From Thermoplasmata archaeon (GTDB lineage: Archaea > Thermoplasmatota > Thermoplasmata > RBG-16-68-12), in assembly GCA_035637195.1 (NCBI GenBank), contig DASPXQ010000088.1, positions 1-42,437 on the forward strand: 42,437 nucleotides of DNA. Reading direction: 5' to 3'. The notes beneath the pieces are model-generated. The model was not told where the DNA came from. It was given only the letters and a program-made list of their open reading frames with translations, and did no database searches. This document shows positions 1 to 42,437 of the stretch, in pieces. Made by a program: the position numbers and the translations under genes. Each line of letters opens with the position of its first letter. Position 1 is the first letter of the stretch.

Positions 1-303
1 CTCGCACACGACGAGGGCGAGGCCGCCGGACGGCTTCATGGGCCCGCCGCACGAACTGCATTTCAGGCTCTGCGGCATCGGGGGCGCCGCCATCGGCTGT
101 ACGGCGACGTTCGGATTGTACGCTTGGCCCATCGGGGCCGCGGCCGGGTATCCCGGGGCCACCGGGGGCACCCCGGGGGCTGCCTGAGCCGGGGCGACGA
201 CGCCTTGCTTCGCGCCGCACACGTTGCAGAATACCGATCCGTCCGCGATGCGTCCGCCGCACTGATTGCAGAACAGGGAGAAACCTCCTAGTTTGGTCGC
301 CAA
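1..303 (-). CDS. Zinc-ribbon (double CxxC) protein, partial; C-terminus lies beyond the left window edge
   Basis: Manual minus-strand translation from TTG at 303: MATKLGGFSLFCNQCGGRIADGSVFCNVCGAKQ..., then a Pro/Ala-rich linker, then KCSSCGG. The frame stays open to nt 1. An in-frame TAA lies just upstream of the TTG. The exact start is uncertain (GGAGG lies inside the first codons). Confidence 0.45.
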   Translation of the reverse strand, partial: MATKLGGFSLFCNQCGGRIADGSVFCNVCGAKQGVVAPAQAAPGVPPVAPGYPAAAPMGQAYNPNVAVQPMAAPPMPQSLKCSSCGGPMKPSGGLALVVCE

Positions 304-631
304 GGCGGCCTCTTCTTACTTAAGAATTCCGGACTCAATGTCATTATTGGGAGCTTGCAACAGGAGATGCGACGTTGCGGCACCGGGAGCCGATTCGCTC
401 CAAACCGATACGGCCATGCCGACGGCCGGAGGAGGTTTCTCGATCGCCGCTCGGCGGACTCGGCATCGTCGCCTTCCGCGTAGGACTGACATCGCTAATT
501 CGCACTGCGGGGCCAGGTGACCGCACCGCTCGGGACGTGCTGGAGGTACTCTCGTCTCGGGACGCTGGGCTCAAGCACATTTCGAGCGAGGTATTATCAA
601 TCCCGAGCGGCTACCTTCGCGAGGAGGGATT

Positions 632-3600
632 GTGACGCTGCGCGCGCTGCGCGTCGTTGCAGGTATCTGCGCCGTCCTGATGGTCATCCTTGTTTTCCAA
701 GCCGTCCAAGCGGACGTCCCGAACACCGGTGCGAACGAATTCAACCATGCGCTGGCCCGCCACGGCGCCGTCGCGGACGCCTCGGGCTGGTTGGGGACGA
801 ATCCGCCGAGCCTTGCCATCGATGGAGCCGCGAGCACCTATTGGAAGAATTCACAGTACACCGGGTCAATCCAAGTTACATTCCCCGCGAAGGCGTACAT
901 CAACGAGGTCCACGCCCACTTCCTCTCGGTAAAGTACCCCTCACTCTCCCTGTACTTCGACACGAACGGGAATGGCCAGTACGAAGCCGTGGAGAAAGTT
1001 TGGTCCACGACCACGAACGGCGTCCTCGATGTCAAGATCACCACGTCGACGTACTACACGCTCGGCATGCGGCTCACGATCGACGCGAAGGTGGGGAAGA
1101 ACCTCGCCCAGATCGCGGAGTTCGAGGCGTACCTTCGGTACGATACCGACGGCGACGGCCTGACGAATCAGCAGGAAACGTCGACGGTCTACTTCCAGGA
1201 CATGAAGCCCGCGGGGTTCCCTCGGTCGATCCCGGACGACGGGTCGAACGCGACCGCGAGCGCGACGTCCCTTGCCGCCTTCGCCGGCGTGCCGGTTAGC
1301 GCCCTCGCGAACTTCACGGTGGACCATCCGATCAAGGCGCAGCTCACGGCGGCGGTCGGTTATTGGAACGGGTCCGCGTGGGTCGACCGGTTCATCTGGG
1401 ATCCCGGTGGCCAGACGGGCGGACAGGAGGGACCGGGGCCGACCCCGCTGAACGCAACAGGCGGCACGTCGGCTCCCTCCGCGGTCCTCGGGCTCCGGAC
1501 TGCAGAGTGGTCCTCCGGCGAGACGGACACGGGAACCGTCGCGACGGTGGTCGTGAACCTCACGGGCGCCAAGGCACTCGCGACTCCCGCGGAGACCGCG
1601 GCGGGCATCATCCGTCCGGAATTCCCGGCGGACTCCTTCCAGACCTACCTCCAGTGGCGGCTCCTTGTCCAAGATCGGGTCCTTGGCACCGCCGGCTCCC
1701 TGATCTCGTTCGTCCTCCGGTTCGAGAGCCACAGCGACGCCGCGAAGGCCGACACGGACGGAGACGGCATCGGCGAGGCGGTCGAACTCAACACGTACGG
1801 GACCTTGCCCGTTGCCGCCGATTCGGATCTCGATGGCCTCCCGGATGGATACGAGGTCGCCCCGCACACCCTCACGATCACGGGCGGCAGCCGCACGACG
1901 ATTTCCTTCGCCGGCACGTGGGGCGGCTCCCAGGGCCTCAGCTTGGGGCCCTCCAAGTCGCTGATCTTGGGAAACGTCAGCGGCGTTCAGGGGGACCTAT
2001 TCGTCCTGGCGTTCGGGGTCGCAAAGGACGCGGGCGTCATGGAGAGCGTCACGGACGACGTCGGGTCCGCGTGGACTCGCGTCGTCAATGTGTCGAACTC
2101 CGGGAATGTTCACCTCGAGATCTGGACCGCCTTCAACGCCGGTCCAACCCGCGCGATCTACGTGAAGCCCAGTGCCGCGAATCTCAAGATTACGATCATC
2201 TTGACGCAGTACGCGGGCGTCGGATCCGTGGGCGCGACGGGCACGGGAACGGGATACGGCGTGACGCCCGCGGCGACCGCGCGCACGACGCAGCCGAACG
2301 CCTGGGTCGTCGGGGAGACCGCGGCGCAGGGGACCCGCTTGCCGGCCGCGGCGAACGGGACCCTGCGGGCGAGCGTGGCCACGAGCGGCTCTGCGGCATC
2401 GAGCAACGTCGGCGGTGCGGCCTCCGACATCCTCGTCATCACCCCGCGGGACCAGCAAGTCAAGTATTCGCTGGGAGGCTCGGAGAACTGGGTCGCCGCA
2501 GCCGTCGAACTCGACCCCGCACCGAGGCCCGACTCCGTGATCGTCCTTCCCGCGTTCACGACGGACCCGACGAAATGGGACACGGATGGGGACGGCCTGA
2601 GCGATGGCCAAGAGCGCGGCAACGTCTCGATGGGTCAGACGAAAGTGGTCGGCGAAGTCGGCGTCGCGCGGAACGTCGGAGACGGTTGGACGACCGTGTA
2701 TCTGAGAAACAAGTACACCACGCCGGTCGTGATCGCGGAGCCCACGACCTCCCGAGATCCCGCGTTCAACCACGCGCGCATTCGAGCCGTGTCGGACCAT
2801 ACGTTCCAGATCAAGGTGGAACGGTGGGCGGGTTCCGGCGCCGCCGAGGATGTTTCGTACCTCGTCTTGGAAGCCGGTGACCACGTCCTGCCCGATGGGA
2901 CCATCGTGGAAGCCGGCACCGCGTCGATCGGGACCACGGTGTCCTCGATCTTCTTCCGGGAGAGATTCTCGTCGCTGCCGTTGATCCTCGTCCAAACGCA
3001 GACGACGAACGATGGGAGCCCGGTGATCGCGAAGCGGACGAGTTTCCTATCGGCCACGGCGTTCGGCGCCTACCTGAACGCGAACGGGACAGCTCACGGA
3101 GCCGAGGCGATCGGATACGTGGCCGTCACGCCGCAGGTCGATCCCAACGTCTTGGCGACGTGGACCCGGGCGGAGCGCACCTTCTCGACCCCGACGGCCG
3201 CCTGGGCGTTCCCGTCCAACTTCACCGCGCCGCCTCTCGTCCTCGCGTGGATGGCGGGCGAACTGTCGGGCGGCGACAAGAACATCGGGCTTCGCCTCAC
3301 GGCCGTGACGAACGCGAGTGCGTCGATTTACCGCGAGCAGGTCGGGAGCGGCGCGATGGACGTGATCGACTTCTTCGCCTTCGCCGGGCCGACGAACCTC
3401 ACCGCGCGGATGACGACAGATCCCTTGCGGGTCGACACCGACCGGGATTCTCTGGCCGACGGCCTCGAGGTGAACACCTACGGTTCGAATCCGACGTCGC
3501 GGGATACCGACCGAGACAGCATTCCCGATAACATCGAAGTCTCGGACCGGACGATCACGATTCCGGTCAACGGTGCAATCGGCACGTTCACCTTCAAGAC

Positions 3601-6600
3601 GTCTCCGACATCCGATGACACGGATGCCGACGGCCTGAAGGATCCCGACGAGCTCGCGGGCGTCTTGGACCACCGCAACTTGTTCCTCGACATGGCGACG
3701 AGGACGGGCTCGGGCGATCTCCAAGACCTGAGCGGCAACGGCGGCGCGGGCAACGTCGCCGGCGCAACGTGCACCGGAACGATCCAAGGCCGCGTTGGCA
3801 GCGCGTGCAGTTTCGGCGGAAGCTCGGCCCGTCTGGTCGTCCCGGACTCGGATGCTTTGGATTTCGACCTATCCTTCACGCTGATGGCCTGGGTCCAGCC
3901 GACGACGACCGCGCAACCCGAAGGAGCCGGCATTCTCGCGAAAGGAGTCTCGGGAGCGGAAGCCTTCGCGATGGACATCTCAGGGGGCGCCTTCCGAGCC
4001 GTGGCGACCGCGAACGGGACGCGGATCACCGCCCCGAGTTCCACCCCGATCGTGGCGAACCGATGGTATCTCGTCGCCGCGGTCTACGACGGGCCGAGCC
4101 GAACCTTCACTCTGTTCGTGAACGGATCCCAAGCGTCCCCGGTGACCGGCGTCCCGACATCGCTCACGCCGAACGCACACGACATGAGCATCGGGAGCAA
4201 GGAGAGCTCCTCCGCCTCGGGCTATGACTTGGGTTTCGTCGGGGTCATCGACGAGGTGCAAACGTGGGACCGGCCGTTGTCCGTTTCGGAAATTTCCGCC
4301 TACTACAACCTCACGAGTTCCGCGTCCCCGATCGTCGCTTGGCTGGACATGGGGATCCGGACCGCGTCCGGAGACCTGGCCGATGCGAGCGGCTTGGGCC
4401 ACTCTGGCGTGGCAACGGGCACGACGATCGTTGAGGGCCGTTCCGGCTTCGCCCGGAAGCTTGCCGGTGGCAGCGACGGAATCGCGCTCGTGGGAACCGA
4501 ACCGGTGAGCTTCGCGAACGGTGCGACGGTGTCGCTCTACGTCCTCGTATCCGCGTACCCGTCGATGGACACCTCGCTCGTCTCGAGGCGGGGCTCCCTC
4601 TACCTCAACTTGACATCGGACGGCCGCGTGATGTGGACGAACGACAAGGGCTCGAGCCTCGTGAGCCCGAGTTCAATCGGCCTGAATCGGTGGGTCCGGA
4701 TTGCCGCCACGGCGAGCTCGAGTACCCTGACGATCTATGTCGATGGCCTCCAAGTAGCGTACGGCCCCGGAGGGGTCCCACCCACCCCGCCGACGCCCTC
4801 GCCGCCGATCGTCCTGGGATACGCGGAAGGATTGTCCCATCTCTCGGGTAGCCTCGACGAAGTTCTGATCCTCAACGCGGTCCCGCAGTCGGCACGGACG
4901 TTCCTCGACCTCGGCGCGCGCGGAATCCAGCTGAATCCGAACGCAACGGACACGGACGGCGATGGCCTCGCAGACGGGCAGGAACTCGTCGTCCAGGCGT
5001 TCAAGACCGCGAAGCGATACCCGCTGCCCGAGGACTCATCTGCGACCGCCCGTCGGCTCGACATGACGGGCTTCCGCTATCCGGCATGGGCGATCCGGGG
5101 AATCGAGCTCATGGTCGGCTTCACGCATCCGAACATGGGCAACGTGTCCGCGACGTTCGGACACCTGACCTCCGACTCCCCGACGGCGCCGCAAGACCAC
5201 CTCTTCGCCTTCCGACCTGCAAGGTCCAATGTGGGCGAGGCGAACAACTTCACCTCGTACGATCTTCTCCAGAGGCCGGTTTCGTCCGGCGACACTTGGT
5301 ACGTCCCGGCCGATTTCACGTCCTTCGCGCCCTTCTGGTTCGTCAAGGGAACAGCGAACCTAAGTGCATACGACCATGGCCAGCTCGAGTACGCCCAAGT
5401 GCAGTTCACGGCCTCGACACTCCCGAACCGCAACGACACAGACCGCGATGGGCTCAACGACTCCGAGGAGGTCAACCCCGGGTCCGACGGGTTCCGGACG
5501 AACCCGTGGGCCGTCGACACGGACGCGGATGGCGTGGGGGACGGCTTGGAATCTGGCGGTTGGTCATTCTCCGGTCCATCGATCGGACCCGACCCTGGCG
5601 GGTTCCGCACGGATCCCACCCGGATTGACACGGACCGGGATGGCATTCCGGATCGAAGGGACCGCATGCCCCTCGGCGACGGGTTCGTCCTGATCAGCAT
5701 CCTTTCCGCCTCGGTCGTAGGCGAGGACCCCCACAACCCCGGGAACGTCACGAAGCCGTTCGTGAAGGCGACGATCTCGGGCAACGACACGTACACCCCG
5801 TACCTCCAGAACGGCACGGGCTCGTGGAACACGACGTGGAACGGCGAGACCCTCGAAGGTCACCGACTCGCGGTGGATGTGCCGGACGACCAGATGTCGA
5901 TTGACTTCACGGTTGCGATGTGGTCGTACGATTCAAGCGGAGCCGACAACCACACGGCCATCGGGATTGCGAGGGAGCATTTCGGAGGCGAATGCTACGA
6001 CGTGAACGAGGTCACGCGGACCTACGAGATCGGCTCCGTGGGCGGGTCGACGAGGTACGAGTTCGCGGGCGGGTGTTCCTCCCTCTACGCGGACCCCCTC
6101 GTCGTCGTGGTCTCGACGATCGCCCCTGCGCGGGTGGGGTCTCGGCTCATCCTGCCCTTGGATTATTCCGGCGTGTACAACGTCACGGATTCCGCGGGCT
6201 CGATCCTCAGCCGCCGATACGTCGGCGAGCCTCGGTTCGTGGCCCTCGTGCTGAACGTCACGTCCACCGGAGACTGGGCCTGCGTCACGCCGGACGGGTG
6301 CGACGACGCGCCGATCGGCCCGAAGGTCCTGTTCATCCCGCGGTCCGTGTTCCACGACACGTTCTTAGGCAAGAAACTCGCCGACGGGAACAAGACGGAC
6401 GTGCCGGATAACCTGTCGTTCTACCAAAACGGCACGGGCTCGAACAACTCCGATGCGTTGCAACAGGTCATCGCGGGGAACGTCACCGCCGACGAGTACT
6501 TCCGGATCCTCGGATGGCTCCTGCGGAACGGGACGGGCAATGCGACGAACCGCGTCGTCAATGAGACAGGCGACCTCTTCCTGTACAGCCTCCCGGACGA

Positions 6601-7696
6601 TGCGATCCGCCTCGTCGGCTACCGGCCCATCCCGGTGGCCAAGTCGGTCAGCTACCGCTTCTGTCCGCCGGGCGGCTGCGTCGAGCCTCCGCCGCCGCCG
6701 TGGTGGGAGCAAATCTGGCGCGGGATCGTGATCGTGGCGACGTTCATCCTCTCCGGAATCCTGTTCGTCGCGAACGCCTTCGTGCAACTCGGGAAGATCC
6801 TCGTCGCGGTCGGATCGTGGATCATCGCGCGTATCGTCGACCTGATCAACCTCGTCGCGAGCGCGCTGCAGGCAGCGGCGAAAGCCCTCGACCAACTTGC
6901 CGACTGGCTTGTGAAATTCGCAGTAGGTCTCTTCAGTACCATCTTCCAACCTATTTTGGACAACCTCAAGGCCGCGCGTCTTCTCCTCGGCCTGGGCTTG
7001 CTCGACGCGATTGAGAGAGCTCTGCTCGGAATCAAAAATGGACTCGATCCAGCGGTCGTTTCTTCGAGCTTCTCCAGAGACCTGGGGGCAGCTGTCTCGA
7101 CCATCCTCTTGATAGCCACCCTAATCGCTGTCGGATTTGCAATCGCGGTGGTCGCGCTTGCGCCATTCAGCTGGGCGATCGCGCTAATAGCGATTGCTGT
7201 GGTCGTCGGGATCGGAATAAGCTTGTTGGGCGCGTCCAGCCAACCTGTGAGCCTTACACCGATGGTCATCGCACCCGGCTTAGGAGCCGACCAAGTGGTT
7301 GGCACTACAATCGGATTCATTGGAATTGAATGGACCCCGGAGCTGAAGCGCGCCTTGGTCAGCGTCATAATCGGTGGTTGGGGGGTTGTTATCGGGACAG
7401 TCGGATTGTCGAAACCCTTGGGTGTAGGCGCGCTCGTTCTTGGGATCGCATCCTTGCTGATTTCGTGGGCCGCTGTTGGCGCAATCGCAAGCTTCCTGTC
7501 ATCCTACCAAGTCGAGTTGGCTACAATACTCTCCGCTGGGACGGCAATTGCCTCCATGGTGCTTGGGATTCCTTCGCTGTTCACCCCGCTGTACCCTCTC
7601 GGCCTCATATCCATCGCGCTTGGCGTCGTCGCAATACTTGTATCGCTGAATATCTTGCTGCCGCTTCGAATCAACTTACCCCAGGCTATTCGGTGA
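632..7696 (+). CDS. Giant (2354 aa) secreted adhesin-like surface protein with discoidin-like, TSP3-repeat and LamG modules and a multi-TM C-terminal module
   Basis: GTG start preceded by GGAGGG. Signal peptide MTLRALRVVAGICAVLMVILVFQAVQA. F5/8-type-C-like segment (AIDGAASTYW). At least 11 thrombospondin type-3-like Ca-binding repeats (DTDGDGL.D..E, DTDRDS..D, DTDADG). Two LamG/ConA-like modules (about nt 3680-4310 and 4330-4880). Numerous N-x-S/T sequons. The last ~330 aa are hydrophobic helices. Confidence 0.9.
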   Translation: MTLRALRVVAGICAVLMVILVFQAVQADVPNTGANEFNHALARHGAVADASGWLGTNPPSLAIDGAASTYWKNSQYTGSIQVTFPAKAYINEVHAHFLSVKYPSLSLYFDTNGNGQYEAVEKVWSTTTNGVLDVKITTSTYYTLGMRLTIDAKVGKNLAQIAEFEAYLRYDTDGDGLTNQQETSTVYFQDMKPAGFPRSIPDDGSNATASATSLAAFAGVPVSALANFTVDHPIKAQLTAAVGYWNGSAWVDRFIWDPGGQTGGQEGPGPTPLNATGGTSAPSAVLGLRTAEWSSGETDTGTVATVVVNLTGAKALATPAETAAGIIRPEFPADSFQTYLQWRLLVQDRVLGTAGSLISFVLRFESHSDAAKADTDGDGIGEAVELNTYGTLPVAADSDLDGLPDGYEVAPHTLTITGGSRTTISFAGTWGGSQGLSLGPSKSLILGNVSGVQGDLFVLAFGVAKDAGVMESVTDDVGSAWTRVVNVSNSGNVHLEIWTAFNAGPTRAIYVKPSAANLKITIILTQYAGVGSVGATGTGTGYGVTPAATARTTQPNAWVVGETAAQGTRLPAAANGTLRASVATSGSAASSNVGGAASDILVITPRDQQVKYSLGGSENWVAAAVELDPAPRPDSVIVLPAFTTDPTKWDTDGDGLSDGQERGNVSMGQTKVVGEVGVARNVGDGWTTVYLRNKYTTPVVIAEPTTSRDPAFNHARIRAVSDHTFQIKVERWAGSGAAEDVSYLVLEAGDHVLPDGTIVEAGTASIGTTVSSIFFRERFSSLPLILVQTQTTNDGSPVIAKRTSFLSATAFGAYLNANGTAHGAEAIGYVAVTPQVDPNVLATWTRAERTFSTPTAAWAFPSNFTAPPLVLAWMAGELSGGDKNIGLRLTAVTNASASIYREQVGSGAMDVIDFFAFAGPTNLTARMTTDPLRVDTDRDSLADGLEVNTYGSNPTSRDTDRDSIPDNIEVSDRTITIPVNGAIGTFTFKTSPTSDDTDADGLKDPDELAGVLDHRNLFLDMATRTGSGDLQDLSGNGGAGNVAGATCTGTIQGRVGSACSFGGSSARLVVPDSDALDFDLSFTLMAWVQPTTTAQPEGAGILAKGVSGAEAFAMDISGGAFRAVATANGTRITAPSSTPIVANRWYLVAAVYDGPSRTFTLFVNGSQASPVTGVPTSLTPNAHDMSIGSKESSSASGYDLGFVGVIDEVQTWDRPLSVSEISAYYNLTSSASPIVAWLDMGIRTASGDLADASGLGHSGVATGTTIVEGRSGFARKLAGGSDGIALVGTEPVSFANGATVSLYVLVSAYPSMDTSLVSRRGSLYLNLTSDGRVMWTNDKGSSLVSPSSIGLNRWVRIAATASSSTLTIYVDGLQVAYGPGGVPPTPPTPSPPIVLGYAEGLSHLSGSLDEVLILNAVPQSARTFLDLGARGIQLNPNATDTDGDGLADGQELVVQAFKTAKRYPLPEDSSATARRLDMTGFRYPAWAIRGIELMVGFTHPNMGNVSATFGHLTSDSPTAPQDHLFAFRPARSNVGEANNFTSYDLLQRPVSSGDTWYVPADFTSFAPFWFVKGTANLSAYDHGQLEYAQVQFTASTLPNRNDTDRDGLNDSEEVNPGSDGFRTNPWAVDTDADGVGDGLESGGWSFSGPSIGPDPGGFRTDPTRIDTDRDGIPDRRDRMPLGDGFVLISILSASVVGEDPHNPGNVTKPFVKATISGNDTYTPYLQNGTGSWNTTWNGETLEGHRLAVDVPDDQMSIDFTVAMWSYDSSGADNHTAIGIAREHFGGECYDVNEVTRTYEIGSVGGSTRYEFAGGCSSLYADPLVVVVSTIAPARVGSRLILPLDYSGVYNVTDSAGSILSRRYVGEPRFVALVLNVTSTGDWACVTPDGCDDAPIGPKVLFIPRSVFHDTFLGKKLADGNKTDVPDNLSFYQNGTGSNNSDALQQVIAGNVTADEYFRILGWLLRNGTGNATNRVVNETGDLFLYSLPDDAIRLVGYRPIPVAKSVSYRFCPPGGCVEPPPPPWWEQIWRGIVIVATFILSGILFVANAFVQLGKILVAVGSWIIARIVDLINLVASALQAAAKALDQLADWLVKFAVGLFSTIFQPILDNLKAARLLLGLGLLDAIERALLGIKNGLDPAVVSSSFSRDLGAAVSTILLIATLIAVGFAIAVVALAPFSWAIALIAIAVVVGIGISLLGASSQPVSLTPMVIAPGLGADQVVGTTIGFIGIEWTPELKRALVSVIIGGWGVVIGTVGLSKPLGVGALVLGIASLLISWAAVGAIASFLSSYQVELATILSAGTAIASMVLGIPSLFTPLYPLGLISIALGVVAILVSLNILLPLRINLPQAIR
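6701..7693 (+). other. C-terminal multi-pass membrane module of the giant protein (about 9-10 predicted TM helices, Gly/Ala/Ile/Val-rich)
   Basis: Begins after PPPPWWEQIW. Runs such as IVIVATFILSGILFVANAF, ILLIATLIAVGFAIAVVALAPF, LIAIAVVVGIGISLLGA, VIIGGWGVVIGTVGL and LGLISIALGVVAILVSLNILL. GC is visibly lower from about nt 6900 (sampled 60-nt lines are about 50%, against about 65-68% upstream). Confidence 0.6.
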
Positions 7697-8184
7697 TGAG
7701 CTTGCTTCCGGCGAATGAACCCCAAGACTCCGCGAGGAGGATGGTTAACGCTGCGAGAGAAAGACTTCGCTGGGTAGACTCCCTAGCCTCCATCGTTGTC
7801 CTTCTTGCAGTCCTCGGTTTCGTGGGTCTCTCCAGCGTTCTGACGACCGAAGGAAGCGCGAGCATCACCAATCTCGTGATTGTCATCATCGCTTTCATAT
7901 GGATCCCTCCCGTAGCCCATGTGGCGCAGTCTCGTGTCACTCCGAAATATGTCTACGTCTCTCGCGATTCCGTGGGCTGGTCGTCTTCTGAAACAGCGGA
8001 CACTAGATTTGTGCACAGACGGGATCTCGTCAATGTCACCAGGCGGACGAAGTCTGAGGCCCACCGCCGAGCGACGGTTTGGATAGAGTTCGACCTTGCT
8101 CCAAAGTCAATCCTCGCTAGGCGACGTTACATCGCTGTATCGGATGAAATCGCGAGTGCGATCGCCCAGTGGTGGCGAGGCTGA
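7696..8184 (+). CDS. Small membrane protein, 2 TM helices plus C-terminal beta-rich (PH-like) domain; paralog 1 of tandem array
   Basis: An internal ATG of track ORF 7330..8184 overlaps the stop of the giant gene (TGATG at 7694-7698), indicating translational coupling. TM helices are SLASIVVLLAVLGFVGLSSVL and ITNLVIVIIAFIWIPPVA, followed by PKYVYVSRDSVGW...RDLVNVT. Confidence 0.7.
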   Translation: MSLLPANEPQDSARRMVNAARERLRWVDSLASIVVLLAVLGFVGLSSVLTTEGSASITNLVIVIIAFIWIPPVAHVAQSRVTPKYVYVSRDSVGWSSSETADTRFVHRRDLVNVTRRTKSEAHRRATVWIEFDLAPKSILARRRYIAVSDEIASAIAQWWRG

Positions 8185-8413
8185 AATCAAGGAACATCCC
8201 GTGGACCATCTGCTTGTACGGCGCTGCTCCGGACGCTGGCGGCTTCTCGGCGGACGACCTCGGCGTCCAGTCGCTGTTGTCGGCATTATCCGTGCGATAC
8301 CCGTCCTATAGCCATTGAATATTGTCGGAGTGATTCTGAATCTGATCCTAGCCGGGCTTGCCTTCGCCGGTTTCGCAGCTGCGGTGGCGCACCTAGTGAG
8401 AGCTAGATGACGA

Positions 8414-9082
8414 ATGGGGCGGACCAACGGAATGCAGAATCAAAGGCCCATCCGCTTGGCAATCAACGGGTCTATGGTCTTTTGGTTCATCGCGATTCTC
8501 ATCGGCCTGTTCGTGATCCCGGCCATCGGCGCACCACTTGCGTTCACTTGGGCCGGTCTCCTCACAATCGCAGTAATCGGCACGTTCATCATACTCCACT
8601 TCCAGCCTCTCTCGATTGAACTCGCCGACGAGACCCTGCGCGTGCGGTGGCTCCGTCGACGCCGGAATGTGCAATCGTCGTCCGTGCGGACCTACGCGTT
8701 CCTCGTCGATCAGAAATACCTGGGAAGGGATTGGCCCGCGAGGTTCTATTCCCTGCACGTGTACCTTCTGAATGGCCGGAGGATCCTCGTGGGGGGGATT
8801 AGAGGGGCCCGTCGCGAAGGTCCTCCTCGAGAGGCTGCCCTCGAGCAAGTCCGAGCTTCGTGTCTACGCTGGCAGGCGTCGGCTCGAACTTCGACCGGTA
8901 GGGCTTGGCTGATCTCCGGATTCCGTATGTGGTCTTCGATTCGAGCGAATCCAACGACCCCGTGCGGTGGGGATCAGAGACCGGCCATAGCCGTGCATCT
9001 TCCTAGCGTCCATCGGTTTCGCAGTAGGCGCGATTGCATGGTACTCCGCAGTCAATATCTTCAGCAACATCTGTTGAGGTGA
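8414..9082 (+). CDS. Small membrane protein, 2 TM helices plus PH-like domain; paralog 2 (the C-terminal ~80 aa looks non-protein-like)
   Basis: TM helices MVFWFIAILIGLFVIPAIGA and FTWAGLLTIAVIGTFIILHF, then QPLSIELADETLRVRW...VRTYAFLV. The tail after about nt 8850 is Arg/Ser-rich and may be read-through. Confidence 0.55.
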   Translation: MGRTNGMQNQRPIRLAINGSMVFWFIAILIGLFVIPAIGAPLAFTWAGLLTIAVIGTFIILHFQPLSIELADETLRVRWLRRRRNVQSSSVRTYAFLVDQKYLGRDWPARFYSLHVYLLNGRRILVGGIRGARREGPPREAALEQVRASCLRWQASARTSTGRAWLISGFRMWSSIRANPTTPCGGDQRPAIAVHLPSVHRFRSRRDCMVLRSQYLQQHLLR

Positions 9083-9169
9083 AGTCACGAATAGGAGCCT
9101 GACGGGAGTCATGGTGCCGCCGGGCAAGATGAACGGCTGTCCAACGCACCGACGGTCGCCTCCTTCGCA

Positions 9170-9571
9170 GTGATTGGAGTCATCTTTGTATTCGCCGCCC
9201 TCCTCTTGCTCTCCGAGGGGCCACTGCGAACGGGGACGTTGGCAGACGCTTCGTACTACCTGGTGCTCTTCCTATTTGTCGCGATGGCGCTTGCCCTCTT
9301 TGTTGCGGCTTTCCAGTTCCCCTACGCTGTGGAAGTCTCTAACGAGGGTTTGGGCCTCAGGTACATTCACCGAAAAGAGATGGTACCGGCTGCCCGAATT
9401 TCGATGATTGAAGCCCGGGGAGGGTTCGTGGGTCGTAGCTGCTGGATCGTGTTTGCAAACGGAGAAGCTAAGCCGATTGGGATAAGGAACCGACGTCTGC
9501 CGGAACGCTGGCGCCGCTTCCATGCGCACGCGGCGACCCACGACGCCAATAAGGACCGATCCCGATACTGA
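9170..9571 (+). CDS. Small membrane protein, 2 TM helices plus PH-like domain; paralog 3
   Basis: GTG start. TM helices IGVIFVFAALLLLS and YYLVLFLFVAMALALFVAAF, then QFPYAVEVSNEGLGLRYIHRKEMVPAARISMIE. Same architecture as the two preceding genes. Confidence 0.65.
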   Translation: MIGVIFVFAALLLLSEGPLRTGTLADASYYLVLFLFVAMALALFVAAFQFPYAVEVSNEGLGLRYIHRKEMVPAARISMIEARGGFVGRSCWIVFANGEAKPIGIRNRRLPERWRRFHAHAATHDANKDRSRY

Positions 9572-9824
9572 TGTCGCCGAGCGCATGTGACCGCGGCTTT
9601 ACGGAAGCGAAGGTTCGCGCTACTGGCGCTCGAATTGCAGAAGCCGGGGTCAGTGCAAGCGTCTTCGTATTGGCCGAGGCGTACGGGACAGCGAATTCGG
9701 AAGGCGTCTTCGCGGTGGGCCGCGCGTCGGGACCGTTATCGCTCTCGATTCCGAGCCCGTCTGAATTATCTATCCCCCGGGAGGGTGCCCGAGCGGAGGT
9801 AACTCTGCCACGGCCGGCAATCGA

Positions 9825-10286
9825 GTGTTTCGCCTCCGAAACCGGAGTCCCCTCGTCTTCGCATTTCTGAGCGCTGCCCTCCTCCTCGCCACCGCGCCCG
9901 GTGCCCTCGGGGCAACGCACCACTCTTGGATGCCCCCTTCGTACCATGTGCCGCCGTTCGGTGCGGATTCGGGAACCGTGACCCCGCAGGTCGCCCCGGG
10001 AGGCGCATGGACGTTCGTCGGCAACAGCTCGGTCGGCGCGGACTACCACGGTCTCGCCTACGATTCAGGAGCGGGCGTGTTCATCCGATTCGGTGGGATT
10101 CAGGCGGACGGCACGACGGTGACCTTCAAGATCCCTTCCGCGGAACTCAAGACCGTGCAGCCGTTCACGGTCACGTCGGGGATGACGACCGTCCTGACCC
10201 TCCGCGTCGATCTAGCCCGCTCGATCGTGCTCCACGGCTCCGCGGCGAACTTCACTCCGGTCCTCGGAGCGATCGGGATCATCTGA
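9825..10286 (+). CDS. Secreted protein with a DUF4382-like C-terminal beta domain (short form)
   Basis: GTG start and signal peptide SPLVFAFLSAALLLATAPGALGA. The C-terminal GTTVTFKIPSAELKTVQPFTVTSGMTTVLTLRVDLARSIVLHGSAANFTPVLG aligns by eye with the C-terminus of the 21671..22210 protein. Confidence 0.7.
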   Translation: MFRLRNRSPLVFAFLSAALLLATAPGALGATHHSWMPPSYHVPPFGADSGTVTPQVAPGGAWTFVGNSSVGADYHGLAYDSGAGVFIRFGGIQADGTTVTFKIPSAELKTVQPFTVTSGMTTVLTLRVDLARSIVLHGSAANFTPVLGAIGII

Positions 10287-10633
10287 CGATTTGGCCGCAC
10301 AGCGGGTATGCCGCAATAGGAGGCGTCGAGGCCGCGGGCAGACTGTCCTGCGAGCGCTTGCGTCGCGCGTAGGGGGCTCAGCGCTCCGAACCGAAACGTC
10401 CGAGGGAATTACGCCACGGAGACTGCGCGGCGATGCTCGGCACGTGTGGGTCCCGAAACACATCTACCAGCCTCGGTCCGCGCTTGGGCGATTGTTCTCG
10501 ACATAACGTCCTCGGGGCTCCCACGCCCGTCCACTTTCTGAAATGGCTCTTCGCGCTCGGCTATCCGCACCACGCGGGAAGCGTGAGCAGCGGATGGGGA
10601 ACGGTTCCGGCAAAGGCCGCTTCGGGGCGACCC

Positions 10634-10640
10634 TAATATA
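10634..10640 (+). promoter_or_regulatory. Archaeal TATA-box-like element (TAATATA) upstream of the MFS gene
   Basis: TAATATA sits in an otherwise GC-rich intergenic region, 44 nt before the ATG at 10684. It lies only 5 nt before the track start at 10645, which argues against that start. Confidence 0.4.
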
Positions 10641-10683
10641 GCGGGTGTCCTCTGGGCCGAACCGACGGGACCGGACGGCCATC

Positions 10684-11997
10684 ATGGGCACAATCCTCCG
10701 TTTGCTCGCATCGTTCCTCCGCTTGGCTCCGAAGGACGTCGCGAACCTCTCCTTCCTCTACTTCGCGACGTTCATCATGCGGGCCGCCGCGTTCGCGGGC
10801 GTCGCGGTGATGCAGGACGTGAGCGCCCGAACCCTCGATGCGTTGGGGCGGGGCCTCCTCTTCGCCGTCTACCCGGTTGCGGAGATCGCGACGGTCGGCT
10901 ATCTCGGCACGCTGTGCGACCGGGTCGGGAGGAAGCGGATCCTCGTCTTCGCGCATCTCGTGACCGCCGCGGCCGTGTTCCTGTTCATCCCGAGCATCAG
11001 TCCGGTCGTCCCCGCGGGGGTGCAGCCGTTTCTCGTCGCCGTGTGCTTCGTGATGTTCGGAGTCGGAGCCGCGGCGAAAGTCGCGTCGACCCTCGCGATG
11101 ATCAACGACCACTCGAGTCGCACGAACCGCGCACAGCTCATGGCGTTCTTCGACCTCGTGACGTTCGGCGGCCTCGTCGGGGGCTTCGGCGCGGCCTTCC
11201 TCGCCCTGAACGCGTTCGGGATCTCGGATGCGTCCGTCCTCGCGGTCGGCGGCATCGGCGTCACGGTGAGCGTCGTCATGGTCCAGTTCCTCGTCCGGGA
11301 GACCCCCTTCACGCCGGAGACGCAGCGCGGGACCCTCGAGCTCCTGCGGACCGTCCTCCGGAACCGAGACATCCAGCGGCTCCTACCGGTCTACGTCCCC
11401 GTGGTCGCCCTGTACGGCTACGTCATCACCTTCACCGACAACCTTCTCGGGGCGGGGAGCGAGGGTTCGGCGACGACGACCCAGCTGCTCATCATCGTGG
11501 CGTCCCTGGGGATTCCTCTGGGGGCCTCGCTGGCGGTGAGCGGGAGGCTCTCCGACCGAGTGCGGCTGCGCCGGCCGTTCATGGGGCTCGGCCTCGCGTG
11601 CTTCGGCGGCCTCGCAATCCTCTTGGCGCTCGCGGCGCGGCCCGGTGGCGGCGCGGACACGGCGCAGCTCGTCTCCCGCTGGCCCCTGATTGCGATCCTC
11701 GCGGCGGGTGCCGGGACGTTCCCGCCCGCGGCGCTCGCCTACTTGGGGGACGTCGTCGGTCATGCCGTCACGGGCACCGCATTCGGAATCTACTCCGTCA
11801 TCTTTGGATCCGGGCTTATCGTCGGACCCATCCTCGGTGGCGCTCTCACGCAGGCGCTCGGACCCCTCGCGTTCGCGGTGATCGCCCTCGGCCTCATTGG
11901 CATCTCCGGTGTCGGCGTGTTGTTCATCCGCGAGCCGCTGAAATTCCCGCGGACCCCCATGGGGCCGGAGACCGTCGTGCCGCCGGAGAAACGCTGA
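10684..11997 (+). CDS. MFS transporter
   Basis: About 12 predicted TM helices. MFS motif A in loop 2-3 (GYLGTLCDRVGRKRILV). Start placed at M14 of the track ORF because of the TATA position; 10645 remains possible. Confidence 0.85.
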   Translation: MGTILRLLASFLRLAPKDVANLSFLYFATFIMRAAAFAGVAVMQDVSARTLDALGRGLLFAVYPVAEIATVGYLGTLCDRVGRKRILVFAHLVTAAAVFLFIPSISPVVPAGVQPFLVAVCFVMFGVGAAAKVASTLAMINDHSSRTNRAQLMAFFDLVTFGGLVGGFGAAFLALNAFGISDASVLAVGGIGVTVSVVMVQFLVRETPFTPETQRGTLELLRTVLRNRDIQRLLPVYVPVVALYGYVITFTDNLLGAGSEGSATTTQLLIIVASLGIPLGASLAVSGRLSDRVRLRRPFMGLGLACFGGLAILLALAARPGGGADTAQLVSRWPLIAILAAGAGTFPPAALAYLGDVVGHAVTGTAFGIYSVIFGSGLIVGPILGGALTQALGPLAFAVIALGLIGISGVGVLFIREPLKFPRTPMGPETVVPPEKR

Positions 11998-12007
11998 CCC
12001 GGTCCGC

Positions 12008-12577
12008 ATGCGTTCGCGTGATTCTGACGTCGCCGGATTGAAGTACCCACGGCCTCGTCGCACGGACGTGGCGTCGAGCACCACGAGCCTCCTGGACCTG
12101 GACCCGATCGCCTACTTCGCGATGGGCGGATTCGCGCTGTTCTTCGGCCTCTTCTTCCTCGTGTTCCTCTGGGACATCCCGCTCTTCTTGTACCTCTGTG
12201 GCCCGGTGACGTTCATCCCGGGCGTCATCGCGGTGACGATCGGGGTCCGCCAGTGGCGGCGCGAGCGGGCGGTCCTCGAGTTCGTGGAGTGGGTTAAGTC
12301 CCAGCGGCGGATCAAGATGGACCTCATGGCGCAGCGGATCGGCAAGACGCGCTACGAGACGGAGAAGCTGCTCGGCAAGGCGCTGGACAAGGGCTTCGTG
12401 AAGGGCGCGATCGACCGCACGACCGACGAGTTCGTGCTCGAAGAGGCCGTGAAGCAGGAGCATTTCGTCGGGCAGTGTCCCCATTGCGGCGGGAACGTGG
12501 ACACGTGGTACTTCCCGGAGGAACGCGTCTCCTGCCCGTACTGCGAGCGGGCGATCTCCGTCCCTGCGAACGCGTGA
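12008..12577 (+). CDS. Membrane protein with 2 TM helices, a winged-helix-like segment and a C-terminal CxxC..CxxC zinc ribbon
   Basis: TM helices IAYFAMGGFALFFGLFFLVFLW and FLYLCGPVTFIPGVIAVTIGV. Next comes VLEFVEWVKSQRRIKMDLMAQRIGKTRYETEKLLGKALDKGFV (wHTH-like), then CPHCGG...CPYCER. Confidence 0.65.
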   Translation: MRSRDSDVAGLKYPRPRRTDVASSTTSLLDLDPIAYFAMGGFALFFGLFFLVFLWDIPLFLYLCGPVTFIPGVIAVTIGVRQWRRERAVLEFVEWVKSQRRIKMDLMAQRIGKTRYETEKLLGKALDKGFVKGAIDRTTDEFVLEEAVKQEHFVGQCPHCGGNVDTWYFPEERVSCPYCERAISVPANA

Positions 12578-12596
12578 GTGGGGCAGGTCGCCACCC

Positions 12597-12603
12597 TTAT
12601 ATA
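12597..12603 (+). promoter_or_regulatory. TATA box (TTATATA) of the rps12-rps7-aEF-2 operon
   Basis: TTATATA lies 40 nt upstream of the rps12 TTG start at 12643, in the gap after the upstream gene. Confidence 0.5.
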
Positions 12604-12642
12604 GCACATGGATTTTAGAGCGCACCTTCCGAGGAACCTCCT

Positions 12643-13071
12643 TTGGCCCGCGGCCTCTTCGCAGCGCGTAAGCTCAAGAACGAACGGCAGACGAGACGCT
12701 GGTCCGACCGGTACTACAAGAGGCGCGTGCAGCACCTCAAGGAGAAGTCGGACCCGCTCGAGGGATCGCCGCAGGCGAAGGGCATCGTCCTCGAGAAGGT
12801 CGCGATCGAGGCGAAGCAGCCGAACTCCGCGCTGCGGAAGTGCGTGAAGGTCCAGCTGATCAAGAACGGCCGGCAGGTGACGGCCTTCGCCGTCGGCGAC
12901 GGCGCGATCAACTTCATCGACGAGCACGACGAAGTCCTCGTCGAAGGGATCGGCGGGCGGATGGGGCGATCGTACGGGGACATCCCGGGCGTGCGTTACA
13001 AGGTGATCCAAGTCAACGGGGTGTCGCTCGACGAACTCGTGCGCGGCCGGAAAGAGAAGCCCGTGAGGTAG
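12643..13071 (+). CDS. rps12: 30S ribosomal protein S12 (uS12)
   Basis: The product reads [25 protein letters not shown]...[24 protein letters not shown]...[18 protein letters not shown], a textbook archaeal uS12. TTG start. Confidence 0.95.
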
Positions 13072-13075
13072 GCCG

Positions 13076-13846
13076 ATGGAACCCGAGCCGACGCCCCCTC
13101 CGGAGACACCGCCACCGCCACCGCCGCCTCCTGAGGCGCCGCCTCCGCCGCCCGAGGCCGCGCCGGCCATCGAACCCGCGGCGACGACGGAAGGTCCTCC
13201 GGAAACCGCCGCAGAAGGCGAGCCGGCTCCGGTCGTCGAGAAGCCCAAGCGCGAGCCGAAGAAAGCCAAGAAACGGCCCAGCTATGAAATGAAGCTCTTC
13301 GAGAAGTACGACCTGAACGAGGTGGTCGTGCACGACGCCGGACTCGCGAAGTACATGAACCTCTCACCGATCGTCATCCCACACACGGGTGGGCGGTACG
13401 CGAACAAGCCGTTCGGCAAGGCCAAGTCGAACCTCGTCGAGCGGCTGATCAACGGCATGATGCGCACGGAGAATTACACCGGAAAGAAGGCGAAGTCCTA
13501 TCGGGTCGTGCGCACCGCGTTCGAGATCATCGCGCAGAAAACTGGGAAGAACCCTGTGCAGATCCTCGTCGATGCGCTCGAGAAAGCCGCGCCCCGCGAG
13601 GAGATCACGCGCCTCCGGTTCGGCGGCATCAGCGTGCCCCGCGCCGTCGACGTCGCCCCTTCCCGACGGCTCGACCTCGCCCTGCGCAGCATCACGACCG
13701 GGGCGGTCTCGGCGACGTTCAAGAACCGCAAGCCCGTCGAGGAGTGCCTCGCGGACGAAATCCTCATGGCGGCGAAAGGCGACATGCAGAGCTCCGCGAT
13801 CGCGAAGAAGGAGGAGCTCGAGCGGGTCGCATCCTCCGCGCGATGA
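13076..13846 (+). CDS. rps7: 30S ribosomal protein S7 (uS7) with a 71-aa Pro/Glu/Ala-rich N-terminal extension
   Basis: The canonical archaeal uS7 begins at MKLFEKYDLNEVVVHDAGL (ATG 13289). The ORF opens at ATG 13076, 4 nt after the rps12 stop, with GAGGT 6 nt upstream. The extension reads MEPEPTPPPETPPPPPPPPEAPPPPPEAAP...KREPKKAKKRPSYE. Confidence 0.85.
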   Translation: MEPEPTPPPETPPPPPPPPEAPPPPPEAAPAIEPAATTEGPPETAAEGEPAPVVEKPKREPKKAKKRPSYEMKLFEKYDLNEVVVHDAGLAKYMNLSPIVIPHTGGRYANKPFGKAKSNLVERLINGMMRTENYTGKKAKSYRVVRTAFEIIAQKTGKNPVQILVDALEKAAPREEITRLRFGGISVPRAVDVAPSRRLDLALRSITTGAVSATFKNRKPVEECLADEILMAAKGDMQSSAIAKKEELERVASSAR

Positions 13847-13860
13847 TTCGCCCCCCTCCG

Positions 13861-13886
13861 GACCGAAGCCTTAATTAGGTTCGGTC
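13861..13886 (+). promoter_or_regulatory. Inverted repeat (GACCGAA..TTCGGTC) enclosing a TTAATTA TATA-like element between rps7 and aEF-2
   Basis: The sequence gaccgaagccttaattaggttcggtc is visible directly. The aEF-2 ATG at 13926 is preceded by AGGAG. Function (internal promoter or attenuator) is not established. Confidence 0.3.
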
Positions 13887-13925
13887 TTCTGCGACATTCC
13901 TTGTTCAGATCAAGGAGCCCGAGCG

Positions 13926-16900
13926 ATGGGACGTAAGGAAGAAAATATCAAGAAAGCCCAGGCGTTGCTCCACCTGAAGGACCGCATCCGCAACATCGGC
14001 ACCGCGGCACACATCGACCATGGCAAATGTTGTCATGGTAGCACGCGGATCTGGGTCAGCGGCGAGTGGGTAACCGCTGAGAACCTCTGGGCCCGCTTCG
14101 AAAATCTTTCTGCCGTTCCGAACGCTCACGGCGCAGAAGTCAAGGATCTGATCCATGAGGACCTGTGGACTCTTTCGCTCGACGTGCGTTCAGGCAGGAC
14201 TCAGTTCTCGCAAATTACTCACGCTTGGCGACTTCCTGCCACGGAGCCACTCGTCGAAATCGAGAGTCGCGACGGGAGAATCATCCGGACCACTCCTGAA
14301 CATCCGTTCGTCGTCGGATCGGAACAGTCGCTTCAATTTCGAGCTGCTCGTGATCTCAGGAAGGGGGATGTGCTTGCGGTCCCGAGGACACTGCCATCTC
14401 AGGGCGACGGCGAGAATTGGGCAGATCTGGAATCAGAGATGGTACTTCGCCTTGCGGAAGATCCGAATTTCTTGTTCAAGCTGACGGATCCCGGGGAACA
14501 AATCGCGAAGGAGAGCGGTGCCATCCGCGGGGAATCTCTTCTCGCGAGATTCAGGGAGCTCGCGACACCGCCGGCGAGCATCTATGAGTTTGTGGAATCA
14601 ATCTGGTATGAGCCCTGCAAGACTACGAGTCGAGCGTCCCGACCGATTCGCCTGCCGAAGCGAGCCGAGCTGGAGGAATTCTTCTGGTTCGTCGGCCTTC
14701 TGTACGGCGACGGGGATGGGAATTGCGTCATTACCGGGGCCGATAAGCAGCTCCTGACCCGAGCCCTCCGATTCATCAGAAAGCTATCTCCGGGCGCGAG
14801 TCTTGCGCGCGATTCCGGGCGGCCAATCTACAGGCTACACCCTGGCTCGAATAGTTTCGTTCAGCTCATGCATTCCCTGTTCGGGTACCCGCTTCGACGC
14901 AAGGCGTGGAGCATCCGGTTACCGAGTCAGTTGCACACGGCGCCGCTACCCTTGGCTGCGGCGTTCATCCAAGGATACCTAGATGCAGACGGGACCGTTG
15001 AGAAGGCGCGCTCCGCCGTTTCGGCGACGAGTGTGTCCGAACCGTTCCTGGATGAGCTCCAGCTCCTCCTCTTACGGTTCGGTGTGAGGGCAATCTTCAA
15101 CCGGGAGAGAGGCCGCTCAACGCTCTACGTTTCGGGTCGACGGAATCTTTCACGCCTTCCGGATTTCAGTGACCCTAGCAAGGCCTCTCTTCGAAAGAAA
15201 CTGGAGGCTAAGTCGAAGACCTCCTACGTCGTGGACCTGTTACCCGTGAGATGGGAACGGATACGGCCAAACGACTACAAGAGTCGCTTTTACGCGCTGG
15301 CCAGCGAGCGCCCGTCGATCCGGTCCTTGCTACTGATGGCGGGTCCTGACATCGCAGCGGTCGAACACCTCATGAATGAAGATGTGGCGTTCGTTGAGGT
15401 GAGCCATATTCGGCATACTCGAACAAAGTGGGTATACGACTTCTCGGTGCCGGGCCCGAAGAACTTCGTAGCGGAAGGCTTCTTCATCCACAACACCACC
15501 CTCTCCGACTCCCTCATCGCGGGCGCGGGGATGATCTCCGAGGAACTCGCGGGCCAGCAACTCTTCATGGACTACGACCCTCAGGAGCAGGAGCGCGGCA
15601 TCACGATCAACGCGGCCATCGCGTCGATGGTCCACGATTTCGAGGGCGGCCAGTACCTCATCAACCTCATCGACACGCCCGGCCACGTCGACTTCGGCGG
15701 GGACGTAACCCGTGCGATGCGGGCCATCGATGGCGTGATCATACTCGACGACTCCGTCGAAGGGATCATGCCGCAGACGGAGACGGTCATCCGTCAGGCG
15801 CTGAAGGAACGCGTGAGGCCCGTCCTGTTCATCAACAAGGTCGACCGCCTCGTCAACGAGTTGAAGATCAGCCCGGAGCAAATGCAGCAGCGATTCCAGA
15901 AGATCATCATGGAGGTCAACAATCGCATCCGGAAATGGCTGCCCGAGGACCTCGGAGAGAAGTGGATGGTGAACGTCGAGGCGGGCAGCGTCGCGTTCGG
16001 GAGCGCGTACCACAAGTGGGCCGTGAGCGCCCCCTTCACGAAGCGGACGGGCATCGGGTTCAAGGACATCTACAAGCACTGTCAAGAGGGGACGATGAAA
16101 GAGCTCGCGAAGAAGGCGCCTCTCCACAACGTCGTGCTGAACATGGTCATCCGTCACCTGCCGAATCCGCTCGAAGCACAGAAAATCCGGATCCCGATCA
16201 TCTGGAAAGGAGACCCGCAGTCGCCCGTCGGCAACGCGATGATGACGGTCGATGAAAACGGTCCCGTCGGGTTCATGGTGACGAAGATCATCGTCGACCC
16301 CCAGGCGGGCGAAGTGGCCGCCGGTCGCCTCTATTCGGGCAAGATTCGCCGGGGCCAAGAGCTGTGGGTCAGCGGGATGCCGAAGCCCCAGCGCGCGCAG
16401 ACCGTCGCGATGATCGTCGGCCCGGACCGCATCCCGGTCGACGAGATCGACGCGGGGAACGTGGTCGCGGTGGTCGGCCTGCGGGACGCGGTCGCCGGCT
16501 CGACCGTGAGCGACGACAAGGAGATGCAGCCCTTCGAGAAGATCGTCCACTACTCCGATCCGGTCGTCACGATCGCCGTCGAGGCGAAGTCGACGTCGGA
16601 CCTGCCGAAACTCGTCGAGGCGTTGCGCCTGCTCGCAAAGGCGGATCCGAGCATCCAAGTGGAGATCAACCAGGAGACCGGGGAGCACCTGATCTCTGGG
16701 ATGGGCGAACTCCACCTCGAGATCACGATCTACCGCGTTCAGAACGACTACAAGATCCCCGTCACGACGAGCACTCCCATCGTCGTCTACCGGGAGGGCG
16801 TGGGCGGCAAGGGCGGGCCGTTCGAAGGCAAGTCCCCGAACAAGCACAACCGCTTCTATATGGAGGTCGAGCCGCTCGAGGAGAAGGTCGTCGCCGCGAT

Positions 16901-17591
16901 CCGCGCCGGCGAGATCGCGTCCGGCCAGCGCATCAAGGATTCGAAGGTCCTCGCGAAGAAGCTCGAGGAGCTCGGGATGGACCGGAACGACGCGAAGAAC
17001 GTCGTGTGGATCCAAGACACGAACATGCTGCTCGATGCGACGAAAGGGATCCAGTATCTCCACGAGACGATGGAACTGATCAAGGAGGCCTTCACGGAGG
17101 CGATGAACCGCGGCCCGCTCGCGGCGGAGAAAGGCATGGCGTTGAAGGTGAGCCTCGTCGACGCGAAGCTCCACGAGGACTCCGTCCACCGCGGGCCCGC
17201 GCAGGTCATCCCCGCCGCCCGATCCTCGATCTACGGCGCGATGGTCCAGGCCGGACGCATCTTGCTGGAGCCTGTCCAGAAGGTCTTCATCAACGTCCCG
17301 CAAGACTTCATGGGTGCCGCGATCGGCGACATCCAGAGCCGCCGTGGCGTGATCGAGGACATCAGCCAGGAAGGGGAGATCACGGTCATCCACGCGAAGG
17401 CGCCGGTCGCAGAGATGTTCGGCTTCGCCTCCGCCATCCGGTCGGCGACGCAGGGACGCGCGCTGTGGTCGACGGAGAACAGCGGCTTCGAGGCCGTGCC
17501 GGGGAACCTTCTGTCGGAGGTCGTCCGCGCGATCCGCACGCGGAAGGGACTACCGCCGGAACCGTACGACGAAGCGTACTACTCCGCGTGA
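13926..17591 (+). CDS. fusA: Translation elongation factor aEF-2, intein-containing precursor (732-aa extein plus 489-aa intein)
   Basis: The G1 motif AHIDHGK is interrupted. The sequence resumes [12 protein letters not shown]...[13 protein letters not shown]...DTPGHVDF...NKVDR and continues with full EF-2 domains to the C-terminus. Confidence 0.95.
14028..15494 (+). mobile_element. Intein with LAGLIDADG homing endonuclease, inserted in the P-loop of aEF-2 (after AHIDHGK)
   Basis: Starts with Cys ([14 protein letters not shown]). Block B is TTPEHPF. Two LAGLIDADG motifs ([11 protein letters not shown] and [11 protein letters not shown]). Blocks F/G are [21 protein letters not shown], followed by the +1 Thr. 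GC is visibly lower than in the flanking extein. Confidence 0.9.
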
Positions 17592-17649
17592 GCCGCGTAC
17601 GCCGGGTCGGGGTCCCATGGTTTCGCAATCCTGAAGCGTCCTCCAGGCG

Positions 17650-18222
17650 ATGGACCGCCGGGATCCAATGACCACGGACCGACGGTTCAGCCGTTTCAGC
17701 AAGTCTCCGGATACGGCCGCGTTCAGCACCACGGAAATCCCGGAGGGCGGTGTGTGTCTGTCCGCCTTCTTGATCGTGGCGCAGGCGGGACAGCCCTCGC
17801 GAATCCTCATGGGCCACATGAATCCGGAGGCTCCTTGGGATCACATCGGAGCCCTCGATCCGAAGCGCGTGGAGGTGCACTCCCGCGGCTGGGTGCTCCC
17901 TTCGTCCCACCTCATCTTCCTCGAGTCGCCCGAGGACGCCGCCCGACGGATCGCCCGCGAACAGCTCGACCTTCCGGACCTCGTCCTCTCGGGCCCCCAG
18001 GTCGTCTCGGAGGCCTACACCCCGAAGCGCTTCCCAGGACGCCCGCACCATTGGGACATCGAGTTCCTGTTCCGGGGCGAGCTCGCAGCTGCGGAGGTTC
18101 CTCGCCCCGCGGCATGGAAGGAGTTGGCGTTCGTCGACCTGGGCCGCACGACGAAAGCGGAGATCGCGCGGTCCCACGAGGACGTGCTCGAGTCGGCGGG
18201 CCTCCGCTTCGGCGGGGAGTGA
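17650..18222 (+). CDS. Nudix-fold-like hydrolase (degenerate Nudix box), inserted between aEF-2 and EF-1alpha
   Basis: GGVCLSAFLIV...WVLPSSHLIFLESPEDAARRIAREQLDL resembles the GX5EX7REUXEEXGU region but is degenerate. The identity call is weak; the ORF itself is coding-like. Confidence 0.45.
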   Translation: MDRRDPMTTDRRFSRFSKSPDTAAFSTTEIPEGGVCLSAFLIVAQAGQPSRILMGHMNPEAPWDHIGALDPKRVEVHSRGWVLPSSHLIFLESPEDAARRIAREQLDLPDLVLSGPQVVSEAYTPKRFPGRPHHWDIEFLFRGELAAAEVPRPAAWKELAFVDLGRTTKAEIARSHEDVLESAGLRFGGE

Positions 18223-18290
18223 GCGTCCTGTCCTCGCGCGTTCCCATGGAGAAAATCACTCGGTCCGAACCATGCGTGCGGGAGGAAATG

Positions 18291-18297
18291 CATAAAT
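18291..18297 (+). promoter_or_regulatory. TATA-like element (ATAAATA) upstream of tuf
   Basis: The sequence gcataaatacg lies about 40 nt before the EF-1alpha ATG at 18336. Confidence 0.35.
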
Positions 18298-18335
18298 ACG
18301 ACAGGATGATTAGGCGCGTCCTACGGAGCTAAAGC

Positions 18336-19607
18336 ATGCCTGCGAAGCCTCACCTGAACCTCGTGTTCATCGGCCACGTCGACCACGGGAAGTCGACGAC
18401 GGTCGGCCGGATCCTGTACGACACGGGAAACATCGACCCCCACGAACTCGAGAACCTCAAGAAGCTCGCCGAGCAGATGGGCAAGGCGACCTTCGAGTTC
18501 GCGTTCGTCATGGACCAGGTCAAGGAGGAGCGCGAGCGCGGCCTCACGATCGACGTCGCGCACAAGCGCTTTGACACGGACAAGTATTACTTCACGATCA
18601 TCGACGCACCGGGCCACCGCGACTTCGTCAAGAACATGATCACGGGGACGTCCCAGGCCGATGCCGCCGTCCTCGTCGTCGGCGCGGCGGAAGGCGTCCA
18701 GACGCAGACGAAGGAGCACATCTTCCTCGCACGCACGCTCGGCGTCGAGCAGCTCATCGTCGCGATCAACAAAATGGACGCGGCGAAGCCCCCGTTCGCC
18801 GAGGCGCGGTTCAACGAACTGAAGACGGAGCTCACCGGGCTCCTGCGGGGCGTTGGCTACAAGGTCGACAAGGTCCCCTTCATCCCGATCAGCTCGTACA
18901 AGGGCGAGAACATTACGAAGAACTCGTCGAAGATGGCGTGGTACAAGGGCCCCGCCCTCGTGGCCGCGCTGAACGATCTCACCGTGCCGCCGAAGCCGAC
19001 GAACCTCGCGCTCCGCCTTCCGGTCCAGGACGTCTACTCGATCACCGGCGCCGGCACCGTGCCCGTCGGACGCGTCGAGACCGGCCTCCTGAAGGTCGGG
19101 ATGAAGATCCACTTCATGCCCGCGGACAAGGTCGGCGAGGTCAAGTCGATCGAGATGCACCACGAGCAGATCCCCCAGGCGGAACCGGGCGACAACGTCG
19201 GGTTCAACGTCCGCGGGGTGGACAAGAAAGACCTCCGGCGCGGGGACGTCGCGGGCCCGACGGATCACCCGCCGACGGTCGCGAAGTCCTTCACGGCGCA
19301 GATCATCGTCCTCAACCATCCGAGCGTCATCACGGCCGGGTACACGCCGGTCTTCCACGCGCATACGGCCCAGGTCGCATGCACCTTCGAGGAGATCATC
19401 GCGGCGCTCGACCCGAAGACGGGCGCGCCGAAGCCCGAGAAGCCGGACTTCCTGAAGACGGGAGACGCGGCGCGCGTGAAAATCCGTCCCTCGAAGCCGT
19501 TCGTGATCGAGCCCTTCAAGGCGTTCCCGCAGATGGGACGGTTCGCGGTCCGCGACATGGGGCAGACCGTCGCGGCGGGTCAGGTCATCGACGTCGAAAA
19601 GCGGTGA
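18336..19607 (+). CDS. tuf: Translation elongation factor EF-1alpha (aEF-1A)
   Basis: [36 protein letters not shown] and NKMD motifs. Full length, 423 aa. Confidence 0.97.
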
Positions 19608-19642
19608 CCTCCATCCACTCCTTCCGGTCCTCAGGTTGAACC

Positions 19643-19954
19643 ATGGCCCAGAAGGCGCGGATCTCGCTGAGCGGAACGGACCCGAAGAAGGTCGACAACG
19701 TGTGCCAACAGATCAAGCTCATCTCCGAGCGCACCGGCGTCGCGATGTCCGGGCCGATCCCGCTGCCGACGAAGAGGCTCCTCGTGCCGGTCCGCAAGTC
19801 CCCCGACGGCGAGGGCAGCGAGACGTGGGACCGCTGGGAGATGCGGATCCACAAGCGGCTCATCGACCTCGACGCGGACGAGCGGGCGTTGCGGCAGCTG
19901 ATGCGCATTCAAGTGCCGGACGGCGTGAACATCGAGATCGTCTTGCGATCGTGA
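19643..19954 (+). CDS. rps10: 30S ribosomal protein S10 (uS10)
   Basis: The product reads [46 protein letters not shown]...RIHKRLIDL, a typical archaeal uS10. It lies immediately downstream of tuf. Confidence 0.95.
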
Positions 19955-19956
19955 CG

Positions 19957-20460
19957 TCAGCGCGGCCCTAGGTAGCTCCGGGCGAGCGCGAGCAAGGCGA
20001 CGACGTCGGCGATGAACAGGGCGAATCCTCCGGCGACGATCGCCGTCGGGAGCATCGCGAGGACGAGCACGATCGGACCGAATCCGGCCGCGGATGCGAA
20101 GGCCACAGGCCACGCCCAGATCCGGCGGCGGAGGAACCCGATCCCCGTGGCGAAGGCGACGAGCGACGCATAGCCGCTCAGGAAGGCGTGGCCGACCGGG
20201 TCGAGGTGGGCCCAAAGGATCGCGAGCATCACGGAGAGGATCCATCCCGCGGCGGGCGCCATCGCGGGCCAGGGTCGCCGATCCGCCGCGATGCTCACGA
20301 GGCACAGGACGATCGCCACCACCCCGGCGAGGAGGGCCACCCACGGCGACGCGACCGCGATCCGGCCGTACTGGATCGCCCCCGCCAGGAGAGCGAGGCT
20401 TCCGGCGACGAGGCTCAGGCCGACGAACCAACGCAAGGCGGTCTCGGTCCGCGGCGTCAT
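19957..20460 (-). CDS. Hypothetical multi-pass membrane protein (about 5 TM helices)
   Basis: 167-aa hydrophobic ORF (WFVGLSLVAGSLALLAGAI, WVALLAGVVAIVLCLVSIA, and others). Convergent with rps10. Confidence 0.6.
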   Translation of the reverse strand: MTPRTETALRWFVGLSLVAGSLALLAGAIQYGRIAVASPWVALLAGVVAIVLCLVSIAADRRPWPAMAPAAGWILSVMLAILWAHLDPVGHAFLSGYASLVAFATGIGFLRRRIWAWPVAFASAAGFGPIVLVLAMLPTAIVAGGFALFIADVVALLALARSYLGPR

Positions 20461-20626
20461 GCCATGTCATCCGCCACGGCCGGAAAAAGGGTTGGGCCGC
20501 TCGCAGATATGGGCCGACCCCTCATCCCTGGAGCGGACGCGGACACTCGGACTGGATGTCTCCGGACCTGCGTCGGGCGAATCGCGCGGAAAGCTTCATG
20601 TGAACGGCGACGCTCTGCGCGCGCCT

Positions 20627-20698
20627 GGGCCGGTAGATCAGCGGAAGATCGCCTGCTTTGCAAGCAGGAAGTCCTGGGTTCAAATCCCAGCCGGTCCA
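20627..20698 (+). tRNA. tRNA-Ala (anticodon UGC)
   Basis: Hand-folded cloverleaf. Acceptor stem GGGCCGG/CCGGTCC has the G3:U70 alanine identity pair. Anticodon arm is CCTGC-TTTGCAA-GCAGG. T arm is CTGGG-TTCAAAT-CCCAG. Discriminator is A. CCA is not encoded. Confidence 0.9.
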
Positions 20699-20859
20699 CT
20701 GCCCGCCGGCCCGCCCCTCGGTCCATTCTCGACTTCGTTTCCCACGCTCCTGTCCATGGTGTTGCGGGATGGCGCCGACGATTTTCGCTCCGACAATGAA
20801 GGAACGGACCCGCGTTGCGGCCAAAGACCTAAATCTAACCCTCACTCTTGTGCCGCCCT

Positions 20860-21300
20860 ATGCCGATGATCGACGTGTATGCACCGCGAGACATTTTCCC
20901 TCCGGGGACGGAGGGCCTCCTAGGCAAGGAACTGACGATGGCGGTTCTCCGTGCGGAGGGTGTGGCAACCCCCGGGCCCTTCCATCTGAACAATACCGCC
21001 GCGTTCCTTCACCTCATGGAGCCGGGTCAAATACACACCGCGGCAACCCGCTCCGCACGCACCGTCCGCGTCCAGGTCATCACGCCGCCCGCGGCGTTGA
21101 CGCGCGGAGGGCAGAAGCAACTCGTCAAGGAGATCACCGAGATCGTAACCAGGGTCTCCAACGACCCGACCCAATCCGGTCGCACGTGGGTGATTCTCAC
21201 GGAGGCAGCCGAGGGCGGTTGGGGGCTCTCGGGCACCGCCTTTGGCCGGGAAGAATTCGCGGCGCTCGCAGCCAAGGCGGCTGCGGCACGCGCGAAGTGA
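20860..21300 (+). CDS. Tautomerase-superfamily protein (4-OT-like, long form) with N-terminal Pro-1
   Basis: Starting at the internal ATG gives MPMIDVYAPRDIFPPGTEGLLGKELTMAVLRAEG, the Met-Pro start and beta-alpha-beta pattern typical of tautomerase-family proteins. A TATA-like CTAAATCTAA lies about 25 nt upstream, which suggests a leaderless mRNA. Confidence 0.6.
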   Translation: MPMIDVYAPRDIFPPGTEGLLGKELTMAVLRAEGVATPGPFHLNNTAAFLHLMEPGQIHTAATRSARTVRVQVITPPAALTRGGQKQLVKEITEIVTRVSNDPTQSGRTWVILTEAAEGGWGLSGTAFGREEFAALAAKAAAARAK

Positions 21301-21629
21301 GCGCACAACCGGTCTAGGAATCCAAGTCCCTCTGACGTGATTCCGGCCCCGTCCGGAGCGGACCTCCTGGGCGTTCGGCGGCTTGTGAAGCCCAGAGGAT
21401 TTGAACCTCGGCAAGTTTAGAGCCCAGCCGGTCCGTCATTGACGGATCGGGACGGCGTTTAACGGCGACGCCTCTTGATCCGATGCGAGGGCCCGTGGCC
21501 CGCGCGGCGACGGGCGCGACGGCGCGCAGCCCGCGTCATCCGAATCTCCTTTTGTGCCATCGAGGCGGGAGAATTGTGCCGCTATTTGAACCAAAGCCCT
21601 CGGGAGATCCGGATGCAACGGACGAATTC

Positions 21630-21666
21630 AGAGGAAAATGTGAAGGGGGCCCGCGGTTGGCGGGCC
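21630..21666 (-). terminator. Hairpin (GGCCCGC-GGTTG-GCGGGCC) plus T-tract downstream of the DUF4382 gene
   Basis: A perfect 7-bp stem at 21648-21666 lies immediately after the minus-strand stop at 21671. It is followed on the minus strand by CCCTTCACATTTTCC. Confidence 0.45.
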
Positions 21667-21670
21667 GTGC

Positions 21671-22210
21671 TCACGCGACCGTGATGTGGCCGAGGACCGG
21701 GGTGAAGGTCCACGTGCCCGAGGCCATCACGATCGACCGGGACAGGTCGATGTCCACGGTCAGCGTCGTCGTGCTGCCCGAGCGGATCTCGAACGTCGTC
21801 GTCGTCTTCAGCTCGCCGGACGGCACGGAGAATGTGATGGTCGTGCCATTCGCTAGCTGGCCGGTCGCGCTGCTCACGACAATCCGAATCTGCGTGTACT
21901 TTCCCGGCGCGAACCGAGCGTTCGCGAGCAGCTCGGAGATGTTCACGAGGGACGCCAAGTCGACCGTCGTCCGCGCCAGCGTGACGTTGTGCCAGCCGAC
22001 GTCGTCCGCCTTCCCGGCCTCGTGGGCCCAGACGTCGGTGAAGGTCACGTCCACATGGGCCCAGTCGCCGACCGCGTCCATCACGCGGACGTCCAGCTCG
22101 CCCTCGTACAGGTAGACGTAGGCGGCGAATCCGCCGAGGACGAGGGCCGCTGCGAGGACCAGTGCGATGAGAGCGCGTCGCATGTCCATCCTCCGGACGT
22201 CCGGTTGCAT
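21671..22210 (-). CDS. DUF4382-family membrane-anchored or secreted protein
   Basis: N-terminal anchor RRALIALVLAAALVLGGFAAYVYL. Also GKYTQIRIVVSSATG...TITFSVPSGELKTTTTFEIRSGSTTTLTVDIDLSRSIV...FTPVLG, matching the DUF4382 pattern as I recall it. Confidence 0.7.
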   Translation of the reverse strand: MQPDVRRMDMRRALIALVLAAALVLGGFAAYVYLYEGELDVRVMDAVGDWAHVDVTFTDVWAHEAGKADDVGWHNVTLARTTVDLASLVNISELLANARFAPGKYTQIRIVVSSATGQLANGTTITFSVPSGELKTTTTFEIRSGSTTTLTVDIDLSRSIVMASGTWTFTPVLGHITVA

Positions 22211-22267
22211 CGGTCCGCATTAAGGCTTGTTGAACGCCCATCGAAACGCGGGAGACGAGAATCGTTT

Positions 22268-22993
22268 ATGGCCCTCGGACGGTTCTCGGGGGCGATGCGG
22301 ATGCCCCGAGCCGCACGGGCGTACGACGCCGGATACATTGCGATCTACCGGTCGGGCGTCCACTTCAGCGACACATCGAGACCGACGACAGCCCTCGTGC
22401 GATTCATCGACCGCATGCATCCCGGCGGCCGTGCGCTCGAACTCGGATGCGGGGAGGGGAGGGACGCGATCTTCCTCGCGAGGCGAGGCCTCCAAGTCAC
22501 CGCCATCGATGCCTCGTCATCCGCGTTGTCCCGCGCCCGCGAGCGTGCACGAGAGGCGGGCGTCCGCATCCGCTTTTCCCGAGGCGACATGACCGGCCGC
22601 CAGCCGTTCCGCAGCGGGACGTTCGATCTCGTCGCCTCGATCGACGCGTTTCATCTGGCGACGGGGTCCCGCGACCGCGCGCGCCATTTTCGGGAGGCGT
22701 ACCGACTCCTGAAGCCCGGCGGTCTCTACTTCTTCTGCAATCACACCGCGCGGCGGCCTCGGATCAGCGCGGGCCGCGGGAAGGACACGATCTGGGTCGG
22801 CGCGCCGGACGGTGGGCGGGAGATCCTCGTCCCCCGCGTCCCGTACGCGGTCCTGACGAAGGACGGATACGCGCGGGCGATCCGCGATGCGGGCCTGACG
22901 ATCCGGATGGCGCGGTTCACCCGGTCCTTCCCGATCCAGGACGACGTCGCCCTGATCGTCGGGGCCAAACCCCTCGCTTCCCGTCGGACCTAG
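22268..22993 (+). CDS. Class I SAM-dependent methyltransferase
   Basis: Motif I is ALELGCGEGRDAIFLARRG, followed by VTAIDAS and LLKPGGLYFF. Start placed at the internal ATG 22268, because the upstream part of the track ORF overlaps the opposite-strand DUF4382 gene. Confidence 0.8.
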   Translation: MALGRFSGAMRMPRAARAYDAGYIAIYRSGVHFSDTSRPTTALVRFIDRMHPGGRALELGCGEGRDAIFLARRGLQVTAIDASSSALSRARERAREAGVRIRFSRGDMTGRQPFRSGTFDLVASIDAFHLATGSRDRARHFREAYRLLKPGGLYFFCNHTARRPRISAGRGKDTIWVGAPDGGREILVPRVPYAVLTKDGYARAIRDAGLTIRMARFTRSFPIQDDVALIVGAKPLASRRT

Positions 22994-23670
22994 ACGCCCG
23001 CGTAGAGACGGTCCGCGAGTTCGTGCGGCAGCCCTGCCTTCCGGATCTCGCCGGCGACCGCGTCGATGTCGTACGACACCCGGCGCAGCTCGAACGTCCG
23101 GCGGGTGAGGTCGAGGACGCCCCACGCGGCCCGCGGATCGCCGTCGCGGGGCTGGCCCACGCTGCCCGGGTTCACGACGAGGCCCGACCGGAAGGGGCAG
23201 GTCATCGGGAGGTGCGTGTGCCCGAGGATGACGAACGGAGCGCCCGCCATCCGGATGATCCACTCGTCCGCGGACCAGGAGAAGACGTACTCGTCGTCGT
23301 TCCGAGGGCTCCCGTGGTACATGGCGACGAGTCCCTCCGGTAAGGCGGTGCGAACGCGGTCCTCGAGGTCTTTGAGGTATCCGACCGAGGCGGGCGTCAG
23401 GTGGATGCGGGTCCAGCGGATCGCGGTGCTCGCGAGCTCGTTGAAGGCGAACACCTCGCCGCCGAGGGCCGCGCGGTCGTGGTTCCCGCGGATCGCCCGC
23501 ACCTTCCGCGCGCGCAGGATCTCCAGGACCTCGTTCGGCCACGGGTTATAGCCAACGAGGTCGCCCGCCACCCAGATGCCCTCCGGGGCGACGCGGTCGA
23601 CGTCCGCGAGGACCGCCTCGAGGGCCGGCCGGTTCGAGTGGACGTCGGAGAGGACCGCGAGGCGCATCAC
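22990..23670 (-). CDS. Metallophosphoesterase (YfcE/MJ0936-like)
   Basis: Motifs are LAVLSDVHSN, GDLVGY, GNHD and GHTH. Its stop shares a CTAG with the convergent methyltransferase. Confidence 0.85.
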   Translation of the reverse strand: MMRLAVLSDVHSNRPALEAVLADVDRVAPEGIWVAGDLVGYNPWPNEVLEILRARKVRAIRGNHDRAALGGEVFAFNELASTAIRWTRIHLTPASVGYLKDLEDRVRTALPEGLVAMYHGSPRNDDEYVFSWSADEWIIRMAGAPFVILGHTHLPMTCPFRSGLVVNPGSVGQPRDGDPRAAWGVLDLTRRTFELRRVSYDIDAVAGEIRKAGLPHELADRLYAGV

Positions 23671-23950
23671 GCGTCCGAACGGGATCGGGCTATTTCAGGT
23701 GTTCAACGTGCGCTCAAAGTTAACCTCAAGTAAGGTTAACAGGCAACACTTCGGACCGGTCGGCCGGAGGGCCCGTGATCCGATGGATCGCCCGCGACTC
23801 GCTCGCGGGCCACCGCGCCTGACCAAGTCCGCCGCACGGACCGCGGTTCGTGTCAATCCCCGGTGTGGTGCTCGAATGCACAGCTTTAAGCCCTTGGGAC
23901 CCTCTGGGCCGCGCATCCGACCCCACGAGGGATCGGATAGTAGGTAGCGA

Positions 23951-24136
23951 ATGGACGAAGAGAGAGGCGGCAGACGAGGCGGAGGCGGCGGCGGTTACGA
24001 CCGAGGCCCGCGTACAATGTACGACGCGGTGTGCTCGGACTGCGGCCAGGCCACCCAGGTCCCGTTCAAACCGGACCCGGCCCGACCCGTCTACTGCCGA
24101 GATTGTTTCGCAAAGCGCCGGCCGCGACGGTTCTGA
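23951..24136 (+). CDS. Small RGG-rich protein with a CxxC-x17-CxxC zinc-binding domain
   Basis: 61 aa: MDEERGGRRGGGGGGYDRGPR..CSDCGQATQVPFKPDPARPVYCRDCFAKRRPRRF. There are exactly 17 residues between the two CxxC pairs. Confidence 0.75.
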   Translation: MDEERGGRRGGGGGGYDRGPRTMYDAVCSDCGQATQVPFKPDPARPVYCRDCFAKRRPRRF

Positions 24137-24154
24137 GATCGACAACGGCACAGC

Positions 24155-24176
24155 GTTCGAACCTTTTTGTTCGAGC
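24155..24176 (+). terminator. Hairpin/oligo-T terminator after the CxxC-x17-CxxC gene
   Basis: The sequence gttcgaacctttttgttcgagc (T5 at 24164-24168) lies 19 nt after the stop. A second T-tract (tattttctctt) follows. Confidence 0.45.
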
Positions 24177-24313
24177 TCCACCCGGTCATGCGGCTGGCGC
24201 GGAGCTCGTATTTTCTCTTGCCTTCGAATTAGAATGGCCTTGATTTCATTCAGGGCTCCCGAAAGCAACGCCTCCGCTCAACACTTATCCGCCGCCGGCG
24301 CCTTGCGTGCCGC

Positions 24314-25045
24314 GTGGACCGCATCGAGGTCGCCCCAGGGATTGAGGCGACCCGCGACTTCGCGCTGCATCTTCGCGGCGAACGGACCCTTGTGATCTCG
24401 GACCTGCACCTCGGGTTCGAGGGCGCCCTCGCGGAACAGGGCGTCTCGATCCCCCGGTTCCAGCGTCGCGTTATCCTCGAGCGGCTCGGGAAGATGCTCG
24501 ACCGCGTGAAGGCGGAACAGGTGGTCATCGCGGGCGACTTCAAGCACGAGTTCTCGAAGAACCTAGTCGACGAATGGGTCGAGGTGAAGCAGGTCTTGCG
24601 CTTCCTCAAGGAACGCGTGACGGCGGTGCTCGTCCGCGGAAACCACGACAACTACCTCGCGACGATCCTCGGGGACCTCGGCCTCACGTTGCACGAACGC
24701 GCGGACGTCGGCGGCATGACGATCGTCCACGGCCACGAGGAGGTCTCGACGCTGCATCCGATCGTCATGGGCCATGAACACCCGGCCGTCAAGCTGAAAG
24801 ACGACCTCGGCGCCGTCGTGAGCGTTCCCGCCTTCCTCGTCACGAATTCCCTGATCGTCCTCCCCGCGTTCAGCCCGCTCGCCCTCGGCGTGGACGTTTC
24901 CTCGTATCCGTACCTCTCGCCGATCCTGAACCGCATCCCCATCGACGACGCGCGCGTGATCGGTGTGGACGAGAAAGAGGGCCTCCTCGACTTCGGGCGG
25001 GTGGCGGGCCTCAAGGCGATGCGCGCGGCGCTATTGATGAAGTGA
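24314..25045 (+). CDS. Metallophosphoesterase (archaeal ICC/MJ0037-like family)
   Basis: GTG start. Motifs are LVISDLHLG, IAGDFKHEF, VRGNHDN and VHGHE. Confidence 0.8.
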   Translation: MDRIEVAPGIEATRDFALHLRGERTLVISDLHLGFEGALAEQGVSIPRFQRRVILERLGKMLDRVKAEQVVIAGDFKHEFSKNLVDEWVEVKQVLRFLKERVTAVLVRGNHDNYLATILGDLGLTLHERADVGGMTIVHGHEEVSTLHPIVMGHEHPAVKLKDDLGAVVSVPAFLVTNSLIVLPAFSPLALGVDVSSYPYLSPILNRIPIDDARVIGVDEKEGLLDFGRVAGLKAMRAALLMK

Positions 25046-25106
25046 TCCGGGGCCTCGACACCGCGCTTAGGTTTATCCTAACCTCGTCGGTCTCGGTCCA
25101 ACTTCC

Positions 25107-26777
25107 ATGGTCGCCGACATCGAGATAGCCCAGAGCACCCCGATGCGGCCGATTACGGACGTGGCCCAGGCCCTTGGCCTCGGCCGCGAGGACCTCATCC
25201 TGAAGAGCGATTACGTCGCGAAGGTCCGGCTCGACGCGGTCGAACGGAGCCGGAAGGCCCGCCAGGGGAAGCTCGTGCTGGTCACCGGCACGACCCCGAC
25301 CCGTTACGGGGAGGGCAAGACGCTGACCACGGTCGGGCTGGGCCAGGCACTCACTAGGCTCGGGACGAGAGCGATCGTCGCCGTGCGGGAGCCCTCGCTC
25401 GGGCCCGTCTTCGGGACGAAGGGCGGCGCGACGGGCGGCGGCCGCTCGCAGATCCTCCCAATGGAGGAGATCAACCTGCACTTCACGGGCGACATCCACG
25501 CGGTCGGCGCCGCGAACAACCTCATCGCCGCCATCATGGACGCCCACATCTTCCACGGGAACGAGCTGGACCTCGATCCGACGCGCGTGCTGTTCCCGCG
25601 GTGCCTCGACATGAACGACCGCCAGCTGAGGAACATCGTCACGGGCCTCGGCGGTCCGAAGCACGGCGTGCCCCGGGAGGACGGCTTCATCATCACGGCC
25701 GCGAGCGAGGTCATGGCGATCCTCTGCCTCACGGAAGGGATCCGGGACCTCAAGGAGCGCCTCGAACGGATCGTCGTCGCGTGGGATCGCCGCGAGCACC
25801 CCGTCCGCGTCGGCGATCTGACAGTGCAGGGAGCCGCCGCGATCCTGCTGAAGGACGCCCTCATGCCGAACCTCGTCCAGACGCTCGAGGGCACCCCCGC
25901 GTTCGTCCATGGCGGTCCGTTCGCGAACATCGCGCACGGGCACAGCAGCGTGCTCGCGGACCGGCTCACGCTGGGCCTCGGGGACGTCGTGGTCACGGAG
26001 GCGGGGTTCGGCTCGGACCTCGGTGGGGAGAAGTTCGTCGACCTCGTGTGCCGCCAGAGCGGCCTGCGACCCGACGCCGCCGTCCTCGTCGCGAGCGTCC
26101 GCGCGCTGAAACACCACGGCGGGGTCAAGAAGAAAGACCTCGCCACCGAGAACCCGAAGGCCCTCGCGGTCGGCTTCGCGAACCTCGACGCGCACATCAA
26201 GATCCTGCAGACCCTCGGCATCACGCCGGTCGTCGCGGTGAATCGCTTCGCCACGGACACGGACCGGGAGGTCGACGGCATCGTCGACCATTGCCAGGAC
26301 GCCGGCGTCCGGGCGGCCGCGCACACATGCCATCGGGACGGCGGCGCGGGAGGGGAGGCGCTCGCCCGGCTCGTGCTCGACGCGGCGAGTGCCTCGCCGC
26401 ACTCCGTCCGGTTCGTGTACAAGGACGACGACCCGCTCCAGGAGAAGGTCGCGAAGGTGGCGACGTCGATCTACGGCGCGGCCGGCGTGAAGTTCGACGC
26501 CGCCGCCCTCGACGACCTCGAGCGCCTGCACGCCGCGGGCCTCGACGGCCTCCCGATCTGCATCGCGAAGACCCAGCTCTCCCTCTCGGACGATGAACGC
26601 ACTCTCGGCGCGCCGAAAGGCTGGACCCTCCAAGTCCGGGGCATCCGGCCCTCCGCGGGCGCGGGATTCCTGGTCGTCCTCGCGGGCGACATCATGCGGA
26701 TGCCGGGCCTCGGAGAGGAGCCCGCCGCCCTCGGGATGGACATCGATGAGAGCGGACACATCAAGGGGCTATTCTGA
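25107..26777 (+). CDS. fhs: Formate--tetrahydrofolate ligase
   Basis: DIEIAQ, TPTRYGEGKTLTTVGL, REPSLGPVFGTKGGATGGG and PMEEINLHFTGDIHA. Full length, 556 aa. Confidence 0.95.
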   Translation: MVADIEIAQSTPMRPITDVAQALGLGREDLILKSDYVAKVRLDAVERSRKARQGKLVLVTGTTPTRYGEGKTLTTVGLGQALTRLGTRAIVAVREPSLGPVFGTKGGATGGGRSQILPMEEINLHFTGDIHAVGAANNLIAAIMDAHIFHGNELDLDPTRVLFPRCLDMNDRQLRNIVTGLGGPKHGVPREDGFIITAASEVMAILCLTEGIRDLKERLERIVVAWDRREHPVRVGDLTVQGAAAILLKDALMPNLVQTLEGTPAFVHGGPFANIAHGHSSVLADRLTLGLGDVVVTEAGFGSDLGGEKFVDLVCRQSGLRPDAAVLVASVRALKHHGGVKKKDLATENPKALAVGFANLDAHIKILQTLGITPVVAVNRFATDTDREVDGIVDHCQDAGVRAAAHTCHRDGGAGGEALARLVLDAASASPHSVRFVYKDDDPLQEKVAKVATSIYGAAGVKFDAAALDDLERLHAAGLDGLPICIAKTQLSLSDDERTLGAPKGWTLQVRGIRPSAGAGFLVVLAGDIMRMPGLGEEPAALGMDIDESGHIKGLF

Positions 26778-26847
26778 TTCCGAGCAAGATCGGCCGTTCG
26801 AGTCCGCGGGGCAAAGGGCCTTAGGCGACGCGTGCGCTGCCCGCGCC

Positions 26848-27525
26848 ATGTCAGGGCCGCCAGGAGCGACCGGGCCAACCGGGGACTGGGAAAAATTGTA
26901 CGCGACCTCGGACGTTGCGACACTCCCCTGGTACAACCCCGAGCTGGACTCGGATGTCGAGCAAGCTCTGAAGGTGCACCGCCTCAAGGGCGGACGAATC
27001 CTCGACCTCGGAACGGGCCCCGCGACCCAAGCGATGAACCTCGCGAAGCGCGGCTTCGACGTGCTCGCAACGGACATTTCCTCGAGCGCGATCAAGAAAG
27101 CGAAAGCGGCCGCCAAGGCGGCCGGACTGTCGATCGAGTTCCGCGTGGACAACGTCCTCCAGTCAAAACTCGGACCGAATCTGGTGGACGCGATCATTGA
27201 TCGCGGGGTCTTCCACGTGCTGCCGAAAGACAAGCGGCCGATCTACGTCCAGACGGTCCACCGAGTCCTTCGGCCGAACGGTTGGCTTTTCTTGAAGTGT
27301 TTCTCAATCAAGGAGCCGGGCACCTGGGGGCCGTTCCGGATCGCCCCGTCCGAACTTCGCGGGTACTTCCGCGAACCGTTCGAGATTCTGTCCGTCGACG
27401 AGGCGGTGTTCCAGGGGAACGTCGCGCCGCCCCCGAAGGCGCTGTTCGCGACGTTCCGCAGGCGCGGCGCGAGTTCCAAGCCGCGGCCTCAGAAGCGAGC
27501 CCGGAAGCGATCGACGAGGTCCTGA
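26848..27525 (+). CDS. Class I SAM-dependent methyltransferase (TPMT/TehB-like)
   Basis: Internal ATG of the track ORF. LPWYNPELD and motif I ILDLGTGPATQAMNLAKRG, followed by VLATDIS and LRPNGWLFL. The Lys/Arg-rich tail overlaps the convergent fbp gene by 37 nt. Confidence 0.8.
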   Translation: MSGPPGATGPTGDWEKLYATSDVATLPWYNPELDSDVEQALKVHRLKGGRILDLGTGPATQAMNLAKRGFDVLATDISSSAIKKAKAAAKAAGLSIEFRVDNVLQSKLGPNLVDAIIDRGVFHVLPKDKRPIYVQTVHRVLRPNGWLFLKCFSIKEPGTWGPFRIAPSELRGYFREPFEILSVDEAVFQGNVAPPPKALFATFRRRGASSKPRPQKRARKRSTRS

Positions 27526-28451
27526 TTCCCCAGGTATGTCGGGACGGTCTGGTCGATCCCTTTCGGCGCGATATCCAGGAGCCGTTCGCGTCCCGTCGTA
27601 CCGGCACCGCCCGCGGCTTCCGCGATGAATGCAATCGGATTCGATTCGAAGTGGAGCCGGTACTTGCCCGCGGGTTTGTCGACTTGCGCCGGATACGCGA
27701 AGAAGCCGCCGTAATGCAGGATCTGATTGAAGTCCGCGACGAAGGACCCGCCATAACGGAGGTTCATGAGCTCCCGCTCCAACTCGCCCGCGAACGCCTT
27801 CACCTCCGGGATCCACTTCTCCCTGTGCCCGCCGATCCCGTAGAGCTTCCCTTGGGCCGGGAGCCGCAGGCCCTCCTCGATCAGAAGGAACTCCTCTGGC
27901 CGACCGCCGCCCCCTTGGACGAACTCGTGCACGCCCTTCGCGGTCGCATAGACCAGCGTCGTCGCCGGACCGTAGATGAGATAGCCCGCGGCGAAGAGGT
28001 CCGTGCCCCGGGCCAGGAGCGGCACTCCGTCGAAGATCCCGAAGATCGTCCCGAACGTGTTGTTGCTCTTCACGTTCGAGGATCCGTCGAGGGGATCGAG
28101 GACGATAGAGAACCGCCCGCGGCCCACGTCCTTCACGGCCCCCATCTCCTCGGAAGCGACTTGAGACACGAGCTTCGATTCCCGGAACGCCTCGACGAAC
28201 ACGTCGTTCATCCAGACGTCGAGCTCGAGTTGCTGCTCTCCGTACACGTTACGGGTGGCCGCAGGATCACGCCGGATCGGCAACTCCCGCCGGATCCGTG
28301 TCGAGAGCGCGGAGAAACCGGAGAAGAGCCGACTGAGATCCCGATCGAGCCGGCCCGCGTGCTGTGCCAACGTGACGTCGGCCGAGCGTCCGCCCTCAGT
28401 ACGCGGCGTGCCATCCCTCGAAGTGATCGCGGAGCTTTTCTTTCCCGCCAT
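27489..28451 (-). CDS. fbp: Fructose-1,6-bisphosphatase, class I
   Basis: VLDPLDGSSNVKSNNTFGTIFGI, GYLIYGPATTLV and YGGSFVADFNQIL. The ATG at 28451 overlaps the upstream aldolase by 56 nt. A later start is possible (for example the TTG codon at 28370). Confidence 0.9.
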   Translation of the reverse strand: MAGKKSSAITSRDGTPRTEGGRSADVTLAQHAGRLDRDLSRLFSGFSALSTRIRRELPIRRDPAATRNVYGEQQLELDVWMNDVFVEAFRESKLVSQVASEEMGAVKDVGRGRFSIVLDPLDGSSNVKSNNTFGTIFGIFDGVPLLARGTDLFAAGYLIYGPATTLVYATAKGVHEFVQGGGGRPEEFLLIEEGLRLPAQGKLYGIGGHREKWIPEVKAFAGELERELMNLRYGGSFVADFNQILHYGGFFAYPAQVDKPAGKYRLHFESNPIAFIAEAAGGAGTTGRERLLDIAPKGIDQTVPTYLGNQDLVDRFRARF

Positions 28452-29403
28452 AGAAGTCCCACCAAGGGCGCGCGTGCTTGTGGGCCAGGTCCGCGAGGAC
28501 CTGGAAGTTCTTCACCGCCTGCGTGCGGACGTACTCCATCTGCCGCTCGAACGTCTTCTCGCGGAACGCGTCCTTCCAGATCGCGCGGCCCGCGAGGAAG
28601 CCGGATGCTCCTCCTTGACAGGCGAGATCGACGAGGGCTCGGAAGACCGGGAAATCCGCGCCGGCGCTTAGGACGACCCACGGCACCTTGGTTGTGCGGC
28701 TCAGGCGCTCGCAGTTCTTCTGGAGTTCTCCTGGGTCCGGCGTTGCCTTCGGGTCCCCGGGGAACTCGGCCTTCAGCACGTCGATGCCGAGGGGGCTGAG
28801 GGCCTCGGCGGTGCGGACGATCGTATCGGCCTTGTGGTGTGCAAACTCCGCGTCGCTCTCCCCGACCGCATAGGACATCGGCTCGCAGACGAATGCGAGG
28901 TCGAGCCGGCGGCACTCGTCGGCCACGGTCCGGACGATCTTGACCTGGCGGTCCACGACCTCGCGCGGGGCGTCCGGGTTGAAGAACACGAGGAGCTTCG
29001 CCGCGCTCGCACCGAGCCGTTTCACCTTCTCCACGCTCCAGCCGTCAAGGAGCCTCGTCAGCCGCCAGTTCCCCTGCCTTTCGTACCCGGAGGTCTCGAG
29101 GGAGACGAGAAGGCCCGTGCGACCGTGGAGGACGAACCGGTTGATCGCGGGGCCGACCCCGTATTCCGGATCGAGGAGGTAGCCACTCGCGTGGGGGGCG
29201 AGGGCCTCCGTGACACCAAGCTTCACGGCCTCCATCTCCGCGTACGTCGCGGCCTTCGGGTTCTCCGGATGGAGCATCTTCTGGAGGCTCCCCCGCTGGT
29301 CCATCGCGATCATCGTGAAGCGGCCTGTGTCGTCCGAAATCTGCTGGAGGCCGCGGAGCTTACCGACCGAAATCCGCACTCGTGCCACCCCGACGGTTCG
29401 CAA
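28396..29403 (-). CDS. Class I aldolase of the LacD/tagatose-1,6-bisphosphate aldolase family
   Basis: FTMIAMDQRGSL, GYLLDPEYG, DVLKAEFP and VVLSAGADF...GASGFLAGRAIW, a LacD/DeoC-type TIM-barrel pattern. Confidence 0.75.
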   Translation of the reverse strand: MRTVGVARVRISVGKLRGLQQISDDTGRFTMIAMDQRGSLQKMLHPENPKAATYAEMEAVKLGVTEALAPHASGYLLDPEYGVGPAINRFVLHGRTGLLVSLETSGYERQGNWRLTRLLDGWSVEKVKRLGASAAKLLVFFNPDAPREVVDRQVKIVRTVADECRRLDLAFVCEPMSYAVGESDAEFAHHKADTIVRTAEALSPLGIDVLKAEFPGDPKATPDPGELQKNCERLSRTTKVPWVVLSAGADFPVFRALVDLACQGGASGFLAGRAIWKDAFREKTFERQMEYVRTQAVKNFQVLADLAHKHARPWWDFYGGKEKLRDHFEGWHAAY

Positions 29404-29588
29404 ACGTGCAGTACCATATTGACCTTTGCGGATGGGACGTCGGATGCACCCTCATGACAGGCGCCGAAATTTCAATCAACGGAACGAAGGAGTTCGGAGG
29501 GCGCAGGAGACGGCGAACGAGCGGGAACGGATGGAATCGAGGCGATGTGCCGTCGGGCCAAAAAGCTCATGCGCCGACAGATCCCTTC

Positions 29589-30782
29589 ATGATCGTGGCG
29601 GGATCATTACGAGCCGTAGTCGCGGTGAATGTGATCGCCGCGATCGCCATCCTTGCAGTCGTTGCGCCGGCGGGAGGGCACTCCGGCCCAACCAGTTCCT
29701 TCGTCGTTACCGTCTCGGAGGGCGGCGGCACGTTGGCGGGCACTCCGATGGACTTCCCCGCGTTTGGGTTCCGCGTGACGCCTCCGGATGGCTGGGAGGT
29801 CCGGACCGGCGTGGACGACGTGGGGATGTTTTATCCCGGCACGAACGCGAACATGTTTCTGGCTCCGAACCCAGGTTGCGTTGCGGGCTCGTTGGACGAG
29901 GCGGTCTCCGTCCTCGAATCGTATCTGAGCGTCTTCGGGGCCTATTCCGGATACCAGGTCTACGAGCCACCGGCAGGTCGATGGATCGATAACCATGCGG
30001 CAGCCGGTGCCCTCATATCGCACTTCCTTGCCGACGGTCGCGCATATCAAGTGCTGGCCGTCATCCTGGGCCCCGAGCTCTCGACGATCTGGACCTTCTC
30101 GGGGCTGATGCACAACGCGAGCGAGGTGAGCCTGCGACCAACCATGAACGCGACGCTCGAATCGTTCGTCGCCCTTGACGGATCGTCGCCGACATCCTAT
30201 TCGGATCCCTCCCAGCGCTTCGGGCTCGAAGTCCCCCCCGGATGGAGCGCGGAGGCGAATGTGTCCGTCGGGATTGAACGGCTCGACGTCTTGCTTTCGT
30301 CCGTCCGGAGCGAGGTGACCTTCGCCGTTGCATCGGATGCGTTCTCCGGCGGAGCCACGTACGAGGCCGCGCGCGGAATCCTCGAGGGGGCGTTGACCGG
30401 CCTCAGTTCCCAACCCGGATTCCAGATCCTCGAGCCCGTGGCCCCGGTCCAGGTCGACAGCCACGTTGGCGCCCAAGCCGTCGTGACGTGGCAGCCAAGC
30501 ACCTTCAACGTTGTCCAGGTCATCACCGTCGTTCTGTCTCCGGAATTTCGCCTTTCCTGGGGTCTCATCGGTACGATGTTTTCATGGGATGCCCTCTTCG
30601 CGAGATCGTGCGTGAATGCCACGTTGAAATCGTTCGACATCCTCGGGAGCGAGCCGGTCGCGTCTGCGCCAGACTGGCTGACCGCCAATCAGATGTGGAT
30701 TCTGTTGGCGGCCCTCGTCGCGACCGCGACAGAGGGCGCTGTCATGGGCGTCTTGATCATCCGCGGGAGTCGGAAGCACTAG
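29589..30782 (+). CDS. Secreted or membrane-anchored hypothetical protein with two PsbP/DcrB-like repeats and a C-terminal TM anchor
   Basis: Start placed at the internal ATG, giving signal anchor MIVAGSLRAVVAVNVIAAIAILAVVAPAGG. Two repeats share the signature F.F.V.PP.GWE (FGFRVTPPDGWEV and FGLEVPPGWSAE). C-terminal helix is MWILLAALVATATEGAVMGVLII followed by RGSRKH. Confidence 0.6.
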   Translation: MIVAGSLRAVVAVNVIAAIAILAVVAPAGGHSGPTSSFVVTVSEGGGTLAGTPMDFPAFGFRVTPPDGWEVRTGVDDVGMFYPGTNANMFLAPNPGCVAGSLDEAVSVLESYLSVFGAYSGYQVYEPPAGRWIDNHAAAGALISHFLADGRAYQVLAVILGPELSTIWTFSGLMHNASEVSLRPTMNATLESFVALDGSSPTSYSDPSQRFGLEVPPGWSAEANVSVGIERLDVLLSSVRSEVTFAVASDAFSGGATYEAARGILEGALTGLSSQPGFQILEPVAPVQVDSHVGAQAVVTWQPSTFNVVQVITVVLSPEFRLSWGLIGTMFSWDALFARSCVNATLKSFDILGSEPVASAPDWLTANQMWILLAALVATATEGAVMGVLIIRGSRKH

Positions 30783-30818
30783 GATCGGCCCCCAAAGCTT
30801 ATTTCTGCGGGAACCCCG

Positions 30819-31502
30819 ATGCTGAGCGCGATGCGCGTCCCGGCCATCGTCTTGAACCTCAAGACGTACCCCGACATCCTCGGGAAACGGGGCTGGGAGC
30901 TCGCGAAGCGCTTCGCAGCGGTCGCCGACGATACGGGCGCCTCGATCGTCCTCGCCCCGCCCACGTCCGATCTCGCGCACATCGCAAAGCTCGTCCACCT
31001 CCCCATTTTTAGCCAGCACGTCGACGCGGTCGAGCCCGGCCCGACGACCGGTTGGATTCCGCCCGAGGCGCTCCTCGAGGCGGGCGCCGCCGGGACGCTG
31101 ATCAATCACAGCGAACGGAAGGTCGCGTGGGAGGAGATGGCGAAGAGCATCCCGCGCTGCCAGAAGATCGGCCTCGAGGTGATCGCCTGCGCCGACGACA
31201 TCGCGGAGGCGGAGACCCTTGCGAAGCTTTCTCCGGAGTACATCGCGATCGAGCCGCCCGAGTTGATCGGAGGGGACGTCAGCGTGACGACCGCGAGACC
31301 GGAGGTCATCGCGACCGCCGTCGAGCGAATCCATGCCGCGAACCCTCGGGTCGTGGTCCTCTGTGGCGCGGGCGTCCGCAGCCGCAAGGACGTGGCGAAG
31401 GCCCTCGACCTCGGGACTTCAGGCGTCCTCCTGTCCTCCGGCATCGTCAAGGCGAAGGATCCCGAGAAAGCGCTCCGAGACCTCGTGAAAGGCCTTCGCT
31501 GA
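30819..31502 (+). CDS. tpiA: Triosephosphate isomerase (archaeal short type)
   Basis: IVLNLKTY, GTLINHSERK, EPPELIG and VLCGAGV. 227 aa. A start at M5 (30831) is possible. Confidence 0.9.
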   Translation: MLSAMRVPAIVLNLKTYPDILGKRGWELAKRFAAVADDTGASIVLAPPTSDLAHIAKLVHLPIFSQHVDAVEPGPTTGWIPPEALLEAGAAGTLINHSERKVAWEEMAKSIPRCQKIGLEVIACADDIAEAETLAKLSPEYIAIEPPELIGGDVSVTTARPEVIATAVERIHAANPRVVVLCGAGVRSRKDVAKALDLGTSGVLLSSGIVKAKDPEKALRDLVKGLR

Positions 31503-31587
31503 TCTCGGAGTTTCCGGCGGCTTTCGCAGACCCCTCCGTGGCCTTGAAATATCCGACCGTGCACTCCGGTGCGGGGGATCGAACTCG

Positions 31588-32673
31588 ATGTCCACGCTCG
31601 CCGAGAACGCCGTCAAGAACTGCCTTCGAATCGGACCGGACGACAACGTCAGCATCTTCTGCTATCCGCACACGTTGCCGCTCGCGGAAGATCTCGCAAT
31701 CGAATGCTTCAAGGTGGGCGCCGACGCCCTCCTGGACCTGTACACGGACCGTTACCACGTCGCGTACATGAAGCACCTGGCTGTCGAGCAGCTGCGGAAA
31801 CCGTCGGCGTTCTGTCGCGGCCTTTCCGAACTCTCGACCGCCGTCTTCTGGGCCGGCTCGCTGTACGATCCGTCCAACTTCCGGAAGTTCACGCCGGAGA
31901 AGATGGCGGCGAACGACGAGGCCGAGACCGCCGCCCACCTGCCGATGCGCGAGCGGAAGGTACGAAGCCTTTCCCTGGGCATTTCCCTCGTGACGCGTCC
32001 GCGGGCGAAGGTGTACGGTTTCAACTTCGCGGCGTGGGAGCGGATGGTCCGCGCCGCCTCGTCCGTGCCATCGAAGACCCTCACGACGACGGGGCAGAAG
32101 CTCGCGGGCATCCTCGGGACCGCGGACACGCTCCACGTGACCTCCGAAGGGGGTACCGACCTGACGGTCTCCGTGCGCGGGCGGCAGCCGATGATCTACG
32201 ACGGGGTCGTCGACGAGGAGGACATCGCCGCGGGCGTGTTCGAGGCCTCGATCCCGTCCGGGAGCGTGACCGTCTTGCCGGACCCGGCGAGCGCCGAGGG
32301 GACCGTCGCGTTCGACACGTCGCAGGCTTGGGCCGGTCGGTCCGTCCGAAAGCTGAGCTGGGAATTCCGGAAGGGACGGCTCACGGGCTTCGAAGGGGAT
32401 GCGAGCGCGGCGGTGCTGAAGAAACAGTACGACCTCGCGTCGGGCGACAAGGACCGCATCGCGTCCGTCTCGATCGGGACGAACCCGAAGGCCCAAGTCG
32501 GCTTCCTCCAGAACTCGATCGTCCGTGGGGCCGTGTCGATCGGACTCGGCGGCAGCGAATTCTTCGGGGGACCGAACAAGTCGTCGTTCGGGTTCGAGAG
32601 CACAATCCGGGCCGCGACGCTCGAGGCCGACGGGAAGGAAATCGTCCGCGGCGGCAAGCTGCTCTTCGCGTGA
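31588..32673 (+). CDS. Aminopeptidase, M29 (AmpS/aminopeptidase T)-like
   Basis: 361 aa. The N-terminal pattern LAENAVKNCLRIGPDDNVSIF...LPLAEDLAIECFKVGA and the size fit M29 proteins as I recall them. No search was run. Confidence 0.5.
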   Translation: MSTLAENAVKNCLRIGPDDNVSIFCYPHTLPLAEDLAIECFKVGADALLDLYTDRYHVAYMKHLAVEQLRKPSAFCRGLSELSTAVFWAGSLYDPSNFRKFTPEKMAANDEAETAAHLPMRERKVRSLSLGISLVTRPRAKVYGFNFAAWERMVRAASSVPSKTLTTTGQKLAGILGTADTLHVTSEGGTDLTVSVRGRQPMIYDGVVDEEDIAAGVFEASIPSGSVTVLPDPASAEGTVAFDTSQAWAGRSVRKLSWEFRKGRLTGFEGDASAAVLKKQYDLASGDKDRIASVSIGTNPKAQVGFLQNSIVRGAVSIGLGGSEFFGGPNKSSFGFESTIRAATLEADGKEIVRGGKLLFA

Positions 32674-32738
32674 CGCCCGGATAGACGTAGCGTGCGTGCA
32701 CGCCATCCGCTTATCGACCCCGGCGGCGTCCGTGGGCC

Positions 32739-34787
32739 GTGCGATCGTCCGGACGATGGCTCGCAGCCCCCCTGGCGGCCGTCGTGCTCCTGGCGTCGCC
32801 CCTCTGGACGGAGCGTGCGGCGACCCTCCCCCCGTTTTCTCCGCCGTCGCCCGTCCTATTTTCTTCCGGTTTAGGGGCTGCCGTCGTCCTCGCGCGAGTC
32901 TACGCGAACGCCGCCCGCGATGACGAGTTCGTCGAGATCGCGAGTCGGTCGACGGAATTCCTTGACCTCGCGGGCTGGTCCCTCGCGGATGGCGAGGCGA
33001 CTGCGGTATTCCCTCCCGATTCGATCTTGCCTCCGGGCGGGCATCTCCTGATTGCGCGGAACGCGACGAGCTACGCGGAGGATGCACTCGCGGCCGCGGA
33101 CTTCGCGTTCGAGGACGGCGCATCTCGGCGGATGGAGGGCGGCGTCCTCCGGCTCGCCGATGCCGGAGACGAGGTCCGCCTCGTGGACCCATCCGAGCGG
33201 ATCGTTGACGCGTACGTGTGGGGCGATTCCTCGGATGCGAGCACGGGATGGCTCGGGCGTCCCGCGGAAGCGACGGGGCGCGGAGAGATCGCCGTGCGCT
33301 CCCGGACCGAACTCGGTGAATGGATCGATTCCGATGGCGCGGCCGATTGGGAAGGCCTCCGCCGGCACCGACTCGGTCAGTCGACTTTGCCGCCCTTGGA
33401 ATTCCAGGTCGGTGGAGGGTTCGCACCGGTCCTATCGCCGGACGCCGGAGACGGCCCGCTGCGTTCGTTCGTCGAATCGGCGCGAGGAACGCTCGACATC
33501 GCGGTCTACACGTTCACGAGTGCGCGGATCGCATCGACCGTCGCGAGCCTCGAGGGCCGGGGCGTTCGGGTCCGGGTGCTCCTCGACGGCTCGCCGGTTG
33601 GAGGCGTGGAACCGGAAGAAGACCGCGTGGTCCGCGGGCTCCTCGACGCCGGGGCGGACGTCCGATGGTTGGCGGGCGCGGGCGACACCGTGAAGCGGTA
33701 CCGGTACCTTCATGCGAAATACGCAATCATCGATCATAGGGCCGCCTGGATCGGGTCAGAGAACTTTGGGGATGCGGGCTTTCCTCCGGAGGCCCAGGAG
33801 GGGAATCGAGGGTGGTCCGTCGTCGTCGCAGACGTCGCCCTCGCGGCGGCCCTGACGAACGTGTTCGAGGCCGATTTCAACCCTTCGCGACGGGATTCGA
33901 TCGCGGCCATGCCCGAAAGCGGCGACCCCCTCCCGCCACCGCAGCCAAGCCCTCCGTGGACCTCCTCCGCCGCGTCGACGAGTCGCCGGGCGAGGCTCGT
34001 GATCGCTCCCGACACCTCGCTCGACCCGGGCGGCCTCCTGGAGGTCCTCGCCTCCGCGTCGGATCACATCTGGATCGAGGCGTTCTACGTCGACGAGACG
34101 TGGCGGGACCATCCGAATCCCTTCCTCGGGGCCGCCTTCGACGCGGCTCGCCGCGGGGTCTCCGTGCGTCTCCTCCTGGACGGCAGCTGGTCCTCGGTCG
34201 GGGACGATTCGGCGGGGAACGACGCGATCGTGGAAAGACTCAACCGCCGTGCGCGGAACGAGAGCCTCGATTTCGCCGCACGACTATTGGAGCCCCACGG
34301 GCGAATCGAGCGACTCCACAACAAGGGCGTCGTCGTCGACGGCCGCACGGTCCTCGTCTCGAGCATGAACTGGGCGCTCGGGTCCGCGACCGAGAACCGC
34401 GAGATCGGGATCATCCTGGACGACCCCGACATGGCGGGCTTCTTCGAAGCCGCGTTCGCCGCCGACTGGGACGGTCGGCCGACGTCCGGGGTCGACGCGT
34501 GGCGGCTCGAAGACCCGGTCGTCCTCGTGGGCGTCTACGCGTTCGTCGGGATCGCCTCGGCGGTTTCGCTGCGCAAATTGAGAGTCGGGGCCAAAGGAAT
34601 AAAGCCCCGCGCGGGGCTGCGACGGCGTGGCGCCTTCGGAGCTCATCTCCGCGGCCGACGTGGAGAAGTTCGGCTACTGCCCTCTGAGCTGGTGGCTCAG
34701 TCGCGGGCTCGCTCCGGAGGAAGGCGCCGAGCTCGTCGAGGGCGAGAAGAAGCACGAGGCCGCGTCCGCGGACCTGAAGGGGATTGA
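32739..34787 (+). CDS. Secreted lamin-tail-domain plus double-HKD phospholipase D/nuclease-family protein with a C-terminal TM anchor
   Basis: GTG start about 25 nt after a TATA-like GCTTATCG. Signal peptide WLAAPLAAVVLLASPLW. LTD-like VLARVYANAARDDEFVEI...LAGWSLADG. HKD motif 1 is YLHAKYAIIDHRAAWIGSENF and HKD motif 2 is RLHNKGVVVDGRTVLVSSMNW. TM helix VVLVGVYAFVGIASAVSL is followed by an Arg-rich tail. Confidence 0.8.
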   Translation: MRSSGRWLAAPLAAVVLLASPLWTERAATLPPFSPPSPVLFSSGLGAAVVLARVYANAARDDEFVEIASRSTEFLDLAGWSLADGEATAVFPPDSILPPGGHLLIARNATSYAEDALAAADFAFEDGASRRMEGGVLRLADAGDEVRLVDPSERIVDAYVWGDSSDASTGWLGRPAEATGRGEIAVRSRTELGEWIDSDGAADWEGLRRHRLGQSTLPPLEFQVGGGFAPVLSPDAGDGPLRSFVESARGTLDIAVYTFTSARIASTVASLEGRGVRVRVLLDGSPVGGVEPEEDRVVRGLLDAGADVRWLAGAGDTVKRYRYLHAKYAIIDHRAAWIGSENFGDAGFPPEAQEGNRGWSVVVADVALAAALTNVFEADFNPSRRDSIAAMPESGDPLPPPQPSPPWTSSAASTSRRARLVIAPDTSLDPGGLLEVLASASDHIWIEAFYVDETWRDHPNPFLGAAFDAARRGVSVRLLLDGSWSSVGDDSAGNDAIVERLNRRARNESLDFAARLLEPHGRIERLHNKGVVVDGRTVLVSSMNWALGSATENREIGIILDDPDMAGFFEAAFAADWDGRPTSGVDAWRLEDPVVLVGVYAFVGIASAVSLRKLRVGAKGIKPRAGLRRRGAFGAHLRGRRGEVRLLPSELVAQSRARSGGRRRARRGREEARGRVRGPEGD

Positions 34788-35625
34788 GACCCACGAGGCC
34801 CGCGCCCGCGAGGCGGAGTCCGGCGTCATGTACTTCGCGATCGCGGCATCGATCGTCGCGATCGTGGGCGTGGGGTTCCTCACGTCCGCCATCTTGCAGA
34901 TCGCGCAGATCCTCGCTGCGATCGCTTTGATCTGGCTCCTCGCGGCCGTGTACTTCCTGTACCGTGCGGAGACGCTCGCGACGCCGGAGGAGAAGCTGCT
35001 CTCCGAGCGGGTCATCCTGGGATTCGCGATGGCCGCGGCGGTGATCGCGACGGCGGCCGTCTCGTTGCCGGGGATCGCGAACCAGGCGCTCGCCCAAGGC
35101 TTCGAGGCGCTCGCGCTCACGTGGCTCATCGGCGCCTCGTTCTTCCTCTACCGTTCGATCGGCGCGCTCGGCATCGCGCTGGCGACACGCCAGCGATACC
35201 ACGTGAAAGGCGACCTCGTGTACATCGACTCCGCGGCGGAGAAGCCGAAGCTGTTCGTCTCGAAGCGGCACGGTCTCTCCGGCCGGCCCGACGCGGTCGT
35301 CATGGACGGGGAACACCACATCCCGGTCGAGATCAAGACGGGCCGCGTGCCTCGGGGGCCCCTGTTCTCGCACATCCTCCAGGTCGTCGCGTACTGCGTA
35401 CTCCTCGAGGAGGAGTACGGCAAGGCGCCTCCCTATGGCGTGATCCGGTACGGCGAGACGAACTACGAGATCGAGTACAACGACGACCAGAAGAAGCTCC
35501 TCCTGCAGAAGCTCGCGGAGATGCGCGCGTCGATCGCGAAGGGCGAGGCCCATCGCAACCACACCCGACCGGGGAAGTGCGTCCACTGCTCCCGGCGGGG
35601 CGTGTGCCCGGAGCGGCTCGCCTAG
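34627..35625 (+). CDS. Cas4/RecB-like PD-(D/E)xK Fe-S nuclease with four TM helices inserted in the core (not CRISPR-associated)
   Basis: N-terminal Cys motif VEKFGYCPLSWWL. TM helices MYFAIAASIVAIVGVGFLTSAIL, ILAAIALIWLLAAVYFLY, VILGFAMAAAVIATAAVSL and LALTWLIGASFFLYRSIGALGIAL. Nuclease motifs GRPDAVV, VEIKTG and LQVVAYCVLL. C-terminal CVHCSRRGVC. Confidence 0.75.
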   Translation: MAPSELISAADVEKFGYCPLSWWLSRGLAPEEGAELVEGEKKHEAASADLKGIETHEARAREAESGVMYFAIAASIVAIVGVGFLTSAILQIAQILAAIALIWLLAAVYFLYRAETLATPEEKLLSERVILGFAMAAAVIATAAVSLPGIANQALAQGFEALALTWLIGASFFLYRSIGALGIALATRQRYHVKGDLVYIDSAAEKPKLFVSKRHGLSGRPDAVVMDGEHHIPVEIKTGRVPRGPLFSHILQVVAYCVLLEEEYGKAPPYGVIRYGETNYEIEYNDDQKKLLLQKLAEMRASIAKGEAHRNHTRPGKCVHCSRRGVCPERLA

Positions 35626-35990
35626 GGCCCCTTCTTCTTGTCGCCGAGCGTCACCCCGAGACGTTCCGCGATCTGCTCGATCTGGTGCCGAAGTTCCCCG
35701 ACCTCCCGGCGCATGTGGAGCATCTCCTGCTCGAACGGGGTGAAGCTTTGTGTGGACAGGATTCGATGGGATACGAGCATCCCGATGAAGACCGCCCCGA
35801 CGATCGAGAGGATCGAGATTGCCGCGACCGCGAGCAAGAACGTGAAGAGCGATGTGCTCGGGTCGCTCGGGTTGATCAGCCCCGTGAGGACCCCGAGCTC
35901 GATCGCGACCAGCACGCTCACGATGAGGATCCACAGGAGGGTCGACCGCGAAAGCCTCACGGGAGCGTCCCCCGCAGCGGGATGCCCCAA
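35622..35990 (-). CDS. Hypothetical membrane protein (2 TM helices plus C-terminal coiled-coil-like helix)
   Basis: TM helices LLWILIVSVLVAIELGVLTGLI and LFTFLLAVAAISILSIVGAVFIGMLV, then EQEMLHMRREVGELRHQIEQIAERLG. Confidence 0.6.
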   Translation of the reverse strand: MGHPAAGDAPVRLSRSTLLWILIVSVLVAIELGVLTGLINPSDPSTSLFTFLLAVAAISILSIVGAVFIGMLVSHRILSTQSFTPFEQEMLHMRREVGELRHQIEQIAERLGVTLGDKKKGP

Positions 35991-36433
35991 CGGAAGTCGT
36001 CCGGCGGGTACCGTCGGATCACCGTGTTCACGTTGTCCTTCTCGTACGGGAATGTGAACAACATGAAGGTCCGGTTATCGAGATCTTTCTCCGCGCGAAC
36101 CGTCACATTGTACTCAAAGTAGTTCCCGACGTGGTCGACGAAATACGCGTCCACCGTGAAGGAGGCGTTCGCAGGCACCCAACGATGGATGCCATACGAG
36201 TCCATCTCCTCGATCGATCCGTTGACCGCCGCCGAGGACTCGTTGAACGTCAAGCGGATCAGGTCATACTGGTACGCCTGGAGCGCCCAGCTGGCGTAGA
36301 CCACGAAAGACGACTCGTTCCGCGACATCCCGATGATCAGGACCGGGAGGGATGCGAACCCCGGCGTCGGCCGCCCCAGCAACGCCGGCGTGACGACGAT
36401 CAACGAAGCCAGGAGCAAGACCGACAGGACCAT
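35957..36433 (-). CDS. Hypothetical membrane-anchored extracellular protein rich in N-glycosylation sequons
   Basis: Start placed at the internal ATG, giving anchor MVLSVLLLASLIVVTPALLG. Six N-x-S/T sequons (NES, NGS, NAS, NVT, NRT, NVN-T). The track ORF extends to 36562 but overlaps the upstream gene. Confidence 0.55.
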   Translation of the reverse strand: MVLSVLLLASLIVVTPALLGRPTPGFASLPVLIIGMSRNESSFVVYASWALQAYQYDLIRLTFNESSAAVNGSIEEMDSYGIHRWVPANASFTVDAYFVDHVGNYFEYNVTVRAEKDLDNRTFMLFTFPYEKDNVNTVIRRYPPDDFRWGIPLRGTLP

Positions 36434-36518
36434 CGCGGTGCGGACCCACACCTCCCGCTCCACGTCGCGGCCAATAGAGAGAAATGATAATAAACGTTCG
36501 GCGCGGGGCGGCTCTCGG

Positions 36519-36860
36519 CTAGGCCTCGTCCGGACCGAAGTGCAAGAGCGACGCGACGCCAAACAGACAGGCGCTCACGACAGCCGCGAGGAAGTTCGTG
36601 GCCGCACCGTCGGCCGTGCCGAAGGCGAGGTATCCGACCGCCGAATTGGTGAACGACGCGGCGCTGAACAGTCCGCTCGACAGCCAGAGGAACTTTCGCA
36701 GGCGCGCATTGAACGTGAGCGGCGGCTGCTCGACGTCGTGCGCCGGAGGAGAGGAGAACTTATGAAGCCACCCGAGGAGCGAGCGAATGCGGACGAGGAC
36801 CGCCGCATCGGAGGGACGCAAGACGTCGGCGGCGGGCGGGGACTCCGTGGTCGTCGCCAC
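36519..36860 (-). CDS. Hypothetical small membrane protein (2 TM helices)
   Basis: 113 aa with FLWLSSGLFSAASFTNSAVGYLAF and ATNFLAAVVSACLFGVASLLHF. First gene of a three-gene overlapping minus-strand unit. Confidence 0.5.
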   Translation of the reverse strand: MATTTESPPAADVLRPSDAAVLVRIRSLLGWLHKFSSPPAHDVEQPPLTFNARLRKFLWLSSGLFSAASFTNSAVGYLAFGTADGAATNFLAAVVSACLFGVASLLHFGPDEA

Positions 36861-37038
36861 GGACCGGACCGACGGGGGCCGGGGGCCATGTACGTGCCGA
36901 GGCGGTTATCGCCGTTGAATATCACGCCTCGCCCGCGGAGAGCCCTGGATTGGGGAGCGGAGCCAGAAAGTCCCGCCGGCCAGAATCATCGATGACTCGC
37001 TCGGCGAGCGCGCCGCGAGCGATGACCGCCTCACGACG

Positions 37039-37069
37039 GAAAGAAAATGGGTGGCTTTCGCGGCCACCC
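37039..37069 (-). terminator. Hairpin (GGGTGGC-7nt-GCCACCC) followed by a T-rich tract downstream of the RHH gene
   Basis: Perfect 7-bp stem at 37049-37069. The minus strand continues ATTTTCTTTCC. Confidence 0.4.
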
Positions 37070-37145
37070 AGTTGGGGGGGAGGTAATCGTGACGAATCCC
37101 GACCGGACCCGCGACCCCTCCGGCGGCATCCCGTCCCTTCGTTCG

Positions 37146-37385
37146 CTATTTTTGCATGTACTCCCGCTTGAACGCCTCGGCCTCGGCCAAGGTTCGCTCC
37201 GCGTCCTGCATCTTCTTGAGCTTCTCAGTGACCAGCTCGACGCGGCCGTAGACGAAATCGCGGATCGCCGCGCGCACGGCCTCCGAACGGCTCGGGAAGT
37301 CGTCGACCTGCACGAGGAAGTCGAGCGCCTTCAGGTACCGCGCGGGCAGGCGCAGTGTGATCTTCTCCGTGTCCGCATCCCGCAT
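37146..37385 (-). CDS. Ribbon-helix-helix (CopG/Arc-type) DNA-binding protein
   Basis: EKITLRLPARYLKALDFLVQVDDFPSRSEAVRAAIRDFV shows the beta-strand, helix, helix RHH pattern. 79 aa. Confidence 0.75.
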   Translation of the reverse strand: MRDADTEKITLRLPARYLKALDFLVQVDDFPSRSEAVRAAIRDFVYGRVELVTEKLKKMQDAERTLAEAEAFKREYMQK

Positions 37386-37459
37386 CTCGATCGCCCGACC
37401 GCGTATGTCAAACCGACCTCGTTTGACTGACGCTTGTCGGGCGGCAATGTTTCCTCGCT

Positions 37460-37466
37460 ATATAAC
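37460..37466 (+). promoter_or_regulatory. TATA box (TATATAA) in the divergent region between the RHH gene and the aminotransferase gene
   Basis: The sequence cgctatataacga is visible. The position argues against the track start at 37469 and for the ATG at 37598. Confidence 0.4.
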
Positions 37467-37597
37467 GATTGCTGGCCCGGTCTCAGAGGAAGGAACTCCG
37501 GTTCGTGTGGAAGGTACACCCTCATCCGTCGTGTGGGCTCCCCGCCATCGCAAAGCAGCGAATCTCTTTATCGGTTGGACGGACCTCCGTCGCCGCG

Positions 37598-38728
37598 ATG
37601 GTCGCGCCGCCGACGCAGGCGTTCCTGCTTCCGGGACCGGTGAAGATGCATCCCCGGGTCATCGAGGCGATGGCGGTCCCCGCGATGAACCATCGCGGCC
37701 CGGAATTCAAGGAGGCCCTCGCCGAGATCCGGACGCTCACGCAGTACGCCTTCGGCACGCACGGCCCGGTGGCGGTCCTCTCCGGATCCGGGACGGCGGG
37801 ACTCGAGGCCGCCGTGTCCGGCCTCCTGCAGAAGGACGACCGCGTGCTGAACCTCGTGAACGGGAAGTTCAGTGAGCGGGTCCACGAGCTGTGCCAGGTC
37901 TTCGCGACGCCGACGGCCCTGACGTTCGACTGGGGCACGGCCCTCGATCCGGCCACGGTCGCCGCGGCCCTGGATTCGCGGCAGTATCGGGCTGTCACCT
38001 TGTGCTGGAACGAGACCTCCACCGGGCTCACCAATCCGATAGCAGAGATTGCGAAAGTCGTCAAACAGCAGGACGCGCTGTTCCTCGTCGACGGGATCAC
38101 GGCCGTCGGAGGGATTGAGAACCGCATGGAGGCGTGGGGCGTCGACGCCCTCGTCGTCGGGTCGCAGAAGTGCCTTGCGGCACCCGCCGGGCTCAGCGCG
38201 GTCGCGCTCTCGAACCGGGCGTACGAATCGCTTCACTCCGAGACCTCGTTCTACGTGAACCTGAAAGCGCACATCGACGCGCTGGCGAAGGAGGACACGC
38301 CGTTCACGCCCGCGGTGCCTCTGTTCCTCGCCTTCCGCGAGGCGTTGCGCCTCCTGAAGGAGGAGGGCCTCGAAGACCGCATCTCCCGGACGAGGACGCT
38401 CGCGGAGGCGGCCCGAAACGGGGTCGCTGCGCTTGGACTGGAACTCTTCCCCGACCGCCGGTTCGCGTCGAACACGGTGACCGCCATCCGCTATCCTCCC
38501 GGGATCGATGATTCGAAATTCCGGAAGATCCTCCGGGCGGACCACCGCACCATCGTCGCGGGAGGCCAAGCCCACCTCAAAGGGAAGATCTTCCGGATCG
38601 GTCACATGGGCATCTGCTCCATCGAGGACCTCCAGGAAGGGTTCCGGGCGATCGAGGCGACGCTCGCGGCGATGGGCCACCGCGTGAAGGCGGGAGCCGC
38701 CGTCGAAGCGATGTCGGGCCGCGTATGA
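37598..38728 (+). CDS. Class V pyridoxal-phosphate aminotransferase (serine-pyruvate/alanine-glyoxylate type)
   Basis: LLPGPVKMHPRVIEAM...NHRGPEF...SGSGTAGLEAA...VVGSQKCLAAPAGLS (PLP lysine context). Start placed at the internal ATG. Confidence 0.85.
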   Translation: MVAPPTQAFLLPGPVKMHPRVIEAMAVPAMNHRGPEFKEALAEIRTLTQYAFGTHGPVAVLSGSGTAGLEAAVSGLLQKDDRVLNLVNGKFSERVHELCQVFATPTALTFDWGTALDPATVAAALDSRQYRAVTLCWNETSTGLTNPIAEIAKVVKQQDALFLVDGITAVGGIENRMEAWGVDALVVGSQKCLAAPAGLSAVALSNRAYESLHSETSFYVNLKAHIDALAKEDTPFTPAVPLFLAFREALRLLKEEGLEDRISRTRTLAEAARNGVAALGLELFPDRRFASNTVTAIRYPPGIDDSKFRKILRADHRTIVAGGQAHLKGKIFRIGHMGICSIEDLQEGFRAIEATLAAMGHRVKAGAAVEAMSGRV

Positions 38729-38734
38729 GGCGTC

Positions 38735-39715
<981 letters not shown>

Positions 39716-39798
39716 TCAGCGCGGTAAGGGGACTCGGAGAAAAGGGTTTACGGGGCGTCGGTCGGATCGCAGGCCCCAGCTGTCGGTCCGTTTCGAGA

Positions 39799-40845
39799 TC
39801 AAGGGGTGGGCGGCCTCTTGCGGATCCGTTGCGCCGCAAGGACGATGACTGCCCCCGCCACCGCGCCACCGAGCACGCCGAGCCCGATCCAAGTCCACGG
39901 CGCCGCCGAACCCACACCCGGAACGGTGACGGAGAATCGCGTCGTGGTCGCGTGGCCGCCGGAGTCCGTGACGATGAGCGTGATGAGATACGTCCCGGGA
40001 GATGCGTAGGCATGGGTCGGGCTCGCCTCGGCGCTCGTCATCCCGTCTCCGAAGTCCCACCGGTACGTGTATGGAGGTGACCCGCCGGACACCGTCGACG
40101 AGAACTGGAGGGTGCCCGGTCCGACTGCGGCAACCGGCTCCACGATCGGCACGACGGACAGGTTCACGAGCGCCCGGGACACGTTGCCGTAGAGCGCGTT
40201 CGAGAGCGTGTCCTGATGAAAGTCGACGCCGCCGCTATCGGCTACGATGAGCCAAACCGTGAAGTTCCCGCTCGTGAGGTAGATGTGCACGGGGTTTGCA
40301 TCGGGACTCTGCGCGCCGTCGCCGAGGGTCCAGTGATATTCGTACGGCGGCGTCCCTCCGCTCACCTGACTCGAGAAGGCGACCGTCAGGGGCAGCGTGC
40401 CTTCCGTCGGTGTCGCCGAGATCGATGCCTCGACCGTCGGAGGCCGCGGTGGGGGCGGGTTCGTCACCGTGATCGGATACGATTGGTTGCCGGTGAGGCC
40501 TCCGGTGTCGCGGGCCTCGAGCAGGACCCAGTACGTTCCGGGCGAATCGAAGGTGTGCGTCGCGTTCTTCTCCGTGGACCAGGGCGTGTCCCACGTGCCG
40601 TCGCTCTCCCAGTCCCAATGGACTTCGAGGGCCGTCACCGGGTCCTCTTGGTCGAAGACTTTCGCCCAGAAACGGAAGAGCGTGGTGGTGTTTCCGCCCG
40701 CCGGGGAGTAGCTGTAATTGGCGTATGGGGCGTGTTCGCGAGCGGTCGAGGTGGCGCACTCGCCACCCCGGGATGCGAAACGGTCGACGACGGGAAACCC
40801 GTCGGTAGGGTCATCATCACGAGAATGCTGAAGGCGGCGAGCCAA
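39799..40845 (-). CDS. PKD-repeat surface protein with a C-terminal TM anchor; the N-terminal signal peptide sits in another frame (apparent frameshift)
   Basis: Three PKD-like repeats (for example PLTVAFSSQVSGGTPPYEYHWTLGDG and LQFSSTVSGGSPPYTYRWDFGDG). Anchor is WTWIGLGVLGGAVAGAVIVLAA followed by QRIRKR. A signal peptide MTRSRSLPGVWLAAFSILVMMTLP is encoded from 40874 in a different frame. Confidence 0.75.
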   Translation of the reverse strand: MARRLQHSRDDDPTDGFPVVDRFASRGGECATSTAREHAPYANYSYSPAGGNTTTLFRFWAKVFDQEDPVTALEVHWDWESDGTWDTPWSTEKNATHTFDSPGTYWVLLEARDTGGLTGNQSYPITVTNPPPPRPPTVEASISATPTEGTLPLTVAFSSQVSGGTPPYEYHWTLGDGAQSPDANPVHIYLTSGNFTVWLIVADSGGVDFHQDTLSNALYGNVSRALVNLSVVPIVEPVAAVGPGTLQFSSTVSGGSPPYTYRWDFGDGMTSAEASPTHAYASPGTYLITLIVTDSGGHATTTRFSVTVPGVGSAAPWTWIGLGVLGGAVAGAVIVLAAQRIRKRPPTP

Positions 40846-40942
40846 ACCCCGGGAAGCGAGCGACTCCGAGTCATGGTCCCCTCCTGGAGGACCTAGGACG
40901 GCCAGCCGGAAAGCCTTTTCGCGAGGACAACAACGAAATTGG

Positions 40943-41857
40943 ATGACCGCTTGTCTCGTGTCGATGGCAACCGGCGGTCGCGGTCCCCTGCTCTACGCGT
41001 ATCGCCCGATCCCCGCCAATCCGATGACGGTCGCGCTGATGCTCCTCGTCCTCGTGGTGACGTTCGTCCTCGGCCCGATCGCCGCCGGCCCGGAGGGCCT
41101 GTGGCCGCTGGGAGGATTCTGTTTCCTGCCCCTCGCCATCGTCCTCCTCGCGATGGCGGTCTTCAAGCCGAGCCCGACGTTTGTCTTCGAGAACGGAATC
41201 GAGATCTCCGTTCCCCTGTGGCGGCGGATCCTTGGCGAGCGACGATACTTCGCGTGGTCCGAGGTCCGCGACGTCTATCCGCGAAGCTACGAGGTCGCAG
41301 GGTCATTCCTCTCGCCTTTCGCATCGTCCGCGGGGACGCTCGTCCACACGGGAATCGGCATCGAGACGAAGGCAGGGCATCAACTCGTGATCCGGTTCAC
41401 GCCCGGCTCGATCCAAGCGTTCCGCGCGGACTCGCGGGGGTACGTCGAGGCGATGACTGCAATCCGCGACCGGTTCGCGCGTCACGGAGACCGCATGGTC
41501 ACGACCGCAAGCGCGCTCTCCGACGACGAGGTCCTGGCAATGCAGGCGCGCGCCCGCGAGCCGCTCGTATCGATCGTCGGCGTGTTCTTAGCGTTCTTCC
41601 TCCCGCCCGCCATTGTCGCGGCGGTCCTGCTAATCGCGAGCGCCGCTCGCGTCGCGTTGACGCCCGTCGTCTTGGCGGCATCAATCGTCGTGGCCCTTTT
41701 CCCCCCGGCCGCCTCGATGACCCGGACCCTCCGTCAGAGCGAGCGCCGGAACGACGTCCTCTCGGAGCTGGCGAAATATCAGGAACATCTCCGGGAGGCA
41801 GGAGCCCCCACTCACTCGGACGGAACCGTCCCGGAAGTTAACCCCAAACAGGGTTAA
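40943..41857 (+). CDS. Membrane protein with 2 TM helices, a PH-like domain and 2 further TM helices; distant paralog of the 7696-9571 array
   Basis: TM helices VALMLLVLVVTFVLGPIAA and FCFLPLAIVLLAMAVF, then KPSPTFVFENGIEISVPLWRRILGERRYFAWSEVRDVYP. Later come VGVFLAFFLPPAIVAAVLLIA and VVLAASIVVALFPPA. Confidence 0.65.
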   Translation: MTACLVSMATGGRGPLLYAYRPIPANPMTVALMLLVLVVTFVLGPIAAGPEGLWPLGGFCFLPLAIVLLAMAVFKPSPTFVFENGIEISVPLWRRILGERRYFAWSEVRDVYPRSYEVAGSFLSPFASSAGTLVHTGIGIETKAGHQLVIRFTPGSIQAFRADSRGYVEAMTAIRDRFARHGDRMVTTASALSDDEVLAMQARAREPLVSIVGVFLAFFLPPAIVAAVLLIASAARVALTPVVLAASIVVALFPPAASMTRTLRQSERRNDVLSELAKYQEHLREAGAPTHSDGTVPEVNPKQG

Positions 41858-41867
41858 CGCGCCTCGT

Positions 41868-42437
41868 TCACAGACCCGTCTGCTGGCGTCCCTCGGAAGC
41901 CGCGCGCTCCCCCGCCGTCACGAGCCGCACGCGGTGCGGATCCCGCACATCGTACTCACGGCCCCGCCACCGGACCGTGTCAGGATGCCGCGTCCGAACG
42001 AGTCCCCACGCCATGACCCAAGGGACCGCCAGGGCGGCAAGGGCCGACCGCCAGCCCGGGACGCTCCATGCGGCAACGATTTCCGGAGCAGCCGAGAACA
42101 GGGCGCCACGGCGAAGGGACGCCTTGGCAATGCCGGCCGGCAATGGCGAGAGGAACAAGATTGCGGGCACGAGATACGGCGGTCCCCACATGGCGGCGAG
42201 CACGAACGACACCGCGCCGAACGCGATTAATCCGAGGAAGACCGCGAATGCCGCGACGGCGAAGCGGCGAACGATCGGCAGGTACAGCGTCGCCATCGTG
42301 ATCTGCCGCTCGATCCATTCGAGGCACGTGGCGCGGGTCGCGCCCTCGAACGTGGCGACGAGGGCCGTCGGGACATAGGCGATCTGGAGGCCGGCCTCTC
42401 GCACCGCCTGCGTCAGCACGAGGTCGTCGCTCAGGAC
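41868..42437 (-). CDS. Family-2 glycosyltransferase (GT21/ceramide-glucosyltransferase-like), C-terminal part; N-terminus lies beyond the right window edge
   Basis: The frame is open to nt 42437 (VLSDDLVLTQAVREAGLQIAYVP...CLEWIERQITMATLY). Hydrophobic C-terminal helices follow. The family call is tentative. Confidence 0.55.
   Translation of the reverse strand, partial: VLSDDLVLTQAVREAGLQIAYVPTALVATFEGATRATCLEWIERQITMATLYLPIVRRFAVAAFAVFLGLIAFGAVSFVLAAMWGPPYLVPAILFLSPLPAGIAKASLRRGALFSAAPEIVAAWSVPGWRSALAALAVPWVMAWGLVRTRHPDTVRWRGREYDVRDPHRVRLVTAGERAASEGRQQTGL

Follow-up and report, generated by a model that had tools for sequence, protein, structure and literature searches.

A giant surface protein gene of a soil archaeon with a polytopic C-terminal module and small membrane-protein genes in a polymorphic toxin/immunity-like layout

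The giant surface protein gene and its small downstream neighbors

The window that we analyzed comprises 42,437 nucleotides of DNA from a soil Thermoplasmata-type archaeon; all features described below lie on its forward strand unless stated otherwise. It carries an open reading frame (632-7696) for a giant surface protein of 2354 amino acids that possesses, in this order, an N-terminal hydrophobic signal or anchor segment, two LamG domains, TSP3 repeats, a conserved domain preceding the transmembrane (TM) region, and a C-terminal polytopic region. The N-terminal segment (amino acids 1-30; 632-721; MTLRALRVVAGICAVLMVILVFQAVQA) has a hydropathy of 2.47 and is probably either a Sec signal peptide or an anchor. 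The best-scoring LamG match is a Laminin_G_3 domain (amino acids 1063-1222; 3818-4297; Pfam E=3.3e-38), and the TSP3 repeats resemble weakly the myxobacterial cohesion proteins CglD and MtsD. The pre-TM domain (6143-6700) is recognized in the family alignment by the motifs DYSGVYNVT, RRYVGEPRF, PRSVF, LPDDAIR, CPPGGC, and PWWEQIW. It is followed by the first TM helix, assigned by hydropathy (amino acids 2030-2052; 6719-6787) and encoded at high GC3, and by the motif A-L-Q-A-A-A-K-A-L (6863-6889; family consensus S-A-[V/L]-Q-A-A-A-K-V-L), which marks the border between constant and variable sequence in the family alignment. Comparison of related loci shows that the constant part of the protein spans the ectodomain, the pre-TM domain, the first TM helix, and this junction helix, and that a hypervariable polytopic tail of about 260 amino acids begins thereafter. 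In the window, this tail (class A; 6890-7693) consists of about 268 amino acids with about six hydrophobic segments and a GC3 of 0.63.

The C-terminal region as a whole, about 330 amino acids, contains seven to eight hydrophobic segments, fewer than the nine to ten helices counted in the preliminary description of this DNA. A structure model of the tail has eight helices at low confidence (pLDDT 47); since this model and that of the small partner protein (AF2, pLDDT 53) are both unreliable, neither provides usable evidence on the fold. Only three strict GxxxG motifs are present in the tail. A single-TM C-terminal sorting anchor was rejected in view of the length of this region and the number of its hydrophobic segments, and no match to an archaeal PGF-CTERM/archaeosortase-type sorting signal was found in the giant with NCBIfam or Pfam. 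Neither the tail nor the small proteins matched a family in Pfam, NCBIfam, PADLOC, or the PDB; these profile and structure database searches likewise yielded no known anchor, transporter, or other housekeeping family for the tail, and no homology of tail or partner to known toxin or immunity families.

Three small genes follow. The start codon of the first, s1 (7696-8184), overlaps the stop codon of the giant gene as had been described, with the TGA at 7694-7696 sharing one base with the ATG at 7696-7698; it encodes 162 amino acids with two TM helices and a C-terminal soluble domain. The products of s2 (8414-9082; other callers place the start at 8432, giving 216 amino acids) and s3 (9170-9571; 133 amino acids) each comprise two TM helices and a beta-rich domain; the last 73 amino acids of s2 are of odd composition (GC3 0.56). 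A layout of two N-terminal TM helices and a beta domain resembles that of bacterial PH (bPH) domain membrane proteins, in which a PH-like beta-sandwich follows two such helices, and single members of the partner group gave sub-threshold Pfam matches to bPH_6 (E=0.0024), bPH_10 (E=0.0053), bPH_7, and DUF2244; eight further members gave no bPH match.

The composition of the DNA breaks at this region, and the break is real and located at synonymous sites. Two sampled 60-nt lines reported at 48-50% GC were recomputed as 0.50 and 0.48, against 0.67-0.68 upstream. In the reading frame of the giant, GC3 amounts to 0.81-0.95 up to about position 6810 and, between about 6840 and the stop codon, to 0.57-0.70, and we place the drop from about 0.85 to 0.63 near 6824-6860. 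The last 277 codons have a GC3 of 0.635; elsewhere in the gene, no window of 277 codons falls below 0.794 (mean 0.847, sd 0.024). The lowered tract (6824-9600) spans tail A, s1, s2, and s3: the GC content of 6860-9600 is 0.578, compared with a minimum of 0.597 among 684 other windows of equal size, and the three small genes, through which the decrease had been said to persist to about 9600, have GC3 values of 0.62-0.67 in comparison with 0.74-0.94 for all other genes of the window. The lowest value outside this region, 0.74, belongs to a doubtful minus-strand ORF at 12352-13269. The break had been assigned to the C-terminal module as such; it does fall within it, but it starts downstream of the first TM helix, about 45-55 codons into the hydrophobic region. 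Since a polytopic MFS transporter encoded in the window has a GC3 of 0.90, the amino acid content of membrane proteins fails to explain the drop. Tails and small genes show lowered GC3 in nearly all family members, and the drop therefore marks a pool of cassettes and not one recent import.

Exchange of tails, partner genes, and orphan cassettes

The proposal that the C-terminal module is swapped on a conserved N-terminal part is borne out by the related loci, which do not hold one tail per backbone. Co-variation was assessed across 29 unique tails for the backbone (pre), the tail (post), and the downstream gene (small): r(pre,post) was 0.14, r(pre,small) 0.13, and r(post,small) 0.79, so that tail and small genes are not co-conserved with the N-terminal part. 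Nine pairs of loci combine backbones of at least 80% identity with tails below 35%, and six pairs combine backbones below 55% with tails of at least 60%. Thus the window and the main gene of locus L007 are 99% identical before the junction and 30% identical in the tail, and their small genes lack similarity, while L007_main and L012 (47% identical before the junction) are 75% identical in the tail and 41% in the small gene, and L015 and L013_main (38%) are 76% and 69% identical, respectively. In all seven pairs examined, identity switches within about 15 amino acids of the S-A-[V/L]-Q-A-A-A-K helix.

The tail and the small gene behind it change together. Small-gene identity reached at least 30% in 13 of 13 pairs with tail identities of at least 50%, and in 0 of 357 pairs with tail identities below 35%; in most loci the small gene starts -3 to +12 nt from the stop codon of the tail. 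At the level of sequence comparison, each tail class is shown to be inherited with its own, apparently translationally coupled, small membrane-protein gene. The class A tail is 57% identical to that of P0001/L005 and less than 31% identical to every other class, and a homologue of s1 (33-35% identical) stands directly behind the tail in L005; by this linkage, s1 is the cognate partner of tail A. Of the three downstream genes, s1 alone is demonstrably a cognate partner; s2 and s3 lack an adjacent tail. Both genes are intact but adjoin a tail in none of the fetched loci, and the s3 group shows remote homology to partners from other loci (hhalign probability of 88% against the L011_182 group). 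We regard s2 and s3 as candidate orphan partner genes.

Downstream of the giant gene, arrays of orphan cassettes are present in seven loci (L008, L007, L011, L013, L014, L025, L032). Each orphan fragment retains a piece of the constant region that includes the pre-TM domain, together with its own small gene, and is devoid of a promoter and an export signal; the arrays of L011 and L013 also contain toxin-antitoxin genes of the HEPN/MNT and PIN types. In contig L008, from a sister strain, the same giant ends in another tail (B) and is followed by two promoterless cassettes of orphan tail and small gene, the first of which begins at the homologue of giant amino acid ~1709 and lacks a signal peptide. 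Over a stretch of 66 nt (6758-6823 of the window), orphan 2 of L008 is identical to the main giant gene. Upstream of it (6295-6757), 48 of 48 informative sites are of the main type, and downstream (6824-6927) 35 of 35 are of the orphan-2 type. The window is an exact chimera of an L008-type giant and orphan 2, with a single crossover and 4,382 nt missing, and its sequence is exactly that expected of recombination between the two with deletion of 4.4 kb. Orphan cassettes and a crossover of this kind go beyond what the preliminary description had proposed.

The same sequence would result if an assembler had jumped the 66-nt exact repeat and lost 4.4 kb from an L008-like genome that contains the giant with tail B, orphan 1, and orphan 2. 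Tail A would then be a silent orphan and the TGATG coupling that of the orphan, while the biology of the cassette arrays would stand. Each independent contig over the 3' end of the giant gene has tail B (L004, L007, L008, L009), the exact product of the giant gene is absent from database records, and since the tail A contigs begin at 6758, 6809, and 7497, no independent contig spans the junction between giant and tail A. We nevertheless consider such an artefact unlikely. SNPs flanking the junction on either side distinguish the window from L008, as does a 58-nt indel, with which the giant gene is intact in the window but frameshifted in L008 and L007; the window therefore represents another, close strain. 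Furthermore, the MEGAHIT k141 contig L002 starts exactly at 6758, just past the last site that discriminates main gene and orphan 2. This is the start point to be expected if, in that sample, one tail A sequence is preceded by two variants, and it counts as indirect evidence only.

Relation to known polymorphic toxin systems

The locus shares with polymorphic toxins a large surface protein conserved in its N-terminal and central portions (the backbone of the giant is 98-100% conserved among close strains), a hypervariable C-terminal module that begins at a conserved motif and is shuffled among backbones, a cognate small gene directly downstream that co-varies with this module, and orphan cassettes with main-orphan recombination, although the window's own junction could be an artefact. 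In 2019, Makarova and co-workers reportedly predicted archaeal contact-dependent toxin systems that follow polymorphic toxin logic; the toxin domains in these are said to be soluble (nucleases, deaminases, peptidases) and to be borne by RHS/YD or similar scaffolds, in contrast to the polytopic tail found here.

The likeness to bacterial Rhs and CDI loci extends to a constant body, a variable module behind a short conserved motif, a cognate gene directly downstream, orphan toxin/immunity cassettes (PMC3150448) that keep a constant-region stretch and their own small gene, and recombination between main gene and orphan that leads to expression of the orphan module, for which there is precedent with Rhs of Salmonella (PMC3967940). 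However, our host is an archaeon, the junction is situated behind a TM helix within the membrane region, and the variable module is a polytopic membrane domain and not a soluble nuclease or similar enzyme. Pfam searches of the giant revealed no haemagglutinin/FHA, PT-VENN, RHS/YD, PAAR, or two-partner-secretion (TPS) components. Membership in CdiB/CdiA/CdiI systems was rejected given the lack of TPS, FHA, and PT-VENN matches at E<=0.1 and downstream neighbors that, where tested, are MFS and ribosomal/elongation-factor genes; an Rhs/YD-repeat toxin was rejected given the lack of an RHS repeat match and a junction motif that differs from PxxxxDPxGL.

[quoted passage not shown] Polymorphic toxins that depolarise membranes and are paired with membrane immunity proteins also include the T7SS LXG proteins TelE (PMC10434224) and EsxX (PMC12744356). 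As in these systems, a hydrophobic, Gly/Ala-rich C-terminal module is followed by a small membrane-protein gene, and the tail is a plausible membrane-perturbing effector; it bears no sequence similarity to them, however, is larger with its roughly six TM segments, and is fused to a protein with a preceding TM helix.

An archaeal parallel is provided by the VARTIG modules of Thermococcales, hypervariable C-terminal extracellular Ig domains of arCOG07710 proteins that recombine between strains and not within a locus, at sites that were not mapped there, and for which polymorphic-toxin-like or self/non-self readings were proposed (PMC8416519). Both cases involve a large archaeal surface protein with a recombination-driven hypervariable C-terminus followed by variable small genes, mostly for membrane proteins, whereas in our case the variable part is membrane-embedded, orphans reside within the locus, and the crossover maps to a 66-nt interval. 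Membership was rejected since the giant has no Ig-type Pfam match, its variable part is polytopic, and the host is of the Thermoplasmata type.

Possible roles of the tail and its partner

A toxin/antidote-like gene layout as known from bacteria is thus encountered here with parts that appear to lack known relatives. The preliminary description had suggested a polymorphic toxin/immunity-like layout, and had named as speaking against it an absent composition break, co-conservation of tail and small genes with the N-terminal part, or a known anchor or transporter domain in the tail. None of the three was found, and the genetic evidence supports the interpretation. We lean slightly towards the view that this archaeal locus is of a polymorphic effector/immunity type and built from exchangeable cassettes, in which homologous recombination within constant sequence fuses orphan tails to the complete giant. 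In this view, the tail, a predicted membrane-perturbing, pore-forming, or depolarising effector, would be kept harmless in the membrane of the producer by the cognate 2-TM partner as a putative immunity protein, and s2 and s3 would be putative retained immunity genes against the tails of other strains; both toxicity and protection are features that we infer from the sequence data.

How such a tail would act on another cell is a more tentative matter. It is most simply expected to enter the producer's own membrane through Sec, and since a TM helix already precedes it, it is probably integrated there first. No secretion or delivery apparatus was found near the locus, the neighbors being MFS, S12, S7, and EF-2 genes. 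Moreover, the first TM helix, junction helix, and polytopic tail also terminate distant giants with PKD or fn3 ectodomains, so that the tail may primarily be an anchor. In the effector reading, the adhesive ectodomain would draw neighboring cells together, cleavage, transfer in vesicles, or fusion of membranes would bring the tail to the neighbor's membrane, and neighbors without the cognate partner would be harmed. Contact-dependent antagonism or kin discrimination among soil Thermoplasmata-type archaea is a possibility that we regard with some reserve: a polytopic membrane domain would serve as a weapon that passes into the neighboring membrane (e.g., through transient membrane fusion or vesicle exchange), would be neutralised within the membrane by its cognate 2-TM protein, and would be re-armed by recombination of silent cassettes onto the giant adhesin. 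We know of no polymorphic toxin for which the passage of a polytopic domain between membranes has been described as a delivery principle.

The same genetic signatures, tail/partner co-variation and cassette swapping, would also be produced by a non-lethal system of self/kin recognition or compatibility, in which tail and cognate 2-TM partner form an identity pair within the membrane, without any toxin. Much like Proteus IdsD/IdsE or Myxococcus TraA, such a pair would control whether archaeal cells that lack a wall adhere, fuse their membranes, or exchange DNA. With both partners located in the membrane, recognition within or between membranes is plausible, and the ectodomain is adhesin-like, with its repeats weakly resembling CglD and MtsD. 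We judge this rather improbable, since s2 and s3, which have no tail, are more readily understood as protection genes than as markers of identity, the constant retention of a partner gene by silent cassettes likewise fits protection better, and toxin-antitoxin genes lie inside the arrays. Less probable still, and in our view doubtful, is a polytopic anchor whose partner serves its assembly or stabilisation, with diversity driven by viruses that exploit tail or partner at entry, the tail and an exclusion-type small protein thereby diversifying as with a receptor of the phage infection protein PIP/YueB type, which has a long ectodomain and a polytopic C-terminus. In favor of this reading, the tail architecture is a regular C-terminus of many giant surface proteins with different ectodomains, as profile searches suggest for 175 cluster representatives, and the locus is surrounded by housekeeping genes and lacks delivery machinery in its vicinity. 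However, virus pressure should fall mainly on the exposed ectodomain, which is 98-100% conserved between strains whose tails are about 30% identical, and silent orphan cassettes and strict tail-partner linkage are unexpected for a receptor.

Contact-dependent competition is well worked out in bacteria, while in archaea it is, to our knowledge, almost entirely predicted. With its defined junction motif and a crossover mapped to 66 nt, the locus offers a concrete archaeal case in which module/partner pairs carry their own specificity controls (cognate s1 versus non-cognate s2, s3, and the 98-amino-acid partner of tail B) and natural strains differ only by the cassette on the giant. If contact-dependent antagonism holds true, it would be an archaeal counterpart of CDI and Rhs built from unrelated parts. 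A toxic tail would represent a new class of effector and pose the problem of how a domain with several TM segments could pass from cell to cell; a non-toxic one would represent a new kind of polymorphic membrane identity pair. Since its architecture appears to occur on so many giants, the tail may account for a feature that recurs, without annotation, in the giant genes of archaea.

The giant gene and its C-terminal composition break

The window carries on its plus strand a 2354-aa ORF (632-7696) for a giant surface protein that starts with a hydrophobic, signal- or anchor-like segment. Pfam recognises bacterial TSP3 repeats in it as well as Laminin_G_3 in two stretches (E=3e-38), but matches nothing in its last 800 aa. 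The preliminary description had proposed a multi-TM C-terminus of 9-10 helices. The last 330 aa are indeed polytopic, but they comprise 7-8 hydrophobic segments. The reported overlap of the giant's stop codon with the start of the following gene (TGATG at 7694-7698) is present.

In the frame of the giant, GC3 lies between 0.81 and 0.95 until about nt 6810 and between 0.57 and 0.70 from about nt 6840 to the stop codon; over the last 277 codons it is 0.635, and no other stretch of 277 codons in the gene falls below 0.794. The composition break suspected in the C-terminal part therefore exists at synonymous sites, and it extends, as had been described, over three small downstream membrane-protein genes, s1 (7696-8184), s2 (8414-9082) and s3 (9170-9571), all on the plus strand and with GC3 values of 0.62-0.67. 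It had been placed where the hydrophobic region begins, but in fact it comes only after the first TM helix (TM1). All other window genes tabulated have a GC3 of 0.74-0.94, the lowest value belonging to a doubtful minus-strand ORF (12352-13269). Since the drop resides at third codon positions and the polytopic MFS transporter encoded in the window has a GC3 of 0.90, we discarded membrane amino-acid composition as its cause.

Several features of this region deserve mention. The last 73 codons of s2 (8861-9079) are Arg/Ser-rich with a GC3 of 0.56, unlike coding sequence, and resemble none of the tails or constant regions; s2 may truly be shorter, or these codons may represent a decayed remnant. 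The s1 frame is open from 7330 (7330-8184), overlapping the end of the giant, and a database protein (P0026; 251 aa) has been called with this upstream extension, most likely a gene-calling artefact. Just beyond the low-GC tract, a 153-aa predicted secreted protein (9825-10286; GC3 0.81) is encoded, of which a partial paralogue (53% identical) is found at 21677-21862 on the minus strand. The window also holds the archaeal operon S12-S7-EF2(intein)-EF1A; its EF-2 gene (13926-17591; 1221 aa) contains an intein (Intein_splicing, aa 71-523) that includes a LAGLIDADG endonuclease domain. In L011, a more distant relative, EF-2 has 732 aa and no intein.

Modular architecture and linkage of tail and partner

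Word-index searches retrieved very few relatives (three for the tail, the variable polytopic C-terminal module, and four for the small proteins), the wider family being visible only by exhaustive profile search; about 40 more loci came from scans of metagenomes and genomes. Reference-genome relatives of the locus belong to soil MAGs that bear the label Thermoplasmata archaeon or Methanobacteriota archaeon, and within the window no further copies of the tail/partner family were found. We compared 29 unique tails, each with the upstream 250 aa and the downstream ORF, which encodes the partner. Identities of the backbone, the constant part of the giant including TM1, and of the tail were uncorrelated (r=0.14), whereas tail and small-gene identities were strongly correlated (r=0.79). 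Small-gene identity reached at least 30% in 13 of 13 pairs with a tail identity of at least 50%, and in 0 of 357 pairs with a tail identity below 35%. The predicted retention of the backbone with exchange of both tail and downstream gene is seen between the window giant and that of a sister strain (L007_main), which are 99% identical in the backbone and 30% in the tail and whose small genes show no similarity. Backbone, tail and small-gene identities were 47%, 75% and 41% between L007_main and L012, 38%, 76% and 69% between L015 and L013_main, and 34%, 77% and 75% between the orphan fragments L011_orph and L013_orph. In seven tail-swapped pairs, identity switches at most about 15 aa away from a conserved helix, S-A-[V/L]-Q-A-A-A-K-V-L; the junction motif lies at nt 6863-6889 in the window. 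These comparisons establish a modular architecture in which tail and partner are linked.

GC3 falls past the junction from 0.84-0.96 to 0.61-0.78 in nearly all family members (29 tails), and the partner genes are low as well. Because the drop is so widespread, one recent transfer from a low-GC donor is rejected as a sufficient cause, and the break is a property of the cassette pool rather than the mark of a single recent import. The low GC3 of the cassettes may stem from exchange between lineages, from rapid turnover or from weak codon selection.

By exhaustive profile search, 175 cluster representatives carry the tail, its best-matching stretch lying at or near the C-terminal end among the matches listed, and in some tail-bearing giants the ectodomain combines TSP3 repeats with PKD or fn3 arrays. 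This distribution suggests that giant surface proteins repeatedly end in TM1, junction helix and polytopic tail. Three giants (P0148, P0079, P0120), 2200-3100 aa long and with ectodomains of PKD or fn3 type, have the pre-TM motifs, TM1, the junction helix and the polytopic tail in common with the family; by eye, at least P0148 seems rich in Asn, Ile and Lys, as would suit an organism of lower GC. A syntenic site in two soil MAGs (L016 4310-12398; L018 9329-12806), bordered in both by the same genes for a membrane protein, a hydrolase and a peroxiredoxin, holds in one MAG a full 2418-aa giant with a 282-aa partner of two tandem soluble domains, and in the other only a 732-aa C-terminal version with two partners; the locus of this lineage is not adjacent to the S12 operon.

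Orphan storage and recombinational switch

A very close strain (L008; contig WNFZ01003422.1) possesses the same chromosomal neighbourhood. Its giant, ending in tail B, and a 98-aa partner are followed by two orphans, promoterless fragments made of a piece of the constant region, a tail and its own small gene. Orphan 1 begins at the position homologous to giant aa ~1709, is without an export signal and has its own tail and a 155-aa partner; orphan 2 carries tail A, the tail of the window giant, and s1. Then come s2, s3, the 153-aa gene, MFS, S12, S7 and EF-2. Orphan fragments after the first partner gene also occur in L004, L005, L006, L011, L013, L014, L025 and L032. In a three-way alignment, the window agrees with the L008 main gene at 48/48 informative sites (6295-6757) and with orphan 2 at 35/35 (6824-6927), which places one crossover within a 66-nt identical stretch; the 4,382 nt between the two repeat copies in L008 are absent from the window. 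These data establish the storage of tails in orphans and a recombinational switch. The window sequence is what homologous recombination between main gene and orphan is expected to yield. Such recombination has been demonstrated by experiment for Salmonella Rhs (PMC3967940) and deduced for CDI/Rhs orphans (PMC3150448). No further tail or constant-region remnants were found in the window between s1 and the 153-aa gene.

For the window itself, the fusion of giant and tail A might instead be an assembly jump across the 66-nt repeat, since no independent contig spans this junction. The tail A contigs begin at 6758, 6809 and 7497, tail B is present on all other contigs of this giant, and neither exact-protein look-up nor the metagenome scan confirmed the junction independently. 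We nevertheless regard such a jump as unlikely: SNPs on both sides of the junction mark the window as a strain distinct from L008, a 58-nt indel leaves the giant intact in the window and frameshifted in L008, and one k141 contig has 6758 as its very first base, where a contig should begin if, in that sample, two upstream variants run into the same tail A sequence. The cassette array is real in either case.

Relative to window 5072-5150, about 58 nt are missing in L008 (~4885) and about 70 nt in L007 (~1099), and gene callers split both main giants in two. The site encodes MVGFTHPNMG, with which many orphan fragments and partial family proteins start (L006 3779, L013 7248-7817, P0007, P0027); it may mark a second boundary of recombination, or else reflect an assembly problem. 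In L004 (1900-2000), a stretch of 14 aa (VGSWIVRQIVAFIDFV) is duplicated in tandem right where the tail B version has its crossover/junction region. In the more distant relatives L011 (12535-14855) and L013 (6586-7276), HEPN/MNT (NTP_transf_2 + HEPN) and PIN toxin-antitoxin genes reside within the cassette arrays, between the orphan fragments and the S12 gene. L007 (8360-9236) is devoid of s2, s3 and the 153-aa gene of window 8231-10617 and has in their place some 0.9 kb with genes for two different small proteins, both hydrophobic (70 and 95 aa). Even close strains thus differ in their array of orphan partners.

Partner proteins and proposed function

The partner proteins are diverse. Most consist of two TM helices followed by a 70-100-aa domain; besides these there are 2-TM proteins 81 or 98 aa long, and one 106-aa protein is hydrophobic along its whole length. 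Some partner groups, not all, are remotely linked by hhalign (s3 group vs L011_182 group, 88% probability). Pfam bPH matches of the small proteins were sub-threshold and came from single proteins. Neither the tail nor the small proteins matched anything in Pfam, NCBIfam, PADLOC or PDB sequences, and homology to these sequences and profiles thus gave no ground for classing the tail as a transporter, anchor, toxin or defence protein. AlphaFold models were too poor to be relied on (pLDDT 47 for the tail, 53 for s3).

We hold a cassette-switching architecture to be highly probable. The locus follows the same logic as polymorphic toxin systems, yet every CDI and Rhs hallmark domain tested with Pfam is absent from the giant. 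VARTIG (PMC8416519) is the nearest archaeal description; there, the extracellular Ig domain varies and within-locus orphans are missing. The literature searched, a 2019 survey of archaeal polymorphic toxins excepted, contained no description of the present system.

We lean somewhat towards a toxin/immunity function of tail and partner. Delivery is the weak point, since the producer's own membrane should be the first to take up the tail, and none of the neighbouring genes encodes machinery for export or delivery. That the two proteins form a non-lethal identity pair seems improbable, and a virus-driven receptor/exclusion pair still more so. Membrane-depolarising polymorphic toxins with membrane immunity proteins are known (PMC10434224, PMC12744356), which makes it plausible that the tail is a membrane-acting effector. 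In such a toxin/immunity system, the partner would neutralise the tail within the membrane, s2 and s3 would serve as orphan immunity genes, and the tail would be used against neighbours bound by the adhesive ectodomain.

Follow-up and report, generated by a model that had tools for sequence, protein, structure and literature searches.

Known Cas4 nucleases are soluble proteins of ~170-220 aa, which often form toroidal oligomers. The cellular role of the solo-Cas4 proteins is an open question and few of them have been characterised, and about half of the Cas4 genes are found away from CRISPR loci (PMC5704561). The metal of SSO0001 is bound by a His residue that precedes the D, D/E, K triad (PMC13621843). 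On the surface side, ExeM is laid out as signal, lamin-tail domain (LTD), nuclease, TM helix and Arg cluster (PMC6085458), and an LTD is also present in a protein of a DNA-degradation locus (PMC8289736). The lysosomal 5'-3' exonucleases PLD3 and PLD4 are single-pass membrane proteins, with an exoplasmic catalytic domain.

We analysed a stretch of 42,437 nt (the window) from a soil archaeon of the Thermoplasmata, in which two genes, picked out earlier by a sequence-only reading, overlap by 161 nt:

32739..34787, + strand: gene 1, predicted 682-aa surface-anchored LTD and double-HKD phosphodiesterase of the PLD superfamily
34627..35625, + strand: gene 2, predicted 332-aa membrane-inserted solo Cas4-family Fe-S nuclease

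Both open reading frames are found at these positions in the ORF list. The two genes encode genuine membrane proteins, and the sequence features of both are far beyond chance.

The split Cas4 core of gene 2

The following elements were assigned in gene 2:

34648..34761, + strand: N-terminal Cas4 module (aa 8-45; SAxDxEKxxYC18PLSWWL ... G39xxxH43)
34804..34980, + strand: TM hairpin 1 (aa 60-118; helices ~67-85 and ~88-112, from hydropathy and the model)
34981..35202, + strand: TM hairpin 2 (aa 119-192; helices ~128-148 and ~160-186), duplicating hairpin 1
35212..35622, + strand: Cas4 catalytic core (aa 196-332; G219RPD222, E235xK237, Q252xxxY256, H309RNH312, C318xxC321x5C327)

The Cas4/RecB hallmarks attributed to gene 2 by the sequence-only reading were all found, comprising the catalytic motifs D, ExK and QxxxY and the four cysteines of the family, one N-terminal and three in the C-terminal CxxCx5C; Cys18, His43, D222, E235, K237, Q252, Y256, C318, C321 and C327 are each present. 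In 26 sequences, down to 26% identity, C18, D222, K237, Q252, C318, C321 and C327 are invariant and H43, E235 and Y256 nearly so, the opposite of the loss of catalytic residues that the same reading had named as fatal to its proposal. Within the N-terminal module, no variation is seen at Y17, C18 and G39, and almost none at H43 (the same 26 sequences, 26-50% identity). Gene 2 shares the D, ExK and QxxxY motifs, the upstream metal-ligand His and the C...CxxCx5C pattern with SSO0001, Pcal_0546, type I-C Cas4 and M. mazei Solo-Cas4, and the upstream metal-ligand His of SSO0001 (PMC13621843) is matched by H43, which lies N-terminal to the transmembrane insert. A near-invariant HRNH motif before the Cys triad, in contrast, sets gene 2 apart from the Cas4 family.

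The curated cut-offs are exceeded for TIGR00372 (78.7 bits vs 65), PF01930 (35.9 vs 22.7) and PF12705 (50.7 vs 22). The Cas4 and PDDEXK_1 models of Pfam, PADLOC and NCBIfam match gene 2 at aa ~200-330 only, and just positions ~52-180 of the Cas4 model are covered, because of the TM insert. Residues 7-58 of 8d3l, a type I-C Cas4, can be aligned with the N-terminal module, a match that is non-significant alone. The AF2 model of gene 2 is confident (pLDDT 87.1, pTM 0.77) and shows helices at 34-83, 90-115, 120-146 and 153-191, after which comes the beta core. Its best Foldseek matches are the Cas4 structures 8d3q_J, 8d3l and 7mi5 (type I-C and Cas4-Cas1), and then Dna2, MGME1 and ACE1, with a probability of 1.00 and a TM-score normalised to the target of 0.48-0.55, in agreement with the proposed Cas4 identity.

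Hydropathy and the model both confirm that four helices are inserted inside the Cas4 core, as had been noticed from the letters. The four hydrophobic segments (aa ~67-186, about nt 34825-35184) leave Cys18 and the metal-ligand His43 on the N-terminal side, and D/ExK/QxxxY with the other three Cys on the C-terminal side; gene 2, with its 332 aa and four TM helices, differs from the canonical soluble Cas4 of ~170-220 aa. The 4-Cys cluster would close across the insert, a prediction that rests on conservation. The insert consists of a helical hairpin of ~57 residues that is duplicated in tandem: hairpins 1 and 2 align in hhalign with a probability of 98.2% (E 3.7e-14) and have in common the motif (S/A)LxWLxxAxxFLY. 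Relatives carry 1, 2 or 4 hairpins, and the core of this subfamily (hereafter TM-Cas4) is, unlike that of the Cas4 family, split by a 2-, 4- or 8-helix insert.

A frameshifted fusion of two genes had been raised by the sequence-only reading against itself. An artefact of this sort, joining a short N-terminal ORF, the gene of a membrane protein and a Cas4 gene, would be suggested by nothing beyond the odd architecture and the 161 nt shared with gene 1, and its probability is negligible. The ORF is continuous, with a GC3 of 0.91-0.94 in all three segments, which refutes an artefact of this kind; moreover, the full-length architecture recurs in hundreds of independent assemblies, and the single-chain AF2 model is confident.

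The outer loops of gene 2 are short and uncharged, positive charges flank the inner ends of the helices, and the number of helices is even. From this, the two parts of the nuclease are expected to come together again on the cytoplasmic side, kept close to the membrane, a predicted topology that agrees with the one expected earlier. The TM hairpins contain no conserved intramembrane polar residues, so that a route for DNA across the membrane is missing, and neither a channel nor a translocase component can be discerned.

The predicted LTD-PLD surface protein of gene 1

Gene 1 is composed of the following elements:

32757..32807, + strand: signal-peptide-like hydrophobic N-terminus (aa 7-23, after Arg2/Arg6; from the sequence, with a model helix at 9-18)
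32877..33224, + strand: lamin-tail domain (aa 47-162; Pfam PF00932)
33711..33764, + strand: HKD motif 1, HAKYAIIDHRAAWIGSEN (aa 325-342; regex match)
34317..34370, + strand: HKD motif 2, HNKGVVVDGRTVLVSSMN (aa 527-544; regex match)
34515..34580, + strand: C-terminal TM anchor (aa ~593-614; Kyte-Doolittle maximum 2.12, model helix 593-620)
34581..34787, + strand: Arg/Lys-rich cytoplasmic tail after the TM anchor (pLDDT ~31)

The signal-like N-terminus, LTD, two HKD motifs and C-terminal anchor read from the sequence were thus recovered by Pfam, regex and hydropathy. The LTD is matched by PF00932 with 53.2 bits (cut-off 34.3; E 4.4e-14), and the pattern HxKx4Dx6(G/S)SxN has two exact matches in gene 1. 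Across 47 homologs, H325, K327, D332, S340 and N342 are invariant in the first HKD motif, as are H527, N528, K529, S542 and N544 in the second, where D534 is nearly so. Membership of the PLD superfamily is further indicated by Pfam PLDc_2 in two stretches (E 4e-39), by PLDc and by bilobal fold matches, and the AF2 model has a pLDDT of 73 overall and of 85-97 in the PLD core. The signal peptide, LTD, two-HKD PLD fold, C-terminal anchor and basic tail together show gene 1 to encode a predicted outward-facing phosphodiesterase. From aa 630 on, the tail is encoded by the first part of gene 2, read in a different frame; the gene 1 frame has a GC3 of 0.47 and a GC1 of 0.91 in the overlap, and the codon signal there is therefore solely that of gene 2. 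More distant homologs of gene 1 end before the Cas4 start, or within 24 nt of it.

The putative signal, LTD, phosphoesterase, C-terminal anchor and basic cluster of gene 1 follow the layout of the ExeM/Xds-type surface nucleases of Shewanella and Vibrio (PMC6085458). Unlike ExeM, gene 1 is archaeal, is known from sequence and has a two-HKD PLD fold as its catalytic domain instead of EEP and OB folds. In Foldseek, it matches PLD, PLD3/4 and F13 at E values of 1e-17 to 1e-21. It shares with PLD3/PLD4 and Nuc/NucT the two-HKD or HKD-dimer fold, with PLD3/4 near the top of the fold matches and NucT and Nuc found by sequence. The sequence identity is, however, only 17-21%, PLD3/4 are anchored N-terminally and have no LTD, and 7e0m, a genuine phospholipase, matches equally well: Serratia phospholipase D 7e0m is the best fold match (1.6e-21), with PLD3 essentially tied (1.9e-20). 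The NCBIfam models DrmC (1e-21), NucT (1e-12) and ClsB (2e-9) all score under their own cut-offs.

These matches leave room for a different reading, to which we assign a clearly lower, still appreciable, probability than to the one preferred below: the gene order would be inherited with no common pathway, the PLD being an outer-leaflet or environmental lipid enzyme (a phospholipase or head-group transphosphatidylase) and TM-Cas4 working separately in membrane DNA repair, recombination or chromosome segregation. In its favour, 7e0m is the top match of the PLD both by fold and by sequence, ClsB and cardiolipin-synthase models match it, and the source annotations agree, labelling homologs of gene 1 as cardiolipin-synthase-like. 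On the other hand, an LTD combined with a C-terminal anchor is the layout of known surface nucleases, and we know of no cardiolipin synthase built as signal peptide, ectodomain and C-terminal anchor.

Distribution and genomic context of TM-Cas4

The TM-Cas4 architecture is present in at least 505 species genomes and is kept at full length down to 26% identity. The best 80 matches all come from Thermoplasmata/Thermoplasmatota MAGs, and at E<=1e-3 there are 1167 representative clusters, with ordinary Cas4 among them. Gene 2 resembles the Cas4 family in exceeding the cut-offs of PF01930/TIGR00372 and in having Cas4 structures as best fold matches, and resembles other solo-Cas4 in being encoded away from cas genes (PMC5704561). 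Neither cas1/cas2 nor an array adjoins it: no cas genes were found among the window genes scanned and no tandem or CRISPR-like array in the window, as the sequence-only reading had stated, nor were cas genes found among the called genes of related loci. A membrane form of Cas4 is not mentioned in the Cas4 phylogenomics survey or in other literature that we found. By these findings gene 2 belongs to a subfamily, so far undescribed, of predicted Cas4/RecB-type [4Fe-4S] nucleases that are solo (non-CRISPR) and widespread in the Thermoplasmatota, and it is misleading to label such genes automatically as "CRISPR-associated protein Cas4".

Every TM-Cas4 context is housekeeping and core-chromosomal, a stable genomic position unlike that of the Cas4 family. 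Around the locus itself, the neighbours in the window are TIM, an M29-like peptidase, small membrane proteins, a CdrS-like RHH protein and an aminotransferase, and the wider context comprises ribosomal proteins, EF-2, EF-1a, TIM, FBPase and Kae1. A dedicated system degrading incoming viral or plasmid DNA at the membrane, one of the two roles suggested from the letters, does not agree with this setting and is, of the roles weighed here, the one we consider least probable. Each of the two domain types is known from defence systems, and the PADLOC models for DrmC (the DISARM PLD) and Cas4 match, at the domain level only. DrmC is the best PADLOC/NCBIfam match for the second HKD domain of gene 1, but with 77 bits against an equivalog cut-off of 133; no DrmA, DrmB or methylase, nor any other DISARM partner gene, lies nearby, and gene 1 is predicted to be extracytoplasmic. 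The genes are not placed in DISARM or another known defence system by these matches. Furthermore, the position is stable across dozens of species, not patchy or island-like as is typical of defence genes, TM-Cas4 is spread over at least 505 species genomes, no defence island or CRISPR array was seen across the contexts looked at, and no copy was found in viral contigs.

Several TM-Cas4 neighbourhoods contain translation genes (S2, L15e, L40e, Cbf5, tRNA synthetases), and in one archaeal branch two TRAM domains, which are typically RNA-binding, are fused at the C-terminus. Both observations would suit a membrane-anchored RNA-processing nuclease, functionally like the tethered RNase Y or RNase E, which we nevertheless find improbable, if marginally less so than defence. 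Translation genes are common neighbours in any core region, the top structural matches of gene 2 include the DNA-acting Cas4, Dna2 and MGME1, and to our knowledge the characterised Cas4, AddB, Dna2 and MGME1 relatives all act on DNA. In the Anaerolineales branch, where the protein has a single N-terminal TM helix, the gene lies in an SSB-...-NAD kinase-...-RecN operon near LexA, which points to DNA as the substrate. This operon, as well as one Thermoplasmata locus with the TM-Cas4 gene directly upstream of SMC-ScpA, also speaks for the inherited-order reading described above.

Coupling of the two genes and proposed role

The PLD gene lies directly upstream of TM-Cas4 in 57 loci, which belong to one large clade that includes this window. 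In ~50 of the 57 the two genes overlap by 4-170 nt or are separated by a gap of <=24 nt, although the identity of the PLD drops to 36%, and the pair stays adjacent in loci whose upstream TIM gene is split off by insertions of 3-6 kb or lost; both facts count against inherited order without a common pathway. Since the genes overlap or are translationally coupled, those of the paired clade are almost certainly co-transcribed, judging from their arrangement. However, synteny extends to the entire block (PLD, Cas4, two small membrane proteins, CdrS-like RHH, aminotransferase), so that the adjacency could be inherited gene order and not functional linkage. No PLD is found within 10 kb at 15 informative TM-Cas4 loci, and it is absent in five further neighbourhood types, including the marine 400-aa, 2-TM, TRAM-fused and most distant 4-TM forms; this absence in many lineages also favours inherited order. 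The PLD and TM-Cas4 genes do not stand side by side across the family, and because the PLD is missing around many of its forms, TM-Cas4 is a stand-alone conserved gene and the PLD a lineage-specific neighbour, not an obligate partner. Of the two-gene system envisaged in the sequence-only reading, the coupling and the LTD-PLD adjacency hold in one clade and do not extend to the family.

All catalytic and cluster residues are kept and the position is housekeeping, which argues for a predicted non-immune, membrane-proximal DNA transaction in the Thermoplasmatota. Our preferred reading, in which we place about as much trust as doubt, is that a solo Cas4 anchored in the membrane works on DNA on the cytoplasmic side and is coupled, in one clade, to a phosphodiesterase of the cell surface. 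As a housekeeping task, TM-Cas4 would trim or degrade DNA ends or ssDNA at the inner surface of the membrane. The coupling belongs to the clade with the PLD and not to the whole Cas4 subfamily; there, the surface enzyme would cut extracellular nucleic acid and the Cas4 would act on DNA that reaches the membrane or is attached to it, the outcome being scavenging or uptake and not immunity. DNA uptake or scavenging is thus a conceivable role. The ExeM-like layout, the LTD in a protein of a DNA-degradation locus and the PLD3/PLD4 and NucT/DrmC matches speak for gene 1 as a possible nuclease; against the preferred reading stand 7e0m as best PLD fold match, the missing DNA route, the absence of the PLD elsewhere and the synteny of the block.

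A more specific version, which we hold to be unlikely, would make TM-Cas4 the cytoplasmic-face processing nuclease of an unrecognised archaeal route for extracellular-DNA uptake or salvage, with the LTD-PLD protein as outer tethered nuclease and the hairpin repeats (1, 2, 4) oligomerising to form or gate a passage, in a non-homologous analogue of NucA/EndA and ComEC. The analogy is one of working only, an outward nuclease being combined with a polytopic membrane protein that has a nuclease domain. There is no homology to ComEC, whose nuclease domain is external and whose channel has many more helices, whereas the nuclease domain of gene 2 is predicted to lie in the cytoplasm and nothing pore-like was seen. 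Should the PLD-Cas4 operon indeed act on extracellular DNA, it would provide a first candidate scavenging or uptake machinery for these uncultured soil and marine archaea. Apart from the pairing, the TM-Cas4 clade is large and conserved, its enzyme is built into the membrane via a modular hairpin of variable copy number, and a related single-anchor form in the Anaerolineales adjoins SSB and RecN.

Two small genes on the opposite strand follow the pair:

35622..35990, - strand: 122-aa protein with two TM helices, convergent with gene 2 and overlapping its stop (ORF list)
35957..36562, - strand: 201-aa protein with a single TM helix at the N-terminus and a domain that is probably extracytoplasmic (ORF list)

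Family searches gave no significant family for the first and no match for the second. The 122-aa gene is absent by tblastn from class B loci and is kept with the PLD-Cas4 clade, being tblastn-positive in nearly all class A loci and in L034, and the 201-aa protein is conserved in the nearer part of that clade.

Gene 2, a Cas4-family nuclease with a membrane insert

Both open reading frames of the sequence-only reading were confirmed:

32739-34787: gene 1, 682 aa, a protein with a lamin-tail domain (LTD) and two HKD motifs of the PLD family (LTD-PLD, or PLD)
34627-35625: gene 2, 332 aa, a Cas4-family nuclease with four inserted transmembrane (TM) helices (TM-Cas4)

Cas4 and PDDEXK_1 profiles recognise only residues ~200-330 of gene 2, which scores 78.7 bits against TIGR00372 (cut-off 65). 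A Cas4-type module, YC18P...G39xxxH43, sits in the N-terminal 45 residues, and hydropathy places four hydrophobic helices across residues 67-186. In an alignment of 26 four-TM members, which have 26-50% identity to the window protein, Y17, C18, G39, G219, D222, K237, Q252, C318, C321 and C327 are invariant, while H43, E235, Y256 and the HRNH motif at 309-312 are invariant or nearly so; the catalytic residues named from the sequence alone are therefore conserved among relatives. The catalytic metal of SSO0001 is coordinated by a His that precedes the D, D/E, K triad in the sequence (PMC13621843). Because His43 lies N-terminal to the insert, the insert splits the active site, in agreement with the initial placing of a TM segment within the Cas4 core. 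The suspicion that this segment came from a frameshifted fusion can be dismissed, since GC3 is uniform across the three segments of the gene (0.91, 0.93 and 0.94) and the architecture is conserved in relatives.

The AlphaFold2 model obtained with the 26-sequence alignment (pLDDT 87.1, pTM 0.77) has long helices at residues 34-83, 90-115, 120-146 and 153-191, followed by a beta/alpha core, and its top Foldseek matches are type I-C Cas4, Cas4-Cas1, Dna2, MGME1 and ACE1. The outer loops (residues 85-89 and 147-159) are short and without charges, which lie instead in the N-terminal part, the middle loop and the segment after TM4. By the positive-inside rule, this indicates an N-in/C-in topology, with the predicted nuclease at the cytoplasmic side of the membrane.

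Profile-profile comparison of hairpin 1 (residues 60-118) with hairpin 2 (residues 119-192) gave 98.2% probability and an E of 3.7e-14, a score somewhat inflated by the compositional bias of TM segments, and the second helix of both hairpins carries the motif (S/A)LxWLxxAxxFLY. This similarity, together with relatives of two, four and eight helices, indicates that the insert is a duplicated hairpin unit. Since the family alignment reveals no conserved charged or polar residues within the TM helices, the insert resembles a module for anchoring or oligomerisation more than an evident pore.

Architectures and distribution of the family

A word-indexed search returned hundreds of full-length relatives with 58-98% identity, all of ~297-340 aa, and an exhaustive search of representatives yielded 1167 related clusters at E<=1e-3, ordinary Cas4 included. 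Hydropathy analysis of the best 150 of these 1167 clusters revealed one catalytic core common to four architectural classes:

4 TM helices, ~320-360 aa
8 TM helices, ~500-650 aa
2 TM helices, ~260-285 aa
a single N-terminal hydrophobic helix, ~170-180 aa, without the N-terminal Cys

In a scan of one genome per species, relatives were present in at least 505 genomes, the best 80 of which are without exception MAGs of Thermoplasmata/Thermoplasmatota, some carrying the label Methanomassiliicoccales, recovered from soil, sediment and groundwater. The nearest is a soil Thermoplasmata MAG with 98% identity (locus L005), and marine plankton is included through a 400-aa form labelled "Euryarchaeota archaeon". 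Viral contigs scanned with the family alignment gave no relative. The single-TM branch belongs to the Anaerolineales (Chloroflexota), where proteins of ~170 aa that lack the N-terminal Cys and have one TM helix at the N-terminus (L088, L089 and L090, each at ~4260-9680) lie in a conserved operon, SSB-DUF3467-x-x-Cas4-NAD kinase-x-RecN, with LexA nearby in L088 and L089. The operon with SSB and RecN suggests a nuclease that is tethered to the membrane and acts in repair or recombination.

The source annotations of gene 2 homologs read "CRISPR-associated protein Cas4" or "Dna2/Cas4 domain-containing protein", and no cas genes or arrays were found beside TM-Cas4 at any locus examined. Gene 2 belongs to the Cas4 family by every sequence and fold test, but it is neither CRISPR-associated nor soluble: it represents a solo-Cas4 whose membrane-integrated architecture is new. 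No description of a membrane form of Cas4 was found in the open-access papers and bioRxiv preprints searched, the Cas4 phylogenomics paper included, and an arCOG-level note elsewhere is possible. The "Cas4-like" clade of JCVI-syn3.0, considered as a match, is a different, soluble DUF2779 fusion. A membrane-split Cas4 with a hairpin of variable copy number, kept across hundreds of archaeal species, should surprise nuclease and CRISPR specialists, and is open to test.

Gene 1 and its pairing with TM-Cas4

Pfam, motif matching and hydropathy recovered the layout first proposed for gene 1, with a signal-like start, an LTD, two HKD motifs and a C-terminal TM segment. A short basic stretch precedes the hydrophobic signal-like segment; the LTD covers residues 47-162 (53 bits, cut-off 34); PLDc_2 matches in two stretches (E 4e-39); exact HxKx4Dx6(G/S)SxN motifs occupy residues 325-342 and 527-544; and one strong TM segment (residues ~593-614) is followed by an Arg/Lys-rich tail. 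The AF2 model has a PLD core with pLDDT 85-97, a moderate LTD and a disordered tail. The last ~53 residues read through the start of gene 2, with which gene 1 overlaps by 161 nt. In the frame of gene 1 the overlap has a GC3 of 0.47 and a GC1 of 0.91, which is the codon signal of gene 2 only, and more distant gene 1 homologs stop earlier; the overlap itself probably accounts for this stretch of the tail.

PLD3 and PLD4 are 5' exonucleases acting on single-stranded DNA. The fold matches of gene 1 are essentially tied between Serratia phospholipase D (7e0m, 1.6e-21) and mouse and human PLD3 (from 1.9e-20), followed by human PLD4 (about 1e-17) and then Vaccinia F13 and Streptomyces PLD, while the best curated NCBIfam models, DrmC and NucT, then ClsB and cardiolipin synthase, all score far below their cut-offs. 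PDB sequence comparison, NCBIfam and fold thus leave lipid and nucleic acid tied as substrates. The layout of gene 1 is like that of ExeM, a membrane-bound extracellular nuclease in which an LTD and a phosphoesterase domain follow the signal sequence and a TM helix and basic cluster form the C-terminal end (PMC6085458), although the catalytic domain is a PLD fold in gene 1 and EEP in ExeM. LTDs recur in extracellular DNA-degrading proteins (PMC8289736). These parallels incline us towards nucleic acid, and gene 1 is on balance better read as a putative nuclease or phosphodiesterase of the cell surface that would act on nucleic acid, with lipid a serious second candidate.

All fetched loci were searched with the window proteins by tblastn. 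LTD-PLD lies directly upstream of TM-Cas4, on the same strand, in 57 loci, and this adjacency is kept from 98% down to ~50% identity for Cas4 and down to ~36% for PLD. About 50 of the 57 pairs overlap or are at most 24 nt apart, with overlaps typically of 161 or 170 nt in the nearer subclade and of 4-76 nt elsewhere; one locus has a gap of 160 nt. The tblastn distances are unreliable for L002-L004, L033 and L080, where alignments overran stop codons; in L002 the JGI/ENA gene calls end the PLD gene 1 nt ahead of where Cas4 starts. The adjacency survives displacement of TIM by 3-6 kb or its loss (L018, L020, L023, L030, L036, L042), as well as insertion of an M29-like peptidase gene, as in the window. 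This tight coupling is good evidence that the two genes would be co-transcribed in the PLD-adjacent clade. The genes downstream of Cas4 are equally syntenic, comprising two small membrane proteins on the opposite strand, a CdrS-like ribbon-helix-helix (RHH) protein and an aminotransferase. In the window, the neighbours of the pair include:

31588-32673 (+): M29-like aminopeptidase gene between TIM and PLD
35622-35990 (-): 122-aa membrane protein, its ORF overlapping the Cas4 stop codon
35957-36562 (-): second small membrane protein, converging on Cas4 like the first; neither has a family assignment
37146-37385 (-): 79-aa RHH protein resembling the archaeal cell-division/cell-cycle regulators CdrS and aCcr1 (NCBIfam E 1.7e-10, below cut-off)

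The M29-like gene, found only in the window and three closer relatives (L005, L009, L015), seems to have entered the syntenic block recently. The 122-aa protein accompanies the PLD-adjacent clade and also occurs in L034, whereas the non-adjacent clade lacks it, and the RHH gene keeps its place in nearly all PLD-adjacent loci.

No PLD was found within 10 kb of TM-Cas4 in 15 informative loci, and L034 keeps the downstream block with PLD missing. In a rough NJ distance tree, used solely to show that the PLD-adjacent loci are not confined to a single tight terminal group, these loci fall in two groups with the non-adjacent group between them, a pattern that an ancient adjacency, lost afterwards in one lineage, could explain, the tree being too crude to insist. 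Of the two-gene system first proposed, the adjacency stands for the 57 loci of one clade and the generality does not. Because many loci and neighbourhood types are without PLD, TM-Cas4 is best described as an autonomous conserved gene and PLD as its clade-specific operon partner, not as a new two-gene system.

Genomic setting and possible roles

The setting of TM-Cas4 is a housekeeping one at every locus examined. The window pair is flanked by core-chromosome genes (S12, S7, intein-containing EF-2, EF-1a, S10, FTHFS, FBPase, aldolase, TIM and Kae1), and most of the 15 PLD-less loci share another setting, in which a TPD-motif protein precedes TM-Cas4 and GlmS and a GlmU-like gene follow it. The TPD-motif gene (PF14811, E 1e-42) is on the same strand and ends ~35 nt before TM-Cas4 (L060, 9149-9964, and equivalent sites of the non-adjacent clade). 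The marine 400-aa form is located between ribosomal protein S2/Dus and HxlR, a 2-TM form between POR and SIR2, and the most distant 4-TM forms between L40e and an oxidoreductase. No partner recurs in all the neighbourhood types compared.

In the proposed mechanism, TM-Cas4 would trim or degrade DNA ends or single-stranded DNA at the inner membrane face. In the PLD-adjacent clade, the predicted outward-facing PLD would cleave extracellular nucleic acid, and the two proteins might serve one salvage or uptake route, a scheme weakened chiefly by its lack of a translocation step. The leading alternative, which we consider possible rather than probable, takes the adjacency as inherited order, with PLD a lipid enzyme and Cas4 acting in repair or segregation. 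It fits the neighbours of TM-Cas4 in two lineages, SSB and RecN in the Anaerolineales and, in one Thermoplasmatota MAG (L074, 9827-15791), putative SMC and ScpA genes directly downstream, judged by their N-terminal sequences; both adjacencies are single-lineage hints. An RNA role for TM-Cas4 is unlikely, its sole basis being an archaeal member (L091, 6001-7869; 622 aa, about seven or eight TM helices) fused to two C-terminal TRAM (nucleic-acid-binding) domains, which adjoins L15e and FtsZ/tubulin. The defence role entertained at first is likewise unlikely, being disfavoured by the stable core-genome position, the absence of partner genes and the sub-threshold DrmC score. PADLOC returned only domain-level DrmC and Cas4 matches and no known system.

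The statement that the window holds no CRISPR array was borne out by the tandem-repeat scan, which met only a Pro-rich coding repeat in the gene of ribosomal protein S7 (13076-13846, +). These tandem repeats (13092-13164), the only ones in the window, encode the ~90-residue Pro/Ala-rich N-terminal extension of S7. The EF-2 gene (13926-17591, +; product of 1221 aa with the intein) carries, directly after the GTP-binding motif, an intein with a LAGLIDADG homing-endonuclease domain (Intein_splicing E 3e-22, LAGLIDADG_3 E 2e-14). The 2354-aa product of 632-7696 (+), which has a hydrophobic stretch near its N-terminus, two Laminin_G_3 domains and TSP3 repeats of the bacterial type, is likely to be a giant protein of the cell surface.
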